Positions 1 through 64,000 of a stretch of DNA of 64,000 nucleotides are shown in pieces (the stretch's first letter is position 1; each line of letters starts with the position of its first letter). Made by a program: the position numbers and the translations under genes. This stretch comes from Iphione sp. A-MEVVRFRX5 (taxonomy: Eukaryota). Location: positions 20,026,001 through 20,090,000 of the forward strand of contig OZ320315.1 of NCBI GenBank assembly GCA_976226885.1, given 5' to 3'. The notes under the pieces are model-generated. The model had not been told where the DNA came from and searched no databases. It saw nothing but the letters and a program-made list of their open reading frames with translations.

Positions 1-67
1 TGATCACACTCAACAGTGATCGCCTCCCAACAACGGATTACCACATGGTCTGAAGCAGCCCAGATCG

Positions 68-652
68 ATGCATACCTCTGACATTGATTACATCTTAAGA
101 AACAACCCTTACACACAACATTATTACCTTGGTACATTTCCAAGTGATCTTATCCCCAAATCTCCAAAACCTAATAGCTGTTTCGTTAGTAATACAGATC
201 CACACACGAAACAAGGACAACATTGGGTAGCCTTCTACACTAACGCTCTCTTAGAAAGTTATTATTTCGACTCGTACGGTCTACCTCCATTTATCCCGAA
301 CTACATTCGTTTCCTTTGTAAAACCGAAAAGTGGGACTTCAATAAAAAACAACTACAACGACTTAATTCTACTAACTGTGGTGAACACTGCATACGCTTC
401 CTAATTGAAAGATGTCGTTCACGGAATCCGTATCACACACTGAAACAGCTGCAATATCTTCCTCTTCTCTACACGGATCGAGACGCGAGTCACTACTTAA
501 TAGTCTTCGGCGTAGACTCAACACCGGCGTACGTAAAAGAACAGAGAGCAACATCGTTTCAACCCCTTCAAACCCAACACCACCCCATGAATCCACAATT
601 GAACATGAAGACGAGAAAAAAGAAAAAGAAGAAGAAGAAGGATTCCTTATAA
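68..652 (+). CDS. Adenain-like (peptidase C5-type) cysteine protease typical of Polintons/Mavericks
   Basis: Motifs NTDPH..GQHWVAF (His52), YFDSYGLPP (Asp68), QLQ (Gln97) and STNCGEHC (Cys104) occur in adenovirus-protease order. Frame is open. Confidence 0.85.
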   Translation: MHTSDIDYILRNNPYTQHYYLGTFPSDLIPKSPKPNSCFVSNTDPHTKQGQHWVAFYTNALLESYYFDSYGLPPFIPNYIRFLCKTEKWDFNKKQLQRLNSTNCGEHCIRFLIERCRSRNPYHTLKQLQYLPLLYTDRDASHYLIVFGVDSTPAYVKEQRATSFQPLQTQHHPMNPQLNMKTRKKKKKKKKDSL

Positions 653-894
653 ACGATGATGATGATGATGAAGATGAAATTGACCTTCCTGATATTAATC
701 CTAATCGTACACTTAAGAATATATTCTATTTAGTGCATGAAGCGAACAGTAAAATAAAACATTTAGAAACCAAAACTAGGTTCATAGATAGAGATTATGA
801 GTTCCTTCTTAATAAGATAGTTGAGATTGAAAATCTACTGGCTAAAAAATCAGGTCGCGGATTTTCATGTAGTAACAATTCATTTTCTCTTTAA
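412..894 (+). CDS. Hypothetical acidic / coiled-coil protein overlapping the protease 3' end (true start uncertain)
   Basis: D/E-rich stretch followed by amphipathic heptads (IFYLVHEANSKIKHLE...LLNKIVEIENLL). Stop overlaps a polyA signal. The N-terminal part may be a shadow of the protease ORF. Confidence 0.35.
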   Translation: MSFTESVSHTETAAISSSSLHGSRRESLLNSLRRRLNTGVRKRTESNIVSTPSNPTPPHESTIEHEDEKKEKEEEEGFLINDDDDDEDEIDLPDINPNRTLKNIFYLVHEANSKIKHLETKTRFIDRDYEFLLNKIVEIENLLAKKSGRGFSCSNNSFSL

Positions 895-937
895 TAAAAG
901 TTTTTCAAAACGATACCCTCTTTGTTATTATTTCAAT

Positions 938-1140
938 ATGACGTCATCACGATAATTTGAGTCTATGATCACGTGATCATCAATAAGGACCTTGACCTTG
1001 GCCTAAATTTCTCAACCAATCAGCATTAATTAATATGACACCGCGACTTCCGGTTTGTACCGGAAGTCAAACACTAAATTTCGAAATCCCTCTTTATTTC
1101 ATAGTAATTCGGGGCGGTGTAGAATCAAAGTATATACTTT
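938..1140. promoter_or_regulatory. Cluster of palindromes and TF-like motifs (possible Polinton terminal/promoter region)
   Basis: ATGACGTCAT 938-947 (CRE); ATGATCACGTGATCAT 965-980 (E-box, perfect 16-bp palindrome); GACCTTGACCTTG 988-1000; CCAAT ~1016; GACTTCCGGT-ttgt-ACCGGAAGTC 1045-1068 (inverted ETS pair); ATTTCGAAAT 1078-1087; GC box 1111; AAAGTATATACTTT 1127-1140. Confidence 0.5.
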
Positions 1141-2476
1141 TCATATTGAAATGGACTTGTTGCCAGGCATTCGGTATAACGGACACAAAATATCGATGGC
1201 TTATGCATTTATTGATGCTGAGCGGATGATCGGAACTTTTGAGGAACAGTTATATGTAGGAGAAGAAGCTATCATTCCGTTAGAAATCAAAGTGGCGCAC
1301 CTAGTGGCTGGGAGGTTGACACCGGAAGTACTACCCATAGGTGAATTGAAGTTGGTGCTGGCACATATCCAGCACAACTTGCCAACACATATGTCATTAT
1401 CCTTTCCATTGGACAATATTTGGGAGTACTATGCCACTATCCATACGACTACTGTATTGCTGGGAGATTCACTGGTGATTACAATGAAAGTCCCACTGGT
1501 GGACCACTGGGCCAAGTTAACCTTGTATGAAGTCATTAACATTCTTGTGCCCACGCAAGATTTGTCCAATGTTGTTAAGTATTACTTAGAGTTCCCTTAT
1601 TTTGGTATCACTGCCGATGGTAGAAGGTCTGCTCAAGTGACAGGAGGAGATCTTGTCAGGTGTGAGGACATTTATGCCAAATACTGTGTCTTAACCTTGA
1701 CACTGTGTGAAATTAACAGACACCAGTATTGTGTCATGGCTTTGTTCCAAGTGGTGTCTGGAAAGGTTGACACTCTGTGTCGACGGGAAACTGTAGTAGA
1801 TGAACATCTCCCTATTACTCGATATGTGGAGCAAGGTAGATGGGTGGTGTCCACCCAAGAGGATGTTCGATTCCGCATTGATTGTCAGAATGGAACACAG
1901 CATACGGCACATGCACGTTTTCCTTTTTCTATGATTACATTAGGTAATGGGTGTAGGGCCAATAGTGATCGCCTATCCTTACCCACTTAATACTATAAAT
2001 GAACGGAATATGAGGTCCAAAAGGCACCTTTGGAGATGCCCCATGAGTTAGACATCCATGAATTAGAAATTTGACTGAGTTACCTGAACCTTTGACCACT
2101 ACCAACCATTCCGGATATTTAAGATCCCTTACGAAACCTGACCAACAATGATTTGGGACAGCTCGTTAGCAGACTGAAGTCATTAAAAGAACATATAGAT
2201 GACCATAATTGGGGTACGGGGCTTAGCTGGATGACCATTTTGGTTATTGCTATGGGAGTTCTGCTTATTGTGCTCGTGTACATGTGTTTTGCATGCAGAA
2301 AGGGGTGGTGTCATAAAACATTGATGCCTGAAACTACTGTAAATTTACCTATGACCTTAATGTGTATGTGGGAAGGGTCTGCGTCTGGCAATGCTAGGGC
2401 AGCAAGTGTTCCTTTGCCACTCCCCATACTTCCGAGAAGAACCTTGAGGGTTAGAACTGATAAGAAGGGAAGTTGA
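1141..2476 (+). pseudogene. env: Envelope (F-like class I fusion protein) C-terminal half, disrupted
   Basis: GRLTPEVLP..LKLVLAHIQHNLP, Cys-rich ectodomain, heptad DLGQLVSRLKSLKEHI, TM WMTILVIAMGVLLIVLVY, cytoplasmic CFACRKG. Stops and a frameshift between 1990 and ~2125. Confidence 0.75.
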
Positions 2477-3372
2477 ATTGATGTTATTAGCCTTGTTGAA
2501 ATCTTAGACCATTATGAAGTTAGTTCGACCTTGTTACAACCAAATCTCAATGCTTTACTGCCTAGGGCCTCTGGACGTGTGTATTAAGACTGGTGGCAGG
2601 AGAGTAAAGAATTCTTGCTCTAGTCTAAGAAAGCATACTTTGTTTGATATACCTGTTAATGTATTTCTCTGTACAGCAGGAACAGTAGAAAGTGTGGTAT
2701 GTTTCTATGATGACGTCAGTTGCAATTGCCGAGTTATTTTATCAAATTGCCGGCTAGAAATGTAATATACTTGCCATGTGGTGATGACCGATTTTTGAAG
2801 CTGTTCACGATGTACATATTGTTCATCACAGAAAAGACACAGGGCATCCCTATTTAACATTTTGTTGTTTGTCACGTATCATCCACTTTGTTGCTCCTTA
2901 AAATGGGGGGATGTGTCCTTAATCTATGTGGTGTGCTGAAAGTTTTAGGAACATCTTCCCGTCAAAGGGTTATGCCATTAGCGTAACTCCTTGGCACCAA
3001 TTGTGTAGCACAGATCAAACTCTCTTTCGCTTTCGAAAACAACATTCTAATCTGAAGATAGTTTGCTGTGAGGCCGTGGCGTGGTTCCACCAAAACAATT
3101 GGAGAGTGTAGTTACAAGTTTCAATCATTTGAGGCAGGTAGGTTCATGGTTGGGCCTGGCCTGAACATCGGAGTTTTGCTGATAATAAAACTATAATTTG
3201 ATATGCAATCAATTTTGCATACATAATGGACATAATTATGTGTATATGTAGAAAGCATATTCTACAGTCATTATGTCTTTTAATGTAATATTAAGTGGAA
3301 GAAAGAGAGTTTCCTTGTACAGTGTATAGATATAAGCTTATAACGTGGGTTTTCTTATCAAAACAAGAGGTG

Positions 3373-3855
3373 TGTCATGTTACAATGTGGCACCACTGAT
3401 AGTCTGGGAATTGACATCCCATACACCAGTAGACACTTACAAACTATGTACAGGTGACAGGTAAGTCTAAACAAACGCTATATTTGAATGAGGATTTACG
3501 AGGCACTTCCAGGGTGGGTGTTGACAGCCTTCACATCCATCATCGAAGGGTGCTAGGGTGGGACCAAAGGTTAATGTACTTCTTGACTGGTTGTGACCTA
3601 GGACACTCACCCAGGTCGAAGGTCAGACAAACTATGACCTAAGGTTACGATATGTTGCGAATTTGTGCTGATGATACACACTATGACCAGGAGGGTGCTA
3701 ACCTTTGACATAGGGTCTCGAACTTTCTGTATGTAATGACCTGATCTCCTCACCACTTTTTGGAGAGCTCCTGTCTACCACCTCTAGCGTCTACTGACTG
3801 TAATAAATGAAGATCAACCAACTTGGAAACCTGTGTCATCTTGAGTTGTGTTACA
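3373..3855 (+). repeat. 3' LTR of G1 (483 bp); inverted copy at 24129-24611
   Basis: TGTCA start after a purine tract, AATAAA ~3802, TGTTACA end. Confidence 0.65.
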
Positions 3856-4499
3856 GGGAAATCAATTAACTAGAGGGTTTCCACCAGTCTCCCTCAACCA
3901 GTCCCTCCAGCGTGGGAAAGATATCAGAGGGGTTGCCATTGAGACCCCAGGCAGGTTTAGACCATTAATTGACACCTCTGATCTCCCTTGATCACTCTCT
4001 CAATCGTTAACCCAGCTGTGAGGAACATCACAGCGGTCGCCATTGATGCCTCCAGTCTCTCCCAGCCAGTCCCTCTATGGTGTGAGGAACATCAGAGTGG
4101 TCGAGGTTGACCCCTGGTAAGTAATCAATAGTAAATCATACAGAATATGACCTTAAGATGAGCGGTCACAGACAGAAAATGGTCAAAAATTGATTGGGCT
4201 TGTAATCAATAATCAATCATATAGGTTATGTATAGACACAATTTCAGTTCTGAGCTCAAATTGTCGCCATAGCCAATTTCCTCAGTTATTGATGTCGTTG
4301 TTAATAGAGACTCTAGTGCAAAAAAAAATCTATCCATAACCCTCCTAATCATTTCTGTAAAATATTCCTGTTTTATCTCCAATGAGTCATTTATCTCAAA
4401 TATAAATTCCCAGTTTTCCTTATTTAGTTCTCCTACTAATTTTTCCTTTGTTATAATATTTCATTAATCTAAATTTTATTCTTACTAGTTCAATTCATT

Positions 4500-4870
4500 T
4501 TGGCACCAAATCAGCATCCACCACAACCATATAGTGAATGCTAAATATGGTATAATCCACCTTTGCTTGAATCCTTTCAGCTATATTAGTACAAGATCAA
4601 TCAACAAGCTCAAAGTTGCTTACACTCTAGGTGCTTTTCTTACTTTTTTGCATAGTCCAAATTCATTAGGAACAGTTGCAATTGATTGATACCCCTTCCT
4701 GGTACTTTCGTCAGTACAATCTATGTTGAAATCACCTGCCACGATAATTCTTTTGTTTTTTAATTTTGCCTGATGTTTCCTAACTAATCCACACAATACA
4801 CCCATTCTTGTTGTTGGTGGCCTATATAATTTGATAACTGTCAGACAATGCTCCCTCTTCCTACTCACTT
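4500..4870 (-). pseudogene. LINE APE-endonuclease fragment (CR1/L2-like); inverted copy ~23114-23484
   Basis: LYRPP, IIVAGDFNID and IDLV motifs. Boundaries approximate. Confidence 0.65.
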
Positions 4871-5133
4871 CTGTAATTAATGTCTCTACATCTTTGCAAG
4901 ACTCAAAGTTATGGTCTACGTTGAGATACAGTTCTTAAGTTTTGAAAGCCCGTTGTTCCGGGTTTGAGACCAAACCACTACAATCTGATAATGAACGACA
5001 CAAATGCAGTAACCCATTGAAGGTATGGAAACATATTCATGTCTTATCAATTTTGAATAAAAGCACACTGCACCACAGATGCAATGAAAAACACAATAAC
5101 TCCTGTATGGACATGGTTTCTAACATTCCTGCT

Positions 5134-5733
5134 GTGATAATATCTATCTATTAATTAGGTCACACAGTATGTGCACAGCATTTACATTTTTGTGTACATG
5201 CTATTTGGAGTAACTATTTAGGGGTTACTCAGGATAGGTGATACTACACAATCACTTTAGCTGAAGAATTTGTTCACTGTCAATTGACACGTCACTGCAT
5301 GACAGAACAACGTGTTTTATGGTCACAATATCTGTCAATCAGACTGTTCTATAGCCAAGGATGTTATGATACTTTGTCACTTGACTCATGTAACCAATCC
5401 ATGCAGACAACATTTAAGTGACACTGTCATTCAGATCCATGACTATATCAAAATAATGACTATCACATGTTAATGATAGTTGTTCACGGAGTGACTTGAC
5501 ATGAAACACAATGGTTTTACACTGTTTTATAGCACTAGTTCTGCTTAACACTGACACAAAAAACAGGAGAATTGCTTAAACAAAATTTGTTTTTGCCACT
5601 TACAGCACTTCATACCAAGGCTTTACTTCAGTATTTCTATCTATATACTATATGATATACCCTTGTAACAACACCATTTCTAATGACACACCATCAACTC
5701 CTATCCAGACTGTGTTACATCCCTCCCCTCCTT
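5134..5733 (-). repeat. Polypurine tract (5720-5733) and 3' LTR start (TGTAACA at 5719) of G2; copy from 22250 on +
   Basis: AAGGAGGGGAGGGA|TGTAACA on the minus strand. The distal LTR end is not securely found. Confidence 0.5.
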
Positions 5734-6047
5734 GGGAGTAATGCTCAGCATTATAAAGTTTATTCACTCCTGATAAACCCATTTGCAGAATATAACTCAT
5801 TAGCACATAAACATACAACATATGTAGTGAAGAATAATACTGGATTACACAAGGACATTAACCTCCACAGGGTTAAGTCATATAATACATCTCAGTAATG
5901 ACAGCCTGAATGAGCAACAACTCATCAGTACAGGTCATTACATGTTAACAAGTAGTGCTACAATACAAGGTTAATATCATTACTCATGAGCAAACACATA
6001 TTACAGCTCGAGCAAGAGTATCTGTCTTTTCTGCCAAGTCTGTAATT

Positions 6048-7291
6048 TCAACATTCCCTTTTAATGGAACATGGATAAAGCTTGCTCATTCTGTGTATAC
6101 CGCTCTGCGGAAACCTTAACATTGGTATAGCTTGAATTCCTTGGGAACTTTCCTTAAATTTCACCGCACATTCATGTAATATGCAGGCAGGCTCCAGGAT
6201 GTTAGATGGAGGAAGGGCCCTAAGGGAGACGGTTTCTCCCACACAAGTGTTGGACAGGCTAGGGGAACTGGTGCCACCCCAGAGATTGATAGTGACAGGT
6301 GATGATCCCTGAGAAGTCATATCAGAATTTTCATTGGGGCTCCATTCCTGTCGGTTGGGCAAAAGCCTTCTCCAATATCCTTTGCTACAAAAGCAACAAT
6401 AACAACACCTGCATAAAGTTGGGGCTGAACTCAGTCCTCTGATTAGCGGATTGTGAGCGATCTGGTCATGGAGAGTGTTAATTCGCTGGACAATGCCTTC
6501 AATGTCTGTCTCAGAGATATCTGGCAGGGGCTGCAAAGGGCCTGAATGGTTGGGAGCTGGAGGGAGCTTCAGCATCCATACCAGCAGCTCAGTCACCAAA
6601 AGTTTAGAGGGGAGTACGAGTGGATCACACTCTACCTCATTCTCGTTCCTTTGAAAGTAATAGGTAATGGTGAATAATGGGAAATCCATATGTCGACGAT
6701 TTGGGTTTGTCACAAGCCAAGTAAGGCCAACTCCTCGCAAGACCCTGGTAGGTCATCCCTACGGGAGCTTTCTTCACACCATATTTTCTTGGGGGGAGGG
6801 GGCCATGCTGGACTCTCCCAATCAATTTTCTTCGCTTGGCATATAGTGAACTCTGGGTGACCCCTCAGGCCAGGGCATGGGGGTTGTGATCCTGACCATT
6901 TAAAATAAGTTTTGATAGCCCTAACTGCTGACTGTGTTTTGTATAGGGGACCATAAGAGACTTGGCATATAGGGCTATTATCACTAGGGTGTCCCACATA
7001 GGGTAACATCTGCAGGGCAACTTGGGTTCCATTCCTTTCTTGAGATAGGCCGCGATAACTCCTGCCAAAGCTAACTGTATGAGAGGTGAGTTTAAGTTGA
7101 AAAAGTTTGGAGCCCACTTAATGAAGGCCATGCTCGGCTTATTAATGTGATGAGAGAACTCCCAAAGTAGGTGCCGTCTCTGCATCCAGGAGATGTTCTG
7201 ATGTCGAACACCACTCGTAAGTTGGAGTAGCATTAAGGAGAACTGGGGGAGGCAGTCTTCTAAAGTTGGGGCCATTCCAGTAGCTAATCAT
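6048..7291 (-). pseudogene. env: G2 env-like remnant (C-terminal half)
   Basis: Aligns by eye with G1 env: CDPLVLPS vs SDRLSLPT; PLPDISETDIEGIVQRINTLHDQI vs PLRNLTNNDLGQLVSRLKSLKEHI; CYCCFCSKG vs CFACRKG. Multiple frameshifts. Confidence 0.55.
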
Positions 7292-8619
7292 CATGCTCGA
7301 ACATAGACAGACATCCCTTTCTGTTAATACAGAAAAGTTTGATAAAAGAAAAGACTATTTACGTTCCAGAAAAACTTGTAAAGTAAATGGGGGAAACTAA
7401 ACTTCATGAAGTTTCAAGAGGGGGCTTTTCTTTTGGTCCTAGACCTGTTGTAAGTTGTAGTGTACATTAGAATGTGTACTTGACTAGAAGTGAGCCACTG
7501 GCTCGTTCCACAGCATTGGGGCTTCCTTTAGTTCTAGTTGTCATACATGCATAAAAAAGGGGGGTAGGAATGATGTGTTGGAGAGGAGCGTGTAGGAGTA
7601 CAGGCTGCATGTCCTTCCAAGAGGTCACTGCTCATTAACTGTGGATGGCTACGACCTGATTTTCACATCAGGAAGGGGTACGAGTCAATCAGAAGGAGTT
7701 CACGACTAAGACAGAGCGAGGCAGGGAGACAAGTGATAGAGACCTGTCCCTTCTAGGGCCTCAAGATCTCAGTTCTTTCCCCTGGGTATCCATTCCTTAC
7801 TATGTTTGTGCAATTTCTCCTCTTTTTCTTGTTTTGGAACCTATACTCATCATCCTTCTGGTCTTCCCTAACGTAGAAGGTAAGGATTTTCATTCCTCTA
7901 GGGGCACCTCCCTTCTCCTTTACCATTTCCAGCGCTCACCCAGTAAGGGGGTGCTCCTTTTCACTTTCCATTCTTTATGCATATTTTGGGTGGATTAAAA
8001 GGATAATGAGTATATTGAGGTTTTTATGTCAAGTGCGTATAAAGTCTCTCTGGAGTGTGCCTTTAAGATTTAAATGCATATGAGAGCTGATCTTTGGTTC
8101 TTTTGGAGAAATAACAGACAAGCGATTTCCATGGAGATTTGAGTGACTTTTTGGCCAGTGTGGACCGGTTTGCCCTCCTAGTGGTTATAGTATTAACTGC
8201 AGGACACAGCCAAGCACTTCCCCTGGTGACTGGCCCTGAGCAGTGGAGGGTATCAGGGGTTGTGCCTTCTGAGGTTCAGGCATGGGAGTTTCTGGGGGCC
8301 CATGATAGATCTATGGATCCTTTCCTTCCGTGTCCTCATTAGGGTTTTTCCAAACAATTATTTTCTTGGTGCCTGGAGGAATAGTGAACCTTTCAAGGTG
8401 AACCACAGGATTCATGTGTTGAGTATCCTTGGGCTGGGTAGAAAGGGGGATCCTTCGCGTTCGTTCCATGAACCATACAATGCAGTCATCCTTGCTGCTC
8501 CCACAAGCCCTTGGAATCAATCTCAGCCTCAGCCTTCTGAGTTCCTCGGGGGGGCTTCCTCTCCTGTGACATCATCTTCAGGTCCCTTGAACCATACACA
8601 GAGTGCATCATCATCTTCA

Positions 8620-11600
8620 TCATCCTGGTTGTGTTGAGTTTGGGGTGTATCTGGAAGGGACCCGATGGGTTGAAGGGAGGGCAGGGATCGTAAGAGAAGG
8701 GTCCTCCTCCCGAATGGTACACATAGGAGTTCTCGAAGGAGGAAAGAGGCGGGCCTGTCTATAGAGTGGGGAGACCCTTGGCGCAGCTGGATTGGTCCTC
8801 TGAGGGACAGAGCTGTCCGGGGGAAGGTCCTCGTGGATAAGATTCTTGTGATGAATCTCCTTGTTGACCATGGGTCCCACCAAACTAGTACGTTTCAGCC
8901 GGCTGACCATTACCACCGGTCTGGACAGGTGACGCTTCATTTTCAAGTAGAGAGTGGTTGGGGTATGAAACTCGGTTATGGCGTAGGGTCCAAGATATAC
9001 TCTGGCCAGTCTTAGTTTTAGGGAGGCATCCTTGAGCCTAGGCATGTACAGCCACACCAAATGCCCCCCTCTTCAATTCAGGATCATAAGCCTTCTCATC
9101 GTATCGATCCTTCATGGCAATCAAGTATTTCTCTGCTGTCTTTTTGGCAACAAGATGAGCTTGGTGCTGTACATGCAGATGCTGTCCAAACCTCTCTCAA
9201 ACTGACATCGGTTCACCGTTTGGGGCAGGAACTGAGTTCATTTCTAGGTGGCAGGGTTCGTACCCTTGCAGGAGAAGGTAGGGGGTTTGCCCTGTTCGCG
9301 TCGCTTTGGCAGTGTTTAAAGCAAAGCAGATAGGTGGGAGGCAATAGTCCTAGTTGTTCTGATTTTTGCTCATGAAGTTACAGAGTGCGGTCAACAGGGA
9401 TCTATTGGCCCTTTTGACCAGCCCAGATGTTTGGGGGTGTCCGGTAGTAGCAAATTTTTGCTTTATCCCGTTATCTCTGCAATATTTTCATGAACTTATC
9501 AGATATGAAGGCTGAACTGTTGTCCGAGACTATTTCCTTGACGACGCCAAATCAACATAAGATGTGTTTCTTGAATTTCGAGATGAGAGTGTCTGCCCAT
9601 AGGTCAGGCTGAGCCCATGCCACAAGAAAACAGCTATAGAAGTCGACAATAATGATGACATGTCGATTATCCTGGCCGGTGAGCGGCAGCCTCTCTATGG
9701 TGTCCTTGTTAATGGTGTGCCAGGGTGCAGGGGTGGGGTCCCCCAGGGTAAGAGGAGGCCTGATGGGTCGGGTCATTTGTTTGGTTTGGCAGTATTTGAT
9801 GCAGGTGGCACTGTAATCATGTACATCCTCACTCATGCCTGTCCAGAATAGTGTTTCCCTCATCCTAGACAAGATCTTCACAGGCCCCAAGTGCCCGGCA
9901 TGTGGTGTGTCATGATTCTGCTGTAGGAATTTTTGCTTGAGGGTGAGAGGGACTACCAGCCTTACTAAAGTTTGAGCATTTGGCCCGCTTGTGGAAGACA
10001 TTTTGAATACAACCCCTTTAAATACAAAAAAGTCCTACTCTCTGAGGAGGACTCGCCTGGCGGTTTTGTCATCTAAGAGCAGCCGTCCATATTTAATCAG
10101 CGAAACTGTCTGTTTACAGAAGCCGTTTACAGATGTCTTTGGGCATCCATGATTTCTGACAGAGGAATATGTGATAATTTCAGATGCCTTTCAGCCCCCG
10201 AATGCGAGACAAATTGCCTTTCACATCATTTCCTATGGTTAGGCCCCTTCTTATGGAGGCTGGGGTTGCCGGGCTTGTCCTCGGGCGCCGAAGGATCGGG
10301 TGTGACCTCCCGTGCATTGACTGGGAGAGGAGGAGAGGGGTCCTTGGGGTCTTTGTTGCCTTTCAGAAAAAGAGGCATTCTGTCTTTTTTGACAGGAACA
10401 TCAAGCTGAGATAATGCATTTGGGACCAAGTTAGAGGCCCCTGGTACATGCCGCACTGTGTAGTTGAACCGTTGGAGGAATTCCGTCCATCGAACCATCC
10501 TACTATTTTGGTGCTCCAAGGATTTGGTCACAAGGATGTGCACTAAGGGGTTATGATCTGTTTGGATACAGAATTTAGCTCCTTCAAGATAGACCTTCCA
10601 GTGCTTTATGGCAGAGAAGACTGCCACCATTTCCTTGTCTGTAGTGGAGTAGTTGAGTTTTGCCCCCTGGAAAGCCTTGGCCCAAAAGGCCACTGGCTGG
10701 ATGTTTTCTGAGGCATCTTTCTGCAAAAGACTCGCCCCCATTTCATAGTTACTCGTGTCTGTGGCAAGGAAGAATCCCTTCCCAAAGTCCGGATACAACA
10801 GGAACTGATCATTGGTAAGGGACACTTTCAGAGTCTGGAACACATTCTCCTGCTCTGGTCCCTGAACAAACTTCTGGTTAAGTCATAGAGTGGCTAAGCT
10901 TTCAGTCCATACTCGGGAATGAACTTTCGATAGTACCTTGTCATTCCTAGGAACGGTCTAACCTGTTGAACTGTAATGGGTGTGTTCATGTTCTGAGTCT
11001 TGCTAAGATTGTCGGGAGCAGGCCTAATACCCTCTGTCATTATGATGTGTCCCAGGAACTTTACCTCAGAACAGCCGATCTCACATTTAGAGGGTTTTGA
11101 TTTGAGTCCAGAAGTATTCAGTCTATCCAACACCTGTCCGAGGTCCGACATATGCCTTTCAAATGTGGGGGAGAAGACCATGATGTCATCCATATAGGCC
11201 AGGCAGATTTTGTATTTAAGGTCTAATAAGACTATATCTACAACACTCTGGAAAGAGGGGGGAGAGCTTTTGAGACCTATGGGCATGGTCTTATAATGGT
11301 ATTTCCCACAAGGTGTCAAGAAGGCCAACTTATCCCTTTCCTCATCTCGAATGGGAATCTGGTGGAAGCCCATCTCCAAGTCCATCACCGAAAGGAATTG
11401 AGGTTTTCCCGTGCCTATAGCATCTATGGTGTCATCTACGCATGGTATATTAAATATCTGGGTGACCATTTGGGTGTTCAAGTTCCTGTAGTCAACTACC
11501 AATTGAAATTTGCCATTGGATTTGGGAACAAGGAAGGCAGGACTGGCCCAGAGGCCATCTCCTGCTTTTTCCAATATACCTTTGCTTTCCTGATCAGAGA

Positions 11601-12480
11601 CTCTGCGATGTATTTCGTCACACATCTTGGGTAACATGCAAAAGGGCTGGGCCTGGGAACGGGTGCAGTCAGGGACAAGCTCGATACGGTGTTCAACTAG
11701 TGAGGTTCTCCCTATGTCCCCATCGAGGGCAAATGCTGCCTGTTTGCTTCTGAGCAATTCTTGGCATATTTCCTTCTGTTGTGGAGTGAAGTTGGATCTG
11801 GAGAGGTCTACCGGAAAATCAAGTGTATTAGTTTGAAGGGCGTGAGTTGCTACTTGCTTCAGTGTAGAAACATCATAGGGGACCCCCTTGACAAAAGAAC
11901 TGACCTTAAGTCACTGCCGAAGGTTTTGAGGTTTATTGGAATAGTTTCGGAGAGAAATGGGAATTTGGTTGTCGCAGACCTGGACTAAAGCTTCCTTGTT
12001 AGACACTATTTTCCTAGGAGTAGCCTCCAGTGTGTCCTGGTAGATACCTTCTTCACAATCATAGGATTCCCCATTTCCCCATATCATGGCCCAGACCAAA
12101 GTTTCTTACCCAGGTTGGAGCAAGTCATCTCCAGGTAGGGCGACATGGAAGGATTTGGGCTCTCTGTTGTTGAAAGAAAGGTTAATAAAGAAGTGGTGGA
12201 GGAAGGTTCTGCCTAGCATTATGTCATAAGTGAGGTTTTCAATAAAGTTTAGTTTGACCGGGTGAAGATAGTTATCCATTAAGAGTTGGAGGTGAACGAT
12301 GCTCGTGGTTTTAGAGACAGTTCCATTAGCCATAACACATTCTGCATTGGTCGGAAGGACAGACATATTGACCTTTTCAGCCTGTAGTCAATTAAATGTG
12401 TTCAGACTCATGCACCAACCTTATGTCAACCAATGCCTTGAATGAGGCATTCCCTATCCTTATCTCAGTGGTACAATCAG
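8620..12480 (-). pseudogene. pol: G2 pol pseudogene (PR ~12106-12480, RT 10894-11757, RNase H 10226-10843, INT 8620-10001)
   Basis: KALVD..DIMLGRTFL (PR); WASPAFLVPK..VVDYRNLN..YMDDIMV (RT); ATDTSNYEMGA..TDKEM..TDHNPL (RH); HDTPHAGHLG..C..C and YLGPYAI (INT with GPY/F motif). Confidence 0.9.
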
Positions 12481-13930
12481 CTGTCAAGGAGTGGCAAACT
12501 GGCTCCGACCCACCATCATCCATGTGGTGTTTTCTTTTCATATCGATCCCCAGTCCCCTGTCTTTACATCTGAACCCAGTTTTTTTGATGATTCCGAGAA
12601 TTTCTTGGAATTTAGGAGGGAGCTCAAAATCCGAAAAGGTTTGATGGTGCTTAATTTCATCGGGGAGCATGAGATGTTCGCCACCGCTAGGACAAGCAGG
12701 GTTTCTCCCACACCTTGGCTTGAGTTTGGTACAAATGATTCTTGTACTCCAAAATGTTACCTCGTTGTGGACACAGACTTCCATAAATGCCCAATTGGGT
12801 CTACATTCCCCCTGCTTATGCTTAATAATAGATGAGTGAATCAACATGAGGACATGGTACTCAAGGCTATTGATACACAATCCTTCTGCTATAGCGCAGT
12901 CACATTTTAACACAACATTGCCCTCTGGGTCTACTTCAGAAAGGCAGACACAATGATTAGGAAAATGAGAGCTATCAAATCAAATAGGTTGCTTACTACT
13001 ATCAGTCTTATTTGTGTCTGACACCCTGGTCTTACTCAACTTTTGGGAGAACTTCCTTGGGCAGAGAGGGTGTGATTTTTTAGTATGATACCTGAGTCTT
13101 TTCACCCATCCTAATGCTTCTTCAGACTGTCGTGCCAAAGGCCTTGATAAGAAAAGGAGAAATCCCCTCTTGTTGAGGACAGGGGAGGGAGGTTCAGTTA
13201 TGGGGTTACCATGAGGTAAGAGGGGGAAGTGGGGAACAGAAGGGTGAATTTCGCCAACATAAAAATTGTGAATCGTATCATGCATAGTGACATCCCACAG
13301 GTCACCGGATGAAGACTCCCAACACTTGGGCTTGTTAGGAGTCTGCTCTAGTTTCCCGAGTTTGACATTTTACTTTTCGCCAAGTGATCTATTTCCCTTC
13401 GCATCTGATCCATGATGTGACCCATCGCCATGATCTGCCTGTTTTAGTCAGGATCATACCAATCTTGTGGGGGAAGAGGATACTGGCCTTGGGGAGGAGG
13501 GGGCATAATGGTCTGGTTGGGATGAACTGTAGAGATCTTGGTTGTACTTTGGAGAGTTTTGGCGAGGACTTGGCCCTCTAGAGCGATATCTGCCTCGCGG
13601 CCTTCCCCGGGAGTATGCCCCTCTTGATGTGGACTGGAGGGCCCGTCCCTGTTCCATATCCCTCTTCTTGGTGTTGCATTCACGTGCAAAATGCCCGGGA
13701 TTATGATAATAATAGCAGACAACAGTGGCCTTGTCAAGACGTGGGTGGTGGCGGGGCTAGAGGCAAGGGGGCAGGGACAGGGTGGGTCGAGGCAGTTGAT
13801 GGCACTGCTGATGCGACAGGGATCGGGGCAGGGGCGCTAAGTCGCGTCGTTATAGATGGCGAACTAGGTAGGACTGCAGGAGTGGTTGGGGCAGCTGACG
13901 TAGTTCTTCCCAGTGTTTTAAGGGCATAAG

Positions 13931-14473
13931 TCATGATTTCCCCTGACACCACTTACATGCGTCTGTGATGGCATGATGAAATGAGGGGATTTTCCTATGT
14001 TCCATCATTTCCCTTAGTTCAGGGAGAATATTTTCCATAAATATTCTCCCAGCTTTTCCATCGCTGTCTTGTCCTGCTGCTATACATACTTTCATAAGGC
14101 TATCCGCAAACTCGCCTGGAGTCTCATCGCAACATTGCTTACAACTCCTCAACCTTTCTGAGACCTCTGAACCTGAGGGTCCCTTTTCCTTGAGAAAGAA
14201 TGCCCTCAAAGTATCCCAATCGTTATGGCAGGTTATGTGGATGTGGAAGGTTCTGGGGCAGAATGTTTTGATTTTCTCAAAGCATTTGTTAACATAGGTA
14301 GGGGTAGGGGCATCTCCCTCTCCCTCTAGGTCAGTAACATAAATGGCTTTCATGTAGTCCTCATATTGGTCAACCCAGTCAGCTACAGTATAAGGGTCAG
14401 TGGGGAACATACCTGGTCTCTTTGGCATGACAGTCAGCTTTTTAGCCAGTAAATTAAATGAATCACTTTCCAT
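13931..14473 (-). pseudogene. gag: G2 gag (capsid-like core; degenerate continuation to ~13300)
   Basis: MESDSF start; VADWVDQYE, WDTLRAFFL, LRSCKQ..DETPGEFADSL retrotransposon-gag pattern; lies downstream of the PBS. Confidence 0.75.
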
Positions 14474-14988
14474 TCTGTAGTTTATACTCTTTCTCCCACA
14501 AGAACAACAGGGTTGGGACTTACTGTAGAGGCGGGAGTCAACAGACAGACTTGAAGTGGTGGTGTTTCTAGCTGCCTGGAGGTTCCTGGCTGTGGAAAGG
14601 TGTTGCCCTGGGCTCCAGCCGAGGCCGAGCTGCCTGGTAGGACAAGGGTGCACCGAGGAGTGGTCGGCTGTAACGAGGAGGATGCTCTCGGCCTGGACCT
14701 AGATGGCTGCCAAGGGGTGGATGTGATGGTGGCAGAGTCTTCCCCCCACTCAGAAGGAGAAGCTGACCTCAACGGGAGAGAAAATGACAGATGTCTGGTG
14801 CGGCCTAGGAGACCTTGGATGCCAAAGGGAGTTTGAGGGATGCTTGTTGATGGGTCGCATGGGCTAGGGCGCTTTCTTGTGGCCAAGCCCCTCCGCTGTT
14901 CACTTGCTGCAGTGGGAGGCCGTTGCGCAGAAACGCTTCTAGTGACACGACGGTTGCTGTCTGCCATGCATAAAGCTGACAAGAGAGA

Positions 14989-15006
14989 TACCCGGGTTCT
15001 CCACCA
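14989..15006 (-). promoter_or_regulatory. Primer binding site of G2, tRNA-Ala-like (copy 27552-27569)
   Basis: TGGTGGAGAACCCGGGTA one base after LTR end ...CATCACA; resembles the complement of tRNA-Ala 3' ends (..TCTCCACCA). Confidence 0.7.
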
Positions 15007-15007
15007 G

Positions 15008-15826
15008 TGTGATGTTTTGCTTACTGTGGGATATCACTTCCCTCGGGATCTTATTAGTGGAGGGTTGTTTCAAATAGAGCGAACTACTGTTACTAACTGA
15101 CCGCCTTCTGGTCCCGTCTTTCCTTCTTCTCTTGTCTTCTGCCAAGGGTTGTCTCATGATGGCTGGATTCAATCTGATGACTCTTACCAGTACCATGCTG
15201 GAAGGACTGTGCCTTAAGTGTGGCAGTGTTAGTGGTAATAGAAAAAACAACAAGATCAGTGAAGTAGAGTTCAGAACGCTTTATTCAGAACACATCAAAG
15301 GGATGGTACTTTCCCTCTCCTGACAGCTTATGGCAATGTGGCTGACATACTATATAACACACCCTAATCTTGTGACTAGAGGACAGCATCAAACCAGGGA
15401 GTCAGACCAGAGTTTGGGCCTCGCAAACCCATGTGGGAGAGCCAAAGTCCTGTGTAGTGTTGGGGCCTCAGCTGATTCCAACAGGCAGGCTGGCTGGCTG
15501 GCTCACAGGCTGCTGCAGGAGGCTGGAGGCTGGGAGGCTCTGGGTGCAGGCTGGTTCTGGTCTAATCTCATCCAACGTCCTCAGGTGGTAGTCTCAGGGA
15601 TGAGACCCCGAGTGATGGTGGAGATACTCCTTATATCTCAATCGGTCTACTGATGCTATCTCCTCATTGGCTGAGGACAGAGCCCTTGTGATTGGCTAAC
15701 TTACAAAAAGTCCAGATCTGATTGGTCGACATAATTGATGACCCCATGCTGGCAGTAGAAGATCAAAGGAAGTGTGAGGTTCAGACCACCTGCGGTGGAC
15801 TTTTGAAGTGAGCCAGGGCTTTGAAG
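15008..15826 (-). repeat. LTR-X, truncated in U3 by the rearrangement breakpoint
   Basis: Near-identical to 27571-28389; ends CATCACA next to the PBS. Confidence 0.8.
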
Positions 15827-18800
15827 AGCCCAAATCCTTCCATGTCGCCCTACCTGGAGATGACTTGCTCCAACCTGGGTAAGAAACTTTGGTCTGGCCC
15901 ATGATATGGGGAAATGGGGAATCCTATGATTGTGAAGAAGGTATCTACCAGGACACACTGGAGGCTACTCCTAGGAAAATAGTGTCTAACAAGGAAGGTT
16001 TAGTCCAGGTCTGCGACAACCAAATTCCCATTTCTCTCCTTAACTATTCCAATAAACCTCAAAACCTTCGGCAGGGACTTAAGGTCAGTTCTTTTGTCAA
16101 GGGGGTCCCCTATGATGTTTCTACACTGAAGCAAGTAGCAACTCACGACCTTCAAACTAATACACTTGATTTTCCGGTAAACCTCTCCAGATCCAACTCC
16201 ACAACAGAAGGAAATATGCCAAGAATTGCTCAGAAGCAAACAGGCAGCATTTGCCCTCGATGGGGACATAGGGAGAACCTCACTAGTTGAACACCGTATC
16301 GAGCTTGTCCCTGACTGCACCCGTTCCCAGGCCCAGCCCTTTTGCATGTTACCCAAGATGTGTGACGAAATACATCGCATAGTCTCTGATCAGGAAAGCA
16401 AGGGTATATTGGAAAAAGCAGGAGATGGCCTCTGGGCCAGTCCTGCCTTCCTTGTTCCCAAATCCAATGGCAAATTTCAATTGGTAGTTGACTACAGGAA
16501 CTTGAACACCCAAATGGTCACCCAGATATTTAATATACCATGCGTAGATGACACCATAGATGCTATAGGCACGGGAAAACCTCAATTCCTTTCGGTGATG
16601 GACTTGGAGATGGGCTTCCACCAGATTCCCATTCGAGACGAGGAAAGGGATAAGTTGGCCTTCTTGACACCTTGTGGGAAATACCATTATAAGATCATGC
16701 CCATAGGTCTCAAAAGCTCTCCCCCCTCTTTCCAGAGTGTTGTAGATATAGTCTTATTAGGCCTTAAATACAAAATCTGCCTGGCCTATATGGATGACAT
16801 CATGGTCTTCTCCCCCACATTTGAAAGGCATATGTCGGACCTCGGACAGGTGTTGGATAGACTGAATACTTCTGGACTCAAATCAAAACCCTCTAAATGT
16901 GAGATCGGCTGTTCTGAGGTAAAGTTCCTGGGACACATCATAATGACAGAGGGTATTAGGCCTGCTCCCGACAATCTTAGCAAGACTCAGAACATGAACA
17001 CACCCATTACAGTTCAACAGGTTAGACCGTTCCTAGGAATGACAAGGTACTATCGAAAGTTCATTCCCGAGTATGGACTGAAAGCTTAGCCACTCTATGA
17101 CTTAACAAGAAGTTCGTTCAGGGATCAGAGCAGGAGAATGTGTTCCAGACTCTGAAAGTGTCCCTTACCAATGATCAGTTCCTGTTGTATCCGGACTTTG
17201 GGAAGGGATTCTTCCTTGCCACAGACACGAGTAACTATGAAATGGGGGCGAGTCTTTTGCAGAAAGATGCCTCAGAAAGCATCCAGCCAGTGGCCTTTTG
17301 GGCCAAGGCTTTCCAGGGGGCAAAACTCAACTACTCCACTACAGACAAGGAAATGGCGGCAGTCTTCTCTGCCATAAAGCACTGGAAGGTCTATCTTGAA
17401 GGAGCTAAATTCTGTATCCAAACAGATCATAACCCCTTAGTGCACATCCTTGTGACCAAATCCTTGGAGCACCAAAATAGTAGGATGGTTCGATGGACGG
17501 AATTCCTCCAACGGTTCAACTACACAGTGCGGCATGTACCAGGGGCCTCTAACTTGGTCCCAAATGCATTATCTCAGCTTGATGTTCCTGTCAAAAAAGA
17601 CAGAATGCCTCTTTTTCTGAAAGGCAACAAAGACCCCAAGGACCCCTCTCCTCCTCTCCCAGTCAACGCACGGGAGGTCACACCCGATCCTTCGGCGCCC
17701 GAGGACAAGCCCGGCAACCCCAGCCTCCATAAGAAGGGGCCTAACCATAGGAAATGATGTGAAAGGCAATTTGTCTCGCATTCGGGGGCTGAAAGGCATC
17801 TGAAATTATCACATATTCCTCTGTCAGAAATCATGGATGCCCAAAGACATCTGTAAACGGCTTCTGTAAACAGACAGTTTCGCTGATTAAATATGGACGG
17901 CTGCTCTTAGATGACAAAACCGCCAGGCGAGTCCTCCTCAGAGAGTAGGACTTTTTTGTATTTAAAGGGGTTGTATTCAAAATGTCTTCCACAAGTGGGC
18001 CAAATGCTCAAACTTTAGTAAGGCTGGTAGTCCCTCTCACCCTCAAGCAAAAATTCCTACAGCAGAATCATGACACACCACATGCCGGGCACTTGGGGCC
18101 TGTGAAGATCTTGTCTAGGATGAGGGAAACACTATTCTGGACAGGCATGAGTGAGGATGTACATGATTACAGTGCCACCTGCATCAAATACTGCCAAACC
18201 AAACAAATGACCCGACCCATCAGGCCTCCTCTTACCCTGGGGGACCCCACCCCTGCACCCTGACACACCATTAACAAGGACACCATAGAGAGGCTGCCGC
18301 TCACCGGCGAGGATAATCGACATGTCATCATTATTGTCGACTTCTATAGCTGTTTTCTTGTGGCATGGGCTCAGCCTGACCTACGGGCAGACACTCTCAT
18401 CTCGAAATTCAAGAAACACATCTTATGTTGATTTGGCGTCGTCAAGGAAATAGTCTCGGACAACAGTTCAGCCTTCATATCTGATAAGTTCATGAAAATA
18501 TTGCAGAGATAATGGGATAAAGCAAAAATTTGCTACTACCGGACACCCCCAATCATCTGGGCTGGTCAAAAGGGCCAATAGATCCCTGTTGACTGCACTC
18601 TGTAACTTCATGAGCAAAAATCAGAACAACTAGGACTATTGCCTCCCACCTATCTGCTTTGCTTTAAACACTGCCAAAGCGGCGTGAACAGGGCAAACCC
18701 CCTACCTTCTCCTGCAAGGGTACGAACCCTGCCACCTAGGAATGAACTCAGTTCCTGCCCCAAACGGTGAACCGATGTCAGCTTGAGAGAGGTTTGGACA

Positions 18801-19363
18801 GCATCTGCATGTACAGCACCAAGCTCATCTTGTTGCCAAAAAGACAGCAGAGAAATACTTGATTGCCATGAAGGATCGATACGATGAGAAGGCTTATGAT
18901 CCTGAATTGAAGAGGGGGGCATTTGGTGTGGCTATACATGCCTAGGCTCAAGGATGCCTCCCTAAAACTAAGACTGGCCAGAGTATATCTTGGACTCTAC
19001 GCCATAACCGAGTTTCATACCCCAACCACTGTCTACTTGAAAATGAAGCGTCACCTGTCCAGACCGGTGGTAATGGTCAGCCGGCTGAAACATACTAGTT
19101 TGGTGGGACCCATGGTCAACAAGGAGATTCATCACAAGAATCTTATCCACGAGGACCTTCCCCCGGACAGCTCTGTCCCTCAGAGGACCAATCCAGCTGT
19201 GCGAAGGGTCTCCCCACTCTATAGACAGGCCCGCCTCTTTCCTCCTTCGAGAACTCCTATGTGTACCATTCGGGAGGAGGACCCTTCTCTTACGATCCCT
19301 GCCCTCCCTTCAACCCATCGGGTCCCTTCCAGATACACCCCAAACTCAACACAACCAGGATGA
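15825..19363 (+). pseudogene. pol: Second copy of G2 pol pseudogene (RT 16226-17089, RH 17140-17757, INT 17982-19363)
   Basis: Same motifs and shared lesions as 8620-12163, plus a new stop at 18261-18263. Confidence 0.9.
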
Positions 19364-20691
19364 TGAAGATGATGATGCACTCTGTGTATGGTTCAAGGGA
19401 CCTGAAGATGATGTCACAGGAGAGGAAGCCCCCCCGAGGAACTCAGAAGGCTGAGGCTGCGATTGATTCAAAGGGCTTGTGGGAGCAGCAAGGATGACGG
19501 CATTGTATGGTTCATGGAACGAACGCGAAGGATCCCCCTTTCTACCCAGCCCAAGGATACTCAACACATGAATCCTGTGGTTCACCTTGAAAGGTTCACT
19601 ATTCCTCCAGGCACCAAGAAAATAATTGTTTGGAAAAACCCTAATGAGGACACAGAAGGAAAGGATCCATAGATCTATCCTGGGCCCCCAGAAACTCCCA
19701 TGCCTGAACCTCAGAAGGCACAACCCCTGATACCCTCCACTGCTCAGGGCCAGTCACCAGGGGAAGTGCTTGGCTGTGTCCTGCAGTTAATACTATAACC
19801 ACTAGGAGGGCAAACCGGTCCACACTGGCCAAAAAGTCACTCAAATCTCCATGGAAATCGCTTGTCTGTTATTTCTTCAAAAGAACCAAAGATCAGCCCT
19901 CATATGCATTTAAATCTTAAAGGCACACTCCAGAGAGCCTTTATACGCACTTGACATAAAAACCTCAATATACTCATTATCCTTTTAATCCACCCAAAAT
20001 ATGCATAAAGAATGGAAAGTGAAAAGGAGCACCCCTTTACTGGGTGAGTGCTGGAAATGGTAAAGGGGAAGGGAGGTGCCCCTAGAGGAATGAAAATCCT
20101 TACCTTCTACGTTAGGGAAGACCAGAAGGATGATGAATATAGGTTCCAAAACAAGAAAAAGAGGAGAAATTGCACAAACATAGTAAGGAATGGATACCCA
20201 GGGGAAAGAACTGAGATCTTGAGGCCCAAGAAGGGACAGGTCTCTATCACTTGTCTCCCTGCCTCTCTCTGTCTTAGTCGTGAACTCCTTCTGATTGACT
20301 CGTACCCCTTCCTGATGTGAAAATCAGGTCGTAGCCATCCACAGTTAATGAGCAGTGACCTCTTGGAAGGACATGCAGCCTGTACTCCTACACGCTCCTC
20401 TCCAACACATCATTCCTACCCCCCTTTTTTATGCACGTATGACAACTAGAACCAAAGGAAGCCCCAATACTGTGGAACGAGCCAGTGGCTCACTTCTAGT
20501 CAAGTACACATTCTAATGTACACTACAACTTACAACAGGTCTAGGACCAAAAGAAAAGCCCCCTCTTGAAACTTCATGAAGTCTAGTTTCCCCCTTTTAC
20601 TTTACAAGTTTTTCTGGAACGTAAATAGTCTTTTCTTTTATCAAACTTTTCTGTATTAACAGAAAGGGATGTCTGTCTATGTTCGAGCATG

Positions 20692-21935
20692 ATGATTAGC
20701 TACTGGAATGGCCCCAACTTTAGAAGACTGCCTCCCCCAGTTCTCCTTAATGCTACTCCAACTTACGAGTGGTGTTCAACATCAGAACATCTCCTGGATG
20801 CAGAGACGGCACCTACTTTGGGAGTTCTCTCATCACATTAATAAGCCCAGCATGGCCTTCATTAAGTGGGCTCCAAACTTTTTCAACTTAAACTCACCTC
20901 TCATACAGTTAGCTTTGGCAGGAGTTATCGCGGCCTATCTCAAGAAAGGAATGGAACCCAAGTTGCCCTGCAGATGTTACCCTATGTGGGACACCCTAGT
21001 GATAATAGCCCTATATGCCAAGTCTCTTATGGTCCCCTATACAAAACACAGTCAGCAATTAGGGCTATCAAAACTTATCTTAAATGGTCAGGATCACAAC
21101 CCCCATGCCCTGGCCTGAGGGGTCACCCAGAGTTCACTATATGCCAAGCGAAGAAAATTGATTCGGAGAGTCCAGCATGGCCCCCTCCCCCCGAGAAAAT
21201 ATGGGGTGAAGAAAGCTCCCGTAGGGATGACCTACCAGGGTCTTGGGAGGAGTTGGCCTTACTTGGCTTGTGACAAACCCAAATCGTTGACATATGGATT
21301 TCCCATTATTCACCATTACCTATTACTTTCAAAGGAACGAGAATGAGGTAGAGTGTGATCCACTCGAACTCCCCTCTAAACTTTTGGTGACTGAGCTGCT
21401 GGTATGGATGCTGAAGCTCCCTCCAGCTACCAACCATTCAGGCCCTTTGCAGCCCCTGCCAGATATCTCTGAGACAGACATTGAAGGCATTGTCCAGCGA
21501 ATTAACACTCTCCATGACCAGATCGCTCACAATCCGCTAATCACAGGACTGACTTCAGCCCCAACTTTATGCAGGTGTTGTTATTGTTGCTTTTGTAGCA
21601 AAGGATGTTGGAAAAGGCTTTTCCCCAACCGACAGGAATGGAGCCCCAATGAAAATTCTGATATGACTTCTCAGGGATCATCACCTGTCACTATCAATCT
21701 CTGGGGTGGCACCAGTTCCCCTAGCCTGTCCAACACTTGTGTGGGAGAAACCGTCTCCCTTAGGGCCCTTCCTCCATCTAACATCCTGGAGCCTGCCTGC
21801 ATATTACATGAATGTGCGGTGAAATTTAAGGAAAGTTCCCAAGGAATTCAAGCTCTACCAATGTTAAGGTTTCCGCAGAGCAGTATACACAGAATGAGCA
21901 AGCTTTATCCATGTTCCATTAAAAGGGAATGTTGA
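20692..21935 (+). pseudogene. env: Second copy of G2 env-like remnant
   Basis: Inverted copy of 6048-7291. Confidence 0.55.
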
Positions 21936-24771
21936 AATTACAGACTTGGCAGAAGAGACAGATACTCTTGCTCGAGCTGTAATATGTGTTTGCTCATGAG
22001 TAATGATATTAACCTTGTATTGTAGCACTACTTGTTAACATGTAATGACCTGTACTGATGAGTTGTTGCTCATTCAGGCTGTCGTTACTGAGATGTATTA
22101 TATGACTTAACCCTGTGGAGGTTAATGTCCTTGTGTAATCCAGTATTATTCTTCACTACATATGTTGTATGTTTATGTGCTAATGAGTTATATTCTGCAA
22201 ATGGGTTTATCAGGAGCGAATAAACTTCATAATGCTGAGCATTACTCCCAAGGAGGGGAGGGATGTAACACGGTCTGGATAGGAGTTGATGGTGTGTCAT
22301 TAGAAATGGTGTTGTTACAAGGGTATATCATATAGTATATAGATAGAAATACTTGAAGTAAAGCCTTGGTATGAAGTGCTGTAAGTGGCAAAAACAAATT
22401 TTGTTTAAGCAATTCTCCTGTTTTTTGTGTCAGTGTTAAGCAGAACTAGTGCTATAAAACAGTGTAAAACCATTGTGTTTCATGTCAAGTCACTCCGTGA
22501 ACAACTATCATTAACATGTGATAGTCATTATTTTAATATAGTCATGGATCTGAATGACAGTGTCACTTAAATGTTGTCTGCATGGATTGGTTACATGAGT
22601 CAAGTGACAAAGTATCATAACATCCTTGGCTATAGAACAGTCTGATTGACAGATATTGTGACCATAAAACACATTGTTCTGTCATGCAGTGATGTGTCAA
22701 TTGACAGTGAACAAATTCTTCAGCTGAAGTGATTGTGTAGTATCACCTATCCTGAGTAACCCCTAAATAGTTACTCCAAATAGCATGTACACAAAAATGT
22801 AAATGCTGTGCACATACTGTGTGACTTAATTCATAGATAGATATTATCACAGCAGGAATGTTAGAAACCATGTCCATACAGGAGTTATTGTGTTTTTCAT
22901 TGTATCTGTGGTGCAGTGTACTTTTATTAAAAAGTGATAAGACATGAATATGTTTCCATACCTTCAATGGGTTACTGCATTTGTGTCGTTCATTATCAGA
23001 TTGTAGTGGTTTGGTCTCAAACCCGGAACAACGGGCTTTCAAAACTTAAGAACTGTATCTCAACGTAGACCATAACTTTGAGTCTTGCAAAGATGTAGAG
23101 ACATGAATTACAGAAGTGAGTAGGAAGAGGGAGCATTGTCTGACAGTTATCAAATTATATAGGCCACCAACAGCAAGAATGGGTGTATTGTTTGGATTAG
23201 TTAGGAAACATCAGGCAAAATTAAAAAACAAAAGAATTATTGTGGCAGGTGATTTCAACATAGATTGTACTGACGAAAGCACCAGGAAGGGGTATCAATC
23301 AATTGCAACTGTTCCTAATGAATTTGGACTATGCAAAAAAGTAAGAAAAGCACCTAGAGTGTAAGCAACTTTGAGCTTGTTGATTGATCTTGTACTAATA
23401 TAGCTGAAAGGATTCAAGCAAAGGTGGATTATACCATATTTAGCATTCACTATATGGTTGTGGTTGATGCTGATTTGGTGCCAAAATAAATTGAACTAGT
23501 AAGAATAAAATTTAGATTAATGAAATATTATAACAAAGGAAAGATTAGTAGGAGAACTAAATAAGGAAAACTGGGAATTTATATTTGAGATAAATGATTC
23601 ATTGGAGATAAAACAGGAATATTTTACAGAAATGATTAGGAGGGTTATGGATGGATTTTTTTTTGCACTAGAGTCTCTATTAACAACCACATCAATAACT
23701 GAGGAAATTGGCTATGGCGACAATTTGAGCTCAGAACTGAAATTGTGTCTATACATAACCTATATGATTGATTATTGATTACAAGCCCAATCAATTTTTG
23801 ACCATTTTCTGTCTGTGACCGCTCATCTTAAGGTCATATTCTGTATGATTTACTATTGATTACTTACCAGGGGTCAACCTCGACCACTCTGATGTTCCTC
23901 ACACCATAGAGGGACTGGCTGGGAGAGACTGGAGGCATCAATAACGACTGCTGTGATGTTCCTCACAGCTGGGTTAACGATTGAGAGAGTGATCAAGGGA
24001 GATCGGAGGTGTCAATTCATGGTCTAAACCTGCCTGGGGTCTCAATGGCAACCCCTCTGATATCTTTCCCACGCTGGAGGGACTGGTTGAGGGAGACTGG
24101 TGGAAACCCTCTAATTAATTGATTTCCCTGTAACACAACTCAAGATGACACAGGTTTCCAAGTTGGTTGATCTTCATTTATTACAGTCAGTAGACGCTAG
24201 AGGTGGTAGACAGGAGCTCTCCAAAAAGTGGTGAGGAGATCAGGTCATTACATACAGAAAGTTCGAGACCCTATGTCAAAGGTTAGCACCCTCCTGGTCA
24301 TAGTGCGTAACATCAGCACAAATTCGCAACATATCGTAACCTTAGGTCATAGTTTGTCTGACCTTCGACCTGGGTGAGTGTCCTAGGTCACAACCAGTCA
24401 AGAAGTACATTAACCTTTGGTCCCACCCTAGCACCCTTCGATGATGGATGTGAAGGCTGTCAACACCCACCCTGGAAGTGCCTCGTAAATCCTCATTCAA
24501 ATATAGCGTTTGTTTAGACTTACCTGTCACCTGTACATAGTTTGTAAGTGTCTACTGGTGTATGGGATGTCAATTCCCAGACTATCAGTGGTGCCACATT
24601 GTAACATGACACACCTCTTGTCTTGATAAGAAAACCCACGTTATAAGCTTATATCTATACACTGTACAAGGGAACTCTCTTTCTTCCACTTAATATTACA
24701 TTAAAAGACATAATGACTGTAGAATATGCTTTTTACATATACACATAATTATGTCCATTATGTATGCAAAA

Positions 24772-27700
24772 TTCTGCCTAGCATTATGTCATAAGCGAGG
24801 TTTTCAATAAAGTTTAGTTTGACTGGGTGAAGATAGTTATCCATTGGGAGTTGGAGGTGAACGATGCTCGTGGTTTTAGAGACAGTCCCATTAGCCATAA
24901 CACATTCTGCATTGGTTGGAAGGACAGACATATTGACCTTTTCAGCCTGTAGTCGATTAAATGTGTTCAGACTCATGCACCAACCTTATGTCAACCAATG
25001 CCTTGAATGAGGCGTTCCCTATCCTTATCTCAGTGGTACAATCAGCTGTCAACGAGTGGCAAACTGGCTCCGACCCACCATCATCCATGTTGTGTTTTCT
25101 TTTCATATCGATCCCCGGTCCCCTGTCTTTACATCTGAACCCAGTTTTTTTTATGATTCCGAGAATTTCTTGGAATTTAGGAGGGAGCTTAAAATCCGAA
25201 AAGGTTTGATGGTGCTTAATTTCATCGGGAAGCATGAGATGTTCGCCACCGCTAGGACAAGCAGGGTTTCTCCCACACCTTGGCTTGAGTTTGGTACAAA
25301 TGATTCTTGTACTCCAAAATGTTACCTCGTTGTGGACACAGACTTCCATAAATTCCCAATTGGGTCTACATTCCCGCTGCTTATGCTTAATAATAGATGA
25401 GTGAATCAACGTGAGGACATGGTACTCAAGGCTATTGATACACAATCCTTCTGCTATAGCGCAGTCACATTTTAACACAACATTGCCCTCTGGGTCTACT
25501 TCAGAAAGGCAGACACAATGATTAGGAAAATGAGAGCTATCAAATCAAATAGGTTGCTTACTACTATCAGTCTTATTTGTGTCTGACACCCTGGTCTTAC
25601 TCAACTTTTGGGAGAACTTCCTTGGGCAGAGAGGGTGTGATTTTTTAGTATGATACCTGAGTCTTTTCACCCATCCTAATGCTTCTTCAGACTGTCATGC
25701 CAAAGGCCTTGATAAGAAAAGGAGAAATCCCCTCTTGTTGAGGACAGGGGAGGGAGGTTCAGTTATGGGGTTACCATGAGGTAAGAGGGGGAAGTGGGGA
25801 ACAGAAGGGTGAATTTCGCCAACATGAAAATTGTGAATCGTATCATGCATAGTGACATCCCACAGGTCACCAGATGAAGACTCCCAACACTTGGGCTTGT
25901 TAGGAGTCTGCTCTAGTTTCCCGAGTTTGACATTTTACTTTTCGCCAAGTGATCTATTTCCCTTCGCATCTGATCCATGATGTGACCCATCGCCATGATC
26001 TGCCTGTTTTAGTCAGGATCATACCAATCCTGTAGGGGAAGAGGATACTGGCCTTGGGGAGGAGGGGGCATAATGGTCTGGTTGGGAGGAACTGTAGAGA
26101 TCTTGGTTGTACTTTGGAGAGTTTTGGCGAGGACTTGGCCCTCTAGAGCGATATCTGCCTCGCGGCCTTCCCCGGGAGTACGCCCCTCTTGATGTGGACT
26201 GGAGGGCCCGTCCCTGTTCCATATCCCTCTTCTTGGTGTTGCATTCACGTGCAAAATGCCCGGGATTATGATAATAATAGCAGACAACAGTGGCCTTGTC
26301 AAGACGTGGGTGGTGGCGGGGCTAGAGGCAAGGGGGCAGGGACGGGGTGGGTCGAGGCAGTTGACGGCACTGCTGATGCGACAGGGATCGGGGCAGGGGC
26401 GCAAAGTCGCGTCGTTATAGATGGCGGACTAGGTAGGACTGCAGGAGTGGTTGGGGCAGCTGACGTAGTTCTTCCCAGTGTTTTAAGGGCATAAGTCATG
26501 ATTTCCCCTGACACCACTTACATGCGTCTGTGATGGCATGATGAAATGAGGGGATTTTCCTATGTTCCATCATTTCCCTTAGTTCAGGGAGAATATTTTC
26601 CATAAATATTCTCCCCGGTTCCATCGCTGTCTTGTCCTGCTGCTATACATACTTTCATAAGGCTATCCGCAAACTCGCCTGGAGTCTCATCGCAACATTG
26701 CTTACAACTCCTCAACCTTTCTGAGATCTCTGAACCTGAGGGTCCCTTTTCCTTGAGAAAGAATGCCCTCAAAGTATCCCAATCGTTATGGCAGGTTATG
26801 TGGATGTGGAAGGTTCTGGGACAGAATGTTTTGATTTTCTCAAAGCATTTGTTAACATAGGTAGGGGTAGGGGCATCTCCCTCTCCCTCTAGGTCAGTAA
26901 CATAAATGGCTTTCATGTAGTCCTCATATTGGTCAACCCAGTCAGCTACAGTATAAGGGTCAGTGGGGAACATACCTGGTCTCTTTGGCATGACAGTCAG
27001 CTTTTTAGCCAGTAAATTAAATGAATCACTTTCCATTGTGTAGTTTATACTCTTTCTCCCACAAAAACAACAGGGTTGGGACTTACTGTAGAGGCGGGAG
27101 TCAACAGACAGACTTGAAGTGGTGGTGTTTCTAGCTGCCTGGAGGTTCCTGGCTGTGGAAAGGTGTTGCCCTGGGCTCCAGCCGAGGATGAGCTGCCTGG
27201 TAGGACAAGGGTGCACCGAGGAGTGGTCGGCTGTAACGAGGAGGATGCTCTCGGCCTGGACCTAGATGGCTGCCAAGGGGTGGATGTGATGGTGGCAGAG
27301 TCTTCCACCCACTCAGAAGGAGAAGCTGACCTCAACGGGAGAGAAAATGACAGACGTCTGGTGCGGCCTAGGAGACCTTGGATGCCAAAGGGAGTTTGAG
27401 GGATGCTTGTTGATGGGTCGCATGGGCTAGGGTGCTTTCTTGTTGCCAAGCCCCTCCACTGTTCACTTGCTGCAGTGGGAGGCCGTTGCGCAGAAACGCT
27501 TCTAGTGACACGACGGTTGCTGTCTGCCATGCATAAAGCTGACAAGAGAGATACCCGGGTTCTCCACCAGTGTGATGTTTTGCTTACTGTGGGATATCAC
27601 TTCCCTCGGGATCTTATTAGTGGAGGGTTGTTTCAAATAGAGCGAACTACTGTTACTAACTGACCGCCTTCTGGTCCCGTCTTTCCTTCTTCTCTTGTCT

Positions 27701-28389
27701 TCTGCCAAGGGTTGTCTCATGATGGCTGGATTCAATCTGACGACTCTTACCAGTACCATGCTGGAAGGACTGTGCCTTAAGTGTGGCAGTGTTAGTGGTA
27801 ATAGAAAAAACAACAAGATCAGTGAAGTAGAGTTCAGAACGCTTTATTCAGAACACATCAAAGGGATGGTACTTTCCCTCTCCTGACAGCTTATGGCAAT
27901 GTGGCTGACATACTATATAACACACCCCAATCTTGTGACTAGAGGACAGCATCGAACCAGGGAGTCAGACCAGAGTTTGGGCCTCGCAAACCCATGTGGG
28001 AGAGCCAAAGTCCTGTGTAGTGTTGGGGCCTCAGCTGATTCCAACAGGCAGGCTGGCTGGCTGGCTCACAGGCTGCTGCAGGAGGCTGGAGGCTGGGAGG
28101 CTCTGGGTGCAGGCTGGTTCTGGTCTAATCTCATCCAACATCCTCAGGTGGTAGTCTCAGGGGTGAGACCCCGAGTGATGGTGGAGATACTCCTTATATC
28201 TCAATCAGTCTACTGATGCTATCTCCTCATTGGCTGAGGGCAGAGCCCTTGTGATTGGCTAACTTACAAAAAGTCCAGATCTGATTGGTCGACATAATTG
28301 ATGACCCAATGCTGGCAGTAGAAGATCAAAGGAAGTGTGAGGTTCAGACCACCTGCGGTGGACTTTTGAAGTGAGCCAGGGCTTTGAAG
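24772..28389. repeat. Segment B copy 2 (G2 PR, gag 26584-27036, PBS, LTR-X)
   Basis: Direct duplicate of 12207-15826; continues into unique LTR-X U3 at 28390. Confidence 0.95.
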
Positions 28390-29074
28390 TGGACCACATG
28401 GCCCCAAGTCTGGCCAGGGGGTATGTCCTAACAAAACACTGATACCAGTTCTGTCCCTACGACATAGGGGCCATGTGGAGTCTTAGTCTTTGAAGAAGAT
28501 GGTCAACCCGGACCCATGGCCACCTGGCTTCAGCCATCAGAACTCAGGGGAGTCCTCCAGGCAGGGGCCATCTGGAGTCTTGGCTTTAAAGTTAGTACTC
28601 TCATCGGGACCTTAGCTGCTTGACCCAGGCTCTCCGAAGTCAAGAGGGTCCCTCCAGATGGGGCTATCTGGAGTCTTGCCTTTGAAGTGAGTACTCTCAT
28701 CAGGACCATGGCCACCTGGTCTCTCTTCTCTGGAGTCAGGGGAGTCTCTCCAGATGGAGGCCATCTGGTTTCTCCCAGAGTCAGCGGAGTTCCTGCAGAT
28801 GAGGGCCATCTGGCCCGACAGTCGTTTGAAGTTCTATCTGCCAAGGTCACGGTCTGGCAGTTCTTTGAAGTGTGGACTCAAGGTGAAGGTCGAGCACTCC
28901 CTCCAAGTGCTGGTAGTCTTGGCGTCGCCCCTCGCGGGAATGTCACAAGGTGAAAGTCCTTCACCCCAAGGGCGTGAGGCATCAAGGTCAAGGTCGCCAC
29001 CCTGACCCTCAAAGAGTCTGGGAGCCACGACCAACTGTCGAGGGAAGGGGGTTATCCGGTTGTCTCCCATGCCA
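27571..29074 (-). repeat. Complete LTR-X (~1.5 kb), 5' LTR of G2
   Basis: TG...CA termini (TGGCA...CATCACA on minus). Both ends coincide with the ends of the diverged copy at 61214-63685. U3 repeats, three CCAAT boxes (~28228-28290), TATA-like ATATAAG ~28195, AATAAA at 27843-27848. Confidence 0.75.
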
Positions 29075-29382
29075 GGCCAAGGTGCCTCCAAGAACCGACC
29101 AAATGGTATTGATAATCTAACACTTTCCTACTAGTAGTGTAAGTCAGGGTACATTTAATGTAGATTCTCTAATTTGTACCTTATTTTCATTATGTCTTTT
29201 TGCCATAGTAACCAAATAAATCAAGTAAAGGTACATTTTCAAAATAGCATGTAATTCAAGGCCTTTCTTTTATACAGTCCAAAATGACTACAGTATTAAA
29301 TTATGCAGCTTAACATAGTATAGGATATGACTATTACCAGTGCTCAAAACCTTACTTATCCCAGTGAGGAAAGGGTTAATGT

Positions 29383-29441
29383 TATGCAACACTAGGGTGC
29401 ACTATGCAACACTAGGGTGCACTATGCAACACTAAGGTGCA
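29383..29441. repeat. 20-bp tandem repeat x3 (ATGCAACACTAGGGTGCACT)
   Basis: Directly visible. Confidence 0.9.
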
Positions 29442-30102
29442 GTGCACAAAGGATATTCATTAACATAGCACATCATCCAACAAATACTTACTTTCCTGTT
29501 CTGCATCCACATCATTTCCCTCCCCTCTAATGATCTCTTGCTTTTCTCATCATCACTATGACTCACACCTAATGTACATAACAATCAAAGTGTATGGCTT
29601 AATGGTAGGACCCCAAAAAGAACATTATACCAAACTTAGAAAAATTTGTTTTGACCATTCATATGCTTCATAGGGCTCAATTTTGATTTTGAAAAAATTC
29701 ATTGGGTTGATACTGTTACACTTGATAATATGCCTGAACAAATGCAGACTTAAAGCAAAGGTTTCATGTTCAAAGACTTAGTTCCACATCATTTAGACTA
29801 GTACCTTTCTTCATATTTTAGGACATTTATTTCGCATTAACATCTCTTTACATAAATCTATTCCTTGAATAGTATGATTCATTCCATCTCCCCCATCACC
29901 GTCACTAATAACTTGCAGGTATGAGACAAGCGGAATTTTATTTTGGGGGGAAACATGCATTCTGTGCAAGGTGCAGTTATAAGAATACAGAGGATATTCC
30001 AAAACCGAATGATCGCCGTTTCCGCCAAAAATCGTTTGGATTTAAGAAAATTTGGATTTTTAGTAGTGCCAAATTCCATAGAGAAAATGCCCTAAAATGA
30101 CT

Positions 30103-30415
30103 ATTTCATGGAGATTGTGGCAAATTTCATGGAGATTGTGGCAAATCTCATGGAGAAAAAGCTGAAAAATGACTATTTCAAGAAGTTGTGGCAAATTCCA
30201 CTGAGAAAGTGCTGAAAAACAGTGTATGCTTTGTTCTCTTACTATAGGAGGGTTTTGCTTGCATGTAATTCTTATGTAATTGTTTAGCACATCTGTATTC
30301 TACTTGTAACCTTTGTCAGTTGCTCTGCGCTTTGTTCTCTTACTATAGTATAGTCTGGCTGGCATGTAGTTCTTATGTAATCATTTAGCACATCTGTATT
30401 CTACTTTTAACCTGT
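30103..30415. repeat. 21-bp tandem repeat x2.5 (30103-30156) and ~101-bp duplication (30228-30415)
   Basis: ATTTCATGGAGATTGTGGCAA units; TTGTTCTCTTACTATAG recurs at 30231 and 30332. Confidence 0.75.
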
Positions 30416-31909
30416 GTTAAAATTGTTCTGATTTGGGATAGAATAATTTGGTTATATGAGTGTCTAAATAGAGAAAAACGTTTGGTTGCCAGAAATATTG
30501 TTCGTATTTGGGGAAATTCGGTTTTCGAGTGTTCAGATTTGGAGTTACCTCTGTACTTTCATTATTCACGTTACATGTCATTGCATTTCTCATCTAAAAA
30601 TCACAGAATCCATATATGTGCACAGGACAGAGGCAACTGATATAATCACAGTTTTAGAGACCTTTTTAAGATGGATACAAAATTACAGCTAAAACAACTG
30701 CATTGCACTCAATCGGAGTCATACTGATTTGTTACTTCGTGTAGTATGTTAGGTATTTGCTTGTAACATGGCAGCAAGACAAATTCCTTTATTCCATAAT
30801 ACACTCTCATATTAACATTATTTTTTACTTTATGTCACCCAGAAAAGTTGAACATGGATTGCATACTGAATGTTATAAAAGATGAAAAAAGAAATACCTT
30901 CACCTTATTTATCATCAATGACAAAGATATCATCAGGTGTTCGGTCCATGACAGATTTGTCTGTTTGCTGCAGCTTCGGTTTAGTGATGCATACATAGAA
31001 ACTATTTGTGGTGGCCCTTCTTCTAATGATACTTAACAGTTGCCAGCTATCATGACAAATGGAAATGGTATCGTCAATTTCCTATTCATATGACGCCATA
31101 TGTACAAGGTAGGAAAGGTACAATGGCACAATAACAATCAGTACTTACTAGAGTATATTCGATATCAATAAGTCTCCAGCTGATCAATAAAGCTCTAACG
31201 GTGTGAACACTTACTAAGTACCGGTAAGATGATTTTCACAGGAGGCCATTTTGTTTTATCTTTGTGCCGGTCAAAATTTTTTACACATCAAATTGAATAG
31301 GTTAGGACAGCAAATTTTACTTAAAACACTACAAGTAATTAGAATGAGTTCAAGTGACTTTCAGTTACCGATCTAAGTAATTTGTAGCTAAAATAACCTA
31401 CCGAGAAACCATTCTCTAAACAACTTTGACTAAAGTCAACCTGCCTTGTCCGCATTCAGTGGGATTCTCTTCAATTACCGAAAGGAGTGGAAGTATAATA
31501 AGTCTTCCAAAACAACCGAACGTTGAAATATTATTATATATATTAAAAACTAATGAATTTAAACTGGAAAAGGCAGTAACAGCAAATACAACATAGGCAT
31601 TACGTCCCAGTTGGTCGCATGATTGTAAAAATGCATACACTCGCACTGGGTAACATTCACGTCATGCCATCAATACTCCGGATAATGCATTTGCACCTAC
31701 ATTACTATAACAGTGGTACATCAGAAAGCCTATTAATGACTCTTAATGTATAAAGTAACATTAACTATAACCAGATTACTTAATGGCATGAAACAAGCTA
31801 CAACCAAACAACAATAACCCAGTTCAAAGAAAAGAAATGAATACATTTAAACAGTAACTACAATATCATACCCCTACATTACAAGTGAACTTTGACCATT
31901 GCAAACTTA

Positions 31910-32342
31910 CTAGGCATAAGGATGCCTTCTAAAATTGTTTCCCTTGCCCCTATTAGGATTGTACTGCCCAGGGTCCACATCTTCATATTTTTGACCAACT
32001 TCAAGAATAAAATGCTGGAACAGAAGACAATGCCACCTACACTTAGACTTCCAAAAGTCTGCAAGAGGCGTTAATATTTGTGCTGATCAACCTCCAAACA
32101 TTTTTGCATTCATCAATATTTAGTTTTTTTAATATGAGTAACCTTTGAGCAAATGTATCAATGTCTTGTGATTCTTGCAATATTTAAAATATCCCTGTGT
32201 CTTCCACCTCGCCTAATCCAGTATTCACATTTTTCAGGCTTTTCATCAGGATCTGGGAACTTGATGAATCTACTCCTCCTTCTAGGCATTAATAATAGCA
32301 TGTGTCAGAATTACAGTCACCCCACTCACAGCTGCGAACCAT
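31910..32342 (-). pseudogene. THAP-domain (C2CH) pseudogene with a GT-AG intron (32015-32142), probably DNA-transposon derived
   Basis: MVRSCEWGDCNSDT..GGV/RFIKFPDP..KCEYWIRRGGR..ITRH*YICSK, joined by a phase-0 splice (AAAG|GTTA..TTCCAG|CAT) to HFI, restoring the THAP CSKHF signature. Two stops and one frameshift. Confidence 0.7.
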
Positions 32343-33449
32343 TTCTCAATGGATTACGACTCGTAACAATGTGAAAGTCTGACTTGAAAAATTACTTCTG
32401 CTGCAAAATAGAAGATGGTGCTAGTGACATGGACAATGTCCACAGCTATTAGTTGTTGCTCCACGAGAGCTCTAAAAGTATGATTCTTATTGGTTATGAC
32501 TGCAACTAGCATAAACCATGATAACTAAGGCGATCAGTCAATTATTTGAACAGTTCCCCCAGAATATTGTTCATTCAAATTGGATTGTCTCAATGGTCAA
32601 TGGATACAGAGTAAAATTTTATATAAGTGCTATCAGTTCTATAAGTTCAGGTTACACCACAAAACATTAGCCAAAATAATACTTCACCCTGCATTCTATG
32701 TAGAAAGGTCAACAATTTGGAAGTAATCCTTCTTAGTCTTGTCCAAATTGAATTTCTGAGTGTGTATTATATCAATAGCTCCATTTCATAAATATTTCAA
32801 GTGACTTGGACTAATAGAACAGTTCAGTAATCTATAGCTATCTAGTTTTCATAGCAGGGATTATTTCTCAATATTGCCCTATATATAAACAACTCCTTTG
32901 CCTGTAATTAGAAAAATCCATCTATCTAGCATGATAAAATATTACCAACAGGTGAAAGTATCAAGTATCAAAGTATGTCCTGACTCCAAGGCTTCTGTTT
33001 TAGTATTATTATTTCATTTCCCAGTGACTGCTGTATATTAACTGATTCAGAACATGAAAGAGGTAGGATGATAAATAGCATTTGTTAATTTATCAACTCC
33101 CCCCAACATCAATACCTTAGAGTAGGAATAGGTTTATTGAAAGGGAATTAGACTGAACCTGATTGGCAACCTTAGAACAACAAAAACAGAAATCTCAAAA
33201 ACAAGAAACAAAATTAAAATTTTTACAGGTATCGGTCTCAAGCGTCAGTGTCAGGATTCAGTCATAAAGCCTAAGTCTGACGCTCACTGTAGGAGAATTC
33301 AAAAAATTAAACTTTCAAAATTTGAACCTAAAAACCCTATAGGAGTTCCAAACATACATAGAATAAGTTTTGAGCACATAGTAGATTAAGTTTGGAGCAT
33401 TGAAATAAAAATTGAAACTTTTGTCCAAGAGCGTTAGGGTAACCCCAAC

Positions 33450-34045
33450 CCTCTCTATAAAACAGGAACCCCCTACTTACTACAGAAATGTATGGGAAAC
33501 CCATGGACCAATCAGGGAAAGGCTAAGCCTTTATAAACAGCTGGCTCTAAGCCAGCCCAGGCAGTCAGGAGCAGGGAGCAGAACAGTGCAGAGCTACATA
33601 CACCAGAGCAGTGCCTACACCATTGGATTCACCACTCTGTAGCATTGACTATAGTAGGTATACCATTCTGTAAGACTTGTTGTACTCCATTTGTTAATTC
33701 TACTTTAGGACACTCTAAGAGACTTAAATGTAACTACTCTGCACAGGCATGGATTCACCACTCTGTAGTATTGACTATAGTAGGTATACTAATCTATAAG
33801 ACTTGTTATACTCCATTTTGTTAATTCTACTTTACGACACTCTAAGAGACTAAAAGGTAACTACTCTGCACAGAACTTTCTGGTCTGGCTCTCCTGCTTT
33901 CGTTTTTACTCAGACATTGTGCCGCTTCATTGTACTCTTGTTTTTAGCTCCATATTATGTCAGAACACATTCTGTCCTTATTTTAAAACTCAGTGTTGTC
34001 AGGTGGGAGACAATCACCCTTCTGGTGTTGTCTCCAAAAAAACTC
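33450..34045 (+). repeat. Diverged LTR-X-family fragment with an internal 126-bp duplication (33625-33746 / 33751-33873)
   Basis: CCAAT ~33510, TATAAA ~33532, CTGGTCTGGCTCTCCTGC block shared with the 38.0 kb copy, and TGTCAGG plus the conserved hairpin at 34006-34035. Confidence 0.5.
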
Positions 34046-34140
34046 CATACATCTTTACTCAGTTCCACCTCAGTCATTCATATTTTATATACTTTATTGG
34101 CACAAAAATAAGTCCTTTTAAGAATATATCAAGACTAGTT

Positions 34141-34194
34141 CATATATATATATATCTCTACCAGAGTAAACTATATATATATATATATATATAT
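34141..34194. repeat. (TA)n microsatellites
   Basis: Two TA runs. Confidence 0.9.
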
Positions 34195-34308
34195 GCAAAG
34201 TATTTAACGACACAGACTCTGCATACTTGTTCCATAAGGACTACATCAAGGCTAGTATTAAAGCCACATACACATAGTTGTAGAAATAAGGTGCAGAGAC
34301 TCAAGAGA

Positions 34309-37300
34309 GATTCAAGATTCAAGATTTAAGATTTTTTATTAACCATTCCTTGCAGTCAGATACAAAGTTCTCCTGGTTAACAGACAGGTATGTAACAACA
34401 TGTGGTACAAGCCCGCAATTCAGTGCACAAAAAATGCCATACATGTTATAGAATGAGAATACATGTATCATTTGAAAGGTTAGTACCAATTGCAATACCC
34501 CTACTTGTTGTGTGCTTATAACTTATATGCCATAAACATGCACCTGGAAGGAGCAATATACACCGAAGTTCACTGTCTCATACATTAGGTGGATACTATC
34601 ACTACATACAACTATTAACTGTATGTGAAAACTAATCTAAACATTTTCACGATCACAGTGCCTACCATTAATCCATGAGTGACTTTTACATGTATCCCAA
34701 GTTACATTGTTTCCTCATTAGGATCCAGCACTCTTGTAGTCATTAGAGTAAGTACGATCACAGTTTTGCTGACATGCTGCATGCATTGTTGTATGTAAAT
34801 CACAGTATATGCAGGTCATTAAAAAATCAATTTTGCCTGTATCACAGAAACCATGGCACACTGTTCGGACCCTAACTAGTGTACAGCTGCTCTTGTCTCT
34901 ACGGTTGTGTTCTTCAGCATTAGATTCAGGGCCAAATGTTCAGCAGTGTACATCAGTTTGAGCCATGTGAAATCAATTCAGCACCATATGAATTTACCCA
35001 TTGCACCTCCTAAGCTAGTTTGGATATCTGGCTATGTCCCCAGGTCAGTCAGGTGATCATTGTCTTGTCTTAGGTCAGGTACTTAGTCTTTATAATTCCT
35101 GTGGCCTATGCGGATGCTCATCGGTTAGCTATGTTCCATATCTTCTCCTTGGATGCATTCGGATCCAAGCACCAGCTTCTTCTATGGCTCTTATGCAGGC
35201 TGGCAGATCATAACATTCTATTACAGCCCTCAATCTTAATGATCACAGAAACCGAGTCAAATATGCCTTTGGGACATGGATCATACCCTCAGCTCCTTTT
35301 CTCATTTTTATTCTATTCTTCCATAGGAGTACCCCTAGGCTAACAAGCCTATGCACGGTGCACAGTGCTTTCCGCCCCAAACATTTGTTCACCCTTTTTA
35401 TACCCAGTCTTCTAGTCATGGTGGATGATGACAGGTATCCTTCAGTTTGAAGTGCTATACGCGCACAGTGATTTAGATTGCTCTGAAGCTTGGATTTCCA
35501 TGCCACCCTGGCATTGTACCACATCAGGAACTGATAGTCTAGTTTTGTCCTGGCCATTGAAAAGTATTTTCCTTGCTGAGGTCAGTAGAACTCCCTTCAG
35601 TCTTCTGATCCATAGGGCCATTGACCACAGGAGTTTATCGCCTTATTTGCTGCAGGCACTCCTTTTAGGTCATCGTCTATCTGAAACCCAGGCTCATGTT
35701 TTGTCTGATTGCTCATTATCTGTAGATCTAGTGGGACTCTGTGTGCCTTGCCCATGGTCATATAAGAGCACTTGGCTACACTCAGGTGGAGTCCTACATC
35801 CTGACACCATTGCACAATTTTCAGGATGACTAGATTCATCTTATCCCTCAATTTCAGGAGGTCACGTTCACTCACTATTACGACGATTTCATCCGCGTAT
35901 AGAACTGTGACAGTGTCCTTTGGTAAGCTCACCACTACACTGTTTATCATGTGGTTGAAAGCATGAGGTCAAAAGATCGATCCTTAGGGGACCCCTTGCC
36001 ATACCTCTCGTAATGATGACTCTGTCCTTGCGCATCACACAAACTGCTTTCTCCCAAGGAAGTAGCTCCACACCAGCTTGCACAGGTTGCTACCTGCACC
36101 CAGTTCTCTCGGGCATTCTTGTACTCTGATCCGGCTAACCAGATCAAATGCCTTTTTCAGATCAAATGCCAAGACACATATGTAAGTCCCTGTGATGGCC
36201 CATACCAAGTTGTAAATTGATGTGTCCACGTAGCCATAGTTCCTCAACAGTTTCTTATATCTTCTGCATCTCACTAGGACTGCATGTATCACCATACCTT
36301 CCAGATCAGCATTTCATGCGCTTTACAGCAGGATAGATCACAGACAATCAAGATACGCTTTATCCTGCCAATGTATCCTTGTACCATGTCCTTGATGCAA
36401 TATTCTTTCAAGAGAAAAGGCAACATAGGCAGATTACATCATGCCAGAAAACAGATATTAGAGACAATATTTTTAAGTCAGCACCATTTGCTCCAACACC
36501 ACTCACACAGCTTACAGTGAGTCGCAACCAAACCCATCCATACAGAGTTAATTTTTTACTTGGTCACACAAACTCATCCCTGATTTCCATCAGTAATGAC
36601 CCAAGTTTATTCTCCCCACCATCTTCCCATCCTCTCTTTACATAGTAGCTTAGTCCCTTTCCGGATCCCAAGTGTGAATCATTGTCAGTGTACTTTAGTT
36701 TGAGTTTACCATACTTAACAGTTGACGAGCACTATTCGAGAGATAGTATTTGTTTTGCAGTATTCTTCTTAGAATTACCTTTGAATATTTGGCCCATTGT
36801 TTGGAGTGGTCATTGGACAAGCTCAGTTTCCTTATTGGTGTGTTTATGTCCATGTAATTTATGCTCCTGAACAGTTCTGGTCTACTGTGTACGCGCGATT
36901 TCTCACTGCTGTACATATTTTCAGCTGCGGTAGAGAGTGTTGTTTAGTTTTACGTCACCTGCCGCCAGCATCAATAAACCTGGAGAATCATTTCAAAATA
37001 TCAGATAGTCACCTGATATCAGCATCAAGGAATTTCTTATCTCTAAATAACATGCCAGTAGCTTATGATCTAATGGTGAGTATTTATTTCCATCCACATA
37101 TAGGTCAAGGCCTATTACAGTCAGACTCTTTTCTTAATTTCTTGCAGACATTGTTAAGCGTTCTTGTTTACTATGAGTTTCACGAGCCCACTGTGGAATA
37201 TCCTCTCTTGCGTACACTTCTTTGTACTCTCTGAATTTTGAAATTCTTTGTTTCAGCACATAATTTCTTAGCTCACTGGCACTTAGGACAATACCTACAG

Positions 37301-37870
37301 TGACTTAACCTCTAGATCAGCCCATCAGGTTCGCTTGCAAAACATCACTTCCTTCAATCCCCAAAAGTCTCCATAATATTACATCAGAACTTTCCAGTAT
37401 AAGCTCGTTCACTCTGTCCTCATGCATAATCTTGCTGATGTCTAGATCTAGCCTGTCATGCTTCTTTTCCAAGTATTCTACCTTGGTTGACAGATTTGAC
37501 AGGCCCTCTATAACAGACATCATTATGTACCTGATAGTGTCAACCCGCTCATCTAGCTTATCTAGTACCCATTTATTATTGCACAGCAATTCTGTGAAAT
37601 CTCACCTCCCATGGGAGTAGGCTGGGGTTTCACTTACCTTTGGGATCATGGGGCTGGATAATATGAATAAAAGTACCTCTCACCTTGGACTGCCTTTAAG
37701 TCCTGAGTTTCCTTCTTCTCTGTGATCCAGGGCTACTTCTAGTTCCAAGTCTTAAGCTTATGTCCCATCAGAATGTGCCATGTTACTTCCTTCTGTGTGT
37801 AGACAAAATTACTTCTAATAGTTCAAATTTTGCATAGCAGTCCTCTAAGAGAAGGGAAGAACAAGGAGCC
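34309..37870 (-). mobile_element. Decayed CR1/L2-like LINE (ORF1 coiled coil ~37317-37589, EN, RT 35243-36295, 3' tail)
   Basis: VLAFDLKKAFD and LYADEIV motifs; AATAAA followed by (ATCTTGA)n tail at 34309-34340. Confidence 0.8.
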
Positions 37871-37892
37871 CAAATCTATGAGTTTCAGAGGG

Positions 37893-38365
37893 CTTTATTC
37901 AGAGCACATCAGTGGGATGATGCTCTCCTCCTCCTGACAGCACAAAATAGCATGGCAGATCTGTGGCAGACTAACCTTACTGTAGTTGGGTGTAGGACTT
38001 ATTAGCCAGACCAGAGCTTCTGCCTTGCAGTCCCAGGCAGGAGAGCCAGAGTCCATGTAGAGGATGAAGGGGAGGGCCCTGGTTGGCCCTGGCAGGCTGA
38101 GGAGGCTGGGAGCCTCACTGGCTGACTGGCTACCTGGAGAAGATTGAAGGCCTGAAGGCTTCTGGGTGCAGGAGAGCTTTGATCTGGTCTCGGCTGACAT
38201 CTTCAGGTGATCTCAGGAATGAGATGCCCTGTCCCTTGCTCCTCTCTTCCAATTAGCTGAGGGGAGGCCTGCTCTGATTGGCTGGCTTTGTTAAAGCCTG
38301 CTCTGATTGGCTCGCATAAGTAAGTTCCCCATGCCCGAAGCCAGGAGATCAAAGGGCTTTTTGGT
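37893..38365 (-). repeat. Diverged LTR-X-family fragment
   Basis: Shares CTTTATTCAGAGCACATC..CTCCTGACA, CAGGTGATCTCAGG, CCAAT boxes and GAGATCAAAGG with 27571-28389. Confidence 0.7.
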
Positions 38366-38434
38366 GGAGATTAATGAGGGCCATAAAAGTCACATTAACC
38401 AAAGGGTAGTAAAATTCTCATAAAGTTTTGACTA

Positions 38435-40833
38435 TAATGGAATAGAATAGAAAAGAATTTTATTCTGAAACATGGCCCTGGCAGGGCATTTTTACAGAAT
38501 TTTACAGAATTTTACAGAATGACTGGCTGGCTATTTTGCAGTTTTACATAAACATAAGGATGAATTGATACCAGCTGAAGATGTTAAAAGTCGTACATTG
38601 TTAGTGTGTGGATCTTGATGACATCTTTAAACACTTTACCTTTACCAATGCAGCAATACAATGCATCAAGATTATTCCAGTCTTTAACACCTTTGTAACA
38701 AACTGAATTTTTTACCTTATTCTTTTTTGGCTTTCTTAGGATAACCATAGGCCCTGCTGCATTTCTTGACTGAGTTTGTGGTCTTAACTGCAGTAGCCTG
38801 TTTGCTACCATTGAATTCACAACACATAATTGGAAAAAAGATCTTCATCTTGCTGTACTTTCAATATGATATAACAGGTGCAGTCGCTGGATAGATGATT
38901 CTGCTAGACCTCTTGCATTAGATTTAGCAATTATGCTCAGTGCATCATTTTGATGCAGTTTTGATAGCCTGATTTTTGAATTATTTTCTAGAAAAATTGT
39001 GCAGTAATCAAGATGAGGTCTAATAAAGGCACAATACATATTTAGCATGTCCTTCTCATTAAGGTGACTTCTTAACTTAAGAAGCACACCTACCTTTTGG
39101 ACTTGCTTTTTGACTGTTGCTTCCAATACTAGGTCAAATTTTAATTCACTGTCTAGTTTGATACCCAACTATCTATAGGAGGACACAAAATCAATCCTGT
39201 TATCATTTAAAGTAATACACTGCATAGTATCCACATGATCTTGTTGTGGCTTAATATGCCTGATATTTGTTTTAGTTGTATTTAATGGGATTAGATTTGC
39301 TCTACAGCATGTATTAAATTTTTGACAGGCATCTTGCAAATAAGTTTTTTTCATCCAGCGAGGTTACAACATCATTAATGAAGAGAGAGAATAAGAGGGG
39401 GCCCATAGTAGCACCCTAGGGGACCCCATGTTTATTGATCAGTAGTTTAGATTCTAAACCATTTACTTCACATTTCTGCCATCTGTCACTTAGATAGTCT
39501 AAAAATAGTTTTACACTACCTATTGAGAAATTCAATAAATATTTTTGTATTTGGCATCATTTTATGCATTCATAATATGGTTCAGTCTAAAGGAGATGGC
39601 CTCACGTGTTCCTCTATTTTTTCTGAACCCAAACTTATTAGTTGTCAATAAGTGGTTATTTTCTAAGTGATCATACAGTTGTTGAAACAGAAACCTTTGC
39701 AATATCTTGCATGGCAGTTGTAATATGGATTTTAGTCCGTAGTTGTCAACTTGATTTTTGTTACCAGATTTAAAAATGGGAACTACTCTTGCCATCTTCC
39801 ATTTACTAGGAATTTTGGCACAATCAATTATCAGATTTAGCAAGTGACAGAATTTTTTACTATTTAGACTAATATCATTCAGTTTTTTCTTTAAAAATTA
39901 GCTTCATGTACCTGTACTAGTCTTCTCACTTGATTTTTAAGGTGTTTGGCTATTCTGGTAGTATCCTCGTCACATCTTTCCTTAGCCTTTTTTAGAAAAT
40001 AATTTTTTTAGTCTGATCATTTTTAGCAAGCCAGTTTTGATCCATGAATTGTTCCCTGGAGGAGTTATGTTTTTCATGATAATAGGGCATTCACTATCTA
40101 GAATTCCATTGTAAGTATCATGTAGTATTTCCCATGAAATATTGGGGTCTTTGGAATCATAGTAGTTATACCAGTTGATATTCTCAAGTTTGCTTTTGAT
40201 ATTCTGTTTCACCTTGTCATCAACCCTCCTAAAATTGATTTCTACCTTCTGAGGCACAGTTAGATTTTTACACATCTTCTTTACTACAAAGGTCATACTG
40301 TGGTCAGAGATACAACTATCTAACACACGGCTATGTTGTATGAACCCACAGTTAGTTGCTATAAGATCAATGGCTGTGCTGCTATGTTGAGTCATTCTGG
40401 TGGCGTTCTTAATGTAATTCTTCAGCCCCAACAGATTTAAGGCAGTAATCATTTTAATAGTAGCTGGATCTTTGGATTTAAATAAATTAATGTTGATATC
40501 CCCAAGAAGATATACTTCTTTTCTTTGATTGATTGTTTTAGTTGCAGTTTCAATGTTACTGATAAAAAATGTTACTGAACTGGCTGATGGATGGTAGATT
40601 TTGTTAAGAACTAGTGATTTCATTTTTCCAGGCTTAATATGTAATACCTGCATTTCAAGATCATTTGTGATTTGATTTAGATTCTTGAAATTATCTATTA
40701 CTTCATAATCCTCCTGGATATATGTAATTAAACCTCCGCCAGATTTGCTTAAAGCTCTTGCCCTATCCAGTCTAAGGTGGTTGTAGTTTAGTATCTTAAC
40801 CAGATGACCTTTTTCACAGATGTATACTGCCAT
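38435..40833 (-). mobile_element. Decayed CR1/L2-like LINE (EN 39982-40833, RT 38584-39843, 3' tail)
   Basis: DR..SGGGLITYI, LLGDININL, IDLI, ISDHS; WKMARVVPIFKSG, RPHLDYC, WNNL; AATAAA plus (TTCTA)n tail at 38435-38464. Confidence 0.85.
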
Positions 40834-42302
40834 CTATTATGCAGATATACTTTCATTAATGGAATTCTTGTGTTGGCCCCTATTTCATATAGTTTGTTAA
40901 GGATAACTTGGTGGTTGACAGAATCAAAGGCTTTTTGAAAATCAACAAAGCCACCTGCAACCTTATAATTTTCATTAAGTGAATCATGGATGTAGCAAAC
41001 GACAGCATGTACAGCAGAGTCAGTACCATTACCGCTGCGAAACCCATACTGTGAGTCACAGATTAACTTGTTGTCCTCCAAGTATGTCATTAATCTCACA
41101 TAAATTATTTTTTCAAAAATCTTCGCTGGAAACGGCAACTGACTTATTGGACGATAATTATTGATATCTGTTCTGAGTCCTGATTTATGTAAAGGTGTTA
41201 TCTTTGCAGTGGTCCAATCTGATGGTAATCTTTTTTCTTCGAATATCTTATTCATAAGGTCCGTCATTTCAAATAAACAGGTTAGATATGCCTCCTTTAA
41301 TAAATATATGTGAATTTCACAGATCAAACTAGCCTTATTCGTTGACAAAAATAACATATCCTCCTTTACTTCCAAATCACGTATTGCAGGCCATTGCAGT
41401 CTTGACATTGTTAAGCGATTATGCGCTGATTGATACTCAACATATGAGAGTTGTTGTGCTACTCTGCTGCCTATTTCACAGAAGAATTTATTGAATTCAT
41501 TTGACGCTTTCTCTGGATCCAATCAAGTGCCATTAATTCCATTTTCAATGCTCCTACGTCCATTTTTGAGAAATCCCTGTAAGAGATCTTTGCATATGAT
41601 ATTTAATTTTCTGCATAGCCGGTAAAACAATTTCAATCATGTTGTGATCACTTAGTGAACTCTCTAATACTCTAGAGAAAATCCGCAGCTTTTTACTAAC
41701 AATACATAAATCAATTATAGTTCTGGTATTCACAGTCTCCATTGTAGTATCGTTAATCATTTGCAAATAGTCATTTACCATACAAAATTCTTTTAAAGCA
41801 ACCTTAACGGCTGAAGGCTTATTCCAGTTTATGTTCATATAACCAACGTAGATTTGTGTACTTCCTGGACATAGTGTTAATACCGCATCAGTAGTCTGCT
41901 GTAAAACTGATATAAATTTATCTACTTTCCCTTTAGGTGGATGATATACACCAATAATACATAGATTCCAACTGTCTTAGAATGTATCTTTTATACAATG
42001 AGTTCAATGTCATCTGTACTATGAGCATATTCAGATAAAATTGTTACGTCTTGCATTAAACCCAGCTTTATATATATTAATATACACCCTCCCTTAGAAC
42101 ATTCCCTATCTTGTCTTACAATAACATATCCACTTATACTCAAAATACTATTAGGTATAGCAGTACTTAACCAGGATTCTATCAGAATAAGTATATCGGG
42201 TTGTGATGTACACAGCAAGGTTTCAATATCAAGAATCTTAACTCTCACACCGCGAATGTTCAAGTGATAAACCAGCATACCGGTCTTGCATGACTCCATC
42301 AT
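40788..42302 (-). mobile_element. Another decayed CR1/L2-like LINE fragment (EN 41554-42302, RT N-terminal part 40788-41522)
   Basis: HLNIRG, LIESWL, RQDRECSKGGCILIY, LSDHN; AKITPLHKSG..NYRPISQL..FVDFQKAFDSVNH. Confidence 0.85.
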
Positions 42303-42354
42303 CTCATTATTGCAAACATGGATTTTGGGCTTTCACACTCTGTGAATACTGTAG

Positions 42355-42760
42355 AATAGGATAAGTCGTGGTGCCAAGATCCGATGTAGTGTGCTCGGTA
42401 ACCCTTGTACTGGTAGTAAGTATACAAAGTCGTGGTGCCAAGGTTTGGTAAGATGTACTCAGTGACCTCAGTATTGCAGTTGAATAGGATAATGTAGAAT
42501 AGGATAAGTCGTGGTGCCAAGATCCGATGTAGTGTGCTCGGTAACCCTTGTACTGGTAGTAAGTATACAAAGTCGTGGTGCCAAGGTTTGGTAAGATGTA
42601 CTCAATGACCTCAGCATTGCAGTGGAATAGGATAAGTCGTGGTGCCATGGCCAGATGTAGTGTACTTGGTAACCCTGGTACTGGTAATAAGTATACAAAG
42701 TCTAGGTGCCACGGTTTGGTAAGATGTACTCAATGATCTCAGCATTGCAGTTGAATAGGC
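42355..42760. repeat. Tandem repeat, 3 units of 128-143 bp, each with two GTCGTGGTGCCAAG-like subrepeats
   Basis: Unit starts at 42365, 42508 and 42636. Confidence 0.85.
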
Positions 42761-42763
42761 TGT

Positions 42764-43620
42764 GTGTCATGTAACACACGGAAATTGAAGAGGCAATTGA
42801 GACCTCTTCAGGTGATGGAAAGCATTACATTTCCATTTCAAAAGTTGGCAGTTGATACGTGTGGACCGTACCAGCAATCCAAAGCCGGGTACGTGTATCT
42901 CCTGACCCTTATCAATGTCTATTCCGGGTGGCCTGAGATGTTCCCCATGAAAACCAAGCAGGCCCAGACATTCGTGACAATTTTCTTGAACGAGGTGATA
43001 CCTCATCATGGATGTCCCATAGTGCTGTTATCCGACAATCGGACCGAATTCGTGAATGAGGTAATGAAGGAAATTTGTCGAAAGTTCGTTGTTGCTCGCA
43101 TCACCACTAGCCCGTACCACCCAGCTTGGAACAGTAAGGTTGAGCGGATGCACCGGGTATGGAATGACATCATAGCGAAATTGACTGGAGGGGATATGGC
43201 ACATTCAGAAAGGGCTATACCATCTGCTTTGTTGGCTCTACGGATGAGCACTAATGAGTCAACTAAGCACACACCCTTTTACCTCCTTCATGCCAGGGAC
43301 CCTATATTGCCACTGGGCATGTTGCTTCAACCCCAAGTAAGATATTACAGGGAGTAGCATCATCAAATAGTCCTACAACGCCATCATCAGACTATGACTG
43401 TGGTCCGACGGAATGTCGCTGTGGGGCGACAGCGCATGAAAAAATATCATGACCAATGGGCCACAGATGTGTCCTTTGAAGTGGGAGACCCTGTGTATGT
43501 ACAGAACCCCATTCGGCGTCATAAGGCCGATATTAGGTGGCAACCTTAAGGATGCATAGTAGAAAAGATCCCCGTCAATTTCGTTGCGAAGGATCAGGTA
43601 ACGGGGAAATTGGCGAAGGT
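42764..43620 (+). pseudogene. pol: G3 integrase
   Basis: CxxC, KLAVDTCGP, LLSDNRTEF, TSPYHPAWNSKVERMHR, TKHTPFYLLHARDP; stops after 43357. Confidence 0.85.
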
Positions 43621-44474
43621 CCATAGTGATCGCTTGCAGATGGCAAACCTTGACTTGAGGGTGCCAAAGCAGGGCGAAGCAAGATTGCGCCGGTGTGTTG
43701 CTTTAGCCGGAGATGGGACGTCTTCCGATTCGGATGGAGGGCCGTCCTCATCATTGGATGATTCAGATGGGTTCTCTTCCGAGGACGAAATCCCTTTGGC
43801 CCAGTTGTATGGAAGAGAACGGAGGCAGGAAGTGCCTGACCTGCAGAATGACCCTGATCTTTGGAAGGAAGAGGGACGGGTTGGGGTGGAGGGCCCTGTT
43901 GCTGAAAACATTAATCCACTGGATCAGGTGCACCGACCCGGGTGAATGGAACCCGATCCAGCGGCTGAGGATTGTGGTGAGGGGTTAGGTGTGCTATGCA
44001 ACCTGCTGGTCGCCTGTGCAGAACGGCAGCACGTGGCTTGAAAGCAGGCCGTCACTCCAGGCAACCCACCGGAAGCCCCACCTATGGAGGCAGAAAATAG
44101 GGAGGAAGGTGCAATGGGAGGTAGGGATCCAACCCCGCCCCGGGCACCCGAGACCGATGGTCAACCAAATGTAGGGGAAAAAGACAAAGTGAGACCACAT
44201 AGATATCGTACCCGAGCAGTGGTCAAGCGAGAGCAGACCCTGCCTACAGAACTGCCACCTATGCAAAAGCGACTCCGTCAGTTTTGGACGCGAGGGCCTT
44301 GGTTTAAACAAGATCGAGGGGAAACTAGTGAGCAATGTGTTGAGCAATGAAAATTAAACAGATGGAGCTAATGACTCAAGAACCAGCTGAGCATTTAACA
44401 AAAGCCCTAACTACTTTGCATACTGTGACTACTATTTTGCGTGGCCTTGCAATGACGGAGAATAGTGTGCCTGA

Positions 44475-45350
44475 AAGCTAATCGATGCCCTTTTCTCTGT
44501 TGCATGCTGCCTATGGGTCCTTACGGGGCTAGTCCTCATGCATCTGGTTACCAGTGGAACCCTTGAAAACATTATCTTCAAGAGGCCACTGGATGTGAGG
44601 TCCATCATGTCGTCCTGTTGACTGGACCTGATTTCCGAATATGACCGTTATAAACACATGGGATATGAGCTGTCACAGGAGCTGAACCGTACACGGTACG
44701 GACTGCTAGGGACCACGTACAGTATCATACCCCCGTGGCAGATCTACAGCAATCGACCCCATGCAGAACCGGTGGCCCGCATAATTATGAGATCACAGTT
44801 GGACAGGGCAGAGATTTTGCAGGCACAAATCCAACAGGGAATTGCCGGATTGGACAACATCGCCAAGTTAGGGACTGAGGAACACGCGCATTGCTTCCAT
44901 GAGGAGCAAAACGATCGCATGAATATATTTGAGCATAACAATTGCACCCATTCCAAACGAAGCCCAGAGATATAATTAGCCCCTGTGGGAGGTGTGGTGC
45001 TAGTGGCAGGAATGGCAACAGGCTTTGGGATCATAGGTAATGAAATTCACGTGATCAAGCAGAGAGTGTATCAGCTAGAACGTCAGCAGCTGAAGACTCT
45101 CACTATCATGAAGGATATGATGACAGTGATAAATCAGGCGAGGGTTGATGCCAAAAGGAACCATTAGCACATTAATGATGTGCTGAAGATATTGAAGGTG
45201 GTTGATATTGATTTGTGGGAGGCTGTGCATGTTATGAGCAACCTCAACACTTGGGAAATCCAGCGAGGCGCTTGTTTCACACGCTGAAACTGCGCACCAA
45301 CAAGATTGAATTAATGCTCAAGCGTGATCCTGGACATGAGGCATTAGTGA
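44475..45350 (+). pseudogene. env: G3 env N-terminal half (signal peptide, cleavage site, fusion peptide, HR1)
   Basis: One frame reads VACCLWVLTGLVLMHLVTSG..ENIIFKR..HSKR|SPEI*LAPVGGVVLVAGMATGFGII..IKQRVYQLERQQL; in-frame stops. Confidence 0.7.
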
Positions 45351-46064
45351 CATCAAGAGTGTAAAAGGCTTAATGACCTATTGTATACTTGACACTTAAC
45401 GAATGACAGGATATGTTCCTTTTGGTATAAGAGGTTGGCGGTCTGCGGTGTTTGGTCGGACTCGCCCGGTTGCTGAAGAAACGCTGACTCGCTGTATCAT
45501 TCTGATGCTGAAGAAGAATAAAGGCTGACTCGAACCTGACTCGTGGTGTTTGCATTTGTGCTACAATTGTCTGCCCTCAGAGTGAAATAAATATTCTGTC
45601 ATCATTGTTGTTATTAGATGGCACATAATAAGTGTAGACCAGGTTCATGTTAGAATACTCTACATCAATAGATGACTATAAATTCATTTCTTATGTGGAA
45701 TGTTTGTTTTACTTTACAGGCATTGCCCAAACACACTCAGACAATAGAATGAGTTCATCTAAGATATGATGTCTTTATTTCTGTGTCAGTTTCTAAGGTC
45801 ACCACATGGATGTATTTACCAGCTGCACACAAGCTAGTCGCAAAATAAGACAAAAGTTTTTAATGGGGTCACCCCGAACAAGAGATGTATAACACTACAA
45901 TACAGTATATTTTTATTGTCTCAAAAACATCTACATCAAGAGATCTTCAGAATGGGACATTTATACATCAAGATCATGTCCATGCAGGCCTGGTTTTCAT
46001 ATTAAAGTGCATTCATCATTGTAATGTGTCTCAAGGAGGTTTATTCATTTTTACTTTTCCTTAC

Positions 46065-46778
46065 TGTAAACTAATGTTTGTTGTATTTCCCACTTGGAAT
46101 AAAACCAGCTATGGTCTGCTTCAAAACTGTCTTAGTGTTGCTGCCTTTGTGTCACTAGCTGCTATAGATGCTCAACCCTTAAGGTAATCCAAGTGGGTTA
46201 GGTCCCTTGAGCTTCACAGAAGAATAAGATCCACAAGTGAGTCCAATTCCAAACTGATTTTATTGGCCACACAGGGCTCATATTTATACTCATACTCAGG
46301 GTCATGTGACTGGTTCAACAAGAAACATAATAACAATCCCTGGAAGGGAAATGCTACAGTGCTCCCTTAAGGCTTCTAAAAATAGCCCAGATCAGATACA
46401 TTATATCTACCATGTGCTAGCAGGCTAAAAATAGAATGCTCCTAGCCAATGAGATCCTAGAAATTTTTAACATCTGGGTTTGGGTAACCCCAAGCTAGTT
46501 TGGGTGTCCCCAAACGGCACAGCAGGACCCCAGTCCAGGGGCCAGAGAGTACAGCTAACTTTGTAAGACATTTGGGTATCCCCAAACGACACAGCAGGTC
46601 CCCAGTACAGGGGCCAGAGAGTACAGCTAACTTTACAAGACATTTGGGTATCCCCAAACGACACAGCAGGTCCCCAGTACAGGGGCCAGAGAGTACAGCT
46701 AACTTTACAAGACATTTGGGTGTCCCCAAACGGCGCAGTAGGTCCCCAGTACAGGGGCCAGAGAGTACACTAACCACA
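46065..46778 (-). repeat. G4 3' LTR
   Basis: TGTGGTTAG...GTTTACA on minus; CCAAT ~46446; TATAAA 46288-46283; AATAAA 46264-46259. Confidence 0.97.
46499..46769. repeat. 72-bp tandem repeat (~3.7 units) in G4 U3; same at 56848-57118
   Basis: Unit starts 46499, 46571, 46643, 46715; each begins TTTGGG-N4-CCCAAA. Confidence 0.95.
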
Positions 46779-46790
46779 CTCTCCCCACCT
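46779..46790 (-). promoter_or_regulatory. G4 polypurine tract
   Basis: AGGTGGGGAGAG immediately 5' of the 3' LTR. Confidence 0.85.
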
Positions 46791-47126
46791 TAATCCCCCC
46801 TACTGGGGGAGATACGAGCACAACGTCCATCCCAGGGGGGTAGGCGACACTACCACCCTGAGAGGTCCCTACTTGCAATATGCGACACCGGGTATTTCCA
46901 CTAGTCACCAAAACATCTTGAGTACACATTTCTAAGACTTATGCAGGTAATTCCCAAATAGCCGTCTCATCACAGTAACACAAGTACATCTGGTAATGTT
47001 TCTTTTTGTGGGATACAGTTCCCTTCACTTGTCTTGAGAACATCTTAAGTAACATCCTTAACACTTACTCAGTTAATTGCCGGGTACACATCTTTAACAC
47101 TCTTTTACAATATCAGAGAGGACACC

Positions 47127-47538
47127 TGTAACAGATCATTACTTGATTATGCGTGGAGCTTCATTAATGACAATAACAGTAAGTATCACAAGAGCAACAA
47201 TCTTTTTGGGGGAATACAGTTCCCTTCATCTTTTAACCATCAACAGCTGGAATACACGGATTGTCAACAATTCTCCTACTTATTCAGGGCAATTGATCAA
47301 AACACTTTATCATCTTACCATCGGAGATATTGTAACAGATCATTACTTGATTATGCGTGGAGCTTAATTAATGACAATAACAGTAAGTATCACAGGAGCA
47401 ACAATCTTTTTTGGGGGAATACAGTTCCCTTCATCTTTTAACCATTAACAGCTGGAATACACGGATTGTCAACAATTCTCCTACTTATTCAGGGCAATTG
47501 ATCAAAACACTCTATCATCTTACCATCGGGGATATTAT
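47127..47538. repeat. 204-bp tandem duplication in the G4 3' UTR, with partial flanking copies (~47000-47030, ~47570-47650)
   Basis: TGTAACAGATCATT starts at 47127 and 47331. Confidence 0.9.
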
Positions 47539-47658
47539 ATAACAAAGGTAAATACCACATTAGGCTCACATTTTTTTTCTGGGGATACAGTTCCCCTCAT
47601 CTTCTAACCATTAACAGCTGGGATATACAACAACCCTCTTAATTGATCAGATATGTCC

Positions 47659-49275
47659 CTAGATCACCATGGCTCGCGCCTTCTTTCCCTTTACCCCTAC
47701 CTTGCCCTTCGAACTCCTCTTTCCCGTCTGACTGGGAACCAGTTCTGCTCCGATGGTGGGTGTCCACACACTACTCGCCCCCAAACAAACTTGGCGGGGA
47801 GAAGTCCCTATGCAGATGTCATGGAGGGTGGGGGTATGCTGGTGTTGCCAGGCCCGGACCGCTTCCGCCTCCTTGGCCCAGGCTTCGGGGTTGAGGCGGG
47901 GCTGGTCCGAGTCCCATGCTGGGCCGGGCTGCAGGTCCTTTATCAGTTCCTCTGCCCCCTCCACGGCTCGGTTACTTTTTTCAGTGATTGTCTCCCGGTT
48001 TCCCCACTCCCCCTGCCGAGGGAGGGCGAGACCCGGCAGTAGGAGCGCGGGCCGCTGTCGTAGGGGCCCCAGGAGGTCTTCAGGTAGCTCCCCTTCATCC
48101 TCCACCATGTGGAGGACCCAGGCCAGGGAGGAACAAGCGATGAAACGTTGTTCGGGTCGCATCTGTTGCCACCGGGGGGGCGGCCAGGTAATCTTCTCGG
48201 GTAGGCGGACGGCGGCTGGCGCCGATGGATGTCGCATCGTGGCTTTAAGATGGGGCATCAGCCCATCCAAGTAGGCCCGTACCCGGTCGGCGGTGGGAGC
48301 CACTCGGTCCGGAGGGAGTAGGCGACACACCAACCGCGACAGTCGTCCTTCGGGAAGAGGCGGGGGGGGCACCGGGGTAGGCCCGGCTAGCAGTGGGTCT
48401 CCAGGCGCTCCCCCTCCAGCCGTGCTTCGCTCCTCGTCAGCCGCCATCTCCTCCGCGTCCTGAAGCATTCGAGCGGCCACAGAGGCAGCCTCTGAGGTGT
48501 CCCAGGATACGGTGTCTAGGTAGGGTGTGAGGGGCGGGTTCCCCCAGGAGACAGCCCCACTGTCATCGTCGCTGTCGTCGTCCGGCGCCGTGGTCATCAC
48601 CGGCTCCAGTGCCGGCGTTTGGGATGGTCCGGGGCCCCCCTCACTTGCCCAAGAGGGACCAGGCGTGGGGTCATGTGGGACCTGTTCGCCCTCTATCCCC
48701 TGTGCAGCGATCCCCTCCCGTGGAGTTGCCTCGGGCACCTCGGCCCCCGTGTGAGGGGCTGTGGGTCCCCCCAGTGAGGTCGGGAGGTTCTCCAGGCTGG
48801 TGATGTGACACATTGGAATGGCTGCCCGAGGGTGTGTGGCCAGCATACTCTCAACCTGCCCGCGGTCTAGTATACGTCCCTGTAGGCGGGCAGCCCGAGC
48901 CCGGACAATCGTTTGGGACACCCCATCCCTGGGTACCTCGATGTCTCCGTCAGGGGTCTCCTTGTACAACAGTCTGTAGGGTCGGTCTAAGAGCCCTAGT
49001 CCCTCCACCCAGGGATGGTGTTTGCGGACGTGTGCCAGCCAGGCATACATATCTTTGATTCGGCTAGGGCAATAAACACAGAGCCACCTGTGTTGACGTT
49101 TGCCCTGATGGTAATCCCTCAGGTGCCTCTCTAGGGACTCCCCCCCGCAGAAAAAACGTTTTTTAGGTGTGCATAATTCACAAAGGATAGCCCCCTCCGG
49201 GAGACACATGCCCTTCTTCAGGATGCGGGGCCGCTTAGGGGGGGAAGGGTTTACACCTGTCCCGTCTTGGGCCAT
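47659..49275 (-). CDS. G4 accessory ORF: 538-aa protein with two C2H2 zinc fingers, NLS and acidic/Pro-rich region
   Basis: C32-x2-C35..F42-x5-L48-x2-H51-x4-H56 and canonical C66-x2-C69-x12-H82-x3-H86; PPKRPRILKK; DDDSDDDS; gacATGG context; uninterrupted frame. Confidence 0.8.
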   Translation of the reverse strand: MAQDGTGVNPSPPKRPRILKKGMCLPEGAILCELCTPKKRFFCGGESLERHLRDYHQGKRQHRWLCVYCPSRIKDMYAWLAHVRKHHPWVEGLGLLDRPYRLLYKETPDGDIEVPRDGVSQTIVRARAARLQGRILDRGQVESMLATHPRAAIPMCHITSLENLPTSLGGPTAPHTGAEVPEATPREGIAAQGIEGEQVPHDPTPGPSWASEGGPGPSQTPALEPVMTTAPDDDSDDDSGAVSWGNPPLTPYLDTVSWDTSEAASVAARMLQDAEEMAADEERSTAGGGAPGDPLLAGPTPVPPPPLPEGRLSRLVCRLLPPDRVAPTADRVRAYLDGLMPHLKATMRHPSAPAAVRLPEKITWPPPRWQQMRPEQRFIACSSLAWVLHMVEDEGELPEDLLGPLRQRPALLLPGLALPRQGEWGNRETITEKSNRAVEGAEELIKDLQPGPAWDSDQPRLNPEAWAKEAEAVRAWQHQHTPTLHDICIGTSPRQVCLGASSVWTPTIGAELVPSQTGKRSSKGKVGVKGKKARAMVI

Positions 49276-49322
49276 GTCGGGCCGTCTCTGTCACACTCAC
49301 CTAAATCCAGGTCTTCCCTGGC

Positions 49323-50156
49323 GTTGGGTTCACCCAAACTGGGGCTAACCTCGTCCGCTTCGTAGCCCGTTCCTGCGTCTTCTACAAGGAGCGTTTTCGT
49401 TCTCCTCCTCCTTTTTGCGTTCACCCAAACTGGGGCTAACCTTGTCTGCTTCGTAGCCCGTTCCTGCGTCTTCTACAAGGGGTGTTTTCGTTCTCCTCTT
49501 CCTTTTTGCGTACACCCAAACGTCTCAAATGCGTACTAGCCCCGTTCTTATTTTGGGCATCCCCAAACTGTAGCGATCTTTCGCATCCCGTCGGTACTCT
49601 CTTCGTGTCGACGCTGTGATAGTCTCGAACCGGATGTTTTGGTTGGCGACTTCCGGTTGCTGGAATACTCTCGAACCCAATTTTCCTTTTGCGTCTCCCC
49701 AAACGGGGGGTCGGCCGGTAGGATTTTCCGTGCTAGTTTCCACTGTTTCTTGCCGTTTTCGTCACCCTTCGTAATAATCCAGAGCTTGGGTACACACAAA
49801 CCAACGTCAACATCCCATCCAGTAAAGTCTTCGTAAACTTTTGGGTGTACGCAGACCAACAACATCGTCTTCTCGTTTGGGTGTTCGCAAAACGATCTTT
49901 TGTCCGTCATCCACAAGTTTTCGTACTTATTCCCCGGTTTATTATCATATTTATCACCCTAGTGCTGGGGTACACGCGAACCAACGTCGTCTTCCCATCT
50001 CGTCAGGTTTTCGGGCTCATTTGGGTATACGCAGACCCGCGACCTCGTCTTCTCGTTTGGGTGTTCGCAAGACGATCATCCTCGTTTGGGTGTTCGCAAA
50101 ACGACCATTCGCTCGTCGTCTATAAATTTGGCGTTGCGCGTAGCCCGCCGTCAGTC
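49323..50156. promoter_or_regulatory. Putative bidirectional internal promoter: 12 copies of TTTG[GC]G-N4-C[GC]CAAA, inverted ETS-like pair, TATA and Inr on +
   Basis: Sites at 49323, 49414, 49505, 49552, 49688, 49785, 49840, 49876, 49965, 50020, 50056, 50085. 91-bp tandem repeat at 49323-49521. CCGGATGT 49630 and ACTTCCGG 49649. TATAAA 50121, TCAGTC 50151. Confidence 0.7.
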
Positions 50157-50203
50157 GTTGCCTGGCTCTCCTGGTATACACACTGTGGGTTGTTCATCCT
50201 GAC

Positions 50204-50396
50204 ATGGAGTTCATAAGCTACCCTCCACCAGACCTGCCTGTGGGATACCCGCCCATGGAGGATAGGTAGGCTTCTTACTGAGGAGGTTGTTTGACAGTTG
50301 CTCCAGGTGTTGTGATCCTTGACAGTTCTAGCTTCATCCTGGTCTTCTGGAAAAGGTGAGTATCCATTCAGGTTACCTTGTTTGCATTCTGGCTGG

Positions 50397-50442
<46 letters not shown>

Positions 50443-51052
50443 TGTTGTAACCTGTTCCTCTTCCTCCTCTTCCAGGACTGCCACCCCAGATGCCTACTTC
50501 CGGTATGTGGACGTGGGTACTCCGGGACCCACAGTCCGCATATACGGAACGTTTCAACTCCTCTCTACAGAGCTGTTCGTTCCATCCCCGGGCCACGTGA
50601 GGATCCACTGCCCGGATCACATCCTTGATTTGAGCGTACACCCAAGCGGGTCACCTTCACCTCCGCCGCCGCCGGTTCACGACCCTGAGTGGCAGGACCC
50701 GCGCTGGGAGACGGTCTCACCTGACCTTGGTGAACGGGAGGTGGCCGAGACGCTGTTGAGTCTCTCCGATGATTATGCTGGTGATTCTTCATCCCCTTCG
50801 CTCACCTCCAGCCGGTTGGACCCATGGGACTCCGATCAGTTGTCGGCCCTACTCGGTCCCTCCCCGTCACCTCCGCAGTCACCATCCTCGTCTAGCGAAG
50901 AGTCCCGGCGCGACTCGCCCGGCCGCTGGACCCCCCTCCTGGGGCGTTCCTACCTCGATGACCTGCCCCCGCAGGTGTTGGAGTCTGCCTATCCCGGCTT
51001 GGAGCGAGGGGATTGCCCCTTCTTCCCGATCATGATCTCCGATGAAGAGTGA
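50204..51052 (+). CDS. G4 antisense spliced ORF (exons 50204-50265 and 50476-51052; 212 aa), mostly disordered Ser/Pro/acidic
   Basis: gacATGG start; donor AG|GTAGGC at 50266; branch-like GTAAC 50447; pyrimidine tract; CAG|G at 50475. The phase-2 join is in frame. AATAAA at 51153. Splicing is predicted, not observed. Confidence 0.65.
50398..50441. repeat. T44 homopolymer (A44 on the element sense strand)
   Basis: Directly visible; lies inside the predicted intron. Confidence 0.9.
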
Positions 51053-51152
51053 ACATTGACATTTCTGGAGTTGGACAGTTATAGTAATTTTCCTGATGCC
51101 GGAACTGTTTATCGTTAATGATGTTCACTGCCAGTCTTGCCATGTTTTTAGC

Positions 51153-51158
51153 AATAAA
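51153..51158 (+). terminator. Polyadenylation signal for the antisense gene
   Basis: AATAAA 100 nt after the stop, followed by GT/T-rich sequence. Confidence 0.6.
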
Positions 51159-51943
51159 ATGTCTCCTGTTTCAGCCTTAATTCCGGCCTTTTCATTTCGT
51201 TCAGTCCTAATTATCTTCATAATCATTTTCATAATTATCTTCATAATTATCTTCGATTCTGTCATGGCTAATCCGTAATTCGCTGGCTTTGTCATAACTG
51301 TTAACACTAAAGTTACATGCATCCGAGTAATGTTCTGCTGAGTGAGAGGTAATGACTCCTACCCTACTGCAGGCTGCTGTAGACGTCGAGAGGACAAGAG
51401 TCCATCCCAGTCTACCCACTTCTCCAAGAGGACATGGACCGCAGCTCGGTATCTTCCCTCTTCCGCCTGTGGACATTTCGAGCTCCGCTGGCTCCAGGGT
51501 GTCCACTCTCCCTTGCTTTCGCGCGTCTCCAGGATGCTCATCCTCCTTCCCGTAGGCTTTCGAAGCGTCTCCAGGATGTCCGTCCTCCCCAGGAACTTTT
51601 CGGACACTGTGGTCCCCGGATGTCCTTCCTCCTGCTGAGGTCCTTTTGGCGATTCCTCACCCAGGTGTACCTCGCTCACCTCCCGGACTTTTCGAGACCT
51701 TCCAGGTTGCCTACCCCTCAGGGACTTTTTGGGCATTACTGCCCCAGGATGTCCCCCCCTCCTCTGGGAGCTTTGTGGGCGGTTTCCCGCCCCAGGCGAT
51801 CTCCCCTCTTCCTCATGAGACTTTTCGAGCGCGCCAGGAGGTCCAACCCCCTTCTTCAGGGCCCTGCCCTCGGGTCCACCTTGGACCTTGCTGCCAAGAG
51901 GCTACCTCCGCCTCTCCTTTTCCTTTCTCCTCCAGTCTACTCC

Positions 51944-54900
51944 CTACGACCTCTCCGGGTCGGGTACGTTGACTTCACTCCCCCTGTCTGGTGGAGATTT
52001 CGCGTTTTTCTTCTTCCAGGTCATGATCCACCGGGGAACCTCCTTCTTGAGGAAAGGCCGCAACCGGTTCCGGTGGACCACCTTCGCCCTAGCTTGACGG
52101 GATCGCTTGATCACCGCCCTCGCATCGTCCAGCTTCTCAGTCACCAACCAGGGGCCTGTCCACGGGAAATGGGTTTTAGGGCTGTGGCCTCGTGGCGGTT
52201 GAGCTTCATGCAGCCAGACCACATCTCCGGCTTCCAGCGGGCTCCCCTTCATCCTGCGGTCGTATGCCCTTGCCTGGACCCGAGCCGCCCGCCCGAGCCT
52301 GGTCCGCACTATCCGGTACGCATGGCGCAAGCGTCTTCTCGTATGCTCCACCCATTCTGGGAGGGGCATCTCACTCGGGTCACCCATGGGCAGACCATCC
52401 AGTGCGTGAACGGGTAGTAATACCTCACGCCCGAACATCAAAAAGTTTGGTGTAAATCCGGTGCTAGCCTGTGGCGAAGCCCTATAAGCCATCATCAGGT
52501 AAGGTAGGGCTTGATCCCATTCGTCGGACGCCTCATAGCAGTGGGCTTTCACCATCCTTCCCAAAGTGCGGAAACTCCTCTCGATATACCCGTCACTTTG
52601 AGGGTGGCGTGGTGTGGTCCGGGTCTTCTTGATGTCTAAGAAGTTACAGAGTGCCAGGATGATCTCGCTGCAAAAATTCGTCCCCTGGTCACTATGAAGC
52701 TCTTGGAAACATCCATACCTGGTGATCACTTCTTCCATCAACACCTCCGCTACTCTGGTTGCTTTCTGATCGGGCAGGGGAAAGGCCTCTAGCCACTTGG
52801 TGAAGTGATCCCCCACCATAAGGACATATCGGTTTCCCCGCCGGGTCTCTGGCAGTGGGCCGGCTACGTCGATAGACCATCTCTCCATGGGTTCGCCCGA
52901 GATGTATGTCCGGAGTGCGGTCTGCGGCCTCCGCGGATTCTGGTTGAGCAGAGCGCAGTGGCAGCTTGTACACCACCCCTCTATGTCGTCTCGCATCCTC
53001 GGCCAGTAATACGCGAGTCCCACCAGATGAGTTGTCCTGTCGGCTGCCAGGTGTGCCCCTGCCTGACCGCTGTGAACTTCCTGGAAAGCTCGTTGCCGGA
53101 ACTCTGTGGGAAGCACCACTTGTAGCCGAGAGGGGTCACCCTCGAAACCCACCCATTTCCGGTGCAAGAGGCCCCCTTGGGCCGTCAGGCGGCCCCATTG
53201 TCGCCAGAGGCTCTTACAGGCGGCTGACAGGGGTGCCACCTGTTCCCAGGCTGGCTGAGTAGGGTCAGCTTCTAGCAGCCGTAGGATGGGGCCAATGTCA
53301 TCATCGCGGAGCTGGGCTTGTCGAAGCTCCGGGTGTGATGAGACCTGTGCTTGGGCTCTGGTCACGGCGGCAACCTTGGCTGGTACTTCTTCATCCTCCT
53401 GATGGGTCTGCTTGCATTGGCGACATGGCTTGCGGGAAAGAGCATCCGCGTTAGCGTTGTTTTTCCCCGCCCTATGTTCTAACCGGAGGTTGTACTGACC
53501 CACTCGTTCTATCCACCTGGCGAGCTGCCCCTCCGGGTCCTTGATTCGACTCAGCCAACTAACGGCTCCATTATCTGTCCGTACCGTCACCTGTTGCCCG
53601 TAGATGTAAAAGTGAAAGTGCTTCAGGGCAGCAACCACGGCTAACAGCTCCCGTCGCATGACACAGTACCTTCTTTCTGAGGCACTCAAGCTCCGACTGA
53701 AGTAGGCGAGCACCACCTCACGGTTGTCTTGCTGTTGTGCTAGCACCGCCCCCAGGCCTACGTTACTGGCGTCCGTGTCGAGCAGGTAGCGCCCCTCCAT
53801 TCGTGGATATCCCAACACCGGACTGGACGTCAGGGCCTCTTTCAGCTGGCGGAAGGCTTCTTCTTGAGGTGCGCCCCAAGCAAACTCGGCCTTCGAGCTA
53901 GTTAATGGGTTCAGCGGGGCAGCCAGATTTGCGAAGTGAGGCACATACCTGCGGTAGTAGGAGCATATCCCAAGGAAGGCCCTCACCCCCGTTGGGCAGG
54001 TGGGCACAGGCCACTCCCGGATAGCCCGGGTCTTAGCTGGGTCAGTGGCCACTCCCTCCTTCGAAACTATATGTCCTAGGAAGCCTATCTCCTGTAGGAA
54101 CAGCTGACATTTCGTCGGTTTCAGTTTCAATCCGGCTGTTTCTAGACGGGACAACACTCGTTCCAGCCGGTCCAAGGTCTCGTCGAACTCCCGTCCGAAA
54201 ACCAAGATGTCGTCGAGGTAGACGAGACATTGTTCCCAAGTCAGCCCCCTCAGCACGGTGTCCATTAAGCGTTCGAAGGTAGCTGGTGCGTTTATCAAGC
54301 CGAAAGGCATTACTGTGAATTCGTATAATCCGACAGAAGTAGAGAAAGCTGTCTTCTCCTGGTCTTCTGGGTGCATCTTGACCTGCCAATACCCCGACGC
54401 CAGGTCAAGAGAACAGAAGTACCGAGCCCCAGCGAGGGTACTTAGAGAGTCATCGATCCTAGGGAGAGGATAGGCGTCAACTTTGGTCTTCTGGTTTAGC
54501 TTGCGGTAGTCGACGCAAAACCGGGTGGTTCCATCTTTCTTCCTCACCATCACAACCGGGCTAGACCAGGGACTCCTACTTTCGACGATCACCCCCGCTG
54601 TCTTCATTTCTTCTACTAAGCGACGCTCCTCCTGACGCTTAGCCAGCGGGAGACGCCGCGGAGGTTGTTTGATGGGATGGGGATCGTCAGTGAAGATGCG
54701 ATGTTGAGTCCAGTCAGTATGCCCCAGGTCATGCCGGCCCTTGGAGAAAACCTGACCATGCCTCTCCAGCACTATACCCAGGCGTTCTTGTTGTTCTGAT
54801 GTCAGAGTGTGCCGGGTGGCTTCTACCAAGTTTTTCACATTAGCTGGCTGTTCCTCCCGTATCAGACAAACCCTCCCGGTGGGGGCCACTGACTCACTCT

Positions 54901-55627
54901 TACAGGGCCGGGCGGGCACTCCCAGGGCTACCTTGGTGCCTTGGCTTATAAAAACCTCCACTTCTCCTACATTCCACACAGGGAGTACATCTTGCACGAC
55001 ACACCGGATGCTAATCAATCCCTTCTCGATCTGAGCTTCTACCAGGCCCTCCACCATCACAGGATGGTGTTCTGATAGGCAAAGGGGCACCAGGGTCCCT
55101 TCTCCGGGTGGGACAGTGATGTCACAGGCAGTGCATACCTCTCCCTTGAGGGTAGTGATACCCCTGCACCTGGATATTCCTGGTTTGAACACAACCTCCT
55201 GTTTAGCCAGATTGATAACCGCCTGGTGTTGGCATAGAAAGTCACTCCCCAATATGCCATCCTCCTCTATTTCAGCTATGATGAAAGGGTGCTGGAATTG
55301 CCTCCCTGCTATGCTGATCTCACAAACTTGTTGCCCCTGAGTGGGAATGATGTGGCCCCCCGCTCCTGCAATACGAGTCAGTGGTTCTTCACCCCCCAGG
55401 CCAGGGACCACACGGGGATTCACAATGGATACTTCAGCTCCCGTATCAATCAATAGCAACAGTTCAGTTCCATTCAGGCTTACCTTTAGCCGTGGTCCCT
55501 GACCTGGTTCCATTGTGGTCTCCGTATGCGTAATCCCAGTCGAACCCTCCTGGCCTATTGGGTTGACTGCGTCCCGTTTCCCTGTAGTGTGGGGCAATCC
55601 CGCTTGAAGTGGCCTGGTTGACCGCAC
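51944..55627 (-). CDS. pol: G4 Pol polyprotein (PR-RT-RNase H-INT), intact
   Basis: LIDTGAEVS; SPWSSPVVMV..YLDDILV; LDTDASNVGLG..ELLAVV..RTDN; H..H..C..C, DVAGP, SDQG, PQSDGYIERSFRT, PWTGPW; 1227 codons open. Confidence 0.97.
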   Translation of the reverse strand: MRSTRPLQAGLPHTTGKRDAVNPIGQEGSTGITHTETTMEPGQGPRLKVSLNGTELLLLIDTGAEVSIVNPRVVPGLGGEEPLTRIAGAGGHIIPTQGQQVCEISIAGRQFQHPFIIAEIEEDGILGSDFLCQHQAVINLAKQEVVFKPGISRCRGITTLKGEVCTACDITVPPGEGTLVPLCLSEHHPVMVEGLVEAQIEKGLISIRCVVQDVLPVWNVGEVEVFISQGTKVALGVPARPCKSESVAPTGRVCLIREEQPANVKNLVEATRHTLTSEQQERLGIVLERHGQVFSKGRHDLGHTDWTQHRIFTDDPHPIKQPPRRLPLAKRQEERRLVEEMKTAGVIVESRSPWSSPVVMVRKKDGTTRFCVDYRKLNQKTKVDAYPLPRIDDSLSTLAGARYFCSLDLASGYWQVKMHPEDQEKTAFSTSVGLYEFTVMPFGLINAPATFERLMDTVLRGLTWEQCLVYLDDILVFGREFDETLDRLERVLSRLETAGLKLKPTKCQLFLQEIGFLGHIVSKEGVATDPAKTRAIREWPVPTCPTGVRAFLGICSYYRRYVPHFANLAAPLNPLTSSKAEFAWGAPQEEAFRQLKEALTSSPVLGYPRMEGRYLLDTDASNVGLGAVLAQQQDNREVVLAYFSRSLSASERRYCVMRRELLAVVAALKHFHFYIYGQQVTVRTDNGAVSWLSRIKDPEGQLARWIERVGQYNLRLEHRAGKNNANADALSRKPCRQCKQTHQEDEEVPAKVAAVTRAQAQVSSHPELRQAQLRDDDIGPILRLLEADPTQPAWEQVAPLSAACKSLWRQWGRLTAQGGLLHRKWVGFEGDPSRLQVVLPTEFRQRAFQEVHSGQAGAHLAADRTTHLVGLAYYWPRMRDDIEGWCTSCHCALLNQNPRRPQTALRTYISGEPMERWSIDVAGPLPETRRGNRYVLMVGDHFTKWLEAFPLPDQKATRVAEVLMEEVITRYGCFQELHSDQGTNFCSEIILALCNFLDIKKTRTTPRHPQSDGYIERSFRTLGRMVKAHCYEASDEWDQALPYLMMAYRASPQASTGFTPNFLMFGREVLLPVHALDGLPMGDPSEMPLPEWVEHTRRRLRHAYRIVRTRLGRAARVQARAYDRRMKGSPLEAGDVVWLHEAQPPRGHSPKTHFPWTGPWLVTEKLDDARAVIKRSRQARAKVVHRNRLRPFLKKEVPRWIMTWKKKNAKSPPDRGSEVNVPDPERS

Positions 55628-56385
55628 TGGAAGCAGTTGTTATGCCTGGGCTTCCTGTTTCTTGCCTCTTCCTTACTCCGAAGATCTTCCCGGATCTTGG
55701 CCAGCTCTTGCGTCAGTTCTTCCAAGGGCTTCCTCCACTCTGGCGTTGCTGAGGGCTGTACCACTTGAATCTTCCTGGCCGCGAAGCGCTCTTGCGTCTC
55801 CACCACCTGGATTGCCGTGTCCAAAGTGGTGCACTTGGCCTCCAAGCACTTAAGGTGTAGGGTGTCCGATAGGGCTCGTTGGAAAGCAGCCACAGCAGCC
55901 AGCTCGCGCGTCTCCCCACTAACATCCGGGTATGCGCTCCGGACCAGTCGGCGGACTCTGTCTGCTAGATCCCTGGTATCCTCATCCCGTTGCCGCTTGA
56001 TACTGGACAGCTTTTGCATAGCCACCACACGATCACGACGGCGGCCGAACCTCCTCTCCAAAGCTGCCACTCGGGAGTTGAAATCCCTCTTGTCCTCCGT
56101 CGGTAAATCTCCATAGTACATCCTGGCCGGGCCCGTCAGAGACAGCGTGAGGGCCGAACACTTAGTGCCCTCGTTCCAATGACATGCATCGGCCCACTCG
56201 GTGAACTGATTTATCCAGCTGTCCCAGTCGACAACTTTTCCGTCGAAGCGTTCTGGCTTCATGGTGTTCATCTTGAGTGGTTCCTCCGGTGCAATCTCAA
56301 AGTGCTCAACTTCTTCCTCTTCCGGAGTAGGACTAGGAATCCGGAGTGAGACTTCCTCATCCACTGTCAAGTAGTTGGTTGCCAT
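55555..56385 (-). CDS. gag: G4 Gag (276 aa from MATNYL) with a C-terminal CCHC knuckle
   Basis: KPERFDG..WDSWINQF, L..LTGPA, QRDEDTRDLADRVRRL, CFQCGQPGHFKRDC. Confidence 0.95.
   Translation of the reverse strand: MATNYLTVDEEVSLRIPSPTPEEEEVEHFEIAPEEPLKMNTMKPERFDGKVVDWDSWINQFTEWADACHWNEGTKCSALTLSLTGPARMYYGDLPTEDKRDFNSRVAALERRFGRRRDRVVAMQKLSSIKRQRDEDTRDLADRVRRLVRSAYPDVSGETRELAAVAAFQRALSDTLHLKCLEAKCTTLDTAIQVVETQERFAARKIQVVQPSATPEWRKPLEELTQELAKIREDLRSKEEARNRKPRHNNCFQCGQPGHFKRDCPTLQGNGTQSTQ
55576..55582 (-). promoter_or_regulatory. -1 ribosomal frameshift slippery site G GGA AAC
   Basis: In the gag frame caG GGA AAC (Q-G-N); a -1 shift enters the pol frame (GGG AAA CGG), five codons before the gag stop. 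Confidence 0.8.
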
Positions 56386-56394
56386 TCTTCTGTG

Positions 56395-56412
56395 ATCCCA
56401 CCGCTGCCACCA
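56395..56412 (-). promoter_or_regulatory. G4 primer binding site, tRNA-Leu
   Basis: TGGTGGCAGCGGTGGGAT, complement of the eukaryotic tRNA-Leu 3' end ATCCCACCGCTGCCACCA, one base after the LTR. Confidence 0.9.
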
Positions 56413-56413
56413 G

Positions 56414-57127
56414 TGTAAACTAATGTTTGTTGTATTTCCCACTTGGAATAAAACCAGCTATGGTCTGCTTCAAAACTGTCTTAGTGTTGCTGCCTTTGTG
56501 TCACTAGCTGCTATAGATGCTCAACCCTTAAGGTAATCCAAGTGGGTTAGGTCCCTTGAGCTTCACAGAAGAATAAGATCCACAAGTGAGTCCAATTCCA
56601 AACTGATTTTATTGGCCACACAGGGCTCATATTTATACTCATACTCAGGGTCATGTGACTGGTTCAACAAGAAACATAATAACAATCCCTGGAAGGGAAA
56701 TGCTACAGTGCTCCCTTAAGGCTTCTAAAAATAGCCCAGATCAGATACATTATATCTACCATGTGCTAGCAGGCTAAAAATAGAATGCTCCTAGCCAATG
56801 AGATCCTAGAAATTTTTAACATCTGGGTTTGGGTAACCCCAAGCTAGTTTGGGTGTCCCCAAACGGCACAGCAGGACCCCAGTCCAGGGGCCAGAGAGTA
56901 CAGCTAACTTTGTAAGACATTTGGGTATCCCCAAACGACACAGCAGGTCCCCAGTACAGGGGCCAGAGAGTACAGCTAACTTTACAAGACATTTGGGTAT
57001 CCCCAAACGACACAGCAGGTCCCCAGTACAGGGGCCAGAGAGTACAGCTAACTTTACAAGACATTTGGGTGTCCCCAAACGGCGCAGTAGGTCCCCAGTA
57101 CAGGGGCCAGAGAGTACACTAACCACA
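56414..57127 (-). repeat. G4 5' LTR
   Basis: Same sequence as 46065-46778. Confidence 0.97.
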
Positions 57128-60100
57128 TTACTTTCATTGGTCAATTGTTCCATGCTTTACACCATCTTCAAATAATGTCTTCCTAACAATGTTACTCCTA
57201 GTTTAAAAAAGTTTCACATTAATTTCACAACCTTTCCTAGTTTTTGTCTTGTATTTGATTGGGAGTTTGTTATTGAAAACCATTCAATGTGTTAGTTAAA
57301 TAGCTGATATGCACATACAATGATCTGTTGTATCAATAGGATAGACAATTATGGTTGGCCTAAAACACATTTGGCACATTTGTTATAAACCTTTCTGGGT
57401 TTTCTTATTTTCACTTTAGATTCATTACAAATGGCCAGTCTGAAGTAATCTATTAATGGATGAATGTACATTTTGAATAGGTTTATGTGTATCTCTAAGG
57501 GAAGGAAAGATCTAAGTTTGCTTAGGTTATATGTAGACCTCCACATCTTAGAAACTGTTTTGTTCTACACATGATAGTTTATCATTCAGAGTATATGCCA
57601 GTATATTGAGAGCTCTAGATAGCTTGAGGATATTGCCATTGTATGTAATAGTTGAAGCATCACAACTGTGGATTCCATTGATACAAAAACTACTTTTTTC
57701 ATTGCTAAGAGAAAGATTATTACTTTTGCACCACTCCATAATGTATTTGTACGTCAAGCATATGTCTTCTTCCAGTTTATCTATATCCTCTCCATTTGCA
57801 ACACACATTATATTGTCCACATACATTGTTACTTTTGTATGATTGAGGGAGTGAAAACATACGTCATTTATTAATAGCGAAGATCTAAGGGAACCAAAGA
57901 TGCTCCCCTGTGGATTGCCAATTGTTTCAGAAAATTTTGATGATTTCATACCATTCACATGCAAATATTGTTCTCTACCATCAAAATAACCTTTAACAAG
58001 GCCAATATATTCTTTTTAGCTCCCTCTACCTGTAATACCTTTAGGATGATAGCACAATTCAGCAAATTGAAAGCTTTAGTAAGATCAAATGCTACAACTG
58101 CTACTACTTTTCTTTGGACTATACCATCACAGATATTTAATAGAATTTCCCTTGAGGCAGATTTGGTTAAGCGTACCTTTAAAACCCATGTTGACTTGGT
58201 GACTAAAAACCTATCCTGAAAAGCTCATCATTAAGTATATCACATAAAAGTTTTCAAATAATTTTCCAGATAAGGGGAGCATACTGACTGGCCTATAGTT
58301 ACTAAGAAGCTCTTTTTTACCCTTCTTGTCAACTGGTATAATCCTAGCAGTTTTAGAACTCCTGACATATGTCCCTTTATCTATGATAGCCTTGAATAGT
58401 CTTACCATGTATGGAGCTAGTATGAGGAGACTGTCTCTAAGAGTTGAGCTCTCAAGCTCAGGTATATTACTGCATTTGTAACAGTCAATTGTAAATTGTA
58501 CTTACTGCTTTTACTGCATCTGCAATCATGATGCTTCTTATTGATATGTTGTCATTGCCATACTGGGTTCTGCAACACTGCTGCATTGCCATTTCATTTG
58601 CAATATTTTTAAGAGTATTTCTGAAAAATGAATCAGATTTTCCAGGTTGTTTTGGGGTTTTTAGTGTTATTCTTAAGTCTGTTATGAAAAATCTCTGATA
58701 AGACATCTGTAGTTCAATCTTAACAATTTTATCCAGATATTTATAAGTACATGTATTGTTGGCATCATGATCATTGTGTATATTTGCTTTTTCAAATAAA
58801 TATCTCCTATCTTTTATTAATTTGATCAATGCTTTGTCTATGTTTACCTTTCTTTTTGGCCTATTATTCTTATTGGTGAAATGTTTTGGGCAGATTTCAT
58901 CGTAGGAATAAAGAATGATATTCCCAGAGTTGATCTGATGTAGTCGGCAGTTTTTGTCCACTTTTACCTTCAACAATGCTTTTAAATATTCGATGGGGCT
59001 ATTTTGCTTTGTCTCTCATTATATATTTCTGGTCTGGAGAGTCAACAATCCTTTGACCTGTTTTATACTCAATCGACACTCCGAAGTGATCACTATACGA
59101 AGTCTCCACTACTCTAACATTATTTAGCACATAACTATTAGTGAACATTTGATCACTGATTTTTTGGCTGTTAACCATAGTGCTATGCCCAATTTGTTGT
59201 AAAAGGTTATACATATGCAACATACTGGTGGGCTTCCTTACCCGTGGATTGTCTGTGTTCCAGCCCATATTAAAGTCACCAGTTAGTAGTACAAGCCTCT
59301 TTTGGTGAGGCTGCCACCTCTTGAGAAGTTTGTAAACACTGCAAAAAATTTGGCAATAGAACCATCTGGTGGTTGATACAGTAACATAATAATCAATGGT
59401 TTCAGTTTGCTGTATGAGACCTTTACTGTAACCAGCTCAAATAAATCAGAGTTTATACAAGCATCATCAACCAATTCACATAAGCAGTTTTCTTTGACAT
59501 AGATCAATAGCCTAAGACTAGAACTTTTTTCATGGGATATCCTGTCCTGTCTTATGATAGTGTATCAATTGATGCTAATGTTTGTGTCTGGGGTTTTACT
59601 ACTGAGTCATGTTTCAGTTAAACATGTAGCAAAAGGCGATGACCAAAGGATGTCATCCTTGAAAATTTGAAACATTTTATAGATGCTACTAACATTACAC
59701 TGATATAATTATACAGTATCTCATAGTGAGTTGTCAAATTGTGGAAAGAAGAACTACAAGTGAGTTGAAGCGAAAATAATATTCGATGAGGAAATCCTTA
59801 ATTTCCTTCAACCATCGATCAGTCACGAAACCTGGAAGCTAATCATCCGAACTGATGAGCTCATATCTAAAAATAACATTAAAACCTATTACCTCATTCA
59901 CAACTGGGCATGTATCAGGTGTGCTTAATCAGTTCTGCTTGCTTATTATTTGCACCCAACTGTTGAGTTTTCCAACGCTGATATTTAGATCTCACTGATG
60001 TTTAGAGTTCATATTGTTAATTTGAAAGCCATGAACAGGTAAAAAGCCATCATTGTGGAAGTGAGGTTTGTACAGAACCCGAAAAATATCATACATTTGC

Positions 60101-61213
60101 TCACAGAGATCTACCTGTAGCAAGGTATCGGTTGGATTCTTTTTTTTTAGTCCTGTGTTTGTTAGTTCCAAAAGTGTATGGAAACCGAGATAAATCAAGG
60201 TGATGCCAGCTTCTGGAAGAGTATGATTCATGATGTGACCCCTCACATCCCTAAGCTCAGTCTCAGGGATTAAGATGTTTGTACAGATTAGATGATCCCT
60301 GAAATAGTTTTCTTCAATTTGAACCAACTTCTGAATTGTACATTACGAAATTCACAATTGGAGCCATGCTTGTTTCTAAAAGTACACAGAGTCAACAACG
60401 CAGCTCTGTTGGTCTGAGGGTTGGATGATTGATTGATTGATTGATTTATTTTTTTGTGACAGAGTGGCCCACATAATTTTGCCCTGGATATTGGCTAGTG
60501 TCAAGTAACTCTTAAAATAAATTACAGGCACTCCCATAAATACTATGGGCCAGAACTTCAACAATTTCCTTACCTCCTGTCCTAATAAGTTCTCTCCTGA
60601 AGTTTGAATATTGTGTTGCCTTTTCCTTGAAAATTTCCTGCAGCGTGCTTAGCTCAGACTAATCCCAGTCAAATGAGGTTTTCACAGTGTCTCCTACATG
60701 TCTCACTATGAAAGAGCCATCTGTTTGTTTGATATATTCAGCAGTGTCCCAGTCACCACAGACCTCTGTCTTCATTGCTTGGAGTGCATGGTCACTGGAT
60801 TTAGCTTTCTCCCCTCTTACCACTAGTGACTCCAATTGCATTGTGGAGAGTGCACTGGTGTTATCCATGTGGTAGAACCCCAAGTTGTGTGTGGTCATAC
60901 TTCACATTTCTATTGTGACAGTTAGACCCTGAATACTGGCTTTGTTTCCTATTCTTCTCGCTAAAGTTACTATCTCATGTAGATTTTGGCATACATTTTT
61001 TGTTTTTTTAAGGATGTCTAACCTCAGAAATACAAACGCATATTCATCAATATGTTTCAGCTTGAACCTGCTAGCATAGGCCCAATTCCTCACTTCCAAT
61101 TAGACAAACTCGATTTTCCCTGGCCTTTCTCTACTATTCTGATATTTGCCTAGCCTCTTGACACTCTTTATATTATTCTTTCCAATATTACTATTGATTG
61201 AAGTGACAATGTT

Positions 61214-63685
61214 TGTGATGTTTTGGTTGCTGCAGGATACCACTTCCCTTGGGATCTTCTTAGGGGAGGCCTTATGTTTAATAAAGCGAACTGCTGTTAC
61301 CAACAGACTGCCTTCAGGTCCTGTATTTCCTTCTTCTCTCTTCTTCTGCAAGTGGTAGGCTTGTGGTGGTTGAATTCTGTGTGACGCCTCTTACCAGTAC
61401 CATGGTGCTAGAGGGGAATCGCGCTTTGCATGTGGCAGTGTGAGTGGCAACAGAAATGACAAAGAAGTCAGAAACTCAAGTTTAGAACTCTTTATTCAGA
61501 GCACATTAAAGGGATGGTACCCTCCCCCTCCTGACATCTGATGGCAAAGTGGCTGGCTGGTTCGCAGGCTGCTGCAGGAGGCTGGAGGCTGGCAGGCTCT
61601 GGATGCATGCTGGTTCTGGTTTCGTCTTGTCCGGCATCCTCAGGTGGTGATCTCAGGATGTGAGATACCCAACGATTGTGGGCACGCTCACTATATTGTT
61701 AAGTTATCAACTCTAGGACACGTTTTCCCCTCAAAAATCTCCTCGTCTCCAAACTTATGTCCGAGGGCCAGACCTTTAGGGGAAGGTACCTTCGGGGGAA
61801 GGTGCCTTTGGCGGAGGGTCTACCTTTGTCAGAAGGTCCGATTGATCCACCCATCCCTCCCCGTCATACCTTTAAGGGAAGGTACCTTTGGGGGAAGGTA
61901 ACTTTGGCGAAGGGTCTACCTTTGTCGGAAGGTTCGATTGATCCATCCATCCCTCCCCGCTATACCTTTGAGGGAAGGTACCCTTGGCAGAAGGTCTGAC
62001 TAACCCACCCACCCACCCCCGTTATATAATATTAGATCATACCCTATTGCATCATACCTTTATGGGAAGGTGCCTTTGAGAGAAGGTACCCTTGGCAGAA
62101 GGTCTGACTAACCCGTCCACCCACCCCCATTATATAATATTAGATCATACCCTATTACACCATACCTTTATGGGAGGGTACCTTTGAGAAAAGGTACCCT
62201 TGGCAGAAGGTCTACCTTTGTCAGAGGGTCTGATTGACTCCACCCCCCCCCCTCATTATCATAAAGGCCAGGACCCTTTATAACCAGGGAGCTCAAGCCC
62301 CCGAGCATCCATACCTTGACTGGGAGCAGACCGCTGCACATCTCCTTAGGAACAACCTTTGGCCTGGACCTAACCACCACTCTGGACTTATACACTGGAC
62401 TGAACAGGTTTACCTTCAAGGGATAACCAACACAGTCTTTTCCAGTCCTCCTGCAGGAATAGGCTATTTGGGAACTCTAGTTCTCAATATAAGCAGTGAA
62501 CCTCCCAGCCCACTAGGACTTGTTGCCACAGAGATACTGCCAGGTCGAGGACTCATGCCCCACATGCATAGTTCTCAATAAAAAGGTGGAAGCCTAAAAA
62601 CTTGCGTGACTCCTTTCTTTGGCTGATCCCGCATAAAGTCACTTACAAAAATATAACAACTGAAAGTAGGTGAACTTAAAAATATTCTAACCAGTCTCAT
62701 GATGCTGTCTCCTCATTGGCTGAGGGAGGAGTCCATTTGATTGGCCAGCCGAGAAAAGGTCCGGATCTCATTGATCGACATAATTGATGACCCCATGATG
62801 GCGGCAGGAGATCAAAGGAAGTGTCAGGTTCAGACAACCTGAGGTGGACCTTTGAAGTGAACCGGGGCTTTGAAGTGCACCACATGACCCTGAATCTGGC
62901 CAGGGGGCATGTCCTAACAAAACATCAGTACCATCTTCCTCATCCGGGGGCAAGGGCCACCTAGAACTATGTCTTTGAAGCGATCCATTAGGCAGGGCTT
63001 TGAAGTAGGCCACATGGTCCAAAGTTCAGCCAGGGGACACGTCCTGACAAAACACTGGCCCCAGTCACATCACCAGGGGACAAGGGCCATCTGGAAATCT
63101 GTTCTTGAAGGGATCCATCAGGCAGGGCTTTGAAGTGGACCACTTGGCCCAAAGTTCAGCTAGGGGACATGTCCTGACAAAATACTTATGGCAGCCCTGC
63201 CCCCACGAGGTGAGGGCCATCTGGAGTCTTATCTTTGAAGCGGACAGTCCCATTGGGGCCATGGTCATCTGGGGACCTCGGCCACCTGGTCTCAGTTCTC
63301 CCCGGAGTCAGGAGGAGTCCTCCAGTTGGGGGCAATCTGGTTTCTTCTTGGAGTCAGGGGAGTGTTCCAAATGGGCCATCTGGTTTACCCCTGGTGTCAG
63401 GGGAGTTCTCCAGATAGGGGCCATCTGGCCCGCTTTCGTTTGAAGTTCTCCATGGTCAAGGTCTTTTAGTCCCTTTGAAGTGTGTGGATCCAATGTCAAG
63501 GTCAAGCAATCCCCCGAAGTGGTGGCTGTTTGGTATCATCCCTCTTGGGTGTGCCCCAATATCAAGGTCCTTCCCCGAGGATGTAAGGCATTAAGGTTAA
63601 GGCCGTCACCCTGACCTTCAGGGAGTCCAGACCCTCCCCTCAGTGGTCCAGAGAGGAGGGTTATCATGCCGTCGTCCCAATGCCA
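61214..63685 (-). repeat. Solo LTR-X-family copy carrying an ~1 kb internal insertion (~61650-62690)
   Basis: 61214-61650 matches 27571-28170 and 62690-63685 matches 28215-29074; same TGGCA and CATCACA termini. No TSD recognised. Confidence 0.75.
61772..62250. repeat. Minisatellite built from 16-bp palindromic subunits ACCTT-N6-AAGGT in ~95-120 bp higher-order units
   Basis: ACCTTTAGGGGAAGGT, ACCTTCGGGGGAAGGT, ACCTTTGTCAGAAGGT and variants. Confidence 0.85.
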
Positions 63686-64000
63686 GATTTTGCGTTGTCG
63701 GCTTCTAGCTTGAATATATCCTGATTGTTTGCTTTTTCATCAGCAAAGTCTTAGATTTTTTTCATTAAACATACTGCGTATTGTTCTTTTTCAAGTATTG
63801 TAGACACAATTTGAGTGTTTAAAGTATGGCTGTCATTACATGCTGTTCTGCTGGGGTCTGTGTGGTCCTGTTGGTGAGTTGGACTAGACTCGCCCTGCTC
63901 CATGTCAGTATGATTGGGCAAAGATTGAGGATTCTGCTCGGTCTCTTCTCTCTAGTACATGTCATGTCCTTTGTGGAGGCTAGATTGTTCTTGATACTTG

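Follow-up and report, generated by a model that had tools for sequence, protein, structure and literature searches.

The window, by which we mean the whole 64-kb stretch of DNA that was analysed, contains an LTR retrotransposon, G4, with intact gag and pol genes, and beyond pol lies a further gene, ORF3, which encodes a two-finger C2H2 protein (Table 1). The order of domains in pol, the paired TG...CA LTRs, the PBS, the PPT and the target-site duplication (TTAC on both sides) place the element in Ty3/Gypsy; its closest relatives in pol are P0025 and P0026, at about 62% identity. The 5' and 3' LTRs are 100% identical, and we therefore consider the insertion to be very young. The flanking DNA is rich in AT and depleted of CpG (o/e 0.21-0.31), which suggests a host with a methylated genome of the vertebrate-like kind.

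Table 1. Features of G4, listed from its 5' to its 3' end (positions in the window)
Feature	Position	Strand	Details
5' LTR	56414..57127	minus	714 bp, TG...CA; TATA 56637, AATAAA 56613
Five palindromes, 5' LTR U3	56828..57079		four sit in a 72-bp tandem repeat
PBS	56396..56413	minus	presumably tRNA-Leu-like; same PBS in the related loci L002 and L003
gag	55555..56385	minus	intact, CCHC knuckle
pol	51944..55639	minus	intact; protease-RT-RNaseH-integrase; 85-nt overlap with gag end, different frame
Candidate antisense accessory gene	50121..51158	plus	TATA 50121, ATG 50204, stop 51052, AATAAA 51153
Predicted splice sites of the antisense gene		plus	donors 50266 and 50356 (the latter 9/9 consensus), optional 30-nt exon 50326-50355, poly(T) tract, acceptor 50476 (16/16)
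CpG-rich spacer	49276..50120		CpG o/e 1.29; candidate divergent internal promoter
ORF3	47659..49275	minus	538-aa two-finger C2H2 protein; ATG 49275, stop ends 47659
Finger 1	49108..49182	minus	C32, C35, H51, H56; helix -1..+6 GGESLER
Finger 2	49015..49080	minus	C66, C69, H82, H86/87; helix -1..+6 DMYAWLA
3' untranslated region	46790..47658	minus	205-bp duplication; four GGGAACTGTA-T(T)CCC mini-hairpin motifs
PPT (polypurine tract)	46779..46789	minus	
3' LTR	46065..46778	minus	714 bp; five palindromes (46479-46730)

Coding status of ORF3

ORF3 is an intact coding gene. An earlier reading of this DNA from its sequence alone (the sequence-only reading) had described a 538-aa ORF, and its frame indeed runs uninterrupted from ATG to stop; an ORF of at least 538 codons appeared in none of 500 simulated 5.2-kb regions of matched composition. 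Under a 3-periodic model trained on gag-pol of the same element, the annotated frame scores +25.3 against at most -52.7 for the remaining five, and it ranks first in all six segments of the gene. GC3 (0.65 vs 0.60-0.63 in gag-pol) and CpG o/e (0.64 vs 0.67-0.73) are similar in both, and the synonymous codon use of ORF3 resembles that of gag-pol and differs from that of the host flanks and of eight further transposon ORFs present in the window. Since codon use and CpG content are those of gag-pol, ORF3 has probably long been resident in the element.

The sequence-only reading put ORF3 in the env position of G4. The gene does lie 3' of pol, yet it is 2.7 kb past the pol stop and does not adjoin it. 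The further statement that the product is not an Env protein is borne out: its hydropathy peaks at 1.02 (KD, 19-residue window), with no hydrophobic or membrane segment, and there are no N-glycosylation sequons, hence ORF3 is not env.

These data bear on the possibility that ORF3 is a passenger, recently captured from a host gene or from the N-terminus of an R2-like element and still open because the insertion is young. The identity of the LTRs does mean that this copy is too young for visible decay, and the window holds a single copy of G4. Against this, an in-frame coding signal spans the entire gene, and codon use and CpG level fit the element, not the flanks or the other transposons, so that ORF3 is unlikely to have been captured recently from a host transcription factor. 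An origin as a decayed LINE is not supported.

Fingers and motifs of the ORF3 protein

Both C2H2 fingers named in the sequence-only reading follow the classical C-x2-4-C-x12-H-x3-5-H pattern, finger 1 with x15 in place of x12, and their tandem arrangement was found in none of 100,000 shuffled versions of the protein. Finger 1 (C32-x2-C35-x15-H51-x4-H56) is elongated by three residues and retains the F-x5-L-x2-H core, while finger 2 (C66-x2-C69-x12-H82-x3/4-H86/87) is canonical. The elongation resembles the spacing of BED fingers of the hAT transposase type; zf-BED is not listed by Pfam for ORF3 at E up to 1. Pfam lists finger 2 alone, as a weak match to zf-C2H2_4 under the cut-off (E 0.018), and in a sequence search of the PDB both fingers align with finger pairs of ZBTB17 (E 0.0075) and INSM1 (E 0.013).

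AlphaFold models made without an alignment are of low confidence (mean pLDDT 38.1 and 49.8); in the single-sequence model at 49.8 the strand-strand-helix order occurs twice. Three fold searches were uninformative, their best scores being E 0.21, Z 3.0 and E 0.39. All the motifs quoted earlier were recovered in the protein, namely SPPKRPR at 11, DDDSDDDS at 232, VSWGNPP at 242, YLDTVSWD at 252 and WQQMRPEQ... at 369. The C-terminal part is modelled at pLDDT below 50, and residues 305-490 have no match in the Atlas. Its top PDB match (E 0.82), to an L-protein presumably of the Bornavirus type, was treated as chance.

Homologues and origin of ORF3

Among 8000 candidates of 295-942 aa, the full-length protein has no homologue at E <=0.01, and residues 25-165 have no match at E <=10 among 865 candidates of the same lengths. 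Proteins outside this range were covered solely by a search of 1.84 billion representatives, which returned a single weak match, the multi-finger protein P0004 (E 4e-4). This match runs about 15 residues past finger 2, which counts in favour of a passenger, yet P0004 is a generic multi-finger protein; the lack of a close relative among the 1.84 billion representatives argues against a recently captured passenger. ORF3 has no match in GTDB genomes, phages or NCBIfam, and the Atlas gave generic small finger clusters only. The tBLASTn comparison proposed in the sequence-only reading returned no match at E <0.5 among the 77 Gypsy loci described below.

The R2-like origin considered in the sequence-only reading is not supported, for the 14 PDB hits (E up to 10) include no R2 chain and Pfam lists neither Myb nor RT; R2 proteins are present in the library, in which short divergent R2 fingers could nevertheless escape detection. 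The fingers themselves may descend from a host source in the distant past. Pfam gives ORF3 no match to the Tas family, and the pol of the element is of the Gypsy type. This lowers a family assignment to Tas and leaves the functional analogy discussed below.

The spacer and a candidate antisense gene

ORF3 and a second, previously unnoticed gene candidate diverge from a CpG-rich spacer of about 875 bp. The latter looks like a spliced accessory gene in antisense orientation. Both of its splice forms are open (212 or 222 aa) and would give an acidic, Pro/Ser-rich product. Its coding signal is weak: under the 3-periodic model its own frame tops the six at -10.6 vs -16.0. The product belongs to no known family, and the searches, including Pfam, NCBIfam and the 77 Gypsy loci, found no match.

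No acceptor with at least 9/16 pyrimidines occurs within 330 nt 5' of the ORF3 ATG, and the closest ATG upstream is at 49560. It is therefore likelier that ORF3 is transcribed from an internal promoter in the spacer, with a predicted start between 49560 and 49275, than from a spliced LTR transcript. A candidate donor stands at 49300.

A palindrome confined to the element

The LTRs and the spacer share a 16-bp palindrome, TTTG(G/C)G-N4-C(C/G)CAAA, which we scored by its core TTG(G/C)G-N4-C(C/G)CAA. The window holds 18 exact core matches against 0.22 expected, and all 18 lie within G4: five in the U3 of each LTR and eight in the spacer between ORF3 and the antisense gene. The 53 kb outside the element, other LTR elements included, contain none. 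The LTR palindromes stand 191-427 bp 5' of the TATA box. Of the spacer copies, the first begins 48 bp from the ORF3 ATG, and 21 bp separate the end of the last from the antisense TATA. The enrichment is limited to the 4-nt spacing between half-sites, since other spacings of 0-10 nt give one site inside the element and three outside.

In all 17 sites were examined, 12 of them in the spacer (eight with the exact core). Many copies derive from tandem duplications; the 17 nevertheless form seven groups with unrelated flanks, and therefore they do not go back to one tandem duplication. This pattern makes the palindrome a candidate DNA site of a dimeric protein.

The same sequences may be viewed as RNA hairpins, ORF3 then being an RNA-binding regulator of the Rev, Rex or Cer1 CERV type that serves the export or packaging of unspliced genomic RNA through the palindromes or the repeats of the 3' untranslated region. 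A precedent is CERV, which occupies the env position of Cer1 and is reported to be required for export of the genomic RNA (PMC10309623). One LTR palindrome does fold better than 200 of 200 shuffles (z -3.59), and the 3' untranslated region holds four repeated mini-hairpins. However, two spacer palindromes folded no better than their shuffles, nor did the three mini-hairpin motifs that were folded (z -0.18, 0.01 and -1.17), and the element has zero matches in Rfam. Positions 5 and 12 of the stem cannot pair in 10 of the 12 spacer copies, compensatory changes are absent, and the spacer palindromes occur in both orientations. Unpaired stem positions without compensation fit a site in double-stranded DNA.

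Another reading accepts a DNA site and assigns it to a host transcription factor, with ORF3 as an accessory protein that counters silencing, modulates host genes or tethers integration complexes. LTR enhancers often hold tandem sites for host factors. Two C2H2 fingers span a half-site of 6-7 bp, and the ORF3 helices GGESLER and DMYAWLA are non-canonical; they fit the half-site TTT-G(G/C)G only partly, the support cited below being limited to Arg at +6 reading G. Beyond Arg+6, the recognition code would have Asp at -1 predict C, where the half-site has T. This poor match favours a host factor. On the other side, none of the 17 palindromes contains the NF-kB consensus GGGRNWYYCC, and a host site would have to be reconciled with the absence of exact cores from the outside 53 kb.

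Finger genes in related Gypsy elements

A pol alignment retrieved 79 loci from GTDB genomes; they are eukaryotic Gypsy elements and presumably represent host DNA that was binned into bacterial assemblies. L001 and L019 were set aside beforehand and 77 loci were analysed; 54 include the end of the integrase, and 48 of these extend at least 350 nt beyond it. A finger ORF follows pol in 11 of the 48, in about four lineages (L002/3/4/13; L011/20/22/36/37; L025; L047), a count for which the profile was built from eight of these same ORFs and in which one lineage contributes five near-copies to the 11. Also included is the doubtful L047, where the finger ORF runs antisense and is possibly external to the element; L020, L022, L036 and L037 have one finger each. 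A finger ORF of L017, about 7 kb upstream of pol, was not counted.

The top four relatives of G4 in RT-RNaseH (L002, L003, L004 and L013, at 55% identity) all possess a finger pair. As in ORF3, the pair is N-terminal and the gene stands in sense orientation after pol; finger 1 of L002-L004 is elongated too (x14 vs x15 in ORF3). Unlike G4, these loci have an acceptor 0-3 nt 5' of the finger-ORF Met, an Arg/Ser-rich middle in the protein and direct-repeat sites; they lack an antisense gene, and ORF3 is not matched by their C-terminal domains. Scored with a profile of the relatives' fingers, ORF3 reaches 18.4 bits (E 5e-4), less than P0004's generic finger pairs (up to 28.5), and for this reason common descent of the ORF3 fingers with theirs is unproven.

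We built a quick pol tree of 87 rows and a careful one of 30 chosen rows. In the latter the grouping of G4 with the L002 set has a support of just 84/73 and the finger label requires six changes, so the trait is patchy. Its recurrence in several lineages shows that the finger gene is not a one-off. The same layout in about four lineages speaks against ORF3 as a passenger, which, taken with the evidence above, we regard as very improbable.

In L002, L003, L004 and L013 the helix of finger 2 reads R-x-D-N-x-x-R, and position +6 of finger 1 is occupied by Arg. The helices RSDNLTR and RSANLVR are reported to recognise GAG, with Arg+6 specifying G (PMC1920264, PMC3919609). GAG was thus expected before the LTRs of the relatives were read; the following G (GAGG) was read after the arrays had been seen. 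L002, L003 and L013 each have one tandem array about 750-1270 nt 5' of the PBS, that of L002 within its LTR, and CCTCA/TGAGG is the only 5-mer present in at least three repeats in all three. The L003 and L013 LTRs give no blastn alignment with each other. The chance level of TGAGG is 0.09-0.17 per array, for three elements that are related and array windows selected by eye; the array of L013 was missed by TRF, and over whole LTRs GAGG is not strongly enriched (ranks 46, 7 and 17). A GCTCG dyad in L002 was dropped because its source is coding repeats in the finger ORF. The arrays thus fit the helices of their own elements' fingers to a modest degree.

This agreement between arrays and own helices weighs against the reading of the palindrome as a host-factor site. 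Conversely, L011, L020 and L025 carry finger ORFs with no conspicuous LTR array (nor was a comparable one seen in the LTRs of L022 and L036), which would suit an accessory role of the fingers. We consider the host-factor reading unlikely. The relatives also bear on RNA binding by ORF3: the finger proteins of L002, L003 and L004 have Arg/Ser-rich tails, which are commoner in RNA-binding proteins, yet their finger 2 has a textbook helix for double-stranded DNA. With the broken stems of the spacer palindromes, this makes an RNA regulator of the CERV type rather unlikely as well.

Proposed mechanism

We suggest that the element encodes in ORF3 a sequence-specific regulator of both its LTR and its internal promoter, similar to Tas in its working and unrelated to it by family, and give this reading a probability of roughly 0.55. 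An activator is the likelier role, at somewhat under even odds; an auto-repressor seems quite unlikely. The transcription-factor character of ORF3 proposed in the sequence-only reading holds, with independent support from the palindrome confined to the element and from the finger ORFs of related Gypsy elements. Of its details, the NLS and the CDK site (SPPK, KRPR) are motif matches only, and the activation domain and C-terminal fold are guesses at the motif level.

The existence of the ORF and of the sites is observed, and the steps from there are our inference. Transcription of ORF3 would start in the CpG-rich internal spacer, and the protein would enter the nucleus by means of its SPPK and KRPR motifs. 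Each two-finger unit might read a half-site of 6-7 bp, one palindrome thus taking two ORF3 molecules, and the acidic/aromatic, Pro-rich middle could recruit host co-activators. A feed-forward circuit may follow, in which the internal promoter is boosted first and the LTR, the source of the genomic RNA, second.

It is commonly assumed that LTR retrotransposons depend on transcription factors of the host, and it is as a host defence against retrotransposons that C2H2 fingers are chiefly known. If an element encoded a finger protein of its own together with sites to match, this picture of a host weapon would be reversed. Gypsy elements would gain a regulatory layer hitherto tied to complex retroviruses, and every new insertion would spread binding sites for a mobile transcription factor. 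Such elements would also provide natural finger-site pairs.

More tentatively, G4 may belong to a widespread, hitherto undescribed class of "complex" animal Gypsy elements with their own two-finger C2H2 transcription factors, the recognition helices co-evolving with tandem sites in the LTR, although we consider this broader picture doubtful. The divergent promoter of G4 would then produce an activator and an antisense counter-regulator in a foamy-virus-like circuit. On this view the element would be partly independent of host factors, and retrotransposons would be a source of new finger-site pairs. The comparison for ORF3 and the antisense gene is Tax and HBZ of HTLV, a pair of a sense activator and an antisense counter-regulator.

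Comparison with known systems

The closest parallel to our model is Tas (Bel1) of foamy viruses, a DNA-binding regulator near the 3' end that is described as being expressed from an internal promoter and as activating both this promoter and the LTR through response elements at each (PMC12789967). G4 differs in being a Gypsy element without env, in using C2H2 fingers and in having one palindrome for both promoters; the role of Tas is demonstrated and that of ORF3 proposed. CERV of Cer1 is described as the product of a spliced mRNA acting in RNA export; C2H2 fingers do not figure in the account consulted, and similarity to ORF3 is undetected (PMC10309623).

Among LTR retrotransposons, the plant Retand and Grande elements resemble G4 in the long stretch that separates pol from the 3' LTR, the tandem arrays and the accessory ORFs proposed to bind DNA, and the accessory ORF of Grande, like ORF3 in our model, is described as having its own promoter and a nuclear product (PMC11963269). 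They differ in their plant hosts, in the antisense orientation of the ORF and in a TRP28 domain, and that account, as far as it was available, gives no fingers or cognate site (PMC11963269). Oikopleura Tor3b/4b likewise have a third ORF after pol with an internal promoter, and this ORF, unlike ORF3, encodes a membrane Env glycoprotein (PMC4402516). The ORF3s of bdelloid rotifers (PMC5408684) and the sORFs of the Drosophila MDG1 group (10.1101/2025.03.14.642691) share with G4 a cargo other than env, located at the env position or close to it. Their cargo, unlike that of G4, is reported as esterases, exonucleases and small membrane fusogens, and "zinc" or "zinc finger" has 0 occurrences in the main texts of both papers (PMC5408684; 10.1101/2025.03.14.642691).

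A C2H2 accessory gene is not mentioned in the available portions of PMC2774666 and PMC8220671, and the corresponding portion of PMC8672886 has fingers in gag only. Searches of open-licence texts turned up no Gypsy element described as having a C2H2 accessory ORF; Repbase or GyDB annotations may already note such ORFs. Accessory genes as such are known in LTR elements, and what appears to be new in G4 is a C2H2 finger gene accompanied by its candidate cognate sites.

Finger ORFs and Other Possible Accessory Genes in Gypsy Relatives

Some of the eukaryotic Gypsy loci share, 3′ of pol, a conserved domain roughly 95 aa long (L027:9091-9651, L011:6746-7435 and L020:6527-7090). It is accompanied by two fingers in L011, by one in L020 and its three companions (L022, L036 and L037) and by no recognisable finger in the L027 ORF, and the fingers are the only Pfam families in the L011 and L020 ORFs that carry it. 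In two other finger ORFs, L002:3-713 and L003:6198-7511, the middle is rich in Arg/Ser; the two also share a C-terminal domain, roughly 100 aa long, that has no match in Pfam.

Long fingerless ORFs also occur 3′ of pol, in L064, L071, L072, L016, L033 and L053 (in antisense, with 1007, 853, 475 and 565 aa, in the first four; in sense, with 961 and 714 aa, in the last two), and may represent further accessory genes or adjoining elements. The two-finger ORF L017:2648-3436 probably belongs to another element, since it lies some 7 kb 5′ of pol. The presence of eukaryotic Gypsy pol genes at no fewer than 79 loci in GTDB representative genomes points to host DNA within those assemblies.

Other Features of the Window

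The ORF at 20-652 (+) has a weak adenovirus-protease match (Pfam Peptidase_C5, E 0.0059) and is probably a Polinton/Maverick fragment. Cys-rich ORF pieces at 1034-2476 (+), ending in a hydrophobic segment, look env-like by eye; their part at 1034-1987 has no match in Pfam. An inverted duplication of 9 kb (98.7%) and a direct duplication of 3.6 kb (98.6%) occupy 3211-28389 and surround a decayed Gypsy element. At 42755-44975 (+), another Gypsy integrase is followed by several short ORFs.

Surroundings of the Finger Gene in G4

The intact Gypsy element G4 carries several features around its finger gene, ORF3.

Features of G4 around ORF3
Feature	Position	Strand	Description
Antisense gene	50121-51158	+	Candidate gene; spliced-looking; 212/222 aa; divergent from ORF3
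Open frame	51359-51901	-	180 aa; directly 3′ of pol
Open frame	51383-52417	+	344 aa; directly 3′ of pol
GGGAACTGTA-T(T)CCC motif	47010-47600	-	G4 3′ UTR; four copies, each followed by an A-run

Both open frames have a weak coding signal and are underlain by a degenerate GGACATCCTGG repeat. Three of the 3′ UTR motifs were folded, giving small hairpins not better than those of shuffles. A splice donor matching 8/9 of the consensus lies at 49300 (-), 25 nt 5′ of the ATG that begins ORF3. Were it used, the transcript would lose this start codon and perhaps the fingers too.

The LTR U3 (56640-57127) is nearly CpG-free, with an observed/expected ratio of 0.18 versus 1.29 in the spacer between ORF3 and the antisense gene (49276-50150). 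The half-site of the palindrome found in both, TTTG(G/C)G-N4-C(C/G)CAAA, is only GGG in U3, whereas in the spacer it is often the CpG-bearing GCG. This contrast may amount to a methylation switch.

Neither the databases Pfam, PDB and NCBIfam nor the set of 77 analysed loci gave a match to the predicted antisense product. Its EVAETLLSLS segment may resemble co-repressor-binding helices.

Follow-up and report, generated by a model that had tools for sequence, protein, structure and literature searches.

Antisense open reading frames situated between pol and the 3' LTR of retrotransposons, termed aORF-3R, have been described in maize Grande (gene23), rice RIRE2, Silene Retand and bean PvRetro13 (PMC7264820), and plant antisense additional ORFs are also treated in the accessible part of PMC11963269. 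An own upstream promoter has been demonstrated for gene23, and the function of the antisense accessory ORFs in LTR elements is open even in plants (PMC7264820). In Drosophila, according to the available text of PMC11952523, the sORF1 and sORF2 genes of the MDG1/412 elements are in sense orientation, upstream of gag, and sORF2 is a membrane protein.

The gene analysed in this work lies in the window, i.e. in the whole 64,000-nucleotide stretch of Iphione sp. DNA under study. By its position, orientation and conservation it is of the aORF-3R kind, but it is not of the TRP28 type. The similarities are the Ty3/Gypsy host, the slot and the orientation, the retention in most copies, the orphan or poorly known protein for which a regulatory role is proposed, and an own upstream promoter, which was shown for gene23 and is only predicted here. 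The differences are that we are dealing with an animal element, that the gene has a predicted intron with two competing donors, that its palindromes are common with the LTR, and that it stands head-to-head with a sense zinc-finger ORF. Moreover, Pfam finds no TRP28 (Transposase_28, PF04195) or SMC domain, in which the gene differs from those of Retand and Grande. Another additional antisense gene, brtn, was reportedly described by Zhao et al. in 2011 in Boty of Botrytis cinerea; Boty is also a Ty3/Gypsy element, but a fungal one. The MDG1/412 sORF1 and sORF2 are comparable in that they too are small accessory genes of animal Gypsy elements without env, as far as the available text of PMC11952523 goes, whereas the present gene is antisense, is located 3' of pol and codes for no membrane segment.

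It is also useful to compare the locus to the Tas/Bet genes of foamy viruses. At the level of sequence, both systems have the same response element in the U3 part of the LTR and at an internal promoter (this is unclear in two of our lineages, G and I). Here, however, env is lacking, the second gene is a separate one in antisense orientation, and no likeness in sequence or fold was found. On our reading the antisense gene would work like the foamy virus Tas/Bet cassette, by analogy and not by homology (PMC13220597, accessible part). In the literature, searched without Repbase, subscription papers and supplements, we found no animal Gypsy element with a spliced antisense protein gene; the available text of a survey of annelid LTR elements mentions antisense ORFs in its introduction only (PMC8220671), and the word 'antisense' is absent from a survey of metazoan Gypsy elements (PMC13524379). 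New features are the palindromes before the TATA box that are common with the LTR, the combination of a weak coding donor with a strong non-productive one, and an orphan, lysine-poor protein that ends in a tail resembling a SUMO-interacting motif (SIM).

The host element and its layout

The antisense gene resides in an intact Ty3/Gypsy LTR retrotransposon of ~11 kb on the minus strand (Table 1), which has LTRs with TG...CA ends, a target-site duplication (4 bp), a primer binding site, a polypurine tract, and gag followed by pol in the order PR-RT-RH-IN. Both LTRs are identical at 714 of 714 positions, and the element is young. The nearest pol proteins, 44-63% identical, are from arthropod, amphibian and fish elements, some of which are labelled 412-like. 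There is no env frame in the element, and no match to Tas or Bet was found with Pfam or in the PDB.

Table 1. Positions of the features of the element and of its antisense gene in the window
Feature	Position	Strand	Remarks
5' LTR	56414..57127	-	714 bp, TG...CA; five palindromes in U3
5' LTR promoter	56637	-	TATAAAT-33 nt-TCAGTT
Primer binding site (PBS)	56395..56412	-	presumably tRNA-Leu-like
gag	55555..56385	-	CCHC knuckle
pol, PR-RT-RH-IN	51944..55639	-	open over 1231 codons; Pfam
15-nt inverted-repeat motif GAGGAYGRRCAYCCY, two copies	51531..51587	-	between pol and antisense gene
AATAAA of antisense gene	51153..51158	+	sole + strand hexamer between 49100 and 52500
Exon 2, coding part	50476..51052	+	191 open codons, TGA 51050-51052
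Predicted phase-2 intron, weak donor D1	50266..50475	+	contains D2 (50356), CAGTT motifs, T44 tract 50398-50441
Exon 1, coding part	50204..50265	+	gacATGG; 20 codons + 2 nt, phase 2
Predicted core promoter	50121..50156	+	TATAAAT; initiator TCAGTC at 50151, A at 50153
Intergenic region ORF3/antisense gene	49323..50100	.	ten 16-bp imperfect palindromes
Sense ORF3, 538 aa	47659..49275	-	two C2H2-like fingers
Polypurine tract	46779-46800	-	directly upstream of 3' LTR
3' LTR	46065..46778	-	five palindromes

From pol to the 3' LTR the order is a 0.8-kb spacer, the antisense gene, the palindrome-rich intergenic region and the sense ORF3, the antisense gene and ORF3 being arranged head-to-head. The motif GAGGAYGRRCAYCCY is found in eight of the nine lineage representatives described below; lineage C is without the motif and keeps the gene. 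The possibility that a sense ORF is conserved in the spacer that separates the antisense gene from pol was rejected because the frames swap among the lineages.

The N-terminal domain of ORF3, with both fingers, is confidently folded, its linker is disordered, and the C-terminal part is helical and conserved. The helix of the first finger has an invariant Arg. In a structure search no match to ORF3 reached E <= 0.001 or Z >= 5, and there is a weak structural resemblance to DNA-bound zinc fingers (E about 1-5). Motifs of the form (V/I)-(I/V)-D-L-T, which we take to belong to the SIM class, are present in 6 of the 15 ORF3 types.

The antisense gene and its splice donors

The preliminary description, made from the letters of the window, had claimed a two-exon transcription unit on the plus strand, and the TATAAA, initiator, ATG, donors, acceptor, stop codon and AATAAA are all where it had placed them, as are the three in-frame stops inside the intron. 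The coding part of exon 1 (62 nt) ends with TAG/GTAGGC at 50265/50266 and contains a conserved YPP-x-x-D peptide, the acceptor TTCCAG/G at 50475/50476 is also in phase 2, and the predicted CDS of 639 nt corresponds to 212 aa plus the stop. A TATA box followed by an initiator after 21-26 nt is found three times in the 11-kb element, namely in both LTR promoters and at the antisense site, and one more match in the window (30874) is outside the element. The TATA-Inr spacing is 33 nt in the LTR promoters and 32 nt in the antisense promoter, and since the LTR promoters share the pattern they serve as an internal positive control for its geometry. The absence of the pattern from 200 dinucleotide shuffles, as well as the recurrence of the signals in nine lineages, bears out the earlier contention that so many signals are unlikely by chance. 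The unit was also said to converge on pol. It is indeed directed at pol, but 786 nt remain between its AATAAA and the pol stop, so the antisense unit does not overlap pol. The neighbour that matters is the sense zinc-finger ORF3, with which the gene has a common palindrome-rich intergenic region, and not pol.

A search of the 1.18-Gb genome with the exon-2 protein gave at least 187 matches (150 of the 1556 candidates were scored); among the matches listed, about 35 are near full length at 89-100% and many are at 43-55%, and a diverged exon-2 query finds another large lineage. We examined 30 close copies (the window itself included), 60 diverged loci picked by their antisense protein and 20 loci picked by ORF3 alone. 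The close copies were the 30 best by protein score when 35 full-length matches existed, and this choice lowers dN somewhat. The loci fall into nine lineages in one genome, with exon-2 products that are 37-59% identical to that of the window copy; the pol of the first five lineages is 66-71% identical to the window.

The conservation of the signals in sister copies, on which the preliminary description had let its claim depend, was checked over 90 loci and the signals are kept in most of them. TATA and initiator are 32-35 nt apart in 86 loci, a phase-2 acceptor is found in 86, while 81 have a phase-2 first exon (59, 62, 89 or 92 nt) and 80 have a poly(A) hexamer at most 160 nt from the stop; some of the loci that miss signals are truncated or rearranged copies, and three are frameshifted. 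The long T tract also recurs in the nine lineages. An antisense homolog is present on the opposite strand in 17 of the 20 loci picked by ORF3, and the remaining 3 keep the antisense promoter without exon 2 and integrase. The first exon is an 89-nt phase-2 exon in 14 of these 20 loci, the donor being mutated in one, and the first-exon layout differs in lineage G (3 loci). The three copies without exon 2 are internally deleted and still have ORF3 and the promoter; with the three frameshifted ones, which are related copies, they show that the gene is dispensable in cis.

The 191-codon frame is intact in 28 of the 30 close copies, dN/dS against the window copy is 0.04-0.15, and the shared variants of exon 2 are 56.5 synonymous versus 25.5 non-synonymous (p 3e-15 against neutrality). 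Each of the remaining five frames of the exon-2 segment is interrupted by 3-9 stops; the segment overlaps no sense frame, and its three reverse frames contain 4-8 stops. Comparison across lineages gives 75-94% identity at codon position 2 and 25-45% at position 3. Exon 1 is constrained as well (12 synonymous versus 3 non-synonymous shared variants), and it ends in all lineages with a YPP/FPP peptide, fixed a few residues before donor 1, which indicates that donor 1 is the coding donor. The tree of the antisense protein matches the integrase tree (row L090 of this comparison is misframed and is an artefact), and ORF3 diversifies inside the lineages; the antisense gene has been inherited together with the integrase. 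Conservation and selection strongly support the antisense two-exon protein-coding unit that had been proposed, and we have very little doubt that the sequences describe a real coding gene, under purifying selection and with conserved exon boundaries.

The second donor (D2, AAG/GTGAGT at 50356) is in phase 2 in the window copy, as the preliminary description had noted, but it is not the equivalent in-frame alternative that it seemed to be, because stops precede it: two of the three intron stops, at codons 22 and 26, are located before D2. The D1-D2 distance is 94 nt in 18 of the 30 close copies, 93 nt in 4 and 90 nt in 4, and over the nine lineages it is 90-183 nt, in all three frames; on account of these distances D2 was rejected as an in-frame alternative, together with a coding middle exon. 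An in-frame stop follows directly after D1 or at most 4 codons on, which is 86-180 nt or more before D2, and as in-frame stops precede D2 in every lineage, it cannot yield the long protein. D2 has the better consensus in all nine lineages, with 8-9 of 9 matching positions as compared to 5-7 of 9 in D1. The segment between the donors is 88% conserved in close copies versus 79% in the 5' leader. In this segment CAGTT is present in each of the nine lineages, and in 6 of them it is significant by itself; the T tract begins 10-42 nt past D2. A hairpin hiding D1 was also considered and is unsupported (z about 0 in 11 copies). According to the 50-55 nt rule, a stop codon that far before a junction marks an mRNA for decay. 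The mRNA made with D2 would be decay-prone, its stop codon preceding the junction by 86-180 nt, and would give a peptide of 21-31 aa, and only the weak D1 would lead to the full-length protein. Since the strong donor is conserved though it kills the product, it would best be read as a regulated switch, and we give about even chances to such a splice gate controlling the output of the antisense protein.

The intergenic palindromes have the form TTTG(G/C)G-N4-C(G/C)CAAA, and the last one ends 20 nt before the antisense TATA. The window contains 18 matches to TTG(G/C)G-N4-C(G/C)CAA, all of them in the LTRs or in the intergenic region, while 0.03 are expected by shuffling. Each lineage has a private 16-bp palindrome around a GG-NN-CC core, present in both the LTR and the intergenic region; the half sites of other lineages are CTGYGG, CTACGG, TCGTGG, TYGGGG, TGGCGG and TTGGGK. 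In seven of the nine lineages a palindrome ends 16-26 nt ahead of the TATA; there is no clear palindrome near the TATA in lineage G, and a weak one in lineage I. In lineages B1 and C the palindrome and the antisense protein are constant and ORF3 is split into several divergent types. The palindrome type tracks the lineage as a whole, so the binding protein is not revealed by trees. The LTR-like geometry of the TATA and initiator, together with a palindrome about 20 nt before the TATA, suggests that the antisense promoter is switched together with the LTR, and this would most likely take place through the adjacent zinc-finger ORF3.

The predicted protein

The antisense protein is, as far as its sequence tells, an orphan and largely disordered. 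A beta-rich domain of 56 residues (50477-50644) with 13 invariant positions, 3 Arg and no Lys is followed by a helix after an SP(D/E) motif, by a Ser/Pro/acidic linker that tolerates large indels, and by a DPW-type motif; the C-terminal block (51023-51049) ends with GD-x3-P-(I/V)-x-(I/L/V)-(S/D/E)-D. The pI is 4.3 and the acidic linker is studded with aromatic residues. The protein has no basic cluster for nuclear import and no Arg-rich stretch, its alignment has no conserved Cys pattern, and no membrane segment is seen in the exon-2 parts of 18 proteins (top 19-residue hydropathy 0.6-1.2). Neither the window protein nor 17 relatives had a Pfam match at E <= 1, bar one weak DUF, and the PDB gave no match for the antisense protein. 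In sets of sequences that contain few unannotated animal repeats, a search of 5.8 billion proteins, restricted to near lengths, found no homolog of the antisense alignment or of ORF3, 1.84 billion representatives gave one unrelated repeat protein only, and metagenome and viral contigs gave no homolog. The exon-2 model has a pLDDT of 37, too poor for a fold search. The beta domain has a pepsin-like appearance; this candidate was dropped, having no PDB or Pfam support.

A SIM consists of a four-residue core with at least three hydrophobic residues, plus an acidic or Ser flank (PMC12751080, accessible part). A SIM-like tail, I-x-(I/L/V)-(S/D/E)-D, is found in 18 of 18 aligned proteins. In 13 of them (IMISD, IVLSD, IVVSD, VVISD, IMVDD, ILVEDD) the tail agrees with this loose motif, in its parallel form and with an acidic/CK2-type flank, and the other 5, which have I-E-V-S-D with only two aliphatic core residues, agree less well. 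The genome yielded no whole SUMO reading frame.

Another feature of the protein is the near-absence of lysine. The exon-2 products of the nine lineage representatives have 1 lysine in 2157 residues, where 23 are expected, and 118 arginines, so that K:R is 1:118 as opposed to 86:180 in gag, pol and ORF3. Lysine is absent from 71 of 74 full-length copies, and all 18 aligned proteins, with 0-1 Lys in 191-278 residues and 7-20 Arg, show the pattern of a lysine desert. Such deserts are typical of disordered proteins of the ubiquitin system and of some viral proteins, and base composition is a known confounder (PMC10169902 and PMC13696103, respectively, in their accessible parts). The deficit becomes smaller under the controls: K:N is 1:18 and the comparison with other purine-ending codons gives p 0.01, the lineages not being independent; in one shifted frame of this DNA there are just 4 AAR triplets, the ORF3 linker is lysine-poor too (0-3), and the difference between E-to-K (1/40) and D-to-N (9/101) is not significant. 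Taken together, there is no more than moderate support in the sequences for an avoidance of lysine beyond composition. ICP0 of HSV-1, a viral protein that counters silencing and bears a SIM (PMC3174244), and the lysine-desert protein Slx5 (PMC10169902, PMC13696103) are likewise disordered and lysine-poor and have a SIM-like motif with an acidic/Ser flank, so far as the available parts of these sources describe them, but the antisense protein has no RING or ligase domain and a single, terminal motif; the likeness is one of motif and not of homology.

Possible functions of the antisense gene

The placement of the gene on the opposite strand hides both its intron and its poly(A) signal in the genomic RNA and lets them persist through reverse transcription. 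On the reading that we prefer, the gene, under its own promoter and gated by splicing, would make a non-enzymatic adaptor that shields the element from SUMO/ubiquitin-dependent silencing by the host. The small beta domain and the short motifs, the SIM-like tail last, would interact with a ubiquitin ligase or with silencing factors that are SUMOylated, and the near-absence of lysine would allow the adaptor itself to escape modification. We consider it rather probable that the gene codes for a co-regulated nuclear regulator. The chain as a whole falls somewhat short of an even chance, and the SUMO/ubiquitin counter-silencing adaptor, as suggested by the protein motifs, is a tentative proposal that we rate slightly lower still.

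The same features could belong to a negative-feedback brake, comparable to Bet of foamy viruses or to the antisense protein of HTLV, which limits a burst: switched on with the LTR, it would recruit SUMO-dependent repressors or titrate ORF3. The palindromes common with the LTR and the own predicted promoter are in agreement with a brake, the SIM-like tail could equally serve repression, and Bet, in the accessible part of PMC13220597, suppresses the internal promoter and has its level set by splicing. The three deleted copies that have ORF3 and no exon 2 also fit the loss of a brake, but they lost pol in the same stretch. The data are neutral as to the direction of the effect, and the strong purifying selection in young, spreading lineages is more simply explained by a mobility benefit to each copy; we regard such a brake as unlikely. 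Still less probable is that the antisense protein itself is a dimeric reader of the palindromes, i.e. an acidic, Tas-like transactivator driving its own promoter. The place of the palindrome 16-26 nt before the TATA in seven of the nine lineages, the constancy of palindrome and protein in B1 and C while ORF3 diverges, and the acidic linker with its aromatics speak for it, yet the pI of 4.3, the 56-residue domain with its mere three Arg and without Lys, and the lack of a basic cluster speak against it, and it is ORF3 that has the C2H2-like fingers, the weak likeness to DNA-bound zinc fingers and the invariant Arg.

Two further readings, both of which we hold to be improbable, place the function at the level of RNA. 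The protein might have a post-transcriptional role, Rev/CERV-like or as an assembly cofactor of the genomic RNA, perhaps via the GAGGAYGRRCAYCCY motif that is kept in 8 of 9 lineages, and a retrotransposon export protein does exist in Cer1 of C. elegans, according to the available part of PMC10309623; on the other hand the protein is acidic, without an Arg-rich stretch, and lineage C keeps the gene without the motif. Alternatively the working product might be the antisense RNA, acting as dsRNA or by interference with the sense transcript, with the D2 isoform as the main one and the protein as secondary. This would explain why, in each of the nine lineages, the donor with the best consensus is non-productive and why the D1-D2 segment (88%) is better conserved than the 5' leader (79%), and micropia has non-coding antisense RNAs (PMC7264820). 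However, a dN/dS near 0.1 and the retention of frame and peptide motifs across indels need a selected protein, and RNA and protein roles can coexist. Finally, the signals could have arisen by chance on the reverse strand of a GC-rich segment of the retrotransposon without any gene, which the lack of a database homolog might suggest. We find this scarcely credible, as it is largely refuted by the codon-position bias, found where no sense frame overlaps, and by the splice phase that is conserved over nine lineages.

Returning to the adaptor, a bolder and rather doubtful version is that this env-less clade runs a two-gene cassette like a complex retrovirus. ORF3 would be the zinc-finger reader that, by lineage-private operators, turns on both the LTR and the antisense gene, and the latter, gated by splicing, would supply an adaptor without lysine that binds SUMO, belongs to a new family and disarms the silencing of transposons by the host. 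Few counter-silencing proteins in animals are encoded by elements, and here a single genome offers nine diverged young lineages and hundreds of copies with clear exon boundaries and a testable splice choice, in which the operator sites common with the LTR and the protein motifs point to a pathway. The antisense gene is missed by standard repeat annotation and ORF calling, and it shows how an element that replicates through RNA is able to harbour a complete Pol II gene with its intron.

The first exon and donor region in other lineages

The antisense gene has two predicted donors, the weak coding donor (D1) and the stronger donor (D2). Lineage B1 (L031-L048) has a clear internal acceptor between the two donors, and the inter-donor segment is duplicated in 3 of 16 copies; its inclusion would introduce a stop. 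In lineage G (L092, L098, L102) the antisense first exon looks split by an additional intron, i.e. an 86-nt phase-2 exon is followed, in two of the three copies, by an in-frame 90-nt exon.

ORF3, the sense zinc-finger frame

The N-terminal two-finger domain of ORF3 has a confident predicted fold (pLDDT 80-94), and a structure search with the predicted model found no close match to it. Several divergent ORF3 types occur inside a single pol/antisense lineage. In several lineages a CAG lies a short way 5' of the ORF3 ATG, which suggests that ORF3 may be spliced.

Sequences around the element

The inverted duplication contains another, decayed Gypsy element and no homolog of the antisense gene, and its sequence is also present in additional direct copies. 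The LINE-like and unrelated integrase fragments border the element on its flanks. A Pfam scan gave no match for the Cys-rich frame.

Features of the window
Feature	Position	Strand	Remark
ORF3	47659-49275	-	N-terminal two-finger domain; relatives in set A3
Inverted duplication, ~9 kb	3211-12163; 15825-24773		97-99% identity
Direct copies of its sequence	12207-15884; 24772-28447
Candidate adenovirus/Polinton-type cysteine protease frame	20-652	+	by eye
Candidate Cys-rich fusion-protein-like frame	1034-1990	+	by eye
LINE-like endonuclease/RT fragments and unrelated integrase fragment	39982-41522 (-); 42755-43357 (+); 57548-59015 (-)
15-nt inverted-repeat motif GAGGAYGRRCAYCCY	51531-51587		also L036, L046, L068, L091, L092, L096, L107

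Deleted copies and a motif beyond the antisense gene

Three elements with an internal deletion (L095, L100, L101) lack exon 2 and the integrase and retain ORF3, the palindromes, the antisense promoter and the beginning of exon 1. Three related copies that lie next to each other on one contig (L080-L082) carry the same two frameshifts in their antisense gene and are probably duplicates of a single decayed insertion. The inverted-repeat motif is found in eight of the nine lineages, in 1-3 copies on the genomic strand, 440-890 nt beyond the antisense stop, and is a candidate RNA or DNA element.

What the first reader, a model, noticed from the sequence alone, without database searches (positions are those of the whole stretch)
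49323..50100. 16-bp palindrome TTTG[GC]G-N4-C[GC]CAAA: 12 copies between the accessory genes, 5 per LTR, flipping orientation mid-array
Exact matches at 49414, 49505, 49552, 49688, 49876, 50085 and in the LTR at 46499, 46571, 46643, 46715 (+10349 for the 5' LTR). Near matches at 49323, 49785, 49840, 49965, 50020, 50056 and 46479. Half-sites and the 4-bp spacer length are kept while spacer and flanking bases differ, and LTR and internal contexts are otherwise unrelated. Asymmetric sites read TTTGCG..CCCAAA on the left and the reverse complement TTTGGG..CGCAAA on the right, mirrored about ~49750 and close to an inverted ETS-like pair. I noticed no such cluster elsewhere in the window. Inference: binding sites of a dimeric factor, most simply the element's own ZnF protein.
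Basis: partly seen in the sequence, partly recalled or inferred. Interest (0 to 1): 0.88.

Follow-up and report, generated by a model that had tools for sequence, protein, structure and literature searches.

The report
Shared palindrome in retrotransposon's two promoters
A young jumping gene in an animal genome carries the same unusual mirror-image DNA word many times in both of its likely promoters, which suggests that one protein, possibly the element's own zinc-finger protein, controls both, but that binding is untested.

Summary
The palindrome is real. All listed sites are at the stated coordinates inside an intact Ty3/Gypsy element with identical 714-bp LTRs. No match with one mismatch or fewer lies in the 52.9 kb outside it. 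The 22 copies reduce to 8 duplication classes (6 internal, 2 LTR) and still beat a pattern-free test (0 of 5,935 shuffles). 

Three corrections. The spacer is constrained, so the unit is about 18 bp with abutting half-sites. The orientation flip is not significant once duplicates are merged (P=0.25). A different palindrome array of the same geometry lies at 61.8-62.2 kb. 

RNA hairpins are disfavoured: 10 of 12 internal stems are mismatched. The sites lie in the LTR U3 and in a CpG island between two divergent accessory genes, and match none of 242 fly SELEX seeds by eye. They are most likely double-stranded binding sites of one dimeric factor (about 0.85). That the factor is the element's own two-finger protein is plausible but untested (about 0.45). 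It has no close homologue and weak recognition helices, and dimerisation could not be tested. If true, this is a foamy-virus-like self-regulating circuit in a Gypsy retrotransposon.

The parts
49323..50100 (.). Internal array of 12 dyad sites in a CpG island between two divergent accessory genes (putative bidirectional internal promoter); 6 duplication classes
   Evidence: (CpG o/e 1.27)
49323..49520 (.). Class A sites 49323, 49414, 49505 (91-bp tandem repeat)
49552..49567 (.). Class B site, symmetric GGG/CCC type
49629..49658 (.). Inverted pair of ETS-like sites (49629-49637 +, 49649-49658 -); matches fly ETS seeds NACCGGAAGTN / TAMCGGATGCN
49688..49703 (.). Class C site, last with the GCG half on the left
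49785..50100 (.). Classes D, E, F (49785/49965, 49840/50020, 49876/50056/50085); 180-bp and 29-bp duplications; GCG half on the right
46479..46730 (-). Five sites in the 3' LTR U3 (four in the 72-bp repeat, one unique), 191-427 nt upstream of the LTR TATA at 46288
56828..57079 (-). Five sites in the 5' LTR U3 (identical copy)
46065..46778 (-). 3' LTR, 714 bp, TG...CA; TSD TTAC at 46061-46064; polypurine tract 46779-46800
56414..57127 (-). 5' LTR, 100% identical to the 3' LTR; TSD TTAC at 57128-57131; primer binding site 56396-56412 (tRNA-Leu-like, recalled)
47659..49275 (-). Sense accessory ORF, 538 aa, two C2H2 fingers (residues 32-56, 66-87), basic N- and C-terminal NLS-like runs, acidic/Pro-rich middle; ATG 48 nt from the first site; candidate binder
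50121..51158 (+). Antisense accessory gene (inferred): TATA 50121 (21 nt from the last site), ATG 50204, donors 50266 (weak) and 50356 (9/9), in-frame 30- or 24-nt microexon ending 50355, acceptor 50475, stop 51052, AATAAA 51153; acidic Ser/Pro-rich product
51944..55639 (-). pol, uninterrupted: protease, RT, RNase H, integrase (Ty3/Gypsy order)
55555..56457 (-). gag with CCHC zinc knuckle

Best explanation
The 16-18-bp dyad (consensus about K-TTTGSGKR.YMCSCAAA-M) is a double-stranded DNA recognition site for one dimeric protein, multiplied by local tandem duplication in the two promoters of an intact Gypsy element: the LTR U3 (gag-pol) and an internal CpG-island bidirectional promoter (sense ZnF gene, antisense spliced gene). 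Most likely circuit: host ETS-type factors give the internal CpG island basal activity; it makes the two-finger protein; a dimer of it, one finger pair per half-site, binds both arrays, feeds back on its own promoter and switches on (or shields from silencing) the LTR. SHOWN: the sites, their symmetry, spacing, placement and amplification; the element's anatomy. INFERRED: promoter activity of the internal region, protein binding, dimerisation, identity of the binder, activating sign.
For: Non-random after de-duplication (0 of 5,935 shuffles; 8 of 8 classes above 52,900 outside positions; an internal-only PWM ranks 3 of 3 LTR sites tested above all outside positions). Only spacer 4 of 0-15 inside the element. 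25 of 25 exact half-sites are paired. LTR and array share nothing longer than 15-21-bp core matches apart from two 10-mers. Stems mismatched in 10 of 12 internal sites. Sites flank a TATA box (21 nt) and the ZnF ATG (48 nt) and lie 191-427 nt upstream of the LTR TATA. Array CpG o/e 1.27 against 0.13 in the LTR and 0.13-0.62 in 25 of 26 outside 2-kb bins. ZnF ORF is 538 codons open (P about 3e-7 by composition) in an element with identical LTRs, with two C2H2 fingers. Post hoc and weak: finger 1 has Arg at +6 and Glu at +2, finger 2 Ala at +3 and +6, which under the recalled C2H2 code fits TTT-GNN-K. No exact fit to Dif, Rel, NfI, gcm, slbo, lz, T-box or GACCACCCA in 17 of 17 sites; no matching dyad among 242 fly HT-SELEX seeds read by eye. 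Precedents: Tas binds DNA in both LTR and internal promoter (PMC7390438, passages); VANC motifs accumulate by tandem repeats in non-coding parts of their own element (PMC5735166, passages).
Against: No binding, expression or dimer data. Only 1 of 6 positions -1/3/6 is basic, finger 2 (D,M,Y,A,W,L,A) looks hydrophobic, and the linker is QGKRQHR: thin for a G-rich half-site with invariant G4 and G6. No homologue to test conservation of contact residues (0 hits; 1 generic multi-finger hit at E 4e-4 among 1.84 billion). Absence from the flanks says little about a host factor (about 0.009 exact hits expected in the unique outside sequence). Another LTR-like stretch carries its own 6+4+6 dyad array with no known ZnF gene beside it, so such arrays may be ordinary here. 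Cores are only marginally more conserved than flanks across duplications (7 of 96 against 41 of 290 differences, P=0.052, with selection bias). No helical phasing (R<=0.34). The orientation flip is not significant.
Confidence: 0.45

Rival explanations
1. The dyad is bound by a host factor (an uncharacterised dimeric or multi-finger zinc-finger protein, a THAP dimer or similar) that the element exploits in both promoters; the ZnF ORF does something else.
For: LTR enhancer repeats usually bind host factors (recalled). Neighbouring LTR-like sequence is rich in TCF-like and NR5A-like words (recalled consensus) and has another dyad array. A TTTGGG-N3-CGCAAA look-alike lies in another family's LTR (15413/27976, one duplicated copy; 0.15 expected for any spacer 0-15). 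The THAP consensus TXXGGGX(A/T) (PMC10824691, one passage) fits 11 of 34 half-sites; the GLI site GAACACCCA (PMC2930663, one passage) lies in 3 of 17 sites. Weak recognition helices in the element's protein.
Against: None of ten motifs tested explains all sites or the TTT/AAA ends and fixed dyad; GLI fits one duplication class only; THAP fails at GCG halves and matches 287 places in the window. No match among 242 fly seeds by eye. Vertebrate-specific motif libraries could not be searched.
Confidence: 0.35
2. The sites bind protein but serve a non-promoter role (insulator, methylation boundary or nucleosome positioning), or are read by another element product.
For: The array coincides with the element's only strong CpG island; 14 of 17 sites have a CpG within 2 bp or inside; two B-box-like words (recalled consensus) flank the ETS pair.
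Against: Placement next to TATA boxes and an ATG fits promoters; the antisense product is acidic (30 D/E, 11 K/R in 191 aa) with no DNA-binding domain found; GCG halves are not significantly tied to the internal region (0 of 4 against 5 of 12, P=0.24).
Confidence: 0.09
3. The motif acts as an RNA (or single-stranded DNA) stem-loop, 6-bp stem and 4-nt loop, for packaging, export or strand transfer.
For: Symmetric copies (all LTR sites, 49552) fold at -5.8 to -9.6 kcal/mol.
Against: 10 of 12 internal sites have a C.C, G.G or G.A mismatch in mid-stem and none is the compensated GCG/CGC form; the 6 asymmetric sites folded give 0 to -3.3 kcal/mol; the loop sequence inverts along the array; Rfam gave only one chance hit (mir-238, E 0.34, 24.5 bits against a cut-off of 80).
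Confidence: 0.05
4. Neutral residue: one chance palindrome spread by tandem duplication and template switching.
For: 22 copies fall into 8 classes; classes D-F may be older duplicates too; core-versus-flank conservation only P=0.052.
Against: Cores stay 12-15 of 16 identical in inverted register while flanks share 4-12 of 24; the same core is in LTR and array with unrelated flanks; G4 and G6 invariant in 34 of 34 halves.
Confidence: 0.06

Closest known systems
Foamy virus Tas (Bel-1) circuit
   Same: Two promoters (LTR U3 and an internal promoter ahead of accessory genes); an element-encoded protein that binds DNA in both and feeds back (PMC7390438, passages). This is what it most likely works like.
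   Different: Host element is a Ty3/Gypsy retrotransposon with no env found; the internal promoter looks bidirectional; both promoters share one explicit palindrome, whereas the foamy promoters have little sequence relatedness; the candidate is a C2H2 protein; binding is unproven.
VANC anti-silencing proteins of Arabidopsis VANDAL (Mutator) transposons
   Same: A short family-specific motif at high density in non-coding parts of the element, multiplied by tandem repeats (PMC5735166, passages).
   Different: VANC motifs are 8-9-bp non-palindromic words in one orientation, in plant DNA transposons; no VANC-like domain here; demethylation untested.
Plant Retand (Tat) Gypsy elements with additional ORFs
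   Same: Long pol-3'LTR region (5,165 bp here; 2,933-6,566 bp there), antisense ORF, tandem repeats, proposed regulatory DNA-binding product (PMC11963269, abstract and Discussion).
   Different: Animal element; divergent gene pair; no TRP28 domain found; a defined dyad shared with the LTR is not mentioned in the parts of that paper read.
Oikopleura Tor elements
   Same: Animal LTR elements with an internal promoter downstream of pol (PMC4402516, passages).
   Different: That promoter drives env; no shared palindromic array or ZnF gene in the passages read.
Papillomavirus E2 sites (ACCG-N4-CGGT) and 72/75-bp enhancer repeats of SV40 and MLV (recalled, from no call)
   Same: Palindrome with a 4-bp spacer bound by a self-encoded dimer; 72-bp U3-type repeats.
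   Different: Different sequence and protein fold; the SV40/MLV repeats bind host factors.

Membership tests
Ty3/Gypsy LTR retrotransposon (carrier element) | pol order protease-RT-RNase H-integrase, gag upstream | tested here: met
   Pfam; named pol hits are K02A2.6-like, 412-like or Ty3-like, best 62% identity
Ty3/Gypsy LTR retrotransposon (carrier element) | TG...CA LTRs, TSD, PBS, PPT | tested here: met
   714-bp identical LTRs, TSD TTAC; PBS and PPT
Foamy virus Tas circuit | Retroviral (spumaviral) pol and env | tested here: not met
   pol hits are Gypsy-like; no env family among 10 element ORFs scanned
Foamy virus Tas circuit | Active internal promoter driving the regulator | tested here: inconclusive
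   Sequence signs only: CpG island, TATA 50121, ETS pair, splice and poly(A) signals; no TATA-box match on the ZnF side
Foamy virus Tas circuit | Element-encoded protein binds DNA in both promoters and transactivates | not testable with these tools
   needs EMSA/SELEX and reporters
VANC-type anti-silencing system | Short motif enriched in non-coding parts of own element and multiplied by tandem repeats | tested here: met
VANC-type anti-silencing system | Non-palindromic motifs in one orientation, in a Mutator-like DNA transposon | tested here: not met
   dyad in an LTR retrotransposon
VANC-type anti-silencing system | Protein-dependent loss of DNA methylation | not testable with these tools
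   only CpG o/e available
Retand (plant Tat lineage) | Long pol-3'LTR region with antisense ORF and tandem repeats | tested here: met
Retand (plant Tat lineage) | TRP28 domain in the antisense ORF | tested here: not met
   no Pfam family at E<=0.1 for the antisense ORFs
Sequence-specific C2H2 transcription factor (ZnF ORF) | Tandem C2H2 fingers | tested here: met
   two fingers, residues 32-56 and 66-87; weak matches to PF13894 (E 0.018, below cut-off), ZBTB17 and INSM1
Sequence-specific C2H2 transcription factor (ZnF ORF) | TGEKP-type linker and base-contact residues at -1/3/6 suited to the site | tested here: inconclusive
   linker QGKRQHR; G,S,R and D,A,A at -1/3/6; code recalled
Sequence-specific C2H2 transcription factor (ZnF ORF) | Dimerisation, needed for a dyad | not testable with these tools
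Known host motifs (NF-kB/Rel/Dif, NFI, GCM, C/EBP, RUNX, T-box, GLI, THAP) | Consensus fits most of the 17 distinct sites | tested here: not met
   exact fits 0 of 17 for eight motifs, 3 of 17 for GAACACCCA, 8 of 17 for the 5-base THAP pattern
Vertebrate-specific host motifs (JASPAR, CIS-BP, HOCOMOCO) | Matrix match to the dyad | not testable with these tools
   no motif library available

The most novel reading that the evidence does not exclude
An animal Gypsy retrotransposon encodes its own sequence-specific dimeric C2H2 transcription factor and has built a private operator array for it in both its LTR and an internal bidirectional CpG-island promoter, paired with an antisense, spliced, disordered protein that carries Sin3-, CtBP- and SUMO-binding-like motifs (recalled patterns): a host-independent on/off switch comparable to foamy Tas or HTLV Tax/HBZ, evolved outside Retroviridae, with a new DNA motif and a new protein family.
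Probability: 0.4. Interest if true: 0.85.

Novelty: new variant of a known kind. Interest (0 to 1): 0.64.

Why it matters
The function of additional ORFs in LTR retrotransposons is stated as unknown in the papers read (PMC11963269, PMC8220671). Here a candidate regulator and a candidate target motif sit side by side in a recently inserted, intact element, so the question 'do retrotransposons make their own transcription factors?' becomes a single binding assay plus a reporter. A positive result would give a complex-retrovirus-like circuit in a Gypsy element, a way to restart silenced copies in trans, and a compact orthogonal factor-operator pair. A negative result would still point to an uncharacterised host motif.

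Tried and rejected
Homologues of the ZnF ORF: none at E<=0.001 among proteins of 295-942 aa; 1 generic multi-finger protein in the all-length profile library. Homologues of the last antisense exon: none of 669 candidates at E<=0.01, 105-335 aa only. ESM Atlas: no answer. Single-sequence folds: residues 1-170 pLDDT 54.8, pTM 0.50; C-terminal 233 aa pLDDT 35.6; fold searches with the first gave nothing (Foldseek best E 0.37; best Z 3.3), which says nothing about the fold. Inverted duplication of the whole array: rejected. Helical phasing: none. RNA hairpin: disfavoured. NFI (spacer and base differ), NF-kB/Dif (spacer 5, GCG variants), GLI (one class only), THAP, GCM, C/EBP, RUNX, T-box, E2F: no fit. 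Codebook paper (PMC13538051): main-text search for palindrom/dimer/inverted repeat found only a reference; its supplements were not read and might hold a matching human motif. No tRNA gene in the window. No similarity of the LTR or array to the rest of the window at E<=1. Ten paper searches (listings only, open-licence library only) showed no report of this motif or of a Gypsy element with a self-encoded zinc-finger transactivator.

Full report
Context. The finding lies in an intact Ty3/Gypsy LTR retrotransposon on the minus strand. Its LTRs (56414-57127 and 46065-46778) are 714 bp, 100% identical, run TG...CA and are flanked by the duplication TTAC, so the insertion is recent. A primer binding site and a polypurine tract are in place (the tRNA-Leu assignment is recalled). 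gag and an uninterrupted pol carry the Gypsy domain order; the best pol relative is 62% identical. CpG o/e is 0.13-0.62 in 25 of 26 two-kb bins outside the element, which suggests a globally methylated, vertebrate-like host (inference; the species was not determined). Between pol and the 3' LTR lie 5,165 bp with two divergent accessory genes: a 538-aa sense ORF with two C2H2 fingers (ATG 49275) and an antisense gene with a TATA box at 50121, splice signals, an in-frame microexon and AATAAA at 51153 (gene model inferred from signals only).

Observation. In 49291-50120 there are 6 exact sites and 10 with at most one mismatch, against maxima of 0 and 1 in 500 shuffles and 0 and 0 in the 52,937 bp outside the element. 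The copies are not independent: a 72-bp repeat in each LTR and 91-, 180- and 29-bp duplications inside reduce 22 copies to 8 classes. I repeated the test on one site per class and without naming the pattern. TTTGnG with spacer 4 came out four times internally and once in the LTR; no dyad of any sequence or spacer 0-12 reached four in 5,935 shuffles. A leave-one-class-out PWM put 8 of 8 classes above all 52,900 outside positions, and a model from internal sites alone did so for 3 of 3 LTR sites tested. The two weakest listed sites (49323, 49965) score about the same as the best outside position, 33434.

Corrections. The spacer is constrained: position 7 is T/G in 30 and position 8 is A/G in 30 of 34 half-sites, and the base before the half-site is G or T in 16 of 16 collapsed halves. 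The unit is therefore about 18 bp of two abutting half-sites. The flip is real as a description, with the GCG half facing outward towards each gene. But five independent asymmetric sites give one switch with P=0.25, no inverted homology extends past the cores, and the ETS pair is about 100 bp left of the switch. A different dyad of the same 6+4+6 geometry occurs nine times at 61772-62195.

What kind of signal. Inside the element only spacer 4 occurs among spacers 0-15, and all 25 exact half-sites in the array and one LTR are paired. The middle stem pair is mismatched in 10 of 12 internal sites and never takes the compensated GCG/CGC form. The six asymmetric sites folded give 0 to -3.3 kcal/mol, and Rfam finds nothing above chance. 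Independent half-sites at fixed spacing are what a dimer on double-stranded DNA leaves (established knowledge). Cores stay 12-15 of 16 identical in inverted register while flanks share 4-12 of 24. LTR and array share only the cores. The sites lie 191-427 nt upstream of the LTR TATA, 21 nt from the antisense TATA and 48 nt from the ZnF ATG. The array is a CpG island (o/e 1.27; LTR 0.13), the highest of 632 tiles; only the first 1.3 kb of the window comes close. Against selection: cores differ at 7 of 96 positions and flanks at 41 of 290 across duplications, P=0.052, with a bias in favour of cores, and the sites are not helically phased. I put a shared protein-binding site at about 0.85.

Which protein. 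Ten motifs were scored against the 17 distinct sites: eight never fit exactly, the GLI site GAACACCCA fits the three class-F sites, and the 5-base THAP pattern fits eight but also 287 places in the window. I read the 242 fly HT-SELEX seeds in supplement 1 of PMC4362205 (parts 1-2) by eye. The nearest dyads (Dif, Rel, NfI, gcm) differ in spacer or bases. Vertebrate motif libraries were not available, and the Codebook supplements were not read. The element's ZnF ORF is open for 538 codons (P about 3e-7), has two fingers matching generic C2H2 proteins, basic termini and an acidic middle, and has no close homologue. Its helices carry G,S,R and D,A,A at -1/3/6, with Glu at +2 of finger 1. Under the recalled code this is compatible with TTT-GNN-K, but only one basic contact residue for a G-rich half-site and a non-canonical linker weaken the case. 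I give the element's own protein 0.45 and a host factor 0.35.

Mechanism proposed. Host ETS-type factors give the internal CpG island basal two-way transcription. The ZnF protein dimerises on the internal array and on the U3 array, reinforces its own promoter and activates or protects the LTR. The antisense product, acidic and Ser/Pro-rich with Sin3-, CtBP- and SUMO-binding-like patterns (recalled), may be a co-regulator. Only the anatomy is shown; every functional step is inferred.

Comparison. It would work like foamy virus Tas, which binds both the LTR and an internal promoter and starts a feedback loop (PMC7390438, passages). It is not a foamy virus, and unlike foamy viruses its two promoters share an explicit motif. 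Tandem amplification of a family-specific motif matches VANC/VANDAL (PMC5735166, passages), which differ in element class and motif form. The layout resembles plant Retand elements, whose extra ORFs have unknown, possibly regulatory roles (PMC11963269, abstract and Discussion), and Tor elements have an internal promoter for env (PMC4402516, passages). I also saw passages of PMC13547354, PMC10824691, PMC2930663 and PMC8220671 and one reference line of PMC13538051. Ten searches of the open-licence library (listings only) showed no report of this motif or of such a circuit in a Gypsy element; subscription journals and repeat databases were not covered.

Verdict. A real, strongly non-random and apparently undescribed dyad shared by two promoter-like regions of a young Gypsy element. 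The binder is unidentified, with the element's own zinc-finger protein a slight favourite. New variant of a known kind; interest 0.64, and 0.85 if self-binding is shown.

Noticed in passing
window 61772-62229: Second dyad array, ACCTTY-N4-RAAGGT, 9 exact and 15 relaxed copies, often tiled at 16-bp period in 96/108-bp repeats, inside a ~1-kb stretch (61682-62688) missing from the related LTR at about 27571-29080.
   Followed up: partly
window 15413 and 27976: TTTGGG-N3-CGCAAA with the same G/C flanks as the main motif, in the LTR-like region of a second Gypsy family (one duplicated copy); 0.15 expected by chance for any spacer 0-15.
   Followed up: partly
window 50121-51158 (+): Antisense gene with three inferred exons, including a frame-keeping 30- or 24-nt microexon and a 44-nt T run in the second intron; product without homologues, with Sin3-, CtBP- and SUMO-binding-like patterns (recalled).
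   Followed up: partly
window 46528-46759 and 56877-57108: A second palindrome, CCCCWG-NN-CWGGGG, once in each 72-bp LTR unit and nowhere else in the window.
   Followed up: no
window 49300 (-): Strong splice donor (8/9) 25 nt upstream of the ZnF ATG; could give alternative products lacking the fingers.
   Followed up: no
window 49623-49678: TCTCGAACC twice around the inverted ETS pair; the reverse complement resembles a Pol III B-box (recalled).
   Followed up: no
window 49878, 50058, 50087: The published GLI site GAACACCCA (minus strand) lies inside the three class-F sites.
   Followed up: yes
window 46779-47658: AT-rich 205-bp tandem repeat between the ZnF stop and the 3' LTR, presumably 3' UTR.
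   Followed up: no
window 3211-28389: A second, degraded Gypsy family with extra ORFs beyond pol, present as an 8.95-kb inverted and a 3.6-kb direct duplication at 98.6-98.7% identity.
   Followed up: no
window 20-1990: Adenovirus-type protease ORF (PF00770, E 0.006, below cut-off; Maverick/Polinton-like, recalled) in CpG-rich sequence, followed by an ORF that looks like an envelope fragment by eye but has no Pfam hit.
   Followed up: no
window 33434 and 50631: Single near matches to the dyad (13.2 and 11.3 bits); 33434 is outside the element with CCAAT- and TATA-like words nearby, 50631 is inside the antisense gene's last exon.
   Followed up: partly
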